From NCBI RefSeq assembly GCF_026210795.1, contig NC_089430.1, forward strand, positions 1-64,000: a stretch of DNA of 64,000 nucleotides, in the 5' to 3' direction. How positions within the stretch are numbered: the stretch's first letter is position 1; every line of letters begins with the position of its first letter. Shown piece by piece: positions 1 to 64,000 of the stretch. The notes under the pieces were generated by a model, which saw only the letters and a list, made by a program, of their open reading frames with translations, had not been told where the DNA came from and made no database searches. Made by a program: the position numbers and the translations under genes. This DNA is from Rhizophagus irregularis (taxonomy: Eukaryota).

Positions 1-14399: not shown

Positions 14400-15060
14400 G
14401 TCTTTTTCTTCTATAAATTGGTTTTCCTATGCACTTATCTGTGGCTGCCTACCTAAACTTTTTATTGACTTATTTGTTAAATTATCCATTCCAAGAGCTT
14501 CTACGATGAAGGTTGTCACTGCTATTCATAACAATTTTGTTCATAAATTCAGAAAATGAATTTGAAATCTGCATTTTTATGAAAAAGGAAGATGGGAAGA
14601 CATAATGAACATTACTTACAAGTTGAAAACTACTTTTCAACTATCCAATTTGCTAAAGTTTATGTACTTGCCCTACTCATATTTACCACCTTTAACCCTA
14701 CACGATTTACATGACTTTAGAACCAATTGGTTGAAGAACTCAATGAAATATGGTTTGCCTTGGTTTAATCACTTTTCAGGTTTTATAAGTCATCTAACAG
14801 TGCTACTTAATAACAGCTTTTGCAGGATGGAGTATCAATTTTTATAGTGGACATGCTATTCGTTATTTTGTTAGCATAGTTGCTTCTACTTCGGTTGGAA
14901 TATATCAAGGGGAAAGATCTGGAAAAATTTAGTGTAATATTATTTTTCTTTTTAGATTAATTTTTTTACTTTATTTTTTCTTAGAAGACTATATAGCTTT
15001 GTTTTTAGTTAGTTTTATTTTATATTTTTCTTTTTATTGTTTGTAAATTGTAAAGTTCGA
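14400..15060 (+). mobile_element. Possible 3' remnant of a non-LTR retrotransposon
   Basis: Degenerate coding-like stretch (LICGCLPKLF...HKFRK*I*N...RWEDIMNI) followed by a T-rich UTR-like tail. Resemblance judged by eye only. Confidence 0.3.
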
Positions 15061-15585
15061 ATAAATTTAATAAAGATAAGGGCTACTATGCCATGTTTGC
15101 CTTAATTTTGACCAGTGATTGACTAACTAACAGTACACATATGAATTTCAATATGATGAGTGGTTTGTTAATTAATAATATTAAATTTATTTCTTTACTT
15201 ATAATTTTTACTATCTTATATAACTTTTGAATTTAATAAATTAGAGAATGCACTGCAATAATAAAAAAAAAAATTTCTTATATTTTTGACAATATTTATT
15301 GTAATTATAATTTACATTTTTTGAAAATTTGGGCAAAATTGAAAATTATATAATTATATAAAATTTACTAGTGGGTTAAATTATTCAGGCTGGATTAAAA
15401 TTAGTCTTATACTTGAATTTATTATTTTATAAAAAAATCCGATAAAAAAATAATAAAAATTCATGTAAATATGTTATATTTCACTGAAAATACATAAAAT
15501 AAACATTTTTGTTACCAACTTTTTGCAAAATATTTTTGATAAAATAAGGTATAAATTATTTGAAAAATTATATTTCTTATTGAAC

Positions 15586-16710
15586 ATGCCAAAACAAAAT
15601 AGCAAAGATTTTAAATGGAATGACAGTTATTCTTTGAAACAAATATCTAAATTGCTTTATATAAGCAGAAGAATGATATATAGAATTTTGAATTATTATA
15701 TATTGTGAAAAGATGTTAAGAATCCTATACAGTGACTGAAAGGACACAATAATTCGGATTTGAAAGTTTGTATTTAATTATTAAATATTTCTTATAATTT
15801 TAACACATTGTTAAAGTTTTCTTGTTTTTAAGATTTTGATAGGAATGGTTAAAGAACATCCTAATATGTATTTGGATGAAATGGTTGTTGAAATGGCAAG
15901 AAGAATTGGAAAAGATGTCTCAATTACTACAATATGGTGTTCATGGAATTACACGTAAAAAGGTATACTAATTTTGATTTAAAATCTAATATTAATTTAA
16001 TACTAATAATACTACTGAACTCATTATACAATGACTATTGGGTCACATTTTTGACCTGAACAACTTATCTTTTTGGATGAGAGTGCAAAGGATGAGCGTA
16101 CAACTTGTAGACAATATGGTTACCCTCCACGAAATAAAAGAGCAGTAAAAAAGGTTGTATATATTAGAGGAACACAGTACACTTTACTTTCAGCAATGTC
16201 ATTAGACAATATCATTACATTAGATATTATGCAAGGAAGTTGTAATAAGGAACGATTTTTTAAATTTATTTTGGCTAAAGTGGTAAGTTTAATAAGCTAA
16301 ATAGCTAAATTTTATATTTAAAAATTTGAATTATAAAAAGGAACTAACATACACGCGTTAAACATTTATGTTACGTATATACACATATATAATTCTTACA
16401 ATAGCTTCCAAATATGAATCTATTTCCTCGGATAAACATTGTGTTAGCGATGGATAACGCTCAAATCCATCATAGTGAATTGTTAGTCAATTTTACAGAA
16501 TCTGTTGGATATAAAATTTATTTCTTTCACCGTACTCACCCGATTTAAATCCTATAGAAACTGCATTTCCTTCAATCAAAAATTGGTTAAAAAAAATAAT
16601 AGGAATTATATAGAAAATTGTTTGATCCTTATTTTGCTTTAACAATAGCATGTGCACAAGTTACTCCCGCTAAATCTTATTCATTTTTCGAAAATCATTG
16701 TATCTTTGAT
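15586..16710 (+). pseudogene. Degenerate Tc1/IS630-type DDE transposase
   Basis: HPNMYLDEM helix-turn-helix segment, FLDESAKDERT, LAMDNAQIHH and SPYSPDLNPIETAF motifs, broken by stops, frameshifts and introns. Confidence 0.8.
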
Positions 16711-16849
16711 TTACTTTTTAAGAGATAATATATAGGCTATTATAAAATGAACTATATTTGCTTATTACTATTATGGACTATAATATTACAAAAAAAAAAG
16801 AAAAATTCGTATAACTATCTTCTATATTTTTCAGCTTCTCTAATAATTT

Positions 16850-18340
16850 TGGTTTTTAAACCAATCTTTATTCCTAAATCCTGCCAATCAGTTTCTTTGA
16901 GATCAAATTATCTAAAACATCAATTGTTTCCTGTATAAATTTATCCTTAACTCCCTCAAAAGTATCTTCACCAAATTCTTTTTCTAAATTGAAAAAATTC
17001 ATCAATTGATGGAACAGGAATTATGACAATTATTTTGAGGTGTTTGTGAAAAGTTATTTGACGCGTAAGTTGGTTGAGGTGGTTGTGAATTTTGTTGATT
17101 AAACATACCTGGATAATAAACTGGAAAGGCATAGCAATAAAAGATGATGACGTAGTAGTAGAAGGATAAAAGGAATTACATTTGAATTTTGTAAATTACT
17201 ACTTGTTCTTTTTACCGAATATGCAGCATCAAAATAATGGTAATGTTGGAAGCTCTTCTAAAGAAGCCAAATTTTGATTCTACAAAATAAATTAAAATAA
17301 AAATAAGTTATCTGTAAATAAAATTTTCAAAATATTGTGATCATGAACGTTAGATGATCGTTAATGGTATGTTATGCGTTAATAAATGTCATATTGACTT
17401 ACGATTGATTTAGCCCATGTAGATAAATGATCTGTTGTAAGAGTAATATGCCTTGTCAAACCAACATAGCGTGTTCAATACAATACCATCTAGAATGCAA
17501 CTCCATAACAATTTTTGCAATTTGAGCATCAGTTTCATTAATACTTTTTTCTTTTGGAATTTGATTTGAAGAAAATTTTTTCTTTTTATCGTCGCAGTTT
17601 GATTTTTTCTTTTTGTTTGTTTATTTCTTCGTCATCATCAATTTGATAGTTAATATTATTAATATGAATAAATTTTTAGTTGATTTTTTTTTCGGAAAAA
17701 AAAAAATAATAATTACCTGGATTGAGTTCTCTTGTTGGTCTTTTTTTTTCATTGTGATAATAATTACCATTATTTTTTATTATTATTATTATATTCCTTA
17801 AAAATTCTGCCCAATCTCTCGTACTTACTAATTGAGTTCCTAATCCCCCTTCTTTTTCATATTATATGATGTAATATAATATTCTTGAAAAATGACTTGA
17901 ACTTCAAGTTGTGATTGCACTAAAATTTCCAAATTATCTTTAAAACTATAAACATCTTCATCTTCTATAACAATACGTTCCCATTTAGCTGGATAAGATT
18001 TCCCATCTAATAATTAGTTTTAAATTTCAATTCAAGTATGGAAGATTCACTTGTTGATGAATCTAGCGATGATTCATCGGGAGGAACATGATTCTACAAT
18101 GTATTTGTATCTGCGGTTAATGTTGAGATGTGATACCGTATCAGCAGTTGGTGTTGCATTAGCATCAGCATCAGCAGCTGTGTCGCATCAACAATCGGTG
18201 CCGCATCAGCAGATGGCGTTGCAGTTGGTATATTAATAGACTGTGTTTTAGGCAAGGAAGTATGTTCTATGTCTCCAACTTCAATTGATTCCTCTTGAGT
18301 TTAAATTTTTTTCTACCTAGACGATTGAATTTGTTATGGC
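16850..18340 (-). pseudogene. Degenerate hypothetical gene convergent with the Tc1-like transposase
   Basis: Minus-strand fragments ELHSRWYCIEH / CYVGLTRHITLTTDHLSTWAKSI, then a gtaagt intron, then NLASLEELPTLPLFDAA. Frameshifted. Confidence 0.4.
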
Positions 18341-18867
18341 ATTTAGGGCACAAAGAAAAGTCAAACTCTTCAGAAAAGTTTATGTTATATCCATAATATT
18401 CACTTTACATTTAATTGCCAAGAGTTATATGGTTTTTTGTTAAGGTCACTTGAGTTAAAAGTGCGTGTATAATATTTCTTGAAACACCTTTTTCTAATTT
18501 CTGATGTTTTTATTTTCTTTTTGCATTTACGTACTGCAGTTTTTATTACAGTGTAAACACTCTAGCATAAACCTATAGTATATATTCTTGCCTTTATACT
18601 AGACATTGTTACTAAAGATATATTTTGTATTCGCGTCAAAATATGACATTTTATCAGTTTCGCGGTACTTTATAATATTATAATAAATTGTTGGTACAAC
18701 ATTTTCGTGTTCTACAGAATCATTAATATAGTTGTACAATATTGAAACCTGAAATTGGTATCTGCATTTTGCATTTACACAAATAGCTATATATACTCGA
18801 ACAAAGACGTTTAATTATATTTATCCTATTTTTTAGGAAGAATTCCAATAAAATTAATTATTCAGTA

Positions 18868-21800
18868 ATGGCTCAAAGTAACAATGAAGGTAAAAGCATA
18901 TAGCATCAAATACAAATTGAAATTATTCTAAAATTTTTCTAAACAAATTTGCAATATAATAAAACTAGTTTCAAGAATTGAGAAAGATAAAGGTAAAATT
19001 ATAAACATGTGATTTAAATTTTTAAACTAATCATTAAAAATTATTTTAATATGTTAGCTCGTAAGTAATAAGATATCTTGTTGGAATGATAATTAAATTA
19101 TATTTTATATAACCAAATAATTTATTTTATTATTAACGTTATTATAGTTAGTAAGTTAATAGTTATTTATTTTTTATTGTATTTTTTACATGACATTTCA
19201 AATAACTAAATTTTTCATTATTATAATTGTTTAATAATCACTTATATTATAGCAAGTAAGTATTTAATTTTATATTAATTTAAAAATATTTGTATAATTC
19301 AAACTAATAATATTATTTATTTAAATAATTAGATTGTAAGTTACTGTGTATATTTTAATTTTTATATATAATATATAATTGATTATAATTACTTTACTAC
19401 AAAATTATTATTAATTAATAATATTACAGGGTGTAAGTTATTTATTTAATTCTATTATATTTATATAATATTTATATGTATAATTTAAACTAACTAAATT
19501 ATTTAAAATTATTTATTTAATAATATAGGGAGTAAGTTATTTATTTAATTCTATTATATTTATATAATATTTACATATAATTTAAACTAACTAAATTCTT
19601 TATTAAAAAATTATTTATTTAATAATATAGTTCGTAAGTTATTTATATTTATATAATATTTACATATAATTTAAATTAACTAAATTCTTTATTTAAAAAA
19701 TTAATTTAATAATATAGGAAGTAAGTTATTTATTTAATTTTACCATATTTATATAATATTTATATATAATTTAAACTAACTAAATTCTTTATTTAAAAAA
19801 TTATTTATTTAATAATATAGTTTGTAAGTTTTTTATTTAATTCTATTATATTTAGTATATAATATTTACATATAATTTAAACTAACTAAATTCTTTATTT
19901 AAAAAATTATTCAAATATTTTAGATGGTAAATTTCTATTATTTATATATATAATATTTACATATAACTTAAACTAATTAATTCTTTATTTAAAAAATTAT
20001 TCAAATATTTTAGAAGGTAAATTTTTATTATATTTATATAATATTTACATATAATTTAACTAAATTTTTTATTTAAAAAATTATTCAAATATTTTAGAAG
20101 GTAAATTTCTATTATATTTATATAATAATATTTACATATAATTGAAATTAACTAAATTTTTTATTTTAAAAAATTATTTATTTAATAATATAGCTTGTAA
20201 GTTATTTATTTAATTTTACCATATTTATATAATATTTATATATAATTTAAACTAACTAAATTCTTTATTTAAAAATTATTTATTTAATAATATAGCTTGT
20301 AAGTTATTATTTAATTTTATTATATTTATAATATTTACATTATAATTTAAATTAATTAAATTCTTTATTTAAAAAATTATTTATTTAATAATATAGTTTG
20401 TAAGTTATTTATTTAATTTTATTATATTTATATAATATTTATATATAATTTAAACTAACTAAATTTTTTTATTTAAAAAATTATTTATTTAATAATATAG
20501 GGAGTATGTTATTTAATTTTATTATATTTATATAATATTTACATATAATTCAAACTAACTAAATTTTTTATTTAAAAAATTATTCAAATATTTTAGAAGG
20601 TAAATTTCTATTATATTTATATAATATTTACTATAATTACAATTAATTAAATTCTTTATTCAAAAAATTATTTAATAATATAGGAAGTAAGTTATTTATT
20701 TAATTTTATTATATTTATATAATATTTACATATAATTCAAACTAACTAAATTTTTTATTTAAAAAACTATTCAAATATTTTAGAAGGTAAATTTCTATTA
20801 TATTTATATAATATTTATATATAATTTAAATTAACTAAATTCTTTACTTAAAAAATTATTCAAATATTTTAGATGGTAAATTTCTATTATATTTATATAA
20901 TATTTATTATATATAATTTTTAAACTAATTAAATTCTTTATTTAAAAAATTATTTATTTAATAATATAGTTTGTAAGTTATTATTTAATTTTTTTTTATA
21001 TTTATATAATATTTATATATAATTTAACTAATAAAATTTTTTTATTTAAAAAATTATTTATTTAATAATATAGTTTGTAAGTTATTTATCTAATTTTTTA
21101 TTATATTTATATTATTTACATATAATTTAAACTAATTAAATTCCTTATTTAAAAAATTATTTATTTAATAATATAGTTTGTAAGTTATTATTTAATTTTA
21201 TTATATTTATATAATATTAATATATAATTCAAACTAACTAAATTTTTTATTTAAAAAATTATTTATTTAATAATATAGGGAGTAATAAATTATTTAATTT
21301 TATTATACTTATTATAATATTTATATATAATTTAAACTAACTAAATTCTTTATTTAAAAAATTATTAAATATTTTAGAAGGTAAATTTTTATTATATTTA
21401 AATAATATTTACATATAATTTAAACTAACTAAATTTTTTATTTTAAAAATTATTTATTTAATAATATAGGAAGTAAGTTATTTATATAATTCTATTATGT
21501 TTATATAATATTTACATATAATTTAAATTAATAATTTTTTATTTAAAAAATTATTTATTTAATAATATAGGAAGTAAGTTATTTATTTAATTTTATTATA
21601 TTTATATAGTAATATTTATATATAATTCAAACTAACTAAATTCTTTATTTAAAAAATTATTTATTTAATAATATAGTTTGTAAGTTATTTATCTAATTCT
21701 ATTATATTTATATAATATTTACATATAATTTAAACTAATTAAATTCTTTATTTAAAAAATTATTCAAATATTTTAGATGGTAAATTTTTATTATATTTAT

Positions 21801-24800
21801 ATAATATTTACATACAATTTAAACTAATTAAAATTCTTTTATTTAACAAATATTTTAGAAGGTAAATTTTTATTATATTTATATAATATTTATATATAAT
21901 TTAAACTAATTAAATTTTTTATTTAAAAAATTATTCAAATATTTTAGATGGTAAATTTATATTATATTTATTATAATATTTCCATATAATTTAAATTAAC
22001 TAAATTCTTTATTTAAAAAATTATTCAAATATTTTAGAAGGTAAATTTATATTATATTTATAATATTTTCATATAATTTAAACTAATTAAATTCTTTATT
22101 TAAAAAATTATTCAAATATTTCAGAAGGTAAATTTCTATTATATTTATATAATATTTATATATAATTTAAACTAATTAAATTTTTTATTTAAAAAATTAT
22201 TCAAATATTTTAGAAGGTAAATTTATATTATATTTATATAATAGTTATATATAATTTAAATTAATTAAATTCTTTATTTAAAAATTATTTATTTAATAAT
22301 ATAGGGAGTAAGTTATTTATTTAATTCTATTATATTTATATAATATTTATATATAATTTAAATTAACTAAATTTTTTATTTAAAAAAATTATTCAAATAT
22401 TTTAGAAGGTAAATTTATATTATATTTATATAATATTATATAATATTTAAATTAACTAAATTCTTTATTTAAAAAATTATTCAAATATTAGATGGTAAAT
22501 TTCTATTGTATTTATATAATATTTTCATATAATTTAAACTAACTAAATTCTTTATTTAAATAATTATTTATTTAATAATATAGCTCGTAAGTTTTTTATT
22601 TAATTCTATTATATTTATATAATATTTATATATAATTTAAACTAATTAAATTCTTTATTTAAAAAATTATTTATTTAATAATATAGAAAGTAAGTTTTAT
22701 TTAATTTTATTATATTTATATAATATTTATATATAATTAATTTAAACTAATTAAATTATTATTTAATAATATAGCTCGTAAGTTTTTTATTTAATTCTAT
22801 TATATTATATAATTTTATATATAATTTAAATTACTAAATTTTTTATTTAAAAAATTATTTATTTAATAATTATAGTTTGTAAGTTATTTATTTAAATTAT
22901 TATATTTATATATAATTTAAATTAACTAAATTTTTTATTTAAAAAATTATTTATTTGATAATATAGGGAGTAAGTTATTTATTTAATTCTATTATATTTA
23001 TATAATATTTTCATATAATTTAAACTAATTAAATTCTTTATTTAAAAAATTATTCAAATATTTTAGATGGTAAATTTCTATTATATTTATATAATATTTA
23101 TATACAGTATAATTTAAACTAATTAAATTCTTTATTAAAAAATTATTTATTTAATAATATAGGAAGTAAGTTATTTATTTAATTTTATAATATTTATATA
23201 TAATTTAAATTAACTAAATTTTTTATTTAAAAAATTATTTATTTAATAACATAGAAAGTAAGTTATTTATTTAATTTTATTATATTTATATAATGTTTAC
23301 ATATAATTTAAACTAATTAAATTCTTTATTAAAATATTTTAGCTTGTAAGTATATATTATATTTTTTTAATTTAATATAATTAATTTATTATAATTATAT
23401 TATACTTACTTATAATCTTTTTAAATTTTATTTTAGTTGGTAAGTTATAAATTATTATATATAATAAAATTTATATAAAAATTAAATATTATTGTATTAA
23501 AATTTTATAATTTTATTTAGAGTAAGTATAATTTATATTATTCAATATTAAATTTTTAATTGTAAATTATATTTTAAATTTAAATATAATTTTATTTTTT
23601 ATATTTAAAGATTTGGTAATAGTGGAAGTAAAATAATGGATCAATTTATTTTTAAAAATAAATTAAAATGGATTTCTTATGATAAATTTGAAAATATTAA
23701 TAAATATTCTGATAAAGAAGGATTTGGTACTATATATAAAGCTAAATATAAAAGGATTAAAGTAATTCTTAAAGATTTTAATCATCTTAATAATTCAGAT
23801 GAATGTTTAAATGAATTTTTAAATGAAGTATGATTAAGTATTTTTTTTTTTATGTTAATTATTATTTATTTATATTAATTTACTAAATATTATTTTTTTT
23901 ATAGTGGAAAATTATTGATTCAAATAAAATTATTAAGATATATGGATTTACAAAAAATCCAGATACTTTGAATTATATATTAATAATGGAATATATAGAT
24001 AAAGGTAATTTAAGAAAATGTTTGACAGAAATAACAAATACTTGGAAACAAAAATTATTTAATTTATATAAAATTATTGATGGTCTTAATGATATTCATA
24101 AAAAAAATCTTATTCATTATAACTTTCATGATGGCAATATTTTATGTAATGAATATAAAGAAAATATATATGGAATTTATATTAGTGATTATTTGGAATT
24201 ACACCAACTTACAAAATTTTTTTTTAAAAAAAATAATATTTATGGTGTTATACCATTTATGGCACCTGAAATTTTAAAAGGTCAACCTTATACTCAAGCT
24301 AGTAATATATATAGTTTTTCTATGATTATGTGGGAATTTACATCTGGAATTCCACCATTTAATGATAAAGCACATAATCTTCAACTTGCTTTAAATATTT
24401 GTAAAGGTGAACGTCCTGAAATTATTAAAAATACTCCACAATGTTATATAAATTTAATGGAAAAATGTTGGAATGAAGATCCATTAAAAAGACCATCTGC
24501 ATCAACAATTTTAAATATTATTAAAAATTGGATTTCTTTTCCTTTAGAAAAGAAAATTGAAGATATTAATGAAGAATTAAGAAGCAATATTATGGAATTT
24601 ATAAATGCATCTAATAATAATTACATTAATCATACTGTAAAATTTCATCCACAAGCATACTATACAAGTCGTTTACTTGATTTTACTAGTATAAATTTAA
24701 ATGAAATTTTATTTCTTAAATTAAAACAAGAGCTTTTTAAATTAGAAAAGATTATTGAAACTAATGATCAAAGTTCTTACCAAATGGAAAAAAATGATTT

Positions 24801-24882
24801 GCAAGCTCAATTAATTCAATTAAAAGCTAATATTCAAGAATCAAAATTTCAGCAAGATCAATTTAAAAATCTATTAATTTAA
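18868..24882 (+). CDS. Tyrosine-kinase-like (TKL) protein kinase or pseudokinase with microexon-encoded N-terminus; predicted 460 aa, 51 introns
   Basis: Exon model: 18868-18889, 18969-18992, 47 three-nt exons (19058-23439), a 1-nt exon at 23521, 23611-23827 and 23905-24882. All introns are GT-AG and the total of 1383 nt is open. Kinase motifs: KWISYDKF, EGFGTIYKA, VILK, IYGFTKNP, IHYNFHDGNIL, YGVIPFMAPE, NIYSFSMIMWE, CWNEDPLKRPS. The kinase domain is secure; the first two exons are less certain. Confidence 0.85.
18993..23610 (+). repeat. AT-rich tandem array of about 85-105-bp units; each unit is one intron plus one 3-nt microexon
   Basis: Each unit contains ...tag/cag NNN gtaagt/gtaaat... 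and most carry a CTAAC/CTAAT/TTAAC branch-point-like motif. The central units (19430-23345) are highly similar to each other, while the outer units are diverged. Confidence 0.92.
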
Positions 24883-25092
24883 TTTCTCAAATTTCTTAAA
24901 TTAATTATAAGTAAATAGAAGAAAAAAAATTTTAGGTTAGAAAGATTGCTAATATTATTTAAATTTTTAGAAAATTTTTATATAAAAAAGGTTCTAAAAA
25001 TACTTTTATTAATAGAGATTTTTGTTATGCATTAGTATTTATATTTAATTTCAAAATTAATATATAAAACAAATAGGCAATTTCTATTTGTA

Positions 25093-25713
25093 CACGGGGT
25101 ATTTGAACTCAGGTCATGTGATTATTGCCATTTTGACTAATAGTATAAACTTCAAAATTAGTAGATAAATGGATTTTTGCCTGCTCTACAAGTTTATCTA
25201 AGGAATCAAAGGTGCTTTTGAATGTCAGTTTTGACTTTACCTATGAATAATTGATTTTGCCGATCGCTCTTAAAAAAATTTAGGAAATGATCAGCAAAGA
25301 CAGTTTTTCATATATTAGTCAAAAACAGCATTCAAAACCCCCTTTAATGCCTTAAGTAAACTTGCAGAGTAGTCAAAAATATATATATTTAAGATTGCTT
25401 GTTTAAATCTCTTCAAAATCCTATGATTAGTTTCGTCAAAATTTTACTATAGATTTATTATAGTTTCGGCAGAGTTTCAGCAGTTTCGGCATTTATAATA
25501 AGTTTCAGCAGTTTTGCCTTTCTCCAAAGTTTTGCCAGTTTTTTAATATAACTTTAATGTAGTTTCAGCAGAATTTCACTTTTCGGCGAAATGCCATCTT
25601 GCCTAAACCCCTAGGTTTCGGCAAGCAACCTTACATATATTGCATAAAAAAAGTAAAATGGTGTGACATTGGTGTCATTATATTTCATATGATCCGTGTT
25701 CAAACACCCTGTG
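25093..25713. mobile_element. Non-autonomous TIR element with TA flanks (Tc1/mariner-like MITE)
   Basis: Left end CACGGGGTATTTGAACTCAGGTCATGTG; right end reverse complement CACAGGGTGTTTGAACACGGATCATATG; TA on both sides. Confidence 0.7.
25390..25633 (-). mobile_element. hAT-type MITE, copy 1, nested in the previous element
   Basis: TIR TAAG(A/G)TTGCTTG...CAAGCAACCTTA; 8-bp flanks TATATATT/CATATATT; inverted homologue of 42230-42473. Confidence 0.85.
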
Positions 25714-28549
25714 TAAACTTTGAAATTTTCAAATAAATAAATTAATTCTTTATTTTTATTTTTAAATTTCTTTTATTTATAATTAGTTTTATTTTTTAAA
25801 ATCAATCATTTTATTAAATAAAAAATAAAATATTATATTAACTGTTAATAATTTATAAATTATTAATATTTTAAAATAATTACAGTTAATTCTTTTTATA
25901 GTTATTTCTATTATAATTATATTTTATTATATAATCATACTAGGATCCTAAATAATACTGATACAATTTACATTTGAGTTTGTGTAGAATTTATATTAAA
26001 ATTTTTCAAAAGTTGCATATTACAGATGTGTTTTCAAAATTTTATTATCATACATACCTCTGTTTTTAACATAACCAGTGATTTGATTTTAATAAAATTT
26101 ATATCATTAGATTTGTTTTGATGGGAGGATTCTAATGATAGTAAAATTGAATTTCTAGCTTCAATATCGACAGAATTATATCATAAAATGCATTTTTACT
26201 TTAGTATTTAAAGTTTATTTGTGAGTTATATTAGTATTATTTGGGTTCTATTATATTAGTTAAATGATTAAAATAAAATTTAGGGTTAGGGTTAAAGTTA
26301 CGGTTTTCTGGTATGAAAAAAGTTATAATAAAAGTTCATCAAACAATATCTACCAACAAATAAAAGTATTTAAACTAAGTAAGTGTCTGCACGCCATTTT
26401 AATTCCTCTTAAATAACTTTTTCATCCAGCTCCTTATGCGTAATAAAGGAGCAGCACATTAATACAACTTTCCTAATTATTGATTACAGCAGTTGTAACG
26501 CCAATTAGTAATCAATAAACTCCTTATATTCTTTTTTAATCAAAAATAATAAAAAATTAAATTAAAAAAGAGATGAAATCAGAGGAATTTGTTTCATCAA
26601 AGTTTCATCTAGCCTTATTAAACTAATAAGGTAAAATGAATTAAAAATTAGCAATTAAAATTAATAATTAAAATGGCATAAAAATGGAACAAATAAATGA
26701 AAATCCAAAATGCCAAAAAAAACTGCAGCATGTGTATGCGGTAATGAATCCTATTGGTTCATGTCGATCTTTGTGATGTAGTAAAAAATTTGAAAAAATT
26801 TTTTCTAAGTTAAAAGTTACATGACTTCAGTTAAACTTATACATAAAGCTCTGCATGAGCCGAGCCAGCTTGTGAGCTGGTTCAAGCTTTTCAAGCTGAA
26901 CTGAACTGAGTCATAATTAAATTGGCTTAGTGGTTTGTGAGCCAGCTCGAAAAGAGCTCGAGCTGGTAATAGGCTTGGCTCAAAAAGCTCAAGCCGATAA
27001 TAGGCTCAGCTTAAAAAGCTTAAGCTGATAATAAGCTCAGCTCAAAAGGCTCAAGCTGGCTTGTAAGTTATCATACAAAAAACGTTGCAAAACGTTTTTG
27101 TATTATAATATATTAAAAAAACGTTTTGCAACGTTTTTTTTCAATATTTTAATAAAAAATGGTGCGAAACGTTTTTCATAATAATATATTTAAAAAAAAA
27201 TATTTCACAACATTTTTTTTCAATATTTTAATAAAAGGATAAACTTATTCGTAACATCCTATTACACATCTTATCTGTAACTACCTCGAAAAGTTAGGTC
27301 GGATAAAATAATTTATATGTATTTTTATTTCGTTTTTTTTGTTTTTTTTAATAAATTTATTATAAATTTTATTATTGTAAAAAATCATATGACTGAACAT
27401 GGGTGGCTTAGAATTATACGGTAATGATCATCCACGCAAAAATAAAATAAGCAGTACAAGTATTAACACACAATTGTTTAAACTTCATCCTTTATCTAAA
27501 GAAACTTAACTCTTCTATAAACGTCAACGATTTCTGCAAATATGATATATACAGTATCATTATATAAGTGTCAAAAATGAATCAAGATAAAGAAATACAA
27601 TGAAAAGATAATATTACCGATTCTGACATCTCGCACTATTATGTCCTGCTTGACCGCACGTTTTGCAGGTATATTTTGCGCGAGACTTTTTTTCGGTTGA
27701 TGATTTAAACCACTTTGTTTCTGGGCATCCTTTATACCGCAAATCTAATGGATTTTCAACTTGTTGAAGTTCATTTTCTTTATTATCATCAACTTGGACT
27801 TCAGAACGTTCCATAAGTTCTTGGTTTCGCGTAATTATTATTTCCTTGTGTCGAATAATAAACTGTTTTAACCAACTAACCATTTCATTATGACTGTCAA
27901 GTTCAACAGAAAGTTGAGCTGCCTGTCGTGCAAGTCCCCATACTTCTCCATATTTGACCTTTTTCTTTGCCGCACAACGTAAAGCATCATCAGCAAGTTT
28001 GAAAAGTGTTGATTCACACCAGTATACGCGTTGATCAACACCAGCTAGTTGTTCAACGCGTTTTACAATATTAATCAACACCCGTATACTGGAGTATATC
28101 AACGCTTAATGTTAATATACGCGTCATTCAACTCTAATGTGTAGTTCAACACATTATGCATTGTTGTTCAACGCACTGTATATTAACACAACTATATATA
28201 TAATATATTAATTAAATTATATTTATTTTGCTCACCTTAGGAACCGAACCGATTACCTCAATTACACTATTAATACGTCAAATCTCACGACCTAACCATT
28301 GTACCATTTAATTTAAGTATATATATACATATATTATAATTAATATTTAAAAAAAAATTTTATTGCATCACGTGTTTTATGTAATGTAAGCTTAATATGC
28401 GTTTTTCACTGCCAGTGAACGCGAAGTATAATTATACTATAATTATCATATCATTTTAACTTTACTAAACAACATATTAATTATCTCTACTAACTAAATA
28501 CTTGCAAGTATAATATACTGTATTTATTGTTTTACGCAATTTATCGAAA

Positions 28550-31500
28550 TTAAAACATAAATGTATTAACAAAATATTCATTTTGTCGTTCGGCACGTTG
28601 AACTACTTGTACCAATTCTATAATTGATTCAATAGGCACAAAGTTATACGTGTTTATAATCTTCAACCAAGGACAATCATATTTGTATAATTGTCTTGAA
28701 TTACAAAAATCGTACCATTGTACAAGGGCAAGATCAAACGACAAATCTTTTTCGATAATTTTAACGTTAATCAACATAAGAACCTAAATATAAAATAAGT
28801 AAGTTATTGCTTGGATTATCATTCGTTAGTAGTTCAATATTAAATAAAATTCTGTACCTTGCCAAAACATGCACCACCTTCGGCTGTATTATAATCTTTA
28901 GACTCTTCCTCGCTCATGCTGATTGACACATCACTAAATGACGGTTCGTTATAATACAAGCTTTTTGCTCTAATGTAATCCCCGCTTGAAGAAATATTAG
29001 CATAACTATACCAACTAATATTAATAGTTTCATTATCGGTTAACCCTTCACATAAATCTAAAAACTCGTTTAACGATTCCAGAAAATATTCTAGAGCCGT
29101 TAGAGCTTCACGGGCCAAGCTATTGTTTGATCGGTAATTATTGAAAAACGCATCAAAATCTTGCAAATTAAATGTGCCTAACAAACTATTCATTAGAGTT
29201 TTTTGTTTGCGTCTATTAACATTTGTACGCTGAAGTAAGTATTTAATTATCCCTTTTCGGTAAACCTATATATAATATAACAATATTAATTTGTGATAAT
29301 GCATTGAATATCGTACTAGCTGTAATACCAACCGATTTAATCATTTGATCTGTTGGGTCACGCTTATTACTAGACCTATAGGGTATTTTTACGGCTTCTT
29401 TATGTAAAAATTCATACGTTTCCATCGTAAACCCGTTGATTGCTCCATATTCTCTAATTGTCTTAATGATATGATAGCACCAATTATGCAGCTTTGGTAA
29501 TCGAAGTTCTGATAGAGAATATTCTTTAAATAGTTTTATAAAGCTCTTTGCCCATTGTTTGATTAGATTCTTTAAACAAAATAAAATATAATCATGTTAA
29601 TTGCAATATTCATAAAAAACTAATCATCATATTATCTCGCTATCATACATCAAAAATCACCAGCTCTGATTCCTTAAAATACTCCCGTCGGCTGTATAAA
29701 TACATCTTATTCCAATAATAATACACGTTAACCAATGCTTCATCAGATCGTTTGGCTCGGGATGTACTTATCGATGATTTGTGGTGGTTTATGACTATTC
29801 CTTCTATGACGAAAACAAATACCTTCATCATATTCCGAAATTCATTGGCAGTAAACCGCTTAATATTTTCCAGGCCATTCTTGAATATCTTAAGGCCAGG
29901 AAATCGTGGGATTTTAGCCAAACGATTATCAAGTTCGTCAACCGCTATTTGACCACACAATTCTTTTAACAACACCCTTGTGTAGGTCACTTGATAATTA
30001 AACAATCCCAAGTCGAGATGATGCATTCGGTCAGGTATTGTTGACAAATAAATATTTAACTGACTATCGTTTATTTTTGAGTAAATATATTAGAAAATAA
30101 TTGGCAAAATAAACACACTTTCTTTAAAAATCACGTGATACGTACGGATAATTCCAAAAGATGTTTTTCATATCGTGTAGAGAATATTGTTGTGCAGAAT
30201 TTTGTTCAACAAGACATCTCATATTTTCTGGTGTTCTTAAGATAATTTGATCGTTTGTTAACTCCACATTGTTCAGCTTCTCACGCTCCACCAAACATTT
30301 ATGACAAGGGTGGTGACAATTAACAGAGTTAAATGTTAAAGTTACCGCAGCATTTTCTGGTAAATCTCCTAACATTACGGAAATAAACGGAAAACACCAC
30401 TTTATACCATTATCTGTTTGAAGATCAAATCCACCATTATAGTCAAGTAACGATCGTGTCAATATATTTAAAGCATATTGATAAAGGACTCGCTTGGCTA
30501 ACCGAAAACTCTTTGACCTCTTTTGTGAAATATCTTTTGCCTTTAGGATCGGCAGATAACCCAAAAGTATTTTGGCATCAGGCCTATTTCTGCGCCAACT
30601 AACTATATTACCAAGTGTCAAATAAATGGGATGTTCGCTGGTCTTTCCTAAGTGATCACGTGTCGTAGCATCCGAATATAAAATTACTGACAATACATTT
30701 GCACCATTAGGAAGTGATTTTTGGACTCTTTCCCACCATTGTCCATTATATTGTTCGTTATATATTCTTTCTCCGTTATGATTTAATAGTGTAAATTTAA
30801 AAGTACAATGGGCAAATATATCCTTATTGCTCAACAATTCCTTTATAACGTCAAAAATCGGACGATAATGAAGATAATACGTTTCTTGTTTATATGTCAT
30901 GATAGGCGCTTTTTTAAAAGAAATATGTGGTACAACAATTTGATCCAACAATTGATGACCTTTTTTTACCGACGTAGGTAAAATTACATTATCGCGGCAA
31001 ATCTTTTTTGAAAATTTAAGTATATCGTTACCACATGCATCAGACAAATTCCATTTAGTAAGCAACTCCATAAAATTTCCAAACTCTTCGCTTGGAAATT
31101 CTGGTATATTTGTTACTCTAATATCAAGAGATTCGAAGGTTAGGATTGGTTCAACGTCAATTAGCGAATATTCGATTTCAATGTCTCTTGATTCGTCAAT
31201 CACTTCCTATATATGGATGTTAATAGACAATAAATACTTGATAAATATGTCGATCGCTTTCTATATATAGACATATATAGACGCACACAAAAGTATAAAT
31301 TATTTTAATTTCATTTAACGTTGATTTCTCACCTCCTCTTTCTCTTCCTCTTCCTCTTCATAGCTCACCTCTTCTAGTTGTTCATCATTATCGCTCCCTT
31401 CCTCTTCTTCTTCCCCTTCGTCTTCCCCTTCCCCTTCGTAGTTCACATCCTCTAGTACTTCATCATTATCTTCCCTTTCTTCTTCGTAGTTCACATCCTC

Positions 31501-31773
31501 TAGTACTTCATCATTATCTTCACTTTCTTCTTCGTAGCTCACCTCCTCTTGTACTTCATCATTATTAGTACTCCCCCTCTCTTCCTCTCCCTCTTCGTAG
31601 CTCGCCTCCTCAAGTCGTTCGTCGTCACCCACTTCCTCTTGTTCATGTTCTACTTCTTCAGCAATTTCTCTAAGAACTTTATCAATTATATCATCGTGAG
31701 TTTTCACATGATTTCGTAGAGAAGCACGACGACTGAAGACTCTTTCACAATGTGGACACGAGTATATAGCCAT
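28550..31773 (-). CDS. Plavaka-family transposase with N-terminal C2H2 zinc finger and acidic tract (multi-exon)
   Basis: CPHCERVFSRRASLRNHVKTH, E-rich repeats, ILYSDATTRDHLGKTSEHPIYLTLGNI, GDLPE, PDRMHHLDLGLF, KLHNWCYH and ETYEFLHKEAVKIPYRSSN across about 6-7 ORF segments separated by intron-sized gaps. Confidence 0.85.
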
Positions 31774-32932
31774 TTTTTGAAGTTGATTTATGGTGAATAA
31801 GTTTTTTATTTGACGCTAGCAAAGTAAGTTAATTTATATAAAAACATTAAGGTTTTTTACATGTTGATTTATTATATTAACTTGTTTAACAATAATTTGA
31901 CTATATGCCTCAATAATATTAACAATACTTAACAATACAGTATTGCTTGACGTATTGCACGGTTTACACAATGTTAACAGTTAGTGTTACTGATTACGAT
32001 CAATCAAGAAATACATACATTAAATTAATCAATCATCGTGTCGTTTAAATATTTAGGTGAGGATATCAAATGATACCATCAGTTAACTGCGTAATGATAC
32101 TGATGAAAATATTCACATTTAAGGTGTCAACAAACACAACAAACATCATAGAAATTAACGCATAATTATTATTATTAGTACTTTTACGACGAATAAAATA
32201 AAGGATTAATTAATACAGTAAACTGGAACGTCCAAAAGCAAAACCGAGCGTTGGATGAAGGTAATTATATTTTGTTGGAAATTTCACTTGTTTTAATTTA
32301 CATCCTCGATATTTACAATTTCCCGTTAAAATTTTCTCTCTTCTTCAGATTTAATCTCTTCCTTCTCTTTATTGCTCACCTCTACTACTAGTTGTTCTGT
32401 TCATCGTTAAACGCTTTCATTTCTAGCTGTCCATAGTTACTCATCACGTCTACTTCATCAGCAGAAATTCAATTTGAAACATCACATGATTTCGTAAGGA
32501 TGAACAACGATTAACAATGTGATGAACAACGACTAATACTTTTTTGCAATGTGGGCGTTGAAATTCGAAGTGAAGAAATGAATCAGATTTGTCGTTGCAA
32601 CACGTGACATGACTAATACTTTTTTGCGATGTGGGCGTTGAAATTCGAATGAATCGTTGTAACACGTGACATTGCGCCGCAATTTAGTCTTAAAGTAACA
32701 TCTAGTTAAGTAATTACATTAATTATGTTTGTTACAAGTTACACTGGACACTAAGTAAGTATACTAATCATTAGTATACTTGAGTATACTTACGTATAGG
32801 TAAATCAAGTAGATCATCACACATAAGAGTTAAAAAATGATTGCTTTTTTTTCTCACATTCTAATATTTTTTTTTCTCATTCTCACATTCTAATAATCAA
32901 TTAATTCTCTCTTGTCAGTCATCTTTTTATCA

Positions 32933-35918
32933 ATGGATAACGACGACAACAAAAATAATAATAATAAAACCAGCGGCAAACGCTCTTTAGATTTTAATAA
33001 TTTAAAACGCCCAAAACCTACTACTAGATCTAGTACTAGGTCTACTAGATCTACTAGATCGTCAACGAGTATGAATATAGAAGTAATTATTTTAACTTTA
33101 AATTATTATATATATTTGGTTGTAAATTATTATGATTGTATAAATATACTTATATAATTAATATCTTTTAGATCAACGAACAAAATAATTTGAAAGGTTT
33201 TATTTTAGTTTTTTTTTGAACTTGTGTGAACGAATATCTAAAAATACATTATAATTAACAGATACCGAAGCCAATCATCAAACAATTTCAGACGCTTCAC
33301 AAATAGAGACTCCAAAAAAGACGAAAATTGCAAGGTTAGATTTGTTTCGTGATAGAGATATTGATGAGATTATTATCGGTACCAATAAAACTACCAAAGG
33401 ATCTTCTCAAGTAATATCAGTTATCAATTTTGTTATTGTTTATATTATTCATTATTAGTTTATTAAATACATTTTATTGTTTTCATCAGGCAATAAATGA
33501 ATCATCAACAATATCCTCTTATATCCCTTCGGTGGTAATTTCTCCTCCTTCCTTCTCTCCTCCTTCCTCTATTAAAACAACGATATCTGATAAAGCAGCA
33601 TCTGGTGGTAAAGCAGCATCTGATAAAGCAGCATCTGGTGGTAAAGCAGCGTCTGATAAAGCAGCATCTGGTGGTAAAGCAGCGTCTGGTAAAGCAGCGT
33701 CTGGTAAAGCAGCATCTGGTGGTAAAGCAGCGTCTGGTAAAGCAGCATCTGGTGGTAAAGCAGCATCCGGTTCTAGTAAATCATCATCATCCAGCGTTAA
33801 GGCAGTGATTAGTAAAGAATCGCCATCAAATAATAATGTGACAACATCATCATCTAAAGTAACGGATCAAGGTTAGATACGATATATACTGTTTGTTCAT
33901 TGTTGTTTTGTTAATAAATTATCAAATTGGTTCTTATTATTCTTATTAACGATAATTTATAGCAGTTAGTTCTGGTGAATTTGCCAAATTAATACAAATT
34001 AATCAAAAAACAGCATCAAAACTCAACACGATTATTAATAATCAAGAAAGGTTTGAAGCTATGTTAAACGAACAAAAAGACCAGATTTCAAATATAATGT
34101 CGGTATTAGATTCTCATCGCAACGTTGAAACTGAAGTCGAGGTTAAAAAAAGGGTAAAACGAAAAAGAAAGACAAAAACTCAGATGAATTTTATCACGTT
34201 GTCACCGGCACCTGCCACGTACCGATAGACGAAATCTTAACATTTATAAATATATATATGTCCGTGCTTGGTTTAGATTTTATCATTTTAATTTATTCAA
34301 AATTTCAAACTTCGATAATTTCCCTTAGTGTTATCATAACATTATTAATTATCATTATATTTTCCTAAGTTCCCAATATTATTTTCAATTTCAAGTCAAA
34401 ACTCCCTTTTTTCACTTAAGTCCAAAATCTCGATCTTAAATAACTTTTCTTATCTTGAATATCTTTTCTTATCTCTTGATCATCTATCTAAAACTTAACA
34501 TTCCCCAACAATTTACTTGTTATTCCATTATACATTCTCCAACTTAACATTTTCATTATAAATCTGTATCCATGAATTATTTCCCCAACAATTGATTTGT
34601 CTGATTCCCTTTTAATTTATCATTTATAATTTTCCCATTCCATCATAATTTATATGATCCATAATTTTCTCATTCCATCAATTAAACTATCAAAGTCCTC
34701 CCAACGAAATAATAATCTATTTATGCTAGACTACTAATAACTAATCTAATAATATAAATAATTATAAATAACTGAATTATAAATAAATATTATTATAAAT
34801 AACTAACTATTGTACAACTATAATAATGTATTTCTAATTATTTCAGTTAAATATTCTTTCATCGGTTAAATGTTTATCCATATTCCATTCGGTATTTCAT
34901 TCAGCCTTCGGATAATTATTCCTCTGTTCACGTGATTATTTCGATATCTAGGGTTACAACGTAAATATATGGTTTAAAGTTATGTATTTCTTTATATTAT
35001 TTACTAAATATAACAATTTGTATGTATTAAGGATGCGATTAAAGATCTTTCTTATGAATTATTTCATGAGCATCGACGAGTAACCGACCGACAAATGAAA
35101 AATCGCCTTAAAGAAAAATTAGAAAATGATGAAACATCCGCCAAAATACTCATGAAGTTGTCCGGAAAAGGAGTTTCGTTCGATTATTTGTGGGATGATA
35201 GAATGCATTCACAAGTAAGTAGTATTTGTATTATATATTAGTCATTAATTGCCAAATTTATAACAACTTGTTTATTTTATTAAATATAGTTACTTGCTGC
35301 AAATCGCGTTAAAAAAGGTTACTACATTAGAAAATTGAAAGAAAGTTTGTGGAGTACTTTCGGTATTAATAGAATAACGCCATTCAAAGATAATTTCAGC
35401 AAACAACAGATGCGAACATGGAAAGCAAGTAAAAACGTTCAACAGGTCCATGAAGATTTATACAAACCGAGCGACTCAGATGATCCATCGTCTGATACTT
35501 ATATTTCGTTAATAATTAAATCGGTTTTTGCATCTGATAAAGAGCGTACAAATGAAAACGCCATTTGGGTTCAGTCGGTATTAGAAGTTATATTTGACGA
35601 GGAACATCTTTCGTCAAAAAGCGATGCAGACATTGTCGATTCATGGACCGGAAATATAACAGATACAGACGTGGTAAGTACTCAACTGAATTGTATGTAA
35701 TGTTTTAAATTAAATTACTAGTAATATTGTATTTCTTTATTTAGGATTCTGAAGAATGTGAATGTGAGTCTTCGCCCAAAACACCTATAACACCTATTGA
35801 CGATGATGATGAAATCATTGGAGTTGATAATCGTGTTGATGATGTTTATGATGAGCATACGACGGACGATAATCAAGCAGCTGATTTAGAAGTTGCTGAT
35901 TTAGAAGAAGAGCAATAA
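32933..35918 (+). CDS. Second (accessory) gene of the Plavaka element; multi-exon, low complexity, interrupted by a solo LTR
   Basis: ATG at 32933, short exons with GT-AG introns, (KAASGG/KAASD)n repeat at 33590-33770, acidic C-terminus ending TAA at 35916-35918. Confidence 0.6.
34200..34958 (-). mobile_element. Solo LTR (Gypsy-like)
   Basis: TGT...ACA termini with a perfect 4-bp ACGT duplication. Reverse-complement ends resemble the LTR at 56958-57658. Confidence 0.75.
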
Positions 35919-36684
35919 AAGTTCACGTGACTTTTATAATTTGATATTATTCGTTGTTGTCATTTTTTGTCTTCTAATCTATATGTATTATTCTAGTATG
36001 CATTATATTATGTATCAATTGCAATTTAGCAATATCATTCAGTTAATAATATTAATATAATTATCGCGTTTCAGTTTGTAGAAAGATCAATCAAGTGATT
36101 CAGTTGTACAAATCACATTCCCACCTTGTTATGGTTGTGTCACCAGGGGCGCTATGTCAACGGAAATTTAGTACGTTGATCGCTTAAAAATCCGCGGCAA
36201 TCCAATTATAACAAGAGGAATTTACATTAGATAATGTATTTGAATTGATACGTATTTTATCATAAATAAATTTACATATTTTATATAATATATATATTAA
36301 TAATATACAATAAAATCATTGCTTTACGCATTTTTAATATCAATATACGCGTTTTTATACATTGTATACACGTTTTTAAACTATCGTTGTTTTACTGTAT
36401 GTTGTTTTACATTTAAATTGGTGTTGTTTTACGCGTTTTTCAACGTTTTTAGGTGGCGTTGATTGACAAAGGGTTCGTTTCCCTACGTTTTTTGGCGTTG
36501 AGCAACACATGGCGTTTTTCAACACTTTATACGCCTGTTTAAAACTTGCTGATGATTAGTAATGGTTGTAGGAACAGTAGAAGGATTTGGAGTGAATACT
36601 ACACCCGAAAAATTTTGAGCAGCTTTTGTATTTACAAAACAACAAGTTTTTGCTGCTGCGTCCTTATCTTTCTGATTATCGATA

Positions 36685-36856
36685 CAGTCAAACCTTGATA
36701 TAGTGAACCCTTGATATAGTGAATTTTTCAGACAACTATAATAAATTTCCCCTCGCTATAACGAATTAACCAATCAAATCTCTTAAAATCTTCACTATAA
36801 CCTTATAGCGAAGTTGAAGTCTAGACCCTAGGGTTCGTTATAACAAGGGTTGACTG
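36685..36856. mobile_element. Tc1/mariner/pogo-like MITE inserted in the MULE coding sequence
   Basis: TIR CAGTCAA(A/C)CCTTG(A/T)TATA with TA duplication. Removal restores PSRWYIDNQKDK. Confidence 0.85.
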
Positions 36857-38959
36857 TATACCACCTCGAAGGTATCATTTGGATTTGAAATCCTGCAACT
36901 TGTGAAGTCATCATTATTCGAAAGTAGTGGCGACATATAATGCCGCAGGATATATTAGACATGCACGAACAAAGGTAAGAAATGGAATCAATTATCACCA
37001 CGAAATATATATGCTTTTTATTTTCAGGTCGCATATCGGTAATCTTCCATACTTCTTGAATGTTTTCTTCACCAACTTCAGCAATTATTGACTTCAACAG
37101 AATTTGCTTAGCATCATATGAATCTTCAACACATCCTTCCATTACACCAGCTTCTGGATCCTATATAGCAATAGTATTAGATTTCGTTAACATTTCAATA
37201 TATAAAAAAGACACTAAATACCTCAACGATATTTGGTTCCACTTGACTTGGTACAAAGTAAAGGCATTGTGCCATTTCCATACGCTCAGCAGACAATATT
37301 TGTGGGGTTAGGTATTCAGTCATTATTTTATCGACTTTAGGAAAAAGGTCTTGACTAACCGTTATAATCCCCACGTAAGTTGATAAAATGCGGTACTCAA
37401 AAAACCGATTCCATTGAGCTTCATGTTCAAACCGTGCATCAAGAGCATCTGCGAGACCGCATAATGTACTGTTTGCTGACAACTCACGCTTGATTATATT
37501 ATTGTGACTTTTGACGCGGAAAGTAGTTTGAATTCCTGCGGTGAAAATTTTTGACGTAAATGCACGAGCTCACGCTTGACGACTAGGATAAAGAGCTCTC
37601 ATCAGGTAATCCTTTATACTAGGATATTTTTCTATAAGCTTAGACCACCTTTCATAAAAAAGTTCTTCATACAAACTGTTACGACATGAAAAAAAGCTCC
37701 GAACGAAACTTTCATATTGATCGCTGAGCTTTGATTTAACATTCTTTGGTAGATTTTCGCTGATATGGAAAATGCAATGAATCGGGTGAGTTGTCTCGTA
37801 TATTTGTGTGATCGCTGCGTTCATGGTGGGATCGGCATCTGTGATGAACACTAAAGGTTCTGTCATTGTTGCTTTTTTTGTGCACTCCAAAATCCATTTA
37901 TAAGATTCTACCGATTTGTCAGATACGAGGGCTTGAGCTACAAGTCGTGATTTAGTATTGTTATTAACGACAAGGAAAAGTGATAATGGCATTTGATAAC
38001 GGTTGGTCTTAGCAGTGTTATCGTTTAAAATAACATCATGATACTCTAACCAAAGAGTAATTTGGGACATAGACATCCAAAAAAGCTGAGTAAGTCTTTT
38101 ATCTTGATCAAACTGAAAATCAATGAACCATCTGGGATCGTTTGACTTATGCTCAATTAGTATTTTTAGTAAGCGAAATGCATCATGGATTACATCTGGC
38201 CTAACCTTATATTTTTGTATTACATTAGAGAGATCACAGTCGAGAATAGATATAGTCAGAAATTTTGCCTTCAACAACTTTTGTTGAGTGGTAATCGGTA
38301 AATTTCTATGTTCGGTGAGAAATTGGACTTCTTTAAGGACATCATCAGGAATGCAACGGTATTTTGATGAATAATTTTCAGTATCAGCAGGAAATAACGC
38401 ATAGTTGTGCAAATTATTGAAAGTGGTAAGAGATACGCCTTGAGAGTTTTGAGGGCAATTGAAATTTGCATTCCATGGACATTGCTGGCATTTTGATTTA
38501 TGATCTTGATGACTATTAATATCAACTTGTTTTTGTGGATGATAATGGCCGCCGAATTCACATCTAAAGCTATGATGTTTAATACTCCCATCTTCACGCT
38601 GACCTAATCGTTTCTTTATAATCGTAAATTCATGTCTTTTGCTATAGGCTTTTATGATTCCGTCCACATCTCCCCACGACCTAAAGGTATCGCCTATGGA
38701 AAGATTTGTTATAGTTAAATATTCAAGGTAACACAGGTCGAACAGGTGTCATTGTCGCAAAATTTGCCTGGAATTTTTCTGGCAAATTGAGAATTATCCC
38801 GGTAAATTGGGGTAAATTGTGTTACAATTTTGGGATAATGGAGGACTTACAATTTGGCAAATTTTGTCAAAATGGCAGAATTCCTACAGAATTCCTAATT
38901 CAAATGTTGAGAAATTTTTCAGATAAATTATCATTAAATTGTGGGAAATTCTAGGCAAA

Positions 38960-39440
38960 TTTTTAGTAATGTGATGCAAACGAAGTGTAAATTGTGGTGA
39001 ATTTAGTTAAATTTTTAGTAATTTTATGCAAACGTAATGTAAATTGTGGTGAATTTAGTCAAATTTTTAGTAATTTTATGCAAATTGTGGTGAATTTAGT
39101 TAATGTTATGCAAACGTAATGCGAATTGTGGTGAATTTAATCAAATTTTTAGTAATTTTATGCAAACGTAATGCAAATTGTGGTGAATTTAGTCAAATTT
39201 TTAGTAATGTTATGTAAACGAAGTGCAAATTGTGGTGAATTTAGTCAAATTTTTAGTAATTTTATGCAAACGTAATGCAAATTGTGGTGAATTTAGTCAA
39301 ATTTTTAGTAATTTTATGCAAACGTAATGCAAATTGTGGTGAATTTAGTTAATGTTATGTAAACGAAATGCAAATTGTGGTGAATTTTTAGCAATATTAG
39401 GCCAATGTTATGTAAATTGTGATGAATTTTTTGTAATGAT
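38960..39440. repeat. Tandem repeat, about 51-bp unit
   Basis: Repeated 'aaattgtggtgaatttagtcaaatttttagtaattttatgcaaacgtaatgc'. Confidence 0.9.
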
Positions 39441-40479
39441 ACGTAAATTGCAAATTTGAAATAAAAACTTTCCATTGTTGCACAATTTACCAGGAAAATT
39501 CTGGTAAATTGTGCATTTTTTTGTCAAATTTTGGAAAAATGGACCGTTTTACCAAAATTTAACTTTTAAATGCTAGAAAATTTTTAGCAATTTTAGACAA
39601 TTGAGTGACAATTGTTTGACAATTTTTGGACAATTGAGTGTAAATGTAATATTTTTAAGACAATTTCTGACAATTGAGTAATAATTAAGCAACAATTTTG
39701 TGTAATTTTATACAAATTTTATAACAATTTATTGATTCTAATTTTATTAACAATTTATCTAATTATTCAATTATAACGTGTAATTAAGTACAATAATGTT
39801 AAAGAAAACAAACATCAAAAAAAAACAAAAAGTTTCGAAGGTTAATCTTCGAAACTCACCAAGCAAGGAGCCAAAGAACTATTAACTTGTTACAATAACC
39901 TACAAAAAAAGAAAACCATTCAGTTAGAATGTTTCTTAAAGATAAAACAGAAGTTTCGTAACAAAACGTACAAAACTTACCATTTCAGAAGCCATATCCA
40001 ATACCTGAATGTAAAGTAATGGCTTATATTCAACAATGGTTTTACGAGATTCATGTTTCCTAAGTTAGCTTTCCAGATATCCCCGAACTTACAAAAAAGA
40101 GAAGGAACGTTAGTAAACGGTCCTAATAAAAAAAAATTTAAGTTTCATGATATTTGTCATGAAACTCACCATTTAAACTAAAGTTTCGAAGTTATACTTT
40201 GAAACCTACACGTTATCCAAACCCAAGTTCGAATCTGGAGGGGAGGGACCTACAAAAGAGAATAAAAAAATGTTAATAAAACATTTCTTTAAAAAACAAA
40301 CTGAAGTTTCGCAACGTTTTTTTTGTTGCGAAACTTACCAAAGTCAAGTATCCCGCTCGAACTTACAAAAAAAAAATAGAAAAGAAACATTAAAAAATGT
40401 TTCTAATAATAATAAAAAAAAACACGGTAAGTTTTGTTGCGAAACTTACCATTTTCACTTTCCAATGATACCCGAATTG

Positions 40480-41170
40480 GAGACCTATAAGAAATGAAAA
40501 AGTAAAAGAAACGTTAGAACGTTTTTTAATTAAAAAAAACAAAAAAGATAAGTTTCGTTGATGAAACGAAACTTACATTTTTCCGTTTCAGAATCCTGGA
40601 GCATCGGAACCTACAAAAAAAGTAGAAGAAACGTTAGAGAATGTTTCTTAATTAAAAAGAAAATAAAATATTTTAAGTTTCGTTAACGAAACTTATATGT
40701 TGACGTTTCGGAATCTTGGAGTACCGGAACCTACAAAAAAAAGTAAAAGAAACGTTAGAACGTTTCTTAATTAAAAAAAATATAATATAATAAGTTTTGT
40801 TAAAATGAAACTTACATTTTCCATTTCGGGAATCCTGGAGCACCGGAACCACCGAACCTACAAAAAAAAGTAAAAGAAACGTTATAGAACGTTTCTTAAT
40901 TAAAAAAAAATATAATATAAGTTTCGTTAAAACGAAACTTACATTTCCGTTTTGGCCATTAATGAATATTCATGCTGAAACTTGGCGTTCTTCTGGACCT
41001 ACAAAAAAAAGTAAAAGAAACGTTAGAACGTTTCTTAATTAAAAAAAATAAAAATATAAGAAGTTTCGTTAAACGAAACTTACATTTTGCCGTTTCGGAA
41101 ACCTGGAGTACCGGAACCTACAAAAATAAAGTAAAAGAAACGTTAAAACGTTTCTTAATAAAGAAAAAAA
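40480..41170. repeat. Tandem repeat, about 120-bp unit
   Basis: Repeated 'ggaacctacaaaaaaaagtaaaagaaacgttagaacgtttcttaattaaaaaaaa...aagtttcgttaa..cgaaacttacat'. Confidence 0.85.
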
Positions 41171-42229
41171 ATAAAAAAAAAATAGTTTTGTAAGATAACA
41201 AACTTTACCTGACTTCCAAATGTAACGATAATTGCCATACCAACGGGAAATGGGAAAGGGGAGGGGGAAGGACGAGAGAGAGGGAAGTGGGGAGAGAGAG
41301 GGAAGGAGAAACGAGAGGGAGGGTGACGGGAAAATGGTGAGAAGAAGGGAAGAGCGAAATAAACTAAATTAGTTTTTTTTTAAACTCTAAAAAAAAACTG
41401 CAGCTGCGGCTGCGGCTGCAATAGTTTATTTTTAGTATTTTTAGGTTAGTTAAAAAATGAACTGCGGCTGCGGCTGCGGCTGCAGTTTAACCAAGTTCAT
41501 GTCACGTGATACACGTGACATGTATTTTATATAAATAGGGGGCTTTTTCCTGAAACTTTTTTTTTTTTTTTATAATTTTTTTAATTTAATGATAGATGTA
41601 TATATATACATATATATATACATATATATATATCTATCTAATAAACTTTACGAAAAGCCCCTCCTCTGTAAACAGGTAGAGGCCATAAAGTACCTATAGG
41701 GGGAGAGCCATTGCTGCTCCCTCCGCCTGTTTATAGTGACAAAAAGAGGGAGTCTTCAGTAGTAAGGTTTAGTATTAAATTAAACAACATATCACAACAC
41801 ATCGTGTTGTAATTAAGTGTAATGCTACGTTATCCAATGTAATTGTAGTATTTTTTTGTGTTTTTTAGTGCAATTCCACGTTTTTTAGTGCAATTCCGCA
41901 TTTTCTAGCATAATGTTACATTTTCCAGCATAAATAAAAATTATCCTAATAATTTTAATGTAATTAAGTGTAATGCTACGTTATTCAGTGTAATTGTAGT
42001 ATTTTTTTGTGTTTTTTAGTGCAATTCTGCATTTTTTAGTGCAATTCCGCATTTTCTAGCATAATGTTACATTTTCCAGTATAATGTGAAATTTTCTAAA
42101 AAATATAATAATTGTGGTACTTTTTAGTGTAATGCTACATTGTCTAGTGTAATTGTGGTATTTTTTAGTTCAATTCCACATAATCTAGTATAGTGCTACA
42201 TTTTTCAGTATAATTTAATGTAATGTAGA

Positions 42230-42473
42230 TAAGGTTGCTTGCCGAAACCTAGGGGTTTAGGCAAGATGGCGTTTTGCCGAAAAGCGAAATTCTGCTGAAA
42301 CTATATTAAAGTTATATTAAAAAACTGGCGAAACTTTGGAGAAAGGCGAAACTGCCAAAACTTATTATAAATGCCGAAACTGCCGAAACTCTGCCGAAAC
42401 TATAATAAATCTATAGTAAAATTTTGATGAAACTAATCGTAGGATTTTGAAGAGGTTTAGACAAGCAACCTTA
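42230..42473 (+). mobile_element. hAT-type MITE, copy 2
   Basis: TAAGGTTGCTTG...CAAGCAACCTTA with a perfect 8-bp duplication AATGTAGA (42222-42229 and 42474-42481). Confidence 0.9.
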
Positions 42474-43595
42474 AATGTAGAATTTTCCAAAAAATGTGAT
42501 AATTGTGATACTTTTTAGTGTAATTTGGTGAAATGCTACATTTTCCAGTGTAATGCTATATTATTGAGCATTTTCCAAAAAAAAATTGTAACATTTTAAC
42601 ATTCTGACGAAAATGAAACATTTGACCAAAAAAACATAAAATTTGCTGAAAATATGCAACATTTGACAAAAAATATAGAATTTTCATAAAAAATATACCA
42701 TTTGCTAGAAAATTGGAATATTTGACAAAATTTGATTTTAATTGACAATGTTATAACAATTTTATGAAATGTTGTTACAATGATATCACATTGGAAATAA
42801 AATGTGGCATTTTCATAAAAATGCACCATTTGCAAGAAAATTGGAACATTTGACAAAAAAAAGCAAAATTTGATTTTAATGACAATGTTATAACAATGTC
42901 ACGAAATGTTACGAAATGTTACATTTGAGATATAATGTAGCATTTTCCCAAAATTTCATAAAATTTGCTAAATCAAACAATGTTGTAACAATGCTATTCC
43001 AAAAAATTGCTCAGCGTAATGCAGCATTTTCCACAATTTCCCACCATTTTCCAGAAAAATGTGGAATTTGCATTTTTTGAATTTTGGACAATGGTGCCTT
43101 TTCGACCTGTATAAAGTGATATTGTTTATTAGTGCTTTTAGCCGATTGTTATATCTTTACATGGAGAAATTAATAATCATACCTTCACTTTCTAGGTTCT
43201 GAGGTACTATATCGCTCGGCTCAACCTGTTCTATATGAGAAAATAAAAAGTATGAATATTGCAAAATAAATTAGGTATATCATAAGAAACACAACATACC
43301 CATATTAGTATCATCCTGGCATACTTTTCCTGATTCCTCTTCTGGGTTTGTATGTTCCAGAATAAGAAATGATATTGTACCTACTCAAAGTACATAAATA
43401 AAGAACTTACATACCTTCATGAGGTGTCATAAACATGATAATGAATTCTTAGATATTTAATTCAGATACGTCCATCTCGATATGATACTTCGTTTTGTAA
43501 AGGGTAAAAAAAAAGAACTTGTAAAAAAAAGACAAAGTAAATAAAGTGAGCGAAGTGTTATACCGTGAGAATAGTGTGAGAATTAATTAAAGACG

Positions 43596-44507
43596 AGTAG
43601 GGCAAACTTGGGGGTTCTGGGACAGCGGCTATCACATAGGTCTAACCATAATTTAGTGTACCCCCAGACCACCTAGCCTTGTTTTCTGATATGTTAACAC
43701 TATACCTGTTTTTCTATCCCCAGATCACCTAACCTTGATTCCCGATATGTTATTACTTGATAGCTAAAAAAGAACCCCCAAGCGTTGTAGATAAGATTAA
43801 CATCATTTATTCCTAGGCATTATTACCACGCATGGATCCATTCCAGGGTATCATAATTTTATGCTATATCAGATTGCCTTTATAAGTGCCAAAGGTATGA
43901 AGGACACGAAGTGTCTGTAATACCGATGGCACGATTCAGCAATCCATTGTGGCATACTATTTTTATGATACTCTAAAATGGATTCATTTGATGATTTAAG
44001 CCATTCATGCTCTAACCAAAAATTTTTAACAGGAAGGTAACTAGACATATTGTAAAGCTTTTCCTGCTATACGAAAAAATCTGGGACAGTGAAGTCTAAC
44101 CAAAAATCTAACCCAGGTCTAACCAAAAATGTATAGCAGGAAGGCAACTAGATATGTTTTAAAGTTTTTCCTCCTATACGAAAAAATCTGGGACAGCGAA
44201 GTCTAACCAAAAATCCAACCCAAGTCTAACCAAAAAATGTATAGCAGGAAGGCAACTAGATATATTGTAAAGCTTTCCCTGCAATACGAAAAAATCTGGG
44301 ACAACAGGTCTAACCAAAAGTCTAACCAAAAATCCGTCTGAGGTCTAACCAAAAAATATACAGCAGGAAGACAACTAGACATATTGTAAAGCTTCCCCTA
44401 CAATACGAAAAAATCTGGGACAATGAAGTCTAACCAAAATTTAACTCTAATCATAAATTGCTCTGATTCTTTGACGAAGCCTATTTTCATACCGATTTTG
44501 ATAGTAA
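43596..44507 (+). repeat. Left terminal inverted repeat of the Polinton-like element
   Basis: Near-identical reverse complement of 54463-55373. Inner half has about 120-bp tandem units rich in TCTAACCAAAA. Confidence 0.95.
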
Positions 44508-44683
44508 CTCCCAATATGAGATTGACATCGACCACTAGATGAACCTGTAGGTTTACCACATACAGCACAAGGAAAGCGTGATTTTGTCTTCCAATGAATG
44601 CGACAACCTTCTGGCCTCACACAAGGACGACCACAAGGCTTTCCTGTGTTATGTAAATATTCACAAGTATATTCTCCAATCAT
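44447..44683 (-). CDS. Small Cys/His-rich protein (putative zinc-binding), 78 aa
   Basis: MIGEYTCEYLHNTGKPCGRPCVRPEGCRIHW...CAVCGKPTGSSSGRCQSH. The 3' end lies inside the TIR. Confidence 0.6.
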   Translation of the reverse strand: MIGEYTCEYLHNTGKPCGRPCVRPEGCRIHWKTKSRFPCAVCGKPTGSSSGRCQSHIGSYYQNRYENRLRQRIRAIYD

Positions 44684-44735
44684 TTTTATTAAGTATAAAT
44701 AAGTTAAATTAAAAAAAACTTTACATGATATAAAA

Positions 44736-45113
44736 ATGATGTCTACCCAAGCTATACCAGCTAAGCCAACATACCGTGAAATTGAATCAGTTCTAATTGC
44801 TGTAATTAAAGCAGGCATCCTTTACAAGAAACCAAAGGATGGTAAATTCATGTTATGTTACAAACAAAGGATAATCAAATTGCGTCAAGCAGAAGAACCA
44901 GAAAATTTTGTTCTTGAAACAGCACAATCTATTCTACCTAATGAGACAAAGTATCAGCAAATCTTGGAAAATTATAAGACCTGGTATAGCAGAGAGCCAA
45001 AACTTTTGTCTGCTATTAATAAGCTATACAGGTTATACTACGAATTGGCAAAAGACTACTTCCTTACAGACTCCCAAGCAGATGATGAGGTAGAAGACTA
45101 TCTTAATTCATAA
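44736..45113 (+). CDS. Hypothetical protein of the Polinton-like element, 125 aa
   Basis: Clean ATG-to-stop ORF with protein-like composition, tightly packed between its neighbours. Confidence 0.55.
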   Translation: MMSTQAIPAKPTYREIESVLIAVIKAGILYKKPKDGKFMLCYKQRIIKLRQAEEPENFVLETAQSILPNETKYQQILENYKTWYSREPKLLSAINKLYRLYYELAKDYFLTDSQADDEVEDYLNS

Positions 45114-45120
45114 GTACCCA

Positions 45121-46200
45121 TTATGGTGGAAGTTCTGTATCATCTGGTATAACCAAAAGTTCTTCCCTCACAAAGGATCTCTCTGATTCTTTACCATCAT
45201 CATCAATAAGCCAGTACAAAATTGGTTGATTTTTCTGTGTTAAAGACATATGGATATGATAAATCTTAGGTGACCAATTCATATCTCCTGCTCGACGTCT
45301 TCCACCTTCCAGATCATTTGGTTCAAGTAAGTACCTTACACTTATATCAGGTGGTAGTTTCTCTTCTTCATACCCAACAGGTCCATCACGAGGATAAGAA
45401 GATCTGGAAGACACTCGTGATTTTTTTATAGCTACAGCAGGAGATATACCAAGTTGTTGGGTCACTGAGTTATTTATACTTTCTACAGCAATAGGTAAGT
45501 TTTTTACCCAGACTCAAGATCTCGTTTTACCTAAAGTTAGTAAGTCAGATGCATTTTGAGAGAGAAATAGTTTCTCAACCAAGGTACGGTTATATCGCTC
45601 CACAATGCCAACAGTACGCTTAGACTTGGCCTTCTGAATCTTTACACCATGGGAAGTCATCAACTTTTCACACTCACCTTTAAACTCTGAACCCCTATCT
45701 GTAATTAATAATTTTGGCCAAGTGAGCGGACATGTTGTATCATCATATACCTTTTCAAAAGCCCAAGCAATAGTATGAGAAGTTAGGATTCTCTGTCGAT
45801 CTTTAACACTGGTTGAACCTATAGGGACACTTTCTTTATACCTCGATGCTATATCAACTATATTGAGACAGAAAAGATAAGTCACATGTCCAACCTTGTC
45901 ATATGGCATATACAAAATGTCAGCTTGATGAACTTCATTGGGAAACTTGTATAGAACTAAAACTTACACGAGAGATAAATCGGGGACGAGGTTTGTGAAC
46001 TTGATGTACTGCCTGTCTTTCAAGCCAATCCTGCACTTCATCTAAGGTGAAATCATATCCAGCATTTTGTGATGTCTCATACAATTTTTTGGCAGTTCTC
46101 TGATATCCAGATGGTTGATAAAATATTCTGCATAAAGTCGAAGTCACCTCTACATTTCGTGCTTCATCAGAATCTATTTTAATAATAGGTATCAATGGGA
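45121..46200 (-). pseudogene. Polinton-type retroviral-like (rve, DDE) integrase, disrupted
   Basis: IFYQPSGY...VQDWLERQAVHQVHKP, QADILYM, IVDIASRY, LITDRGSEF, VERYNRTL and NWSPKIY...SFVREELL. Frameshift near 45940 and an in-frame TGA at 45514-45516. Confidence 0.9.
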
Positions 46201-48279
46201 GTTGAACAGGCATATCTTGATCTGCTAAATAGCAACTTTGCTTTACGTAAAGAGCTGATATTAAAGGAAACAAATAATATTTCCAATAAGGAGAAAATCC
46301 GTAAACTCACAAAGGAGATAGAGGCATGTGAACGATATATCTTCTATCTTGAAAAAAATCTTGTTTCACGTGAGGATGAGATCGATCAGTTAAAGGCAGA
46401 GTGTCAGTCCACTTTAGTTGAACTTGGAAAGTATCGAGATCACTTAGAGTTAAAGGAAGAGGCACTTGTTGCCCAGGATGAACGTATCATTCAGCTTGAA
46501 GACACAGTAGATAAACTCAAAAAACGCATTCAAGAATTATTTTTATGTAAAGAAAAGATAGAAATGGATGAAGATAATGAATTATTCAATCCTATTCTAA
46601 GAATACTAGACCGCCGACGGGCAGTTGCAGATTGTGTGTCTGAAATTCGACTATTTTTTGATCGGAATAGGATTCCAATTCCACAAGACATAGATGATGT
46701 CTTTAATGCTACCACTCAAAGTCTTGATGAAATTATTCGTCAAGCTGCTCTAATGCAAGAAATTGGTGTAGACCAACTAAATCAGATAGAAGGATTGCAG
46801 ACATTACTTGGAGAATCTTTAGATCGTACAAATGCTCTTAATCAAGACTTAATAAGAGTACGTGATGATTTTACATATGAGAGAAATGCTCGTAGACACT
46901 GGGAAACTGTTGCACAACAGAATCAAGCACATATTGCAGGAATACAAATAGCCAATCTAGGTATATGTTTTCTGAATAGACGCAAAGATGCACAACTGGC
47001 AAACCAACAGAATCAGCTGGTAAATCATCAGAATCAGATAGCAAACCAACAGAATCAGATAGCTGAGCATCGAAGGAATGCACACAGGCTGATGTTACGC
47101 TATAATGCTGATACAGAACGTTGGAGAAGAAGGCATGCAGGTTGTATACGTCAGGCACAAAACTGGCAAAGACAATATAGGATTTCACAGACCCAGGTAC
47201 AAGCACAGGCCCAAAATATTTTAAATTTACAACAACAAATATTAGCGTTACAAAACAATCCTCCAAACATGGCTACAATACAAGATGTCATGCATACTAT
47301 ATCACCAGGTCTTGCACAGTTACCATTTTATGATGGACAAGAGCCGCCAGACTCTTATTATCAAAAGCTTAGAGCTGTCAATGAGATGGCTCGTCCACTA
47401 GCTTTTGCTGGTTTTAATGCTGCTATGAGGTGCAATGTCATGAAAAATAAAATGTCTGGTAGATTTATTCCTGTTCCAGTAAATAATCCATATAATGGCA
47501 ATGCTGCTATTAATACAGAACCAGAGTTTCTAAACTGGCTGCAAGGAAAATATAGAGATGTGATGGTTGGAACAAATCAAGGTGCTATAATAGCACTCAT
47601 GAATGAATCATTTTCTCCTATAGATACACCAGATACATATGCAAAAAGAATTCGATCATTAGCACAAGGACAAGTATATGCCGAAATTTTACCTTATCTA
47701 TATAATCATTTGCCTGATGCTTTAGAAATGAGAGTTAGAATTGCTGCTCCTGCTGATCTTGATGCTTTCTTTAATGAGTTGCGTAATAAATGGTATGAAA
47801 GTGGAGGGCGAAAAAATCCAACCACTATAGTAGAACAACCACAGAATAGAACTGCATTAGAAAAGCTTGCAGATATAGCAGTACGTCTTGGCTATACTGG
47901 TGACATAACAAATCCTGTAGCAATACATACTTTCATTGAGAGTGATCTTACCAGAAAGTTAGGTGGATAAACACAACATCTAAGAAAAGATCACTTCGGA
48001 ACTGGTCAGATTAAAAAGGTGACAAAGACAACCAAATCTTCTCCTAAACGTCATTGCTCAAACTGTGGTAGAACAGGTCATTCCAAAAACAAGTGTCCAC
48101 GGAGTAGACGTGCTAAGAAAGTTAACAATACTCACATAGTTGACTATGAAGAATCTGAAAGTGATGAGGAAACTGATGAAGAAACTGAGGAAGAGTTAAC
48201 TGAAGAAGAAGAGGAGGAGGATGAACCTCAGAATTGCTTTAGTGTAAAAAAAAAACTCGTCAACGTGGAGTTTCGGTAA
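46195..48279 (+). CDS. Gag-like protein: long coiled coil, helical domain, CCHC zinc knuckle, acidic tract (one in-frame TAA at 47968)
   Basis: ORFs 46195-47970 and 48019-48279 share a frame. LPFYDGQEPPDSYYQKL resembles the start of retrotransposon Gag capsid regions. CSNCGRTGHSKNKC is CX2CX4HX4C. Confidence 0.7.
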
Positions 48280-49193
48280 AAACCAAAGGGAAAAAATCCC
48301 GTACTTCCAAATCTAAAAGAGAACCTATTCTCAAGAAAACTGATGAAGTCTTTCATGCAGCACTGAAGTCTATAATTGCTTCACTAGCAGCACAATGTCC
48401 TAAAGAAATCCTCCTACAGATTAATGCTTATACCAATCAAGCATATGAGAATCTGAAAGACCCGCTTTTAAACCATTTTGTTAGTGACTATCCAGTTAGT
48501 GAAAGAAAGAAACTCTGGGATGTTCTTTCAGCAAATATGCAAGACATTTTATCTCCTCTAGCTCATGCTGTAAATACAGCAACTCCACTATTACCAACTC
48601 CTCCTGCAGATGTACCATCTGAAGTAGAACAGAAAGAAGACAAAACACTGAACCATGCAATACGTGCCTATCAGCAGAAAAACCTATACTGGCCAAGACC
48701 CTTAGAAATCAACTTTTTCCAGTTAGATGATCCCAATGATGTAGCGACCATTTCCTGTAAAATCAAAAATGTATGCATACCCTATGCTATGATCGATACA
48801 GGGTCTGACTCTTCAGTAATCTCTGAGAATGTAGCTAAGCATCTAGGTCTCAAAATAGATCGAAAGAATATACATGCACTTAATGGTGTAGCTGGATCAA
48901 CCAAAACTCTTGGCACTATCAATGAAATTCCCATAACTATTGGTGAAGGTACAAATACAGTCACTATATCAGACGAATTCTCTGTTATACCTACCGAGAA
49001 GGATCGAAATGGTAAGGACAAATCATTGCTAATACTTGGTATACAGTGGCAGTATCATGCAGGTTGGGAACCTGTAGTAAAGGGTGAGTTCAAAGCAAAT
49101 GTAAATGGACAGGTTGTCTCAATTCCTCTCTCTGTACATAAGGCACAACGTAATGTTTTTGCAGTAGATAGCCAGCCTATAAAAAAAAACTAG
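48245..49193 (+). CDS. Retropepsin-like aspartic protease in the -1 frame relative to Gag
   Basis: AMIDTGSDSSVISENVAKHLGL and LILGIQW. The frame is open from the A10 run at 48246-48255 to TAG 49191-49193. Confidence 0.85.
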
Positions 49194-49441
49194 CTGATCG
49201 TACCTGTCAGCATTGTGGGAAGGAATTCCCATATCCTTCTAATCTTAGACAACATTTTTTACGAAAAAATCCATGTGCAGTAAAAAAGTCCCATGCAAAG
49301 CCCATGCAAAGTCCATGTGCAGTTAAAATTTCCCATGCAAAGTCCATGCAAAGTCTATGCACAGTAAAAAAATCCCATGCGCAGTCCACACAAAATTTGA
49401 GTGAAGCAACAGTACCCATTCGTCTATTTCTTGATGAATAA
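49190..49441 (+). CDS. Zinc-finger-containing extension in the -1 frame relative to the protease (no start codon ahead of the finger)
   Basis: LADRTCQHCGKEFPYPSNLRQHFLRKNPC, followed by SHAKPMQSPCAVK-type repeats, ending TAA 49439-49441. Preceded by the heptamer A AAA AAC. Confidence 0.6.
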   Translation, partial: LADRTCQHCGKEFPYPSNLRQHFLRKNPCAVKKSHAKPMQSPCAVKISHAKSMQSLCTVKKSHAQSTQNLSEATVPIRLFLDE

Positions 49442-49447
49442 TGGGAA

Positions 49448-49885
49448 CTACGACATGGAAGCAAGTTTTTTTTCTATTTCTCGTACTTGCTTCTTCATGG
49501 TATCAATTTCATGTCGTATCTGATGATTTGTCTTGATCAATTTCTCATGTTCTTTAGTAAGGTTCTGCATGAATCGGCCAAAAGTAACCTTATTATATTC
49601 AAGCAAGTGCTTCTGAAGTATGGAAACTTCTTCACTAATTATGTCTTGTATCATTCTGTTTCTTGGCATATATGTCTGTTTAACAGTTAGTTTCTGACGT
49701 GCTAATTTTTTCTGGTATCTTTCTACTTCATGTTTCAAAAATAACTCTACCATGGAATTTACTCCACTGGCATCAGACACAGATAGTGGATTGCGCTTCC
49801 TTGTTGTGAGACGAATCCATGCCTCATGTATTACAGAAGCTGGTAATATAACTAGTAGCTCAGTGTATACCTGGTTGAAAGACAT
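49448..49885 (-). CDS. Hypothetical coiled-coil protein, 145 aa
   Basis: Intact ORF within the element, co-oriented with pPolB. Confidence 0.55.
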   Translation of the reverse strand: MSFNQVYTELLVILPASVIHEAWIRLTTRKRNPLSVSDASGVNSMVELFLKHEVERYQKKLARQKLTVKQTYMPRNRMIQDIISEEVSILQKHLLEYNKVTFGRFMQNLTKEHEKLIKTNHQIRHEIDTMKKQVREIEKKLASMS

Positions 49886-49977
49886 TAGTTCTTATTACGA
49901 AAAAAAAATTTGGAATTCCAAAGAATTCTGAAGAATTCCATAGAATATCTTATCATATGACACCTCCCAGAAATCTG

Positions 49978-50247
49978 TTAGATGTCATGTGCTAATGATT
50001 GTCTTTCTCTTAGTATTGAATAATAAAATGCCTCTACTAAGTCATAAAAGGCATTTGGAATGTTTGGTACAGGGCATTTCATAAATGCATTAATACTAGT
50101 CTTAGAACTTATGACCATTTTAGCTAATGCCTTTATACTTTTTATTGCATCCTCTACATCTTTAAAGAGACCTCTCTGAATTGTGATATGTATAAGGTCA
50201 TCGATATATTCTTTACTATGTATATCATAGATTGGATCGTCTTCCAT
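49978..50247 (-). CDS. Hypothetical protein, 89 aa
   Basis: MEDDPIYDIHSKEY... ORF immediately downstream of pPolB. Confidence 0.5.
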   Translation of the reverse strand: MEDDPIYDIHSKEYIDDLIHITIQRGLFKDVEDAIKSIKALAKMVISSKTSINAFMKCPVPNIPNAFYDLVEAFYYSILRERQSLAHDI

Positions 50248-50320
50248 TTTAACTACTGAAAAAAAAATATAATTTATTATTAATATATGCCTAAGTATCA
50301 CTAAACTATTCTATATCATT

Positions 50321-53300
50321 CTAATATTTCTCTGGTAATCTGGTCCCTATAGCTATTTTTTCTGCTGCCTCATGACTTGTGCCACGCTCAAGAAGTTTCT
50401 TATATACTTGAATACGCCAGTGTCCGAATGGTAAGGAGGATATACCATCTGACCAAATCCAGCGTTTTGTATCGATTGGGGATAATGCCTTCTTCTCTGA
50501 CTCGATTAGTGATATTACATGATTTTTTGTACGCATTCCCACATTCTTGGCATAGAAGATATTATTTTCAAACAGACAGTCCCGATATACTTGAGTCATA
50601 GGATCGAAGATTTCATCTTTTTCTACTGTATCATCTAATAAAGTTCCACCTAAAGATGGGAAATATGTGTCCTTAGCCATATCACTCATACCCTTCTTGC
50701 TTACTCCTTTATGTTTGGACTTTGTAGACTTGTCTGCCAAGACATAGTGGTAGGATTTTGCACGGATGTGGTAGGATTCAGTAATTACATTTCCAGGAGT
50801 CTCATCCTTGAAAAGCCCGATAGTCTTGGTATCATTAAGGTCAAAGAGATCTGGACGCTCTGCCATATCCTTGTAAATATCTTCTGTCTCGACATGGTAG
50901 ATAAAGGAGTCAGTATCCATATATCCAAGTCGTACTTTGTTTCCATACTTCTCTTTGACAAAACCATACCAGAAGCGGTACATTAAGAGTTTACTGAGAC
51001 CAAGGACAGATGCACCGATAATGATAGGTTTATTGAGAATAACACTAGCCTTTCCCATATGTGCTCCTACAAGTGTGTTGCCAAGTTGACGAGCATACTT
51101 GAAGGAGGGCTTGCGAACTTTCTTAAGGAATTTCTTCTCATCATTTTCATTGATCATTCTCATAAGCTTGACATCCTGATACTTACGTACATTCTCCATA
51201 GTCTTGCCATAGACTGAGTTATTCATGAGTTTAAAGAAGTCTTTCTCAAATGAATTCTTGGATTGTTGACGTAAATTTGTATTTTTTGCAATATAAGGAG
51301 CTAACCAGTTATCTTGATCAAATGATAGGACTTGTGTAATCTCATCTACAACCATGCCTAACTTAATGTAATACTGGAGCTCTTGGTAATGTATGACATA
51401 ATCTTCATGTTTACCAAGATGTGGAACTAACTTTTCTGTTTCAGGAAATCGCCCTCCATCTAAGTTATCAACAAGTTTGGTTATATATGGGCTTAACCTA
51501 TCCTTTTTTACAGCTATACTATCAACTGCAGGAGGTAAATCTTATAGATAATCATGAGTCCTAAGGGGGTAGTGCGCTTTGATATTTAGGAAGTAACCAC
51601 AGGCAGCATCTGGTTTTGTATTAAGAATTACATTAAGTATCTGCTTCTGCTTATCTGGATTCTGTTTGAAATATTCTGGAGATGCTTCCCATCTGTAATT
51701 ACCAATAGGTAAGTACTGGCTCATAGCCCATCCATACAGATTGTTTGCATCTACATAGGAAATCCAGGTAGTAGGTTTAGAGGGATTAAAAGAGTCACCC
51801 ATCTTAGGGTTATTGGCTTTTAGAAAACGGTGTCCAGCCATAGCTATTCCTCCACGTTTAGCCTTTTCAGTAAAATCATGCATGGTCATGTCAGTGAATA
51901 GCTCTATTTTGACTCCAGTCATCTTAAGCATGCCATCCCATGAAAGTGCTGGTGCAGAGACATAATGACTTGGGTCAAGTCCATAATGATGCATCGCTGT
52001 CTGTTAAAACTTTGTCCAGACATCTGCTAGGAGAAGAACATCAGTCTTAAGGTAAAGGTCATGATACTCGCCCAAGTTCTTGCAGCCAAATTCCTTCCAA
52101 ACTTTTTGTGCATGTTTGTAATTATCCTGAGTGATCTTTCCTCCAAGAGTACTATGAAAGTCATGAATAGATGGGAGTTCTGTCTCCTTGAAACGATCAT
52201 GTGAATCAATATATTTATAAGGATAAACCCCTTTACGTGTGATTAAGTCAATATGTTCAGACGAGAAGTTTTTGAAGTGTCGCTTTGTGAGGGGTTTATC
52301 TGTCCCTAAATTCTTTGCAAGGTTTGCAAGACTGGAGGCCATGAACTGCATGCTATCAATGTACTTGAATTGCCCTACCTTCATGGATTTGTAACGTTCG
52401 AATGTCTCTGCAATAACTTTGATTTGATGTGCTCCAATTGATCGTCCAACAGATTCACAAACTAAATGGGAGTCATAGCCACAGAAGTTATGAAATACTA
52501 CAGGAATTGGAGTCTTCCATGCTTCGATTTGAAGCTTAAGATTGCATGCATTATGAGCAGCTCCACGAAACTTACCTGTGATGTGGCAGTGATCCCAAAC
52601 TTTTTTGTCTTGCACGCCCTGATTGAAATTCCCATTACATATCCAACAACTAACTGCTTCAGTGAATTCCTTTTTAGCTTCCTCTGTTATAATACGTTCT
52701 ACTTTTACTTCTAAAACATCATTAATCCTTCTTAATTCTTTATCAAGTCTGCAGACAAACTCTTCTGTTGCATTTGGTCCTCGGTATAAGAATGGCCCCC
52801 ATGTCTCATCAGTTTCAATCCAGTGGACCATATAGCAGAAGCTATTAGCCTTTTGCTCCATAATCTTATGCATATTTCCACCATAGTTTTCATTACACTT
52901 TCTGTTATCAGCCTCAAAGTCTGCAATAATTACACATGGAGCATACATTGTTCGGTTAAAATTCTTAAACTCCTCAAAATCATTCTTACCTTTAACTGGT
53001 AACTCAACTCTTTGTGGTGACTCACCTAATCCAAAACACCATTCCTGATGATTAGTTAGAGATTTAGACGATGGAAAGCTTTGGAAGCACCGATTGCAAA
53101 GATGCTTCTTTCCCTTGTGGGATGTATCTTTGTATATTAAAGCATCAGGATTCTTAATCCAAAGGAAGTGATTCTTCTGACCATACTTTCCTTCATCTGA
53201 TTTTGTAATATCTGTAAGGGCCATGAGGTGAATGATATGTTGACGGTTGTAATTCTTACTTGCAATAACAGGTTTTGGAATACCAGTTTTCTCCTCCCAT

Positions 53301-54392
53301 TCCCATACATTAATGGAGATCTCAGGATTGAGGTCCTCAATCTTGCTAAATATGCGTGGACAAACAGGAGTGGGCATGGGAATTGCATTGAGATTGACTT
53401 GTTCCAAGTATGGCTTAAATTTTTCTGCCCGAAAGATTCGCTCAAGTTTTTGTGTATGTCCATCTTTATATGCAAAGTAAGCACCTAAAGCCCCTTGCAA
53501 ACATTTTTCAGAGAGCAAGCCTGTGTCCGGATCTATGAGATCTTTGTTATCCGGATTGATAGTGCACTCACTTCTTATTTGCAAGTGCCTTAGGTGTAAG
53601 TATGTATGAGCCTCCTTCTGCTCGGCGGTAAGTATACGTCTCAATAGTTAATATATCTATACTAACAATTTTCCAACCAGACCCTCCTTTCATAAATTTG
53701 ACAATTTTATCTGTGATATCTACTGCTGATTTCGTTAAATGATCATCTATATCATTCTTTAAAAGAAGTACACGCATGACTCCTCTATGATAAACTTGCT
53801 TATATGTTCCACTATTATCTGTATATGTAGCCAATATAGTGATAGCTGATTTGATTTGCCCCTTTTCTTCAAGTTCACTCTCAAGAATTTCTGTTATTTT
53901 CTGACGGGTATCAGCTATTACACTTGGAAAATATGGTATATCTCTAACATTTGGTTTAAGATCAGCTTGCCATACTGTCTTATGTTTTAGAGATTTATGT
54001 GAACGTGCAGGATCATGAACTCTTTTTACAAATTGAATATCACACCATCTTCCTCTATAATCTCCTTGCATATAAGCAAACCATTCATTATCTGTTTGGG
54101 GAGCTCTTCTTTTTCGTGGAGTATATTGATTGTAATCACCAGGTCCTGCTAACCATTTTGCTAGTTCATCAATTGATAAATTAGGAGTTTTCTCTGCAGG
54201 AGCTGGGATAACTTCAGGTATGAGTTCCTGGAGTTGCTCCGGTTGTGGTTGCAATTGTACAATCTCAGGTGTGGGATCCTGAGGGTTAGCTGTAGGCTTG
54301 CATAGAAACTTTCTATTTTGATGCCCACGAAGCTTTTGTGGAGTTGCAAAAGTCTTTCCACATCTATCACAAGTTCGATTACTTGTTGCCAT
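50321..54392 (-). pseudogene. Protein-primed family B DNA polymerase (pPolB) with N-terminal zinc finger and endonuclease VII-like insert, disrupted
   Basis: Exonuclease motifs ADFE, FHNFCGYDSHL and YLKTDV. EndoVII-like CWIC...DHCHITGKFRGAAHNACNL. Polymerase motifs YVDANNLYGWAM, KLMNNSVYGKTM and YMDTDS. Frameshift near 53570; in-frame stops at 52004 and 51542. Confidence 0.95.
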
Positions 54393-54462
54393 ACTGGTTG
54401 TGTACTAATAACCTAAAAATTTTTTTCTTCAATTAATAAATTCTAAAATGTTTTCCATCTTA

Positions 54463-55373
54463 TTACTATCAAAATCGGTATGAAAATAGGCTTCGTCAAA
54501 GAATCAGAGCAATTTATGATTAGGGTTAAATTTTGGTTAGACTTCATTGTCCCAGATTTTTTCGTATTGTAGGGGAAGCTTTACAATATGTCTAGTTGTC
54601 TTCCTGCTGTATATTTTTTGGTTAGACCTCGGACGGATTTTTGGTTAGACTTTTGGTTAGACCTGTTGTCCCAGATTTTTTCGTATTGCAGGGAAAGCTT
54701 TACAATATATCTAGTTGCCTTCCTGCTATACATTTTTTGGTTAGACCTGGGTTGGATTTTTGGTTAGACTTCGCTGTCCCAGATTTTTTCGTATAGGAGG
54801 AAAAGCTTTAAAACATATCTAGTTGCCTTCCTGCTATACATTTTTGGTTAGACCTGGGTTAGATTTTTGGTTAGACTTCACTGTCCCAGATTTTTTCGTA
54901 TAGCAGGAAAAGCTTTACAATATGTCTAGTTACCTTCCTGTTAAAAATTTTTGGTTAGAGCATGAATGGCTTAAATCATCAAATGAATCCATTTTAGAGT
55001 ATCATAAAAATAGTATGCCACAATGGATTGCTGAATCGTGCCATCGGTATTACAGACACTTCGTGTCCTTCATACCTTTGGCACTTATAAAGGCAATCTG
55101 ATATAGCATAAAATTATGATACCCTGGAATGGATCCATGCGTGGTAATAATGCCTAGGAATAAATGATGTTAATCTTATCTACAACGCTTGGGGGTTCTT
55201 TTTTAGCTATCAAGTAATAACATATCGGGAATCAAGGTTAGGTGATCTGGGGATAGAAAAACAGGTATAGTGTTAACATATCAGAAAATAAGGCTAGGTG
55301 GTCTGGGGTATACTAAATTATGGTTAGACCTATGTGATAGCCGCTGTCCCAGAACCTCCAAGTTTGCCCTACT
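54463..55373 (-). repeat. Right terminal inverted repeat of the Polinton-like element
   Basis: Reverse complement of 43596-44507 with few substitutions. Confidence 0.95.
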
Positions 55374-56279
55374 AGATGATACGCCTGTAACAAGTGACAA
55401 ATAAAGGTAACAAATAAGTTTTTCAATAACGTGTCATCATGCGACTCATGTAGCGTCACAATTACTACGTAATGTCACGGATTTGATATCATTTTGACCA
55501 AAATTAACGCTAAATTTAGATTAATTGCAAGATTTAACACAAAAGTATAATTTCGGCCAGAATTAATGGCACACTCTAAATTTTCCTTTTTTGGAAATTT
55601 GTATAACACTTGTGCAGCGGGTTTCCCCAATTTTGATGGGGAAAAATATTTTCTTTTTTAGAAATTCGTGTAATGTCACGTGACAATTCCAAGGTTGTTA
55701 CAGATAAAAATGTGTAACAGGATATTACAGATACATTTTTCCTTAAGAAAATATAATTGGATAATAATAAAAAATTAATTAGAAATAATAATATAAAACG
55801 TATAGTGACATGTGGAAAATTTCTGGAGTAAGGAGAATTATTTTTAAAACAAGGGAAAATATTTTAAATAGTAAAACGTGATAGATTGAGGGGCTAAAAT
55901 AACAAATTAAGTTAATGGAATCTAAATATAGCGATCTACTAAAATTAGAGATCTATTTTTAGAAATGTTAATGAAATGATCGACAAAATTAGTCGCTAAA
56001 TTTAAGATAAATAAAATATTGACAAGCCTAAAAGATGAGAGAATAATGGTAGAAAAGCAAACAAATAAATTGAGAGAAAATATAGGATATTTTTATGAAA
56101 CATTAGAAGAAGAAGGCTAAACGAATATGAAAATATAAAGATTAAATTAATGATAGGACATGGAAAATTAATATATAATATATAATTACAAATTATCAGA
56201 ATGATTTAGAATGGATGCAACACTTTAATCTTTACAATACTTTAACCTTTACAACACCTTAACCTTTACAATATTTTAA

Positions 56280-57658
56280 ATGGAGGAAGAGGAGTTTTAT
56301 TTGCATATAGAACAAAGAAGAATGATTCGACCAAGTTAAAACCAGGATATCTAATATATGGAAGGGAAATAAAGATATTATTAAATTTAGAAGATGAAAA
56401 TGTTACGATAACACAAAGAGTTAATAGTTTAATGGAAGATCTACCGAACATTGAAAGCCAAGCTAAAGAAAATATAGAGAAATCTCAAGAAAAACAGAAG
56501 AAATATCATGATAAGAAATATAAGACGAAAAAGAATTTTCAAATAAGGAATAAAGTACTATATTATGATGCAGCAAAAGAAAAACAATGGTCTGGAATAT
56601 ACTTTTCGTCAAAATGACAAAATACTAATTAAATTTATTTTGACAGACGTAATATATTTTGATAGACGTAATTAATTCATAGTAATTTTATAATAAATAG
56701 TGAATTAGTCCGTTCACTGAAATATGACGTAATTAATTAGCGGAGAAGTATAGTCTGGAAAACTAGAAGAAAAATGGAAGGGATCGTATTATATACATGA
56801 AATAATTTCTAAAGGATCTTATAAAATTAAAACTATGGAGGGAAGAATACAGAAAATGACAATAAATGGAGAATTATTGAAGGAATATATTAACAGGTCA
56901 AGTTTCGAAGTTATAATTAGAATTTGATGGGACTCAAATTTTTCTTGGGGGGATAGCTGTAACCTGAGAAATCAGGATAATCACATGAGTGGATGAATAA
57001 AAGACCGAATAGAACAAGAATAAATAATTAACCAATAGATAAATAATTAGCCGAAGGATAAATAATTAACCGATAAAATAATATTTATAGTTTGGTTTAG
57101 TTTAGTCACGAGATAGTCATATGATAATATATCTTTATTTTCTTATTATTCTTAAATTTTTATTAGTAGAAAAGTTAGAAATAGTAGAAATAATTTTCTT
57201 AAAAATGTATAAATATAGGTGGGATTCGTTAGGAATTCTGCAGTCAGTTTTTGACTCAAATTTAATAAAAGAAATATTAATTATTAAAAGTTATCTTGAA
57301 TATGCTCATTGTACGCTTGAGAATTAATTAATAGTATATTATTAAGTCCAGAAAAGTAAAGAAAAAGAAGTTATTCTCGTTTTATCGAATGAAATACAAT
57401 AAGAAGTTAGGAGAACTCTCGCAGTTTATAAGAAATAAAGTGGTAATATTTGAAAGAATAAATATTACATAAAGAATAATATTTTGGGAATATTATGAAT
57501 GAGTGATAGTATTTGAAAGAATAAATATTACGAATTTATGAGAAAGCGAGAAGTTAAGAGAAAAATAAAATCTAAACCAAGCGAAATAACGAGAAATAAA
57601 GTTGTAATGTAAAAGCTGTGTTTATCCACGGGTGGCAGACGTGGGTGATACCGGTAAC
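56280..57658 (+). mobile_element. Ty3/Gypsy retrotransposon 3' remnant: integrase C-terminus, polypurine tract, 3' LTR
   Basis: KPGYLIYGRE...SQEKQKKYHDKK...KVLYYDAAKEKQWSG/KLEEKWKGSYYIHE (GPY/F-like). TTGGGGGGATAGC precedes the LTR start TGTAACC at 56958. Confidence 0.75.
56598..56752. mobile_element. Small hAT-like MITE inserted in the Gypsy integrase remnant
   Basis: Termini TATACTT(T/C)TC with a perfect 8-bp duplication GTCTGGAA. Removal restores QWSGKLEEKW. Confidence 0.85.
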
Positions 57659-57859
57659 TTAAATCTATTGAAATTAACTTTTAAATTAGATTACAAATTA
57701 TTAAAATATTATAAAATTGAATTTAATGATATTTGATTGATTTGATATTTTTAAAGGTAAATTCAATATTTATAGATAATATCATTTTGATATTATTTTG
57801 ATACTGAATTATTAAAATAATATTATATTGATATTGCATTTATTAAAAAAAAATCATTA

Positions 57860-58560
57860 TTGTTATAACAATATCAAAATGATATCGTTTCATTATATCA
57901 AAATGATATCATATTAATATCGTATTTACTTTCTATTTTTCATTATTGTTATAACAATATCGAAATGATATCGATTTGATGTTTCATCAATATTGTTATG
58001 ATGTCAATTAGATAATTATAAAGTAATATCTTTACGATATCATATTGATATTGAATTAATGTTGGAACGATATCATATTAATATCGTATTTACTTTCTAT
58101 TTTTCATTATTGTTATAACAATATCGAAATGATATCAATTTGATGTTTCGTCAATATCATTATGATGTCGATTAGATAATTATAAAGTGATATCTTTACG
58201 ATATCATATTGATATTGAATTAATGTTAGAACGATATCATATTAATATCGTATTTACTTTCTATTTTTCATTATTGTTATAACAATATCGAAATATCGAA
58301 ATGATATCGATTTGATGTTTTGTCAATATCGTTATGATGTCGATTAGATAATTATAAAGTGATATCTTTACGATATCATATTGATATTGAATTAATGTTG
58401 GAACGATATCGTATTAATATCATATTTACTTCCCATTTTTCAAAAAATTCATTGTTGTTATAACAATATCGAAATGATATTGATCTGATATTTTTTCAAA
58501 CAAATATCTTTACGATATCATTTTGATATATTGAATTAATATTGAAATGATATCATTGCG
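57860..58560. repeat. Tandem repeat, about 164-bp unit (GATATC-rich)
   Basis: 'tattaatatcgtatttactttctatttttcattattgttataacaatatcgaaatgatatc' recurs at about 57912, 58076, 58240 and 58412. Confidence 0.9.
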
Positions 58561-60599
58561 ATATTATAATAATATCATTTGCAAATCGATATCGTCACAA
58601 TATTTATTTAACATCATTATTATATCAATTCGGTATTGTTTAAAAATTCAAGATTTCTGTAAAGTATTCAGAACAAAGTTTTTTAAATAATTCAATAAAA
58701 GATGAATGTTCAACAATTGCGAAAAGAATGCCACAAGATACAAACACTTTAAGTAAAGATTGATCTGTTGCGTCTTATTTTAGCTTTGATAGTACATTAT
58801 TACTATCTTTATCCATAAAATCCATAATAGAGAGTTGCTCAAGTCAGGGATGTTTATTACTTTCAATATCTTTTTCTTCACCATATAATTGCAAAATACT
58901 TCATATAAAAACTCTGTTTATTTCATCATCAACTTTTAAACAGTCTTTAGCAAGATGAATCTGAAGGTCTTGTGGTCATCTTCATGCCCATTTTTGATTA
59001 CAATTGTAACATTCAGCTGCAAAGTGACCAGCTGTTGTCAAAGGTATTTGAATAAAATATACCAGACAGGATCTTGTAAGTGACCACTTTTAACTTGTCA
59101 AATAAATCCTTTAGTTCTTTTTGTTATCATATCAGTTTAATTTAAGAAAGTAGGAGAACGAAAAAAAAGGAAATGAAAAAAAAGAAGGGATGAAAAAAGA
59201 GAAGAAAAAAGGAGAAACAAAAAAAAGGAGAATTAGAAAAAAAGATTAATAAATGACAATCTTTTTTTTTACTGATTATCTCTAGTTAATTTCTTTCTAT
59301 AATGACTTACATTATTTAAATTAAATTTACAATTTATCAATTTTACTTATAATAAATTAATAAAGAGAATTTTTTTATACATAAAACATTCATTAAGAAA
59401 AGTTACACAGTTAACATTTTACTTTATTTATCAAACAATGCATTTTGGATAATTTTTGGAATTTCAGACTATTTTTGGCATTTTAGATTATTTTTGGCAT
59501 TTTAGATGAGTTTCGTAATTAAATTTGAAAACTGAAATAGTTTCAGAAGTTTCAGGTGGCAGCTTTAGAACAAGTGACGCTTATGTAAAGCTCAAAAAAA
59601 GAATTTATGTAAAATCTAATAAAAAGCAACAACTTTCAAATTTTGACTAACAAAAATGAAAATTTATTATTATTATTTTTAACAAATGTTAAATTTTCTA
59701 TTAACAGCCCTATAAAAAATATATATACGGTTAGTATACTGTATTTTCATATTTTATGAACAGTATATTTATAGTATTATTACCGTATAATTACAGTATT
59801 TTCACATACTGTATATATTCAGTATTCTGCACACCGTATCATATATATGGTTTGCATACAGTATATTTTTTCAGTTTCACCTGTATGTTTTATACTTGTA
59901 AACAGTAGAAAAACCGTATGTTTTATACTTGTAAACAGTATATTGTTTTATATTTTATATTGCGAACAGTATACTTTTCCAGGATAAACCGTATATTTTA
60001 TACTGATAAACAGTACTTTTTTCCAGTTTAAACTGCATATTTTGTACTAATAAATAGTATATATTATTCAATTAAATCGTATATTTTATATTTGCAAACA
60101 GAATTTAAAATGCATTTATAATCAATAAAATTTTTATTAAATAATATTAAATATACAAATATTTTTTATAAATAATATAAATAAAAAACTAGTATAAAAT
60201 AATATACTATTTGTAAAAAAAATAATATTAGCAAAATATAAACAAAAAAAAAAGAAATTTAATTAGTAATATTATCATTATTTTAAATATAAAAAAGGAA
60301 TAATAAAAGGTTAATAAAAAAAAGAAATTTAATTAGTAATATTATCATTATTTTAAATATAAAAAAGAAATAATAAAAAGTTAGTAATATTATTAATATA
60401 TTAGTTAGATATAAAAAAGTAATAAAACGATAGTAGTAATGTTAGTAATATATTAAAAAAATTAAATAAAATACATAAAAGTAAAAAAAAAAATATAATT
60501 AATATATGTTAACATATAATATTAATATAAAAAGAGCAAATGGTTAGCACGACTATAAGGAGAATAAGAAATCATTTAGAAAAAAAAAAAACACGGACA

Positions 60600-63500
60600 A
60601 TGCCATTCAAAACAATAAAGAATTTGTTTAGCTGGTCTAAACAAAAACTCCTATCGTTGAGGACAACAAACAGAGAAACAGAAACTACACGTAAAGTAGA
60701 AACAGAAGAGGGAGATTTTGAACAACGGCCCAACACTCCCCAAAAACAAAACATTCAAGACAGAAACACGACGCGTACACAGCAGACAGAGAATAACTAC
60801 ACGCAACAAAATGCAAATGTATATAACAACAACACATACAATTTAACATTCATGGGACACAACATTAACGGCCTGGGCCCTGATCATTCCAAACTTAATT
60901 TACTAATAGAATACTGTTCAAACAAAGGAGCTGATATAATAGGTATATGCGAAACAAACAGAGATAGAAAACACGGAAAATTTTGGAACAAACAAACACT
61001 AGAATATACCTCTTTCTGGACTAACAAAGACAACAAGATAAAAGGGTCAGGAGTTTGCATAATGATTAACAAGAAATGGGAAAAACACATTGGAAAAGTC
61101 AATAGAATAGGTGCATACTACATAGAAGCTTGGTTACTCTTCAAGAATTGCACGCTCATAGTAGGTGTAATATACATACCACCATCAGACACGAAAATAC
61201 AAAGTGAACTAACAAGCTATATTAAAAAAGAATTCACTAATCACAGTAAAAAAAATAGGTATTACATTCTGATAGGAGATCTCAACTCATATTTGGACAG
61301 AACACTAGATTATAGCGGCCCATCCAAACTCGGAAAAAAACCTTCAAATATAATTACGTGGTTAGACAATGCCTTTTTTACGGACACGTACAGAAAACTA
61401 AATCCCAAAAAGAGATGCTTCACATGGAAAAACAAAAATACATCAACTAGAATTGACTACATATGGGCGGACCCTAAACTTGAAGCTAACATAAGAAAGA
61501 GTCACATATACCAGTCAATTGACATTACAGATAGTGATCACAACATCACACTCGCAGAAATCTCTTTCACTAATATAATAGTCACTAACAACAAAGGAGG
61601 TAGAAGAGCAGAAAAGAGCTCAACACGTATTGTATATGACTATGAGAACACCACAAATGAACAGTGGAACAGATATGAAAAATACCTTAATGGCCTTCTG
61701 AAGAAACATAAAGCCTTCAGATACATAGAGAACCATGGACAAAATGAGGATACACTAAATAAATTATGGGACATCATATGTAACTGCATACAACAGGCCG
61801 CGCTTAAACACATTCCACACAAGAAAATAGGCGGCGTCAAAACCAACTTTAATAGGAATTATAAAGAAATCGAAAACTCCTCTAAAGAACGTAAGGACCT
61901 ATTATATATTAGAAGTATAATGAGGAAATTATATAAAAACGAATTGAAGGGGGTAGAGTTACGCAACGCATCAAAAGGAATTAAATCGTTCAACCAATGT
62001 TACGGAACCAACATAGCAGAGATAACGGAAGACACGGACTGGCACACATGGAAATGCGAAACGAGAAACTGGCTGAAAATAGTCAGAAGAATAATTAAAA
62101 TAAAGGACAAGGCAATCAAAGAAGCATCAATAAAGAAAAGGATAGAAGAAAGAAATAGTATGATTACCAAGGATCAACGGAAAATGATTAATAGCATCCT
62201 AGACAAAACATACTCAAAAATCAATCTGGACAGAATACGTATACTCACTGATACCCAAGAAGAAATATTGCTGAACTCTAAAGAAGAAGTCCATACAGAA
62301 GCGATTAACGCGTATTCATCCCTATTCCGCTCACGAAATCATAAATTCGAGAATCTCCCAGAACAGTGGAAAGAAATATATGAACTGCGGAAAGACATAA
62401 ACCCGGAAATTTACGAACACCTAAATGATATACCGACCGAACAAGAGTGGTATGAGATGCTCGAAACTATGAACGATAAATCAGCACCAGGCATCTCTAA
62501 CATCAGCTATAAATTAATCAAGAAAGCTGGTGCAAAAGCCAATGACTTGTTCAGGCAATACACAGGACTATGTTATTTGTTACAAAACATACCTATGAAA
62601 TGGAAAATCTCTCAATTGTATCCGATCCCCAAGACTTATGATTGGGATTTCAACCTAGCAAGGACGAGACCAATTTTACTTATTGAGTGCCTGCGTAAAT
62701 GTGCAGTCAAAATTACCACAAAACGCCTAGAAAATATTCTCAGTAAACACGAAATTTTAAAAGGACCAAATTACGCGGGATTACCAGGCGAATCTACATC
62801 AGCACCACTTTCAATAATTAATGGTATTCTAGAAGACGCTCGTGAAGAGAATAAGACAGTATGGATAGTGGCTCAAGACATGGCGAAAGCCTTCGACAGC
62901 GTCGGAATGGTTCCCTTGCAAAAAGCTCTGGAGAGAATTAGATTACCACCATCCACCATTAATTTCATCATAAATATCTACAAAAACTGTAAGATCAAGA
63001 TCATCACGGCGTACGGTGTAACCGATACTTTCACAGCATGCGATGGTATAGACCAAGGGGAGGTTATATCCCCATTGATCTGGAGAATTTTTTACGATCC
63101 CCTCCTCCATAGAATACAGGAAGATGAAGCTTTAGGTTACTGCATGGAGCTAAATTGGCCGGACAACGTTTTTAATAATAATAAACGGAAAATAACAGTA
63201 CGAACCGCCGTGTCGGCATACGCAGATGACACACAATGGATCGCCAAAAGTAAAAATGAAGCAGAAGAAATTTTACTAATTGCGGACGAATTTTTTGATA
63301 TCAATGACATAAAAATTAACGGGGAAAAAACTGAAATTATCGTTGTAAATCCGGAAGAAAGCAACGAAAACGAAAGGTTCTTGGAGATAGGGAAAAATAA
63401 CGACAAAGTGTTTGTCAACAAGGGATCAGTTCCAATACGCATTCTGGGAGTATGGTTCAAAGCAGACAAAGGAGACAAACACATAGAAGCTATAGTAAAG

Positions 63501-64000
63501 AAAGAGATATCGACAATAGTAGGGGCGATTAGACACAAACACATAACACATGCGCAAGCGATCTACATTATTAACACTGTTTTACTCCCGCGACTAGAAT
63601 ATAGGCTTAAAACAACCGTGTGGGAAGACAAAAAATATGAGGAAATTTTTAAGCCGGTTATGCAAACAATTAAACATAAGACGCGACTGCCCAGCAACTG
63701 TCATGACAACATTCTTCTCCACTCAGCACAAGGCAAATTAAAGAACCTGTGGAGAAATCAAATAGCAGCGCAAATATCAGAATTCCTAGTCACCATTAAC
63801 TCGCAATCGAAACAGGCGGACGTAGTTAAAATGAGATTAAAAAAGGCGCAACTAATATTAAATATAACGTCTTGCATTTTATTGATGGAGCCGGACGTCA
63901 CAGTTCTCAACAAAATGCCTAACAATCACGCCTACAACGTAATGAGAAAAGCACACGACTACTTATTTAAATTTCAACCATTAACAGATAACGAAGAATG
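60600..64000 (+). mobile_element. Non-LTR retrotransposon (LINE) ORF: APE endonuclease plus reverse transcriptase, runs off the window end
   Basis: APE motifs MGHNINGL, IGICET, IGDLN, TRIDYIW and SDH. RT motifs SAPGIS, RPILLIE, DMAKAFDSV, GIDQGEVISPLIW, AYADDT and RILGVWF. No stop seen; its absence from the ORF track is consistent with being open to 64000. Confidence 0.93.

What the first reader, a model, noticed from the sequence alone, without database searches (positions are those of the whole stretch)
19333..23439. Microexon order avoids junction-created stop codons
The introns are phase 1, so each codon is the last base of one exon plus the first two of the next. Twelve exons end in T and 17 of 47 begin with AA or GA, yet no T-ending exon is followed by one, which would give TAA or TGA. 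A naive independent-order estimate is (30/47)^12, about 0.5%; block duplications reduce independence, so this overstates significance. T+GG junctions instead give five Trp codons, with recurring W-[KN]-G-[KR] and RIYE[ED] motifs. This is internal evidence that the array is translated and under selection.
Basis: partly seen in the sequence, partly recalled or inferred. Interest (0 to 1): 0.8.

Follow-up and report, generated by a model that had tools for sequence, protein, structure and literature searches.

The report
Forty-seven one-codon exons precede a kinase
A kinase-like gene of a root-symbiotic fungus is preceded by 47 three-base exons whose order never creates a stop codon, here or in 41 similar arrays; they are likely spliced into a variable tryptophan-rich protein end that is probably reshuffled in the DNA and that current gene annotations miss.

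Summary
Observation confirmed; the array starts at 19058. There are 47 AG|NNN|GT exons: 12 end in T, 17 begin AA/GA, and none joins into a stop (shuffle p=0.0017; p=0.14 after the harshest collapsing). The gene is a Rhizophagus irregularis tyrosine-kinase-like gene. An ATG exon, a 24-nt exon, the 47 microexons, a 1-nt exon (23521) and two kinase exons give one open 460-aa frame. Replication: 41 AT-rich metagenome arrays show 0 phase-1 stops against 10.4 expected (p<=0.00005; 0.004-0.005 after collapsing), but chance levels in phase 2 and between non-adjacent exons; 8 of them lie directly before this kinase family. One spliced contig, identical to this gene, starts exactly at the kinase acceptor, and its loose end fits the last ten microexons plus the 1-nt exon. 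Acceptor and donor types are locked around each exon but mix freely across introns, which suggests cassette shuffling in the DNA. The catalytic Asp is Asn (likely pseudokinase). Closest known: alternatively spliced codon-sized exons of Tuber nank NLRs. The scan noted similar arrays in HET genes of other genomes. New variant; function untested.

The parts
18868..18889 (+). First coding exon (ATG, 22 nt, ends in phase 1)
   Evidence: Sequence. Open model. Similar N-termini in annotated paralogs P0040, P0041, P0075, P0106.
18969..18992 (+). 24-nt symmetric exon (phase 1-1)
   Evidence: TAG acceptor and GTAA donor. Paralogs carry 8-aa repeats after the first exon (P0079, P0150, P0157). Other acceptors inside it are possible; not tested with RNA.
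19058..23439 (+). Array of 47 three-nucleotide exons, starting at 19058, 19148, 19253, 19333, 19430, 19529, 19631, 19718, 19821, 19924, 20014, 20098, 20194, 20296, 20397, 20501, 20597, 20684, 20784, 20873, 20970, 21074, 21177, 21279, 21378, 21470, 21571, 21677, 21777, 21859, 21948, 22038, 22125, 22214, 22305, 22406, 22492, 22584, 22687, 22775, 22876, 22967, 23067, 23163, 23255, 23343, 23437; 14 exon types; introns 77-103 nt
   Evidence: Last ten supported by the RNA loose end.
19433..23342 (+). Homogenised introns 5-45: a shared middle core with two cassette types (acceptor A/donor a around GGA, GAA, AAA, TTT, TTC, CTT, CTC; acceptor B/donor b around AAG, ATG)
   Evidence: Alignment and typing; mean identity 0.84, against 0.72 for the five edge introns; tandem repeat of period about 89-103.
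23521..23521 (+). One-nucleotide exon that carries the phase-1 array into the phase-2 kinase acceptor
   Evidence: Without it the frame closes. Loose ends at 23611 in runs X2 and X21 end as this model predicts.
23521..23525 (+). Alternative 5-nt form of the same exon (weaker donor at 23526) that would read the array in phase 0
   Evidence: It gives the LSKFG joint seen in annotated paralogs P0076 and P0109 (LSKSG in P0107). Not seen in the RNA loose-end consensus.
23611..23827 (+). First kinase exon (N-lobe)
   Evidence: Matches P0001 and P0125. X2 contigs identical to the window begin at 23611 and end at 23827.
23905..24882 (+). Last exon: rest of the kinase domain (catalytic Asp replaced by Asn) and C-terminal tail, with stop
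   Evidence: 100% to P0001; Pfam PF07714 and PF00069 above cut-off; alignment to CTR1; Asn in 7 of 120 relatives, Asp in 108, 5 not matched.

Best explanation
The 47 three-base exons lie in phase with a start exon and a kinase, and are likely spliced one after another into a 47-residue variable N-terminal segment whose order is probably reshuffled by recombination between the near-identical introns. SHOWN: exon-intron anatomy, an open phase-1 frame, phase-specific and adjacency-specific stop avoidance, Trp excess, cassette linkage. SUPPORTED by limited RNA: in-order inclusion of the last ten microexons and the 1-nt exon. INFERRED: because every codon is split between two neighbours, moving one acceptor-exon-donor cassette by unequal crossing-over or gene conversion in the shared intron core changes two residues without a frameshift; selection removes orders that make T|AA, T|AG or T|GA and favours T|GG. 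SPECULATIVE (about 0.35): the segment is a variable binding or bait surface on a probably catalytically dead kinase, used in non-self recognition.
For: Open 460-aa model. 41 arrays: phase-1 stops 0 vs 10.4, phase-2 55 vs 49.9; lag-2 8 vs 8.9; 0 vs 4.3 with T|GG fused (p=0.004). Trp 38 vs 15.6 expected. 8 of the 41 precede this kinase family; the kinase-side exon is entered in phase 1 in 5 of the 6 checked by script, and by eye at the next acceptor in the sixth. An A-L-x-x-W motif opens the array in 10 of 13 relatives with a readable upstream exon (8; L044 and L058 re-read at the later donor), and the window spells the same motif across five microexons in phase 1. X2 contig: 74 of 74 letters identical from the exact acceptor, 183 loose letters (188 coding nt predicted upstream); the two-contig consensus matches the prediction at 23 of 30 letters, unspliced DNA at 10 of 30 (by eye). 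Acceptor and donor types agree around 40 of 41 typed exons but are nearly independent across introns (17/8/7/9, Fisher p=0.19). Introns between the same exon pair are hardly more alike (0.897) than others (0.883). Exon letters are far more diverse (0.62-0.71) than the 16 acceptor-side letters (0-0.16) in type-A units.
Against: The in-gene test falls to p=0.14 when runs are collapsed and T|GG fused. The 8 kinase-linked arrays alone are uninformative (0 vs 1.2, p=0.26). 33 of the 41 arrays come from three assemblies and are related. One dropped AT-rich locus, L095, has a T|AA joint. RNA for this exact gene is one contig read through a two-contig consensus of 30 letters; in raw-read runs 0 of 47 and 0 of 28 laid reads were 99% or more alike. 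The first 37 microexons have no direct RNA support. No alleles of this locus were compared, so shuffling is inferred from one array. No database protein that I inspected clearly shows the phase-1 peptide. The catalytic Asn could reflect decay.
Confidence: 0.68

Rival explanations
1. Same exons, but diversity comes mainly from alternative splicing (skipping subsets), as reported for Tuber nank genes; the genomic order is only one of many products.
For: All exons are symmetric, so skipping keeps the frame, and only 4 of 45 single skips create a stop. Precedent: passages in PMC4986451 and PMC13449251. Contigs drop rare variants.
Against: Stop avoidance is confined to direct neighbours: lag 2 gives 4 vs 4.25 here and 8 vs 8.9 in relatives. 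One contig runs 183 letters upstream of the acceptor, and its last 30 letters fit full inclusion. Both mechanisms could operate together.
Confidence: 0.15
2. The array is a selfish or neutral tandem expansion of an intron-exon cassette. It is spliced and tolerated as a linker, or the gene is decaying; stop-making orders are purged but the peptide has no recognition role.
For: Tandem repeat. Catalytic Asn. About 19 kb from a telomere among transposon remnants. No near-identical raw reads in two runs.
Against: Trp joints are in excess (38 vs 15.6), exon letters are more diverse than their flanks, and the A-L-x-x-W motif is kept across different exon layouts.
Confidence: 0.12
3. The array is read in phase 0 (each exon one codon, a Gly/Leu/Ile/Met-rich segment) through the 5-nt donor, or it is not spliced at all and the protein starts at the internal Met, as annotated.
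For: Phase 0 is open. 6 of 120 annotated homologs have Gly/Ile/Leu/Met-rich N-termini of this kind (P0004, P0060, P0076, P0106, P0107, P0109; by eye). P0001 and P0125 start at the internal Met.
Against: Phase 0 cannot explain neighbour-dependent stop avoidance or the T|GG excess. The upstream exon ends in phase 1. Loose ends in X2 and X21 end as the 1-nt model predicts. Relatives enter the kinase-side exon directly in phase 1.
Confidence: 0.05

Closest known systems
Codon-sized mini-exons of the Tuber melanosporum nank (NACHT-ankyrin) NLR genes (Iotti et al. 2012, PMID 22289772; not held; seen only through citing passages)
   Same: Tens of 3-nt exons in an expanded gene family of a mycorrhizal fungus.
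   Different: The host gene here is a kinase-fold protein and the array is N-terminal. The reported mechanism there is alternative splicing; here selection acts on the genomic neighbour order and the anatomy points to DNA-level cassette shuffling. I could not see the phase or intron homogeneity of the Tuber arrays.
Exon shuffling in brown algal ROCO-LRR and NB-ARC-TPR candidate immune receptors (passage in PMC13449251)
   Same: One module per exon, reshuffled by splicing and repeat exchange.
   Different: The modules there are whole LRR/TPR repeats; here the module is three bases and each codon is shared between two modules.
Expanded tyrosine-kinase-like family of Rhizophagus irregularis (passage in PMC4219462; homologs)
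   Same: Same Pfam domains; 933 homologs at E<=1e-30.
   Different: The array is absent from, or read in another frame in, the annotated models inspected; this branch has Asn at the catalytic Asp.
Isolated 1-3 nt exons in fungi (Coprinopsis passages in PMC12230235; Fusarium CYP621A, PMC12940212, listing and abstract start only)
   Same: Shows that fungi splice 1-nt and 3-nt exons.
   Different: Those are mostly single exons (27 three-nt exons in 26 genes), not a 47-unit homogenised array.
Schistosoma micro-exon genes (recalled, not checked)
   Same: Runs of short symmetric exons that vary a protein.
   Different: Longer exons, secreted proteins, variation by exon skipping.

Membership tests
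Tuber nank codon-sized mini-exon system | Tens of consecutive 3-nt exons | tested here: met
   47 exons
Tuber nank codon-sized mini-exon system | Host gene is a NACHT-ankyrin NLR | tested here: not met
   Only kinase families match P0001
Tuber nank codon-sized mini-exon system | Extensive alternative splicing of the mini-exons | tested here: inconclusive
   One contig fits full inclusion of the last ten; no raw reads of this gene; skip products are not protected from stops
Tuber nank codon-sized mini-exon system | Expanded paralog family carrying the arrays | tested here: met
   8 kinase-linked arrays among 120 loci; paralog reads spliced through a similar end
Glomeromycotan tyrosine-kinase-like kinases | PF07714/PF00069 above curated cut-off | tested here: met
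   115 and 106 bits
Catalytically active protein kinase | Catalytic-loop Asp | tested here: not met
   Asn at this position; activity itself not testable
Non-coding minisatellite | No reading-frame-specific constraint on unit order | tested here: not met
   Phase-1 and neighbour-specific stop avoidance
Non-self recognition receptor | Allelic diversity under balancing selection, or a recognition phenotype | not testable with these tools
   No genome or alleles held

The most novel reading that the evidence does not exclude
Arbuscular mycorrhizal fungi run a split-codon shuffling device: cassettes of acceptor, three bases and donor recombine in a shared intron core, so that each residue of a Trp/Asp/Asn-rich N-terminal segment is written by a pair of neighbours. 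This generates hypervariable recognition or bait peptides on a hidden class of kinases and pseudokinases, a candidate basis for self/non-self recognition in these fungi.
Probability: 0.33. Interest if true: 0.88.

Novelty: new variant of a known kind. Interest (0 to 1): 0.72.

Why it matters
If right, many kinase genes of the model arbuscular mycorrhizal fungus have a hidden, highly variable N-terminus that annotation drops or mistranslates. This offers a concrete, testable candidate for what the unexplained kinase expansion does. It is also an extreme splicing substrate (48 consecutive exons of 3 nt or less) and an unusual case in which selection on protein sequence is read from the order of exons.

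Tried and rejected
No whole genome was held, so paralogs and alleles could not be enumerated. No listed holder was on record as RNA; the two raw-read runs laid gave only paralog-like reads, which is no evidence of silence. Three homolog searches and one profile-library search gave no protein with a clear phase-1 segment among those I read (N-termini of 120, 9, 18 of 63); P0040 is a possible partial case. The structure of the spliced N-terminus was not predicted. 33 GC-richer arrays showed no pooled avoidance in phase 1 (24 vs 26.6) or phase 2 (16 vs 12.1); their phases are unknown and may be mixed, so this is only a weak control. Block duplication as the sole cause was rejected: only two 4-exon blocks repeat, and the most similar introns sit between different exons. 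Seven paper searches listed nothing on microexon arrays in Glomeromycotan kinases; I saw listings, subscription papers and supplements were not covered. Look-ups by place, sequence and a second word set in earlier findings were blank.

Full report
1. Observation. Shuffling gives 4.3 stops on average, P(0)=0.0017. Collapsing runs gives 0.008, fusing T|GG pairs 0.017, both 0.14. The single-gene statistic is therefore suggestive, not decisive.

2. The gene. The downstream ORF is 100% identical to a Rhizophagus irregularis DAOM 197198 kinase-like protein (P0001; PF07714 and PF00069). Both annotated versions start at an internal Met and omit the array. A model of ATG exon (18868-18889), 24-nt exon, 47 microexons, a 1-nt exon at 23521 and two kinase exons is open for 460 codons; without the 1-nt exon it closes. 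The same small exon has a second, weaker donor 4 nt further on, which would read the array in phase 0. 6 of 120 annotated homologs have Gly/Ile/Leu/Met-rich N-termini that look like this reading (by eye), so phase had to be tested.

3. RNA. On 23600-23832, run X2 (contigs; RNA is a guess on record) has one contig identical to the window from 23660 to exactly 23827, the donor, which shows it is spliced. Another is identical from exactly 23611 to 23684 and has 183 further letters upstream; the model predicts 188 coding nt there. The tool prints only a 30-letter consensus of two contigs. By eye it matches the predicted spliced end at 23 of 30 letters and unspliced DNA at 10 of 30 (binomial about 2e-7 at an assumed match rate of 0.3; about 1e-5 to 1e-4 for the first 24 letters alone). 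All 7 mismatches are the alphabetically earlier letter, which is what a tie between an exact copy and a paralog would give if ties are broken that way (my inference). In raw polyA run X21, 4 paralog-like reads have a loose end at the same acceptor that parses into nine triplets of the array vocabulary plus the single base. Neither raw-read run had a read 99% or more alike (0 of 47, 0 of 28), so expression of this exact gene rests on X2.

4. Replication. 51 have GC below 0.27. I dropped 4 as near-duplicates, 1 as a plain repeat and 5 for short spacing, leaving 41 arrays with 318 exons and 272 joints. One dropped locus, L095, has a T|AA joint; it has short, unlike introns. In the 41: phase-1 stops 0 against 10.4 (none of 20,000 shuffles reached 0); phase-2 stops 55 against 49.9; after fusing T|GG and collapsing runs 0 against 4.3 (p=0.005); at lag 2, 8 against 8.9. 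Trp joints number 38 against 15.6. Eight arrays lie directly before the same kinase family, entered in phase 1 where checked, but these eight alone are too poor in AA/GA exons to test (p=0.26). The others are assigned by likeness of introns and first exons. 33 of the 41 come from three assemblies, so they are related and the p-values overstate independence. An A-L-x-x-W motif opens the array in 10 of 13 relatives with a readable upstream exon, where A-L lies in the large exon; the window spells the same motif across microexons in phase 1.

5. How the order changes. Two cassette types exist. Acceptor and donor type agree around 40 of 41 typed exons, but across an intron they are nearly independent (17, 8, 7, 9; p=0.19). 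The unit that moves is therefore acceptor-exon-donor, with breakpoints in the shared intron middle (inference). Introns between the same exon pair are hardly more alike than others (0.897 against 0.883), and the most alike pair (0.99) sits between different exons. In type-A units the exon letters have diversity 0.62-0.71, against 0-0.16 for the 16 letters before them. This fits unequal crossing-over or conversion that homogenises introns while exons stay varied. No alleles were available to watch it happen.

6. What it does. The catalytic-loop Asp is Asn here and in 7 of 120 relatives, against Asp in 108; the four kinase-linked metagenome loci that reach this motif keep Asp. A variable Trp/Asp/Asn/Ile-rich segment on an expanded signalling family suggests a binding or bait surface, by analogy with fungal NLR sensors. 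This step is speculation.

7. Comparison. Codon-sized exons are known from Tuber nank NLRs, where alternative splicing is the reported mechanism (passages only; the original was not held). My scan also retrieved such a NACHT-ankyrin array (L033). Earlier notes of this scan describe short arrays in HET and kinase-HET genes (unchecked). The present case works like these systems in building variable peptides from single codons, but it is not a member of the nank family. What is new is the host family, the length, the split-codon phase with selection on neighbour order, and the signs of DNA-level shuffling. Seven searches listed no paper on this in Glomeromycotan kinases.

8. Verdict. Real feature; spliced and translated in phase 1 about 0.85; DNA shuffling as the main source of variation about 0.65-0.7; recognition role about 0.35. 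New variant of a known kind; interest 0.72.

Noticed in passing
window 23521-23525: Two donors 4 nt apart turn this exon from 1 nt to 5 nt and switch the whole array between two open frames. Several annotated paralogs appear to use the phase-0 form, probably a gene-prediction error, but a regulated switch is not excluded.
   Followed up: partly
window 1-949: TAACCC telomere repeat: the gene lies about 19 kb from a chromosome end.
   Followed up: no
window 19058-19255: The three first microexons encode residues that relatives keep inside one larger exon (A-L-x before the conserved Trp), which suggests intron gain or loss at single-codon spacing.
   Followed up: partly
proteins P0014, P0079, P0109, P0117, P0150, P0157: Variable numbers of 8-residue acidic repeats after the first exon, probably tandem 24-nt exons: a second tier of modular variation in the same family.
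   Followed up: no
L033:3926-9329: PNP_UDP-NACHT-ankyrin NLR followed directly by about 30 three-base exons, a nank-like gene.
   Followed up: partly
L009, L035, L041, L050, L052, L065, L066, L105: Long, varied 3-nt exon arrays in GC-richer contigs; host genes not identified (no Pfam hit for the nearby ORFs tested at L035, L052, L065). L041, L050, L052 and L065 have no phase-0 or phase-2 stops.
   Followed up: partly
41 AT-rich arrays: No exon begins with TA (0 of 272 following exons) although TT is common (55); unexplained.
   Followed up: no
window 44400-54400: Cluster with split DNA polymerase B and endonuclease VII-like ORFs and an integrase-like ORF (by eye), resembling a Polinton-like element.
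   Followed up: partly
window 30124-31206 and 37570-38748 (- strand): Plavaka and MULE transposase ORFs.
   Followed up: partly
window 33415-33876: ORF with a hydrophobic start and Ser/Ala/Gly/Lys tandem repeats, no Pfam match; possibly a secreted or surface protein.
   Followed up: partly

What the first reader, a model, noticed from the sequence alone, without database searches (positions are those of the whole stretch)
19430..23345. Two interleaved exon-centred cassette types and block duplications imply shuffling through a shared mid-intron
Type A is acceptor 'ttatttatttaataatatag' + (TTT/CTT/CTC/TTC/GGA/GAA/AAA) + donor 'gtaagtt'. Type B is acceptor 'ttattcaaatattttag' + (AAG/ATG) + donor 'gtaaattt'. 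Acceptor, exon and donor travel together, while the intron middle (atataatttaaactaactaaattctttatttaaaaaa) is common to both. The exchanged unit is therefore an exon cassette with crossovers in mid-intron. Runs recur (TTT-GGA-AAG-GAA at exons 15-18 and 23-26; GAA-TTT-ATG-AAG at 8-11 and 27-30), and the outer units are diverged, as expected for an array turning over by unequal recombination. The TAG-AAG-GT cassettes are also NAGNAG acceptors whose second AG abuts GT, so they could act as zero-length recursive splice sites.
Basis: partly seen in the sequence, partly recalled or inferred. Interest (0 to 1): 0.7.

Follow-up and report, generated by a model that had tools for sequence, protein, structure and literature searches.

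The report
Shuffled one-codon exons in fungal kinase
In a root-symbiotic fungus, the front end of a kinase-like gene reads as 47 three-letter exons plus a one-letter exon, a spliced contig from a likely RNA run shows the last six joined in order, and the repeated introns around them have likely been reshuffled by recombination, which would let the protein's tip vary almost one amino acid at a time.

Summary
The A/B cassettes are real: acceptor and donor types agree across the exon in 40 of 40 core units but are unlinked across the intron (17/8/7/9, P 0.19). The array is the unannotated 5' part of a subtelomeric Rhizophagus irregularis kinase-like gene: 47 3-nt exons plus a 1-nt exon in phase-1 introns give a 460-aa frame. 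One contig from a likely RNA run joins exons 43-47 and the 1-nt exon as predicted (16 of 16 letters). The order has no stop codon against about 4 expected (P 0.001-0.004). Mid-intron exchange is supported, but not as intact cassette blocks: mid-intron variants are scrambled, no exact repeat spans two exons, the closest whole introns have different flanking exons, and the two 4-exon runs are weak (P 0.07-0.09). Zero-length recursive splicing is unlikely. Three metagenome contigs carry micro-exons before related kinases. Strain polymorphism was not tested. Closest known: the codon-sized mini-exons of Tuber NLRs and brown-algal exon shuffling. This scan noted similar 3-nt exon arrays beside kinases in other genomes. 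Verdict: new variant of a known kind.

The parts
18868..18889 (+). Predicted first coding exon (ATG start, 22 nt, ends in phase 1)
   Evidence: Gene model; not covered by reads laid here
18969..18992 (+). Predicted 24-nt exon 2 (phase 1-1)
   Evidence: AG/GT flanks and open frame
19058..19432 (+). Outer 3-nt exons 1-5 (CTC 19058, TTA 19148, CAA 19253, ATT 19333, GGT 19430) with diverged introns
19433..23342 (+). Homogenised core: 41 introns of 79-103 nt and 40 3-nt exons (exons 6-45); 24 type A and 16 type B cassettes; shared mid-intron holding a branch-site-like ACTAAY about 40-47 nt before the AG in most of the introns that have it
   Evidence: branch-site role inferred from the fungal consensus (recalled)
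19924..23069 (+). Span of the 16 type B exons: ATG at 19924, 20873, 21777, 21948, 22492, 23067; AAG at 20014, 20098, 20597, 20784, 21378, 21859, 22038, 22125, 22214, 22406
23067..23521 (+). Exons 43-47 and the 1-nt exon, seen joined in genomic order in a contig of run X20
   Evidence: loose end against the prediction printed
23343..23345 (+). Exon 46 (CTT), right boundary; its acceptor and first 19 donor letters resemble type B flanks, a likely source of the B cassette
   Evidence: compared by eye; origin inferred
23437..23439 (+). Exon 47 (TTG)
23521..23521 (+). 1-nt exon (A), needed for the frame: 460 aa with it, 70 aa without
   Evidence: a 1-nt exon at the same place in L015 and L016
23611..23827 (+). 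First kinase exon; public annotations start at an internal Met here
23905..24882 (+). Second kinase exon with C-terminal extension; PF07714/PF00069; Asn at the catalytic HxD position and DYL at the DFG position
   Evidence: (joint 23827 to 23905, GT..AG, in X18 and X19)

Best explanation
The array is a run of real 3-nt exons at the 5' end of a Rhizophagus kinase-like gene (last six exons shown spliced in, the rest inferred), and its order has likely been built by recombination between the near-identical introns and filtered by selection against stop codons, which would make a variable N-terminal segment. Steps: (1) shown: exons 43-47 and the 1-nt exon are joined to the kinase exon. (2) Inferred: each 79-103 nt intron is removed on its own, one after another. 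(3) Follows from the gene model: introns are phase 1, so each codon takes the last base of one exon and the first two of the next; nine triplets give 18 amino acids and some neighbours give stops. (4) Inferred: unequal crossover or slippage and short-tract gene conversion occur wherever units are homologous; A and B flanks differ too much to recombine inside, so they move as blocks and A/B switches fall in the shared mid-intron, while same-type units also swap whole introns or single triplets. (5) Inferred: stop-making orders are purged. (6) Speculative: the segment tunes what a catalytically weak or dead kinase binds or senses.
For: 460-aa open frame needing the 1-nt exon. Contig 17 of X20 is identical to 23611-23769 and its 16 loose letters equal exons 43-47 plus the 1-nt exon; that 16-mer is not in the window unspliced. 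Contig 10 of X19, another study, is identical to 23611-23684 with 183 loose letters; the two-contig consensus there matches the predicted last 30 letters at 23 of 30, all 7 differences being the alphabetically earlier letter (read by eye; tie-breaking rule assumed). 0 stops against 4.6, 4.2 and 3.8 expected (P 0.001, 0.0014, 0.0037). Middle exon base is T 23, A 18, G 6, C 0, as for a wobble position. 40 of 40 linkage across exons, none across introns. 18 of 28 pairs of mid-intron columns show four gametes; rare shared variants cross intron classes in 5 of 8 hand-picked motifs by acceptor type and 2 of 8 by donor type. Micro-exons before related kinases in 3 of 21 metagenome loci; a 1-nt exon keeps the frame in L015 and L016.
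Against: RNA support is assembled contigs from runs only guessed to be RNA; the decisive contig has depth 3.9 and covers 6 of 48 micro-exons. Shuffling is inferred from one sequence: no second allele was seen. The stop test assumes full scrambling; 768 of 820 tandem block duplications and 40 of 40 single duplications are stop-free anyway, so a history of few events needs little selection. Recurrent C-to-T change could mimic part of the mid-intron scrambling (36 singleton substitutions in 41 introns). The Trp-codon excess is not significant among stop-free orders (5 against 3.2, P 0.09). Nothing here tests translation, protein function or a benefit of variation. 18 of 21 metagenome matches were isolated matches with no array.
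Confidence: 0.6

Rival explanations
1. Neutral minisatellite: the exons are spliced, but the array is a passive tandem expansion inside a tolerant N-terminus, with no role for variation beyond keeping the frame open.
For: Subtelomeric, transposon-rich setting; most duplications are stop-free by default (768 of 820); catalytic Asp replaced (8 of 116 scorable homologues have Asn); homogenised centre with diverged edges is ordinary concerted evolution.
Against: All 41 introns keep GT and AG; zero stops; micro-exons sit before distant paralogues, and their array introns are as close to ours (distance 10-11) as ours are to each other although the kinases are 55-60% identical.
Confidence: 0.24
2. 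Tuber-type system: the main diversity comes from alternative splicing (exon skipping) of a fairly fixed array, not from DNA shuffling.
For: Every skip keeps the frame; only 5 of 47 single skips create a stop; Tuber nank genes are reported to work this way (PMC4986451, PMC10197012, passages). Pieces that look partly spliced occur in paralogues.
Against: The one readable contig has six exons in genomic order with no skip; random skipping is costly (61% stop-free at 10% skipping, 37% at 20%); the DNA itself shows recombination traces. The two modes can coexist.
Confidence: 0.1
3. The ten TAG-AAG-GT units act as zero-length recursive splice sites, so AAG is not in the mRNA.
For: Second AG abuts GT in 10 units; deleting all AAG leaves no stop; no RNA piece read here covers an AAG exon.
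Against: Introns are 79-103 nt whereas ratchet points are described in long introns (PMC8605326, abstract); AAG shares its flanks with ATG, which has no second AG and is spliced in (exon 43); AAG never follows a T-ending exon, P 0.036 if it were always skipped; an upstream YAG is normally preferred to a downstream AAG (recalled).
Confidence: 0.03
4. The intron is a mobile Introner-like unit that inserted repeatedly, or the array order is an assembly artefact.
For: Near-identical introns occur in distant paralogues; a few whole introns are nearly identical; the array itself was not checked against reads.
Against: Donor and acceptor of one intron are unlinked while flanks across an exon are fully linked; insertion every third base in one phase is implausible; no exact repeat exceeds 79 nt, so units are distinguishable; exons 43-47 match a transcript contig.
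Confidence: 0.03

Closest known systems
[quoted passage not shown] 2012; not held, seen only as cited in passages of PMC4986451, PMC10197012, PMC13449251)
   Same: Tens of 3-nt exons in an expanded fungal gene family, placed in a part of the protein that could vary.
   Different: Here a tyrosine-kinase-like domain, not an NLR; Glomeromycotina, not Ascomycota; evidence points to DNA-level mosaicism of homogenised introns, whereas the cited mechanism is alternative splicing. Phase and intron homogeneity in Tuber could not be checked.
[quoted passage not shown]
   Same: Symmetric exons rearranged by intragenic and intergenic recombination in candidate receptors.
   Different: There each exon is a 24-residue structural repeat, with inverted and dead exons in introns; here exons are 3 nt, codons are split between neighbours, and no reversed cassette was found. 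The paper found no shuffling in its LRR-kinases.
Fungal NLRs with highly conserved internal repeats (PMC10197012, PMC13449251; passages)
   Same: Concerted evolution of tandem units shuffled within and between genes.
   Different: There the conserved repeat is coding sequence; here 97% of each unit is intron and the homology that drives exchange is non-coding.
Drosophila ratchet points / recursive splicing (PMC8605326; abstract)
   Same: AG directly followed by GT in 10 units.
   Different: Short introns, an upstream YAG three bases earlier, and signs that the triplet is under coding constraint.
Single-nucleotide exon of Fusarium CYP621A (PMC12940212; search listing only)
   Same: A 1-nt exon needed for the frame of a fungal gene.
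   Different: One isolated exon there; here it ends a run of 47 3-nt exons.

Membership tests
Tuber nank-type codon-sized mini-exon genes | Tens of 3-nt exons spliced into the mRNA | tested here: met
   47 predicted; last five plus the 1-nt exon seen joined
Tuber nank-type codon-sized mini-exon genes | NACHT-ankyrin NLR architecture | tested here: not met
   Only PF07714 and PF00069 in the downstream exon
Tuber nank-type codon-sized mini-exon genes | Extensive alternative splicing of the mini-exons | tested here: inconclusive
   One contig in genomic order; contigs drop rare variants
Brown-algal exon-shuffled ROCO / NB-ARC-TPR genes | One structural repeat (24 aa or so) per exon | tested here: not met
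   Exons are 3 nt
Brown-algal exon-shuffled ROCO / NB-ARC-TPR genes | Traces of intragenic recombination among exon units | tested here: met
   Four intron classes; 18 of 28 four-gamete pairs
Brown-algal exon-shuffled ROCO / NB-ARC-TPR genes | Intergenic exchange with paralogues | tested here: inconclusive
   Array introns of L015 and L016 are as close as our own; constraint on splice signals could also explain this
Brown-algal exon-shuffled ROCO / NB-ARC-TPR genes | Inverted or inactivated exons inside introns | tested here: not met
   No reversed 3-nt cassette in the array; 41 of 41 introns keep GT-AG
Brown-algal exon-shuffled ROCO / NB-ARC-TPR genes | Diversifying selection on the variable exons | not testable with these tools
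   Only one allele in hand; no genome held for this window
Recursive splice sites (ratchet points) | Juxtaposed AG|GT | tested here: met
   10 AAG units
Recursive splice sites (ratchet points) | Location within long introns | tested here: not met
   79-103 nt
Recursive splice sites (ratchet points) | No sequence left in the mRNA | tested here: inconclusive
   No readable RNA piece covers an AAG exon; order statistic against it, P 0.036
Introner-like elements (definition recalled) | The whole intron, donor to acceptor, is the copied unit | tested here: not met
   Donor and acceptor types unlinked within introns, P 0.19, though a few whole introns are near-identical
Expanded Rhizophagus protein kinases (PF07714) | Kinase domain with many Rhizophagus paralogues | tested here: met
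   PF07714 E 2.5e-28; 580 of 2846 candidates at E up to 1e-60
Expanded Rhizophagus protein kinases (PF07714) | Catalytic Asp of the HxD motif | tested here: not met
   Asn here; Asp in 108 and Asn in 8 of the 116 scorable among 129 stored proteins; motif role recalled

The most novel reading that the evidence does not exclude
Arbuscular mycorrhizal fungi carry a family-wide diversity generator: kinase and pseudokinase genes whose N-terminal sensing segment is stored as one-codon cassettes in homogenised introns, so that recombination within and between genes rewrites the peptide residue by residue, each codon being set by a pair of neighbouring cassettes, giving isolates or nuclei different repertoires that gene annotation has missed.
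Probability: 0.3. Interest if true: 0.87.

Novelty: new variant of a known kind. Interest (0 to 1): 0.62.

Why it matters
Rhizophagus has about 2,500 kinase genes of unexplained purpose (2,533 in a passage of PMC10234402). Both public models of this gene start downstream of the array (P0001, P0121), and 8 of 129 stored homologues have low-complexity N-terminal strings that look like such triplets read in the wrong phase (0 in a control stretch), so a variable domain may be hidden across the family. If arrays differ between isolates it would be a testable route to receptor diversity in a fungus with no observed sexual cycle. Apart from function, 48 consecutive exons of 1-3 nt are an extreme natural test of how a spliceosome handles adjacent introns.

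Tried and rejected
No whole genome is held for the window, so paralogous arrays in this genome were not counted. A scan of the rest of the window found no second array. The run search listed no holder on record as RNA: no evidence either way; runs X2, X18, X19, X20 were guesses, and X2 behaved as DNA (unspliced pieces). Reads were laid only on 23300-24950 and 23530-23790, so order, copy number and AAG inclusion in the core stay open; word shares of DNA runs (0.57 at best) say nothing on polymorphism, and summed contig depth is no copy number. Protein searches found no transcript-derived N-terminus; a 98% identical piece in isolate C2 (P0126) shows the locus there but its DNA could not be fetched. 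Same-exon cassettes do not have closer half-introns (P 0.12-0.89); intron distance does not rise clearly with separation (rho 0.12, P 0.12). L019 first looked like a fourth array locus but has one isolated match and was dropped. Look-ups of earlier findings by place and by sequence gave nothing. Iotti et al. 2012 is not held. Paper searches found no description of micro-exon arrays in Glomeromycotina kinases; subscription papers and all supplements, including those of PMC10234402, were not seen. The spliced protein was not folded or searched, so its structure is open.
Full report
Setting. The window starts with 157 copies of TAACCC, so the locus lies 19 kb from a telomere. The exon at 23905-24882 is a protein kinase domain (PF07714, E 2.5e-28) identical to an annotated protein of Rhizophagus irregularis DAOM 197198 (P0001, 389 aa). 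That model and a later one (P0121) both start at a Met inside the exon at 23611 and leave out everything upstream.

Gene model. Parsing AG-NNN-GT sites and joining by coordinates gives exon 1 (18868-18889), a 24-nt exon 2, 47 exons of 3 nt (19058-23439), a 1-nt exon (23521) and two kinase exons: 460 aa with the 1-nt exon, 70 aa without. All micro-exon introns are phase 1, so a codon is the last base of one exon plus the first two of the next. The nine core triplets reach 18 amino acids and stop.

Is it spliced? The model was fixed before reads were laid. In one search, contig 17 of run X20 (a guessed RNA run, study P10, depth 3.9) is identical to 23611-23769 and carries 16 loose letters before 23611 that equal exons 43 (ATG, type B), 44, 45 (type A), 46, 47 and the 1-nt exon in genomic order; that 16-mer does not occur unspliced in the window. 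In X19 (study P11) contig 10 is identical to 23611-23684 with 183 loose letters; the consensus of two contigs there agrees with the predicted last 30 letters at 23 of 30, and each of the 7 differences is the alphabetically earlier letter, as a two-way tie would give (by eye; the tie rule is my assumption). The kinase intron is joined at GT..AG in X18 and X19. So 6 of 48 micro-exons are shown, the rest inferred. Two pieces from paralogues look partly spliced (an acceptor followed by two joined triplets and a donor; an acceptor followed by TTG, A and the kinase exon), which fits removal of one intron at a time but could also be genomic 6-nt exons or other paralogue sequence.

Coding constraint on order. 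The order contains no phase-1 stop, against 4.6 (all 47 shuffled, P 0.001), 4.2 (core 40, P 0.0014) and 3.8 (within type, P 0.0037). The middle base is T or A in 41 of 47 and never C. Caveat: 768 of 820 tandem block duplications are stop-free anyway, so these P values hold only if the array has been well scrambled. Two motifs recur in the peptide (FWKG and RIYE, twice each); they are the two 4-exon runs.

The cassette claim. Acceptor and donor types agree across the exon in 40 of 40 core units and are unlinked across the 41 introns (17 AA, 8 AB, 7 BA, 9 BB; P 0.19). A and B flanks differ by many changes, so the four classes need breakpoints between donor and acceptor. 8 informative mid-intron columns give four gametes in 18 of 28 pairs, 7 of 8 with donor type and 8 of 8 with acceptor type; rare shared variants cross classes, for example one T-to-C variant in introns 16, 18 (AB), 23, 27 (AA) and another motif in 31, 32 (BB), 37 (BA), 42 (AB) (the eight motifs were picked by hand). 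This supports exchange in the mid-intron. It does not support a clean exon-centred cassette as the only unit. Mid-intron features are unlinked to each other and to acceptor type (r2 at most 0.08). With type controlled, half-intron distances correlate within an intron (rho 0.26, P 0.022, 221 pairs) and not across an exon (rho -0.05, P 0.81, 396 pairs), and the three closest whole-intron pairs (30/33, 8/13, 28/42) each differ in at least one flanking exon. Of 52 exact repeats of 45 nt or more, 34 span one exon and none spans two. The picture is fine-scale mosaicism in which only the A and B flank blocks hold together, likely because they are too unlike to recombine inside. Recurrent mutation may add to the pattern and was not simulated.

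Block duplications. The runs exist (P 0.027 free; P 0.066 among stop-free orders), but their internal introns are not consistently close (percentiles 0.04, 0.66, 0.98 and 0.04, 0.11, 0.89; combined P 0.09). Only introns 8-9 and 27-28 form two consecutive close pairs. Old duplications since overwritten are possible; recent intact ones are not shown.

Why the middle is shared. It holds ACTAAC or ACTAAT in 24 of the 41 core introns, 40-47 nt before the AG in 21 of them, matching the fungal branch-site consensus (recalled), so constraint as well as exchange can keep it uniform. The B flanks resemble those of boundary exon 46 (by eye), which suggests that B arose by a crossover between the exon-46 donor region and an A intron (inference).

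Recursive splicing. Ratchet points are described in long Drosophila introns (PMC8605326, abstract); these introns are 79-103 nt. ATG shares the B flanks, has no second AG and is spliced in. If AAG were always skipped, a T-ending exon would precede it 2.5 times on average; it never does (P 0.036). Deleting all AAG gives no stop and no readable RNA piece covers an AAG exon, so it is unlikely but not excluded.

Relatives. A type A pattern scan of metagenome contigs gave 21 loci; 3 show micro-exons ahead of a related kinase (L004 with at least 17 triplets, L015, L016), 18 are isolated matches. In L015 and L016 a 1-nt exon keeps the frame; their kinases are 55-60% identical to ours, yet their array introns are at distance 10.25 and 10.5 from the nearest window intron, near the core's own median of about 12, while their terminal introns are at 17-24. 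Many annotated Rhizophagus paralogues join a short conserved start directly to the kinase exon, or show G/I/M/L-rich strings there (8 of 129 against 0 in a control stretch); I read these as mis-phased micro-exon strings (inference). The kinase has Asn at the HxD position and DYL for DFG, so it is likely a weak or dead enzyme.

Comparison. It works most like the exon-shuffled receptors of brown algae (PMC3341825, abstract and two sections) at the scale of the Tuber codon-sized mini-exons (second-hand, passages), and is a member of neither. Searches found no paper on such arrays in Glomeromycotina; passages of the assembly paper PMC10234402 on exons, introns and kinases do not mention them (supplements not seen). 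Earlier notes of this scan report 3-nt exon arrays beside kinases in other genomes; I did not test them.

Verdict. Observation confirmed; interpretation partly supported. A real, spliced one-codon exon array with good evidence of recombinational mosaicism and of selection on order; its variability among isolates and its function are untested. New variant of a known kind, interest 0.62.

Noticed in passing
window 1-949: Telomeric TAACCC array (157 copies); the kinase gene lies 19 kb from it.
   Followed up: no
window 45514-54404: Cluster of integrase (rve), aspartyl protease, endonuclease VII and organellar/viral-type DNA polymerase B frames, some interrupted by stops, flanked by 107-bp tandem repeats at 44011-44439 and 54643-54959 that look like inverted ends; Polinton-like element (label recalled).
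   Followed up: partly
window 30124-31206, 37570-38748, 11947-12312: Plavaka transposase, MULE transposase and DUF659 fragments.
   Followed up: partly
L016 minus strand, about 190-250: Coding sequence of a kinase C-terminus runs straight into the shared mid-intron motif and a type A cassette; a rearrangement at the mid-intron or an assembly chimera.
   Followed up: no
L004 1-1720: At least 17 3-nt exons, nearly all with T in the middle, ahead of another kinase subfamily; open in phase 1, rich in Asp and Tyr; introns more diverged than in the window.
   Followed up: partly
window 23334 and 23611 (loose ends): Paralogue pieces that look like partly spliced intermediates, with two micro-exons joined while a neighbouring intron remains.
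   Followed up: no
window 23905-24882: Asn for the catalytic Asp and DYL for DFG, shared with the closest paralogues (P0002-P0004); C-terminal extension rich in Gln, Glu and Lys. P0121 omits most of the kinase C-lobe.
   Followed up: partly
proteins P0040, P0079, P0109, P0117, P0150, P0157: Paralogue N-termini hold tandem 8-residue acidic repeats; the window gene has one 24-nt exon at that position, so a second tier of repeated 24-nt exons is likely.
   Followed up: no
window 33415-33876: 153-aa frame with a hydrophobic start and Lys-Ala-Ala-Ser-Gly repeats; no Pfam match.
   Followed up: no
window 20504 and 21282: The two weakest donors (GTATGT, GTAATA) both follow GGA exons (16 and 24), whose skipping alone would create a stop.
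   Followed up: no

Follow-up and report, generated by a model that had tools for sequence, protein, structure and literature searches.

The locus described here raises the question whether a single nucleotide can serve as an exon of its own. The window, i.e. the whole 64,000-nucleotide stretch of Rhizophagus irregularis DNA that was analysed, opens with telomeric TAACCC repeats and is AT-rich. About 19 kb from the repeats, on the forward strand, it contains a predicted gene for a kinase-like protein, in which an A at position 23521 stands between ttttatttag (23511-23520) and gtaagt (23522-23527). A sequence-only reading had proposed that this A is a one-nucleotide exon linking a phase-1 chain of microexons to a phase-2 kinase exon, and that its skipping could work as an on/off switch. 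The ag-A-gtaagt at 23519-23527 was found exactly as first described, with the coordinates and phases given. In our analysis the A is probably (about 0.8) a real, always-included one-base exon, which joins a 47-exon phase-1 chain to the phase-2 start of the kinase-like part. This assignment draws on the splice motifs, the intron sizes, the phases, a frame that stays open only if the A is included, and homologous loci arranged in the same way.

The predicted gene and its probable one-base exon

The gene model opens with exons of 22 and 24 nt. Then come 47 exons of three bases each, the A on its own and finally two exons for the kinase, and 51 introns of 65-103 nt separate the exons of the model. 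The predicted exon 1 (18868..18889) starts with ATG and fixes phase 1. The predicted exon 2 (18969..18992) leads from phase 1 to phase 1, has AG/GT ends and is flanked by introns of 79 and 65 nt. The three-base exons (19058..23439), the middle of which forms a tandem array, have introns of 77-103 nt and are each in phase 1, thus the phase set by exon 1 is preserved up to the last of them. A short motif resembling exon 1, followed by eight-residue repeats, opens the annotated paralogues P0041, P0075, P0079 and P0239.

Phase 2 is required by the first kinase exon (23611..23827, 217 nt, acceptor AG at 23609-23610), and also by the next two AGs, which would start the exon at 23623 or 23629. The predicted one-base exon supplies the difference. 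It is preceded by an 81-nt phase-1 intron (23440..23520) and followed by an 89-nt phase-2 intron (23522..23610) with the donor GTAAGT, both within the gene's own range of intron lengths, and would convert phase 1 to phase 2 as the centre base of a codon to which three exons contribute. When the A is included, the joined model has 460 open codons, and the three-exon codon is GAA, the Glu codon (G-A-A) that had been predicted. Without it the frame is closed after 8 codons by a TAA (23634-23636) that precedes the last intron; the expectation that skipping the A would frameshift the kinase was therefore borne out.

It must be noted that the one-base motif by itself is weak against chance, since TTAGNGTAAGT occurs once in the window, with 0.19 occurrences expected, and 15 of 100 shuffled sequences contain one; the case rests on the position of the motif and on its conservation. 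The donor at 23522 scores 12.3 bits, which is the top class in the gene, the rival donors having 0.7 and -5.5 bits. Three other readings of the site were considered and rejected. An assembly error is unlikely, because the context around the A is identical letter for letter in L001, one of the homologous loci described below. In a stwintron the base between the two introns belongs to the splice site of the outer intron, and the frame is kept. Here the AG at 23521-23522 would rebuild a donor but give phase 0, which is out of frame (worked out by hand), and it is absent from L004 and L005, two loci with T in place of the A. A five-nucleotide exon would create a stop in phase 1.

Several features elsewhere in the window were recorded in passing. 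Two ORFs at 50324-53647 (minus strand) match DNA polymerase B type 2, one of them also endonuclease VII, and may be part of what we take to be a Polinton-like element. Transposon remnants with DDE_3, Plavaka, MULE and retro-type aspartyl protease matches lie at 16055-16297 (plus), 30127-31206 (minus), 37573-38748 (minus) and 48243-49190 (plus), and four adjacent ORFs of 139-282 amino acids without a Pfam match share the plus strand at 6045-9112.

Homologous loci and the phase of the acceptor

One scan of soil metagenome contigs yielded 80 homologous loci (L001-L080), which, judged from AT content and kinase likeness, probably come from related fungi. In a loose first pass, which scored 36 loci, the expected pattern was seen except in L001, L010 and L044; the nearest candidate exon had 2 nt in L001 and 3 nt in L010. 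A strict rule, set after this pass, called for a GTAAG donor 60-125 nt before an open acceptor, and scored 33 of the 80 loci. Under this rule the last exon before the kinase has 1 nt (seven loci, the base being A or T) or 4 nt (four loci) in all 11 loci whose acceptor is in phase 2, and 3 nt in all 21 whose acceptor is in phase 1. The remaining locus, L044, fits neither class; it looks broken, and an open acceptor is missing from the usual position.

Among the 47 unscored loci, 24 have no intron-like acceptor near the motif, 4 lack the motif, and in 13 phase-1 and 6 phase-2 loci the strict exon is absent from the range. The six phase-2 loci comprise L003 with a degenerate donor, L011 with unrelated upstream DNA, L013 and L015 on short contigs, and L073 and L075 with false acceptors inside a long exon. 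In many of the 24 loci without such an acceptor the same exon has a Cys-rich stretch in its place. In L018 and L026 a Cys-rich stretch was seen where relatives with the second class of kinase carry the chain. This second class, found among L016-L080 (e.g. L025:90-1631, L032:13-2182 and L071:177-1880), has long three-base chains and a phase-1 acceptor. Chains of at least two three-base exons occur in 33 of the 80 loci.

In an alignment of 13 sequences no base varies in the TTAG on the 5' side and the TAAG on the 3' side of the tiny exon, and 12 of the 13 have the donor G; the mean column identity is 55%, and the introns are 64-84% identical to those of the window. The conservation of ag-A-gtaagt, which had been suggested as a check, thus holds in the form of a site kept with 1 nt in seven loci and with 4 nt in four. 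The window gene and five of the seven one-base loci combine a 1-nt exon with an acceptor offset of 10, L008, L010 and L012 combine 4 nt with an offset of 7, and therefore both types have equal coding length.

A tree of 49 short protein rows and 92 columns, which leaves many forks open, groups the phase-2 loci as a single clade (100/97); within it the one-base loci form a clade of their own (97/93), to which the 4-nt loci do not belong. The split of 11 against 21 loci therefore amounts to about two evolutionary events, not 32, and a Fisher P of 8e-9 overstates the case. If the phase-1 genes are the outgroup, the likely order on this tree is from 4 nt to 1 nt. A history compatible with these data would begin with an older class of genes, in which the acceptor joining the chain to the kinase was in phase 1 and lay 38 nt ahead of the conserved Ser. 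In one clade the acceptor would have shifted to phase 2, with a 4-nt exon bridging the gap, and in a nested clade this exon would have been reduced to a single nucleotide. The chains themselves may have grown by duplication of intron-exon units.

Some loci have features that, from the sequence, look like signs of decay. In L003 (300-320) the donor at the one-base site is degenerate, yet the kinase frame is open for 205 codons to the end of the contig; in L001, the closest relative (1-525), the site is kept and there is no chain in the 525 nt upstream; and in L009 (110-245) the acceptor of the last three-base exon is damaged.

The predicted chain of three-base exons and the kinase-like domain

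The earlier reading regarded the one-nucleotide exon as the rarity of the locus. The larger find, as predicted from these genes, is an unannotated and family-wide chain of codon-sized exons placed in front of the kinases. In the window all 47 three-base units have intact AG/GT ends. Between 19554 and 23292 the intron-exon units form a tandem array with a period of about 89, 40 copies and 70% matches, and TAGNNNGTAAGT is present 28 times, always on the plus strand and in this gene, compared with 0.55 expected occurrences and none in 100 shuffles. Two unit types alternate at 19924-23069: AAG and ATG exons have a GTAAAT donor and an acceptor context in common, the remaining units have a different acceptor context and mostly a GTAAGT donor. 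The AAG units can also be read as AG followed directly by GT, a possible zero-length splice point.

Whether the chain is translated can be judged from the codons formed across neighbouring exons. In phase 1 none of the 46 junctions of the window chain creates a stop, compared with 4.3 expected on shuffling (P=0.0015), and none of 143 junctions in the homologous loci does so (6.8 expected, P=0.00015). In phase 2 there are 3 stops in the window chain and 29 in the loci. Phase 0 is likewise free of stops, none of the exons being a stop codon; however, it is unfit as the frame of the chain, because it leaves the avoidance in phase 1 unexplained and does not match the 22-nt exon 1. Trp codons at the junctions number 5 in the window against 1.6 in shuffles, and 14 against 6.8 in the loci. 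The avoidance of phase-1 stops between neighbours makes in-order translation of the chain likely, although block duplication in the array of about 40 units means that the junctions are not independent, which weakens these statistics. Skipping a single exon leaves the frame open in 41 of 45 cases and creates a stop in 4, a jump from a chain exon straight to the A would create one in 12 of 47 cases, and 12% of the ordered exon pairs would do so. Selection seems to act on the in-order product, as the stops from 4 of the 45 skips and 12 of the 47 jumps indicate; most skips are nonetheless tolerated by the frame. On these data the chain likely encodes a variable, Trp-rich head of about 48 residues, which would most likely be a binding surface.

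The main kinase exon (23905..24882, plus strand) runs to the stop codon and encodes a kinase fold in which the catalytic Asp is replaced by Asn. It is 100% identical to P0001, a 389-residue R. irregularis protein with a kinase-like domain, and the kinase exons are 54-83% identical to most paralogues among the matches listed. P0001 matches PF07714 (E=4.6e-33, 115 bits, cut-off 23) and also PF00069; its Pfam search returned kinase families only, and no NACHT or ankyrin domains. Compared with the translations of L002-L015, the catalytic loop reads HYN instead of HxD and the DFG-like motif DYL instead of DLG. The catalytic Asp of the HRD loop and the DFG motif both have roles in kinase activity. 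Among 271 proteins examined, the catalytic Asp is kept in 172 of the 183 relatives that could be scored, and the Asn at this position sets the window copy apart from the Rhizophagus PF07714/PF00069 kinase-like family. The window copy is thus predicted to be a catalytically dead pseudokinase, and most other members of the family look intact in their sequences.

P0001 starts at Met 23636, inside the first kinase exon, so the public model is without the upstream exons. Of the inspected paralogue models some begin at an internal Met, some are incomplete, and some seem to have been read through the repeat, and among the annotated N-termini that we inspected, including 25 of the 63 matches of one search, there was none that corresponded to the spliced chain. 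The 80 loci contain no cDNA-like copy of a chain gene. Gene predictors appear to use shifted donors in these genes. The Phe-Gly motif was present in 89 of 213 annotated proteins, and in 28 of the 29 that have a Lys directly before the conserved Phe-Gly this Lys is preceded by Ser, Gly, Cys or Arg, residues encoded by NGT codons. A Ser-Lys before Phe-Gly would fit ag-A-gtaa, but any shifted donor would suffice, hence the pattern is a sign only that the phase problem is family-wide.

In three poly(A) sets with the same species label (from two samples, with roughly one quarter of every run read) the first kinase exon had a depth of about 0-1, and no junction was listed for it. The X21-X23 reads and X1 contigs that fell on 23300-25100 were mostly partial matches of paralogues, with no junction at 23611; the X1 contigs continue through introns and are thus DNA or unspliced sequence.

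Alternative explanations, known systems and significance

According to the on/off proposal, skipping of the one-base exon would be regulated, and the message, with its stop 8 codons on, would be degraded. This proposal draws on the position of the TAA at 23634-23636 before the last intron. This stop also overlaps the in-frame ATG at which the public model begins (TAATG, 23634-23638), and a restart at the annotated Met 23636 is therefore conceivable. The overlap is probably due to chance, because this Met is missing in L001, L004, L007 and L008. No skipped isoform was seen in the three read sets, at the depth of about 0-1 mentioned above; the donor at 23522 is of the strongest type in the gene; and the presence of a 1- or 4-nt exon at this place in every scorable phase-2 locus is what a structural need predicts. 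The one-base exon of Arabidopsis is constitutive (PMC4674806). We consider regulated skipping improbable: the top-class donor and the exon kept in relatives fit a fixed frame adaptor, and the A at 23521 is, from its sequence context, most likely such an adaptor rather than a switch.

When all GT-AG paths from the last three-base exon to the kinase frame were enumerated, some paths without the A were open on paper. The last three-base exon could use a GT four bases downstream and become a 7-nt exon, or splice to the phase-1 acceptors 23718 or 23721, and the apparent use of shifted donors by predictors (the 28 of 29 proteins above) points in the same direction. However, the shifted donor has -5.5 bits, unlike any of the gene's 50 other donors, its intron would have at least 167 nt compared with 65-103 nt elsewhere in the gene, the far acceptors would delete about 35 conserved residues, and neither path explains the conserved ag-N-gtaag site. 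Splicing around the A is thus very unlikely. If, on the other hand, the chain were a dead relic or a repeat without coding function, and translation of the kinase began at Met 23636, the A would need no explanation. P0001 and many paralogue models begin at or just before this Met, the gene is barely covered in the three RNA read sets, it lies near the telomere amid transposon remnants, and its catalytic Asp is absent. Set against this, the avoidance of stops in phase 1 only and the Trp enrichment point to selection on a translated chain, the AG/GT ends are intact in all 47 units, the length of the last exon follows the phase of the acceptor, and Met 23636 is not conserved. A relic chain has, in our judgement, little probability; the window copy alone could be a recent pseudogene.

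In the most likely mechanism each of the 80-90 nt introns would be spliced out singly. Short fungal introns are usually removed one at a time, and with such removal the size of an exon is no barrier. The A would then always be included, and its role would be limited to frame matching.

It is of interest to compare the predicted gene with known systems. One-base exons are described in Arabidopsis APC11, where the exon is constitutive (PMC4674806), and in Fusarium CYP621A, where a read-supported exon leads from phase 1 to phase 2; the Fusarium paper (2026) describes, by its own account, the second exon of one base to be reported and the first from a fungus (PMC12940212). As in these genes, one base required for the frame lies between two GT-AG introns, and the bridge from phase 1 to 2, the middle codon position and the oversight by gene models are shared with CYP621A. 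In APC11 and CYP621A the one-base exon stands alone in a conserved motif, whereas here it comes last, after dozens of three-base exons, and the gene family is a large one. The CYP621A base is always G, in contrast with A or T here, where sister genes have a 4-nt counterpart. The exons of APC11 and CYP621A are supported by transcripts, the window exon is predicted from DNA.

Many 3-bp exons, with alternative splicing, are reported for Tuber nank (PMC4986451, PMC10197012; Iotti et al. 2012 as cited), likewise an expanded fungal signalling family. Its members have NACHT and ankyrin domains, compared with a kinase-like PF07714 domain here, and belong to another fungal lineage; the citing passages do not mention a one-base exon. 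The 47 three-base exons of the translated chain that we predict from genomic DNA are of the Tuber nank kind. The Schistosoma MEGs (bioRxiv 10.1101/2023.06.21.545858) have runs of short exons, down to 3 bp, but their introns are 0.2-5 kb long and they encode secreted proteins, whereas the introns of the window gene measure 65-103 nt, and its chain is followed by a kinase-like domain. In the titles and abstract openings of the top-listed papers, we found no prior report of this layout in Rhizophagus or arbuscular mycorrhizal fungi. What appears to be new is a variant that would unite two known kinds, one-base exons and chains of codon-sized exons.

One-base exons would here occur across a whole branch of a gene family, together with a natural control (1 or 4 nt versus 3 nt), so that the splicing and the origin of small exons could be tested directly. 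The results suggest that the annotated N-termini are wrong in the expanded kinase family of arbuscular mycorrhizal fungi, and the hidden variable domain may explain what these many kinases sense. We put forward tentatively, as a possibility that falls short of an even chance, that mycorrhizal fungi have a large family of receptors, kinases as well as pseudokinases, which annotation has missed, with Trp-rich heads encoded one codon per exon and varied by unit duplication and exon skipping, one branch of which would depend on one-base exons, and that this family is a candidate for telling self, host and microbes apart. If this were true, it could be the largest known set of one-base exons.

What the first reader, a model, noticed from the sequence alone, without database searches (positions are those of the whole stretch)
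43596..55373. Maverick/Polinton-like element carrying retroviral-type Gag and aspartic protease instead of the usual capsid module
Established: canonical Polintons encode pPolB, rve integrase, an A32/FtsK-like packaging ATPase, an adenain-like cysteine protease and double/single jelly-roll capsid proteins. Seen here between intact TIRs: pPolB, Polinton-type integrase, four small ORFs, and a coiled-coil/Gag-like/CCHC-knuckle ORF followed by a DTG retropepsin. I see no Walker A ATPase, cysteine protease, jelly-roll-sized ORF, RT, RNase H or internal LTRs. The Gag start abuts the integrase start head-to-head with no spacer, which argues for an integral module rather than a nested LTR retrotransposon. 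Inference: a chimeric self-synthesizing DNA transposon that may use a retroviral-like particle.
Basis: partly seen in the sequence, partly recalled or inferred. Interest (0 to 1): 0.85.

Follow-up and report, generated by a model that had tools for sequence, protein, structure and literature searches.

The report
Maverick transposon with retroviral capsid genes
A mobile DNA element of mycorrhizal fungi carries the DNA polymerase and integrase of Maverick transposons but, in place of their usual virus-shell genes, a conserved gene predicted to fold like a retroviral capsid plus a retroviral-type protease, so it likely packs itself into a retrovirus-like particle.

Summary
Observation confirmed. 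Window 43596-55373 is a broken copy of a mobile 11.8-kb Maverick family of arbuscular mycorrhizal fungi (98-99% to Rhizophagus irregularis proteins). It has 912-bp TIRs, a 5-bp TSD, pPolB and an rve integrase, and no room for a jelly-roll capsid, A32 ATPase or adenain.

The Gag is real: its predicted fold ranks retroviral and retrotransposon capsids first, it has a CCHC knuckle, and Gag and protease are under purifying selection. It is integral: 12 of 12 related loci long enough show the integrase head-to-head with Gag, four link to pPolB, and none shows RT. A conserved A-run places the protease in the -1 frame, and a second A-run leads to a zinc finger.

Particle formation is inferred, not shown. 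Whether every pPolB copy carries Gag was tested only indirectly, and A32 ATPases are reported from these fungi.

Prior art: a 2021 figure legend labels a Gag/retropepsin in a pPolB element, probably this family, without discussion. New variant of a known kind; interest 0.74.

The parts
43591..43595 (.). left copy of 5-bp target-site duplication (AGACG)
   Evidence: empty-site joint 43590->55374 in run X17
43596..44507 (.). left TIR, 912 bp, with four ~107-119-bp subterminal repeats (about 43984-44423)
44447..44681 (-). small Cys/His-rich ORF (orfZ), end inside the TIR; homolog in L004 (47%)
   Evidence: start at the second ATG is inferred
44736..45113 (+). orfA, 125 aa, predicted all-alpha bundle, function unknown; conserved in L003, L004, L009
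45103..46213 (-). Maverick-type rve integrase, broken in this copy (frameshift near 45943, early stops at 45514 and 45121)
   Evidence: intact relatives of 364-395 aa
46195..48279 (+). Gag: N-terminal coiled coil (~350 aa), CA (47269-47808), helical spacer, CCHC knuckle, acidic tail; early stop at 47968 in this copy
48246..48255 (+). first A-run in X-XXY-YYZ phase, predicted -1 frameshift (or slippage) site Gag to protease
   Evidence: 9-10 A in the same phase in 17 of 17 sequences
48243..49193 (+). helical linker plus retropepsin (DTGS), -1 frame relative to Gag
49172..49441 (+). C2H2 zinc-finger ORF in a further -1 frame, behind a second A-run just before the protease stop
49448..49885 (-). 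orfB, 145 aa, partly coiled coil; accessory (homologs in L003 and L008, absent from L001 and L012)
49978..50247 (-). orfC, 89 aa, no Pfam hit and no homolog in the 38 loci
50321..54392 (-). protein-primed DNA polymerase B with N-terminal C2H2 and Endonuclease VII insert; broken in this copy (frameshift near 53568, early stops at 52004 and 51542)
   Evidence: one open frame of 1413 codons in L001
54463..55373 (.). right TIR, 911 bp
55374..55378 (.). right copy of TSD (AGATG)

Best explanation
This is a broken copy of a mobile Maverick/Polinton family of arbuscular mycorrhizal fungi that lacks the jelly-roll capsid, packaging ATPase and cysteine protease and instead keeps, under purifying selection, a Gag predicted to fold as a retroviral capsid and a retropepsin, which likely build a retrotransposon-like particle around the element's own DNA. 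Shown: TIRs, TSD, an empty site and other insertion flanks; pPolB and integrase; the conserved Gag-PR block and its frame layout. Inferred from Maverick biology: the excised element is copied by pPolB from its termini and reinserted by the integrase. Inferred from the layout: most ribosomes make Gag, a minority shift -1 to give Gag-PR, and fewer shift again to give Gag-PR-zinc finger. Gag would co-assemble on nucleic acid through its knuckle, which removes the need for a packaging ATPase, and the retropepsin would mature the shell in place of adenain. Speculative: the rare zinc-finger product selects the element's DNA. In multinucleate, fusing hyphae a cytoplasmic particle would suffice to reach other nuclei and other individuals.
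For: Fold: the AlphaFold model (pLDDT 85) gave retroviral, retrotransposon or Arc-type capsids in rows 1-29 of a search of 48,161 chains. Examples are PEG10 CTD (Z 10.5, rmsd 2.2 over 81 residues) and Copia capsid (Z 9.3 over 156 residues). All listed Foldseek PDB rows are CA-family (best E 0.08), and the Atlas top hits are Retrotrans_gag (0.90-0.92). A CCHC knuckle is present in 12 of 12 Gags examined. Selection: dN/dS is 0.15-0.22 for CA and 0.04-0.19 for the protease core in all pairs tested. Linkage: the integrase lies head-to-head in 12 of 12 loci with at least 1 kb upstream of CA, about 10 families; the other 26 of 38 loci are too short. pPolB is linked in L001, L003, L012 and L031, the last in a different gene order. 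Gag-PR and pPolB have near-adjacent accessions in R. irregularis (2 pairs) and in Entrophospora, whose pPolB cluster is the deepest branch of the fungal clade. Cluster sizes are 66 and 60. No RT domain appears in 37 longer protease homologs or in 34 of 150 CA-profile hits scanned. Frame layout. Mobility.
Against: No particle, protein or protected DNA has been observed. Fold scores are moderate: the tool notes that Z below about 13 can be generic for helical bundles, pTM is 0.48, and no Foldseek hit reaches E 0.001, so the support is the uniform ranking across searches. pPolB and the integrase lie on the opposite strand and are not fused to Gag, so they would not be packaged automatically as retroviral enzymes are. 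CCHC knuckles prefer single-stranded nucleic acid (recalled). Integrase and CA divergences are not congruent (Mantel r 0.08, p 0.24, 10 elements, short segments), and dS is lower in Gag-PR (0.15-0.41) than in INT or pol (0.46-0.91) for one pair, so the module recombines between families. L008 shows no pPolB in 3.5 kb after the protease. L006 has the protease in the +1 frame, and L002 and L003 lack the second A-run. A32-like ATPases related to Maverick ones are reported from Glomus and Rhizophagus, so a helper with a canonical capsid is possible.
Confidence: 0.58

Rival explanations
1. Gag-PR is an integral, selected cargo but does not encapsidate the element. It acts as a replication scaffold or chaperone, or as a dominant-negative restriction factor against host LTR retrotransposons, like Ty1 Gag-derived Drt2, and the element moves as a naked DNA transposon.
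For: The enzymes are not fused to Gag. Drt2 is among the fold matches (Z 8.7). Capsid-less Polintons exist (passage). The module appears to recombine.
Against: A restriction factor would not obviously need a full CA, a knuckle, a protease at dN/dS 0.04-0.19 and a conserved frameshift layout that sets a structural-to-enzyme ratio. It replaces exactly the morphogenetic module.
Confidence: 0.22
2. Gag particles form but package the element's RNA (or host RNA). Spread then needs a reverse transcriptase in trans, or the particle serves RNA transport or shielding from RNAi.
For: CA-NC-PR modules package RNA in known retroelements (established knowledge). R. irregularis targets young TEs with small RNAs (passages).
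Against: There is no LTR or RT, and the ends are long TIRs. pPolB is under strong purifying selection (dN/dS 0.06-0.09). The genes lie on both strands, so no obvious full-length RNA template exists.
Confidence: 0.15
3. Gag-PR is the remnant of an LTR retrotransposon nested in one Maverick lineage and copied passively.
For: The gene order CA-NC-(-1)-PR is that of LTR elements, which must be its ultimate source.
Against: Purifying selection. The same junction with the integrase occurs in about 10 families whose CA segments are 38-92% identical. The start codons share one CATG in 6 of 12 sequences. No LTR or RT remnant was found.
Confidence: 0.04
4. Sub-step rival: Gag and protease are joined by splicing of an intron starting at the A-run, as public gene models assume, not by frameshifting.
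For: NCBI models join Gag to protease across this stretch (P0008). GT precedes the A-run in 12 of 17 sequences.
Against: 5 of 17 sequences lack the GT while keeping the A-run and its phase. No such joint is among the 15 shown of 23 in four runs (low-depth contigs, weak). The same A-run layout recurs at the protease end.
Confidence: 0.12

Closest known systems
[quoted passage not shown] 5 of Starrett et al. [quoted passage not shown]
   Same: A pPolB-bearing element with a Gag/retropepsin label. The paper places Rhizophagus pPolB in its trees. It is probably this family.
   Different: The figure is not held, so which element bears the label is inferred. The section text read (3.4) does not discuss it: no fold test, linkage, selection, frameshift or host range.
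Polinton of Glomus intraradices (= R. irregularis), Kapitonov and Jurka 2006, as cited in PMC7805220
   Same: Same host; described as a Polinton with no detectable major capsid protein.
   Different: Read there as having lost its capsid. Here a retro-type capsid module is present. The original paper was not held, so identity with this family is untested.
Canonical animal Mavericks/Polintons (Polintoviricetes, alpha-adintovirus-type pPolB)
   Same: pPolB 40-48% identical to the nearest non-fungal hits, named ones from coral and gastropods; integrase alignable over core and C-terminus (22%); TIRs and TSD.
   Different: No double or single jelly-roll, A32 ATPase or adenain; 11.8 kb against a typical 13-25 kb; a separate fungal pPolB clade.
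LTR retrotransposons and retroviruses (Ortervirales Gag-Pro)
   Same: CA fold, CCHC knuckle, retropepsin, and two successive -1 frames as in Gag-Pro-Pol viruses (the comparison is recalled).
   Different: No RT, RNase H or LTR; a C2H2 finger sits where Pol would be; the integrase is Maverick-type and on the opposite strand.
Replication/capsid chimeras such as Bidnaviridae (polinton pPolB in a parvovirus, passage) and caulimoviruses (Gag-derived coat around DNA; recalled)
   Same: A replication module and a structural module from different virus realms.
   Different: Here the pairing is protein-primed DNA replication with an Ortervirales-type shell and no reverse transcription.

Membership tests
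Maverick/Polinton (transposon definition) | protein-primed DNA polymerase B | tested here: met
   PF03175; motifs YVDANNLYG and YMDTDS; nearest named non-fungal hits are animal proteins, one a Maverick-like fusion with rve
Maverick/Polinton (transposon definition) | retroviral-like rve integrase | tested here: met
   PF00665 E 1.6e-7; aligns to the integrase part of coral protein P0141
Maverick/Polinton (transposon definition) | TIRs of 100-1500 bp | tested here: met
   912/911 bp, 99%; range
Maverick/Polinton (transposon definition) | 5-8-bp TSD | tested here: met
   5 bp with one mismatch; empty-site joint
Polintoviricetes (virus definition) | double jelly-roll major capsid and single jelly-roll penton | tested here: not met
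   No unassigned gap over 92 bp; remaining ORFs are 78-145 aa; orfA is all-alpha; orfB, orfC and orfZ were not folded
Polintoviricetes (virus definition) | A32/FtsK packaging ATPase | tested here: not met
   No Walker A in six frames of the element; one match inside pPolB of L001 among 5 loci scanned; no Pfam hit
Polintoviricetes (virus definition) | adenain-like cysteine protease | tested here: not met
   No Pfam hit among 15 ORFs and no room
LTR retrotransposon (nested) | Gag with CA fold and CCHC knuckle | tested here: met
LTR retrotransposon (nested) | aspartic protease downstream of Gag | tested here: met
   weak PDB match to Ddi1 (E 0.04)
LTR retrotransposon (nested) | reverse transcriptase / RNase H | tested here: not met
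   None in the element, in 25 locus ORFs, in 37 longer protease homologs or in 34 CA-profile hits
LTR retrotransposon (nested) | flanking LTRs with their own TSD | tested here: not met
   Self-comparison of 44508-54462 shows no such repeat
Particle-forming element | shells that protect element nucleic acid | not testable with these tools
   Needs electron microscopy and particle sequencing

The most novel reading that the evidence does not exclude
An unrecognised class of DNA element, as old as the radiation of arbuscular mycorrhizal fungi, replicates by protein-primed DNA synthesis but assembles a retroviral-type capsid: a Varidnaviria replication module fused to an Ortervirales virion module. 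A double -1 frameshift makes a rare Gag-protease-zinc-finger protein that selects the TIR-bounded DNA, and the particle moves between nuclei and between fusing hyphae.
Probability: 0.4. Interest if true: 0.9.

Novelty: new variant of a known kind. Interest (0 to 1): 0.74.

Why it matters
It answers a stated gap: the Glomus/Rhizophagus Polinton is listed as having no detectable capsid. At least this family carries a different capsid type. If particles are confirmed, retroviral Gag can package a DNA replicon that is never reverse transcribed, which would be a capsid swap between two virus realms. It also offers a testable route by which one of the recently expanded transposon groups of R. irregularis spreads among nuclei. 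Mavericks have no observed virions (passage), and a single self-assembling Gag is easier to test than the canonical four-gene module.

Tried and rejected
No whole genome is held for this window, so no in-genome copy census was possible. Scans of viral contigs with CA and pPolB found nothing. The single metagenome scan went to Gag, so pPolB-first linkage was not scanned. A laying of DNA runs on the Gag-PR region was not obtained, which leaves open whether Gag-less copies exist in those runs. Stimulatory RNA structure after the first A-run: folding z-scores ran from -1.9 to +1.4 in 17 sequences. A candidate pseudoknot pairs in 86% of cells, but its covariation does not exceed shuffles (193 of 500; one search had a mis-set helix), so it is not supported beyond being a candidate. 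The orfA fold search gave only generic helical bundles (best Z 7.1), and the Atlas gave nothing above 0.78. Integrase-Gag co-divergence was not found. Read depth was not used as copy number. Earlier findings of the scan: none on this element. Nine literature searches found no paper that characterises a Gag-bearing Maverick; the only mention found is the Starrett legend. Kapitonov and Jurka 2006 was not held, and Repbase and most subscription papers could not be searched. The Starrett supplement was searchable only in its first ~4 million characters (no hit); its unseen remainder and Fig. 5 bear on novelty.
Full report
1. Observation. The element spans 43596-55373. Its TIRs are 912 and 911 bp with 8 differences, each with four ~110-bp internal repeats. 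It is flanked by AGACG and AGATG. In run X17 one contig joins 43590 to 55374, skipping the element plus 5 bases, and 6 contigs leave the left end into other flanks. Runs X18 and X19 also lack the element at this place. It is therefore a polymorphic, mobile insertion with a 5-bp TSD.

Pfam supports pPolB with an Endonuclease VII insert, an rve integrase, an aspartic protease, a weak CCHC and two C2H2 fingers. There is no Walker A motif in any frame, the largest unassigned gap is 92 bp, and there is no LTR-like repeat. This copy is dead: the integrase, Gag and pPolB all carry early stops or frameshifts. Relatives are open, for example L001 with Gag and pPolB frames of 697 and 1413 codons stop to stop.

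2. Host and range. The CA region is 97-99% identical to Rhizophagus irregularis proteins. Named Gag or protease homologs come only from arbuscular mycorrhizal fungi: Rhizophagus, Glomus, Entrophospora, Diversispora, Acaulospora, Cetraspora and Gigaspora. Many hits are unnamed metagenome proteins. A CA profile against 1.84 billion representatives found 212 proteins at E 0.001 or better; the best 150 listed are at most 913 aa long. For pPolB, a tree of 47 of the 120 listed hits separates a fungal clade, including Paraglomus, from animal and unnamed sequences with support 1.0 (midpoint root, FastTree).

3. The Gag is real. The model of 47269-47967 (50-row alignment, pLDDT 85, pTM 0.48) is helical with two lobes. 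Among 48,161 chains, rows 1-29 are all retroviral, retrotransposon or Arc/PNMA capsids, several aligned over 140-164 residues. The best is PEG10 CTD at Z 10.5, rmsd 2.2 over 81 residues. Foldseek ranks the same family first in the PDB (best E 0.08) and in BFVD (best E 0.015), and the Atlas returns Retrotrans_gag clusters at 0.90-0.92. No single score is decisive; the agreement across searches is the evidence. The CCHC knuckle is complete in 12 of 12 Gags examined. dN/dS is 0.15 for CA and 0.04 for the protease core in window versus L001, and 0.17-0.22 and 0.06-0.19 in seven other pairs. The short spacer (0.58) and knuckle region (0.34) are less constrained.

4. It is integral. The Gag-seeded metagenome scan gave 38 loci. 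All 12 with at least 1 kb upstream of CA carry the integrase head-to-head; the other 26 are too short. After merging near-identical loci these are about 10 families. Of 4 loci with at least 800 bases after the protease, 3 reach pPolB. L008 shows an orfB homolog, an unknown ORF and an F-box ORF, with neither pPolB nor RT. L031 has pPolB on the other side of the integrase.

In public assemblies, Gag-PR and pPolB have near-adjacent accessions on contigs of equal length: GBC52318/GBC52315, GET52694/GET52688, and Entrophospora CAJ0647442/CAJ0647444. Of the 11 contig lengths listed for the R. irregularis pPolB cluster, 8 also appear among Gag hits (only 15 of 60 members were listed). The start codons of Gag and integrase share one CATG in 6 of 12 sequences, overlap by 19 nt in 3, are about 36 nt apart in 1, and are unclear in 2.

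Against strict co-descent, integrase and CA identities do not correlate (r 0.08, p 0.24), so modules are probably exchanged between families. Loci were chosen by Gag, so Gag-less members of the clade are not excluded. A 2026 preprint reports Maverick-related A32 ATPases from fragmented Glomus and Rhizophagus assemblies.

5. Expression logic. Of 25 sequences checked, 8 were dropped because Gag broke off or the contig ended before the junction. In the remaining 17 of 17, a run of 9-10 A starts at the third codon position, 1-22 nt before the Gag stop. The protease lies in the -1 frame in 16 of 17; L030 has a stop in the overlap, and L006 is +1. A second in-phase A-run sits just before the protease stop in 8 of 11 sequences. 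It leads to a C2H2 finger in a further -1 frame in 7 of them, the eighth contig ending there. The GT donor used by public gene models is missing in 5 of 17, which favours frameshifting or polymerase slippage over splicing. No stimulatory structure was established.

6. Mechanism. Shown: mobility, gene content, predicted fold, selection, linkage and frame layout. Inferred from Maverick biology: replication by pPolB from the termini and insertion by the integrase. Inferred from the layout: Gag is made in excess of the protease, as structural proteins are, and the block replaces exactly the capsid, ATPase and protease genes. A co-assembling Gag needs no packaging motor and brings its own maturation protease. 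I therefore favour an intracellular retrotransposon-like particle that carries the element's DNA (0.58). The rivals are a non-packaging role (0.22), RNA packaging (0.15) and a passive nested remnant (0.04). How pPolB, integrase and DNA would enter the shell is unexplained; the zinc-finger extension is a guess.

7. Comparison and novelty. It meets the transposon definition of Maverick/Polinton, fails the virus definition of Polintoviricetes, and is not an LTR retrotransposon (see membership test). Starrett et al. [quoted passage not shown] 5, and a Rhizophagus MELD virus 6100 is named in a later preprint. The architecture was therefore probably seen once and left undiscussed. Bellas and Sommaruga 2021 still list the Glomus Polinton as having no known capsid. 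Nine searches found no characterisation.

What I saw of each paper. PMC8502044: passages, section 3.4 in full, and a search of a cut supplement; no figure. Passages only: 10.1101/697771, PMC7805220, PMC4028283, PMC11075540, PMC10748475, 10.64898/2026.06.19.733378, 10.1101/2022.05.25.493380, PMC11296320, PMC11161782, PMC8647823. Kapitonov and Jurka 2006: nothing. Statements on caulimoviruses, Gag-Pro-Pol double shifts, knuckle preference and hyphal biology are recalled.

8. Verdict. This is a real, conserved and widespread chimeric architecture, and a new variant of a known kind, probably glimpsed in one figure. Interest 0.74, rising to about 0.9 if Gag shells are shown to carry the element's DNA.

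Noticed in passing
window 47530-48577 and 51705-51805: One contig of run X18 has two joints with CT..AC ends (47824-47931, 48042-48135), that is, introns on the strand opposite to Gag. X18 and X19 have a GT..AG joint opposite to pPolB with a short side. These may be spliced antisense transcripts or the integrase 5' leader; low depth.
   Followed up: no
window about 48296-48310 and loci in alignment A4: The motif TACTTCCAA(A/G)TCT is invariant, third codon positions included, in 12 of 12 sequences downstream of the first A-run. It may be an RNA signal; a pseudoknot was not supported by covariation.
   Followed up: partly
window 44636 / 54453: Run X17 has an opposite-strand joint, suggesting a copy with a longer TIR or a rearranged end.
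   Followed up: no
L003:4710-6138, L008:2409-5527, L031:1885-2205: Variable cargo in relatives: orfB-like coiled coils, a small ORF with a weak Crinkler N-terminal match, an F-box ORF and unknown ORFs.
   Followed up: partly
window 1-about 1500: TAACCC telomeric array at the window start; the element lies about 43 kb from a chromosome end.
   Followed up: no
window 60531-64000: Open frame of a non-LTR retrotransposon (endonuclease + RT), running off the window; unrelated to the element.
   Followed up: partly
window 11947-12312, 23905-24882, 30124-31815, 37195-38748: DUF659 fragment, protein kinase, Plavaka transposase with C2H2 finger, and MULE transposase.
   Followed up: no
window 19000-24000, 40088-43070, 57850-58630: A 5-kb stretch at 7-10% GC, and arrays of ~120-bp, ~150-bp and ~164-bp repeats on either side of the element.
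   Followed up: no
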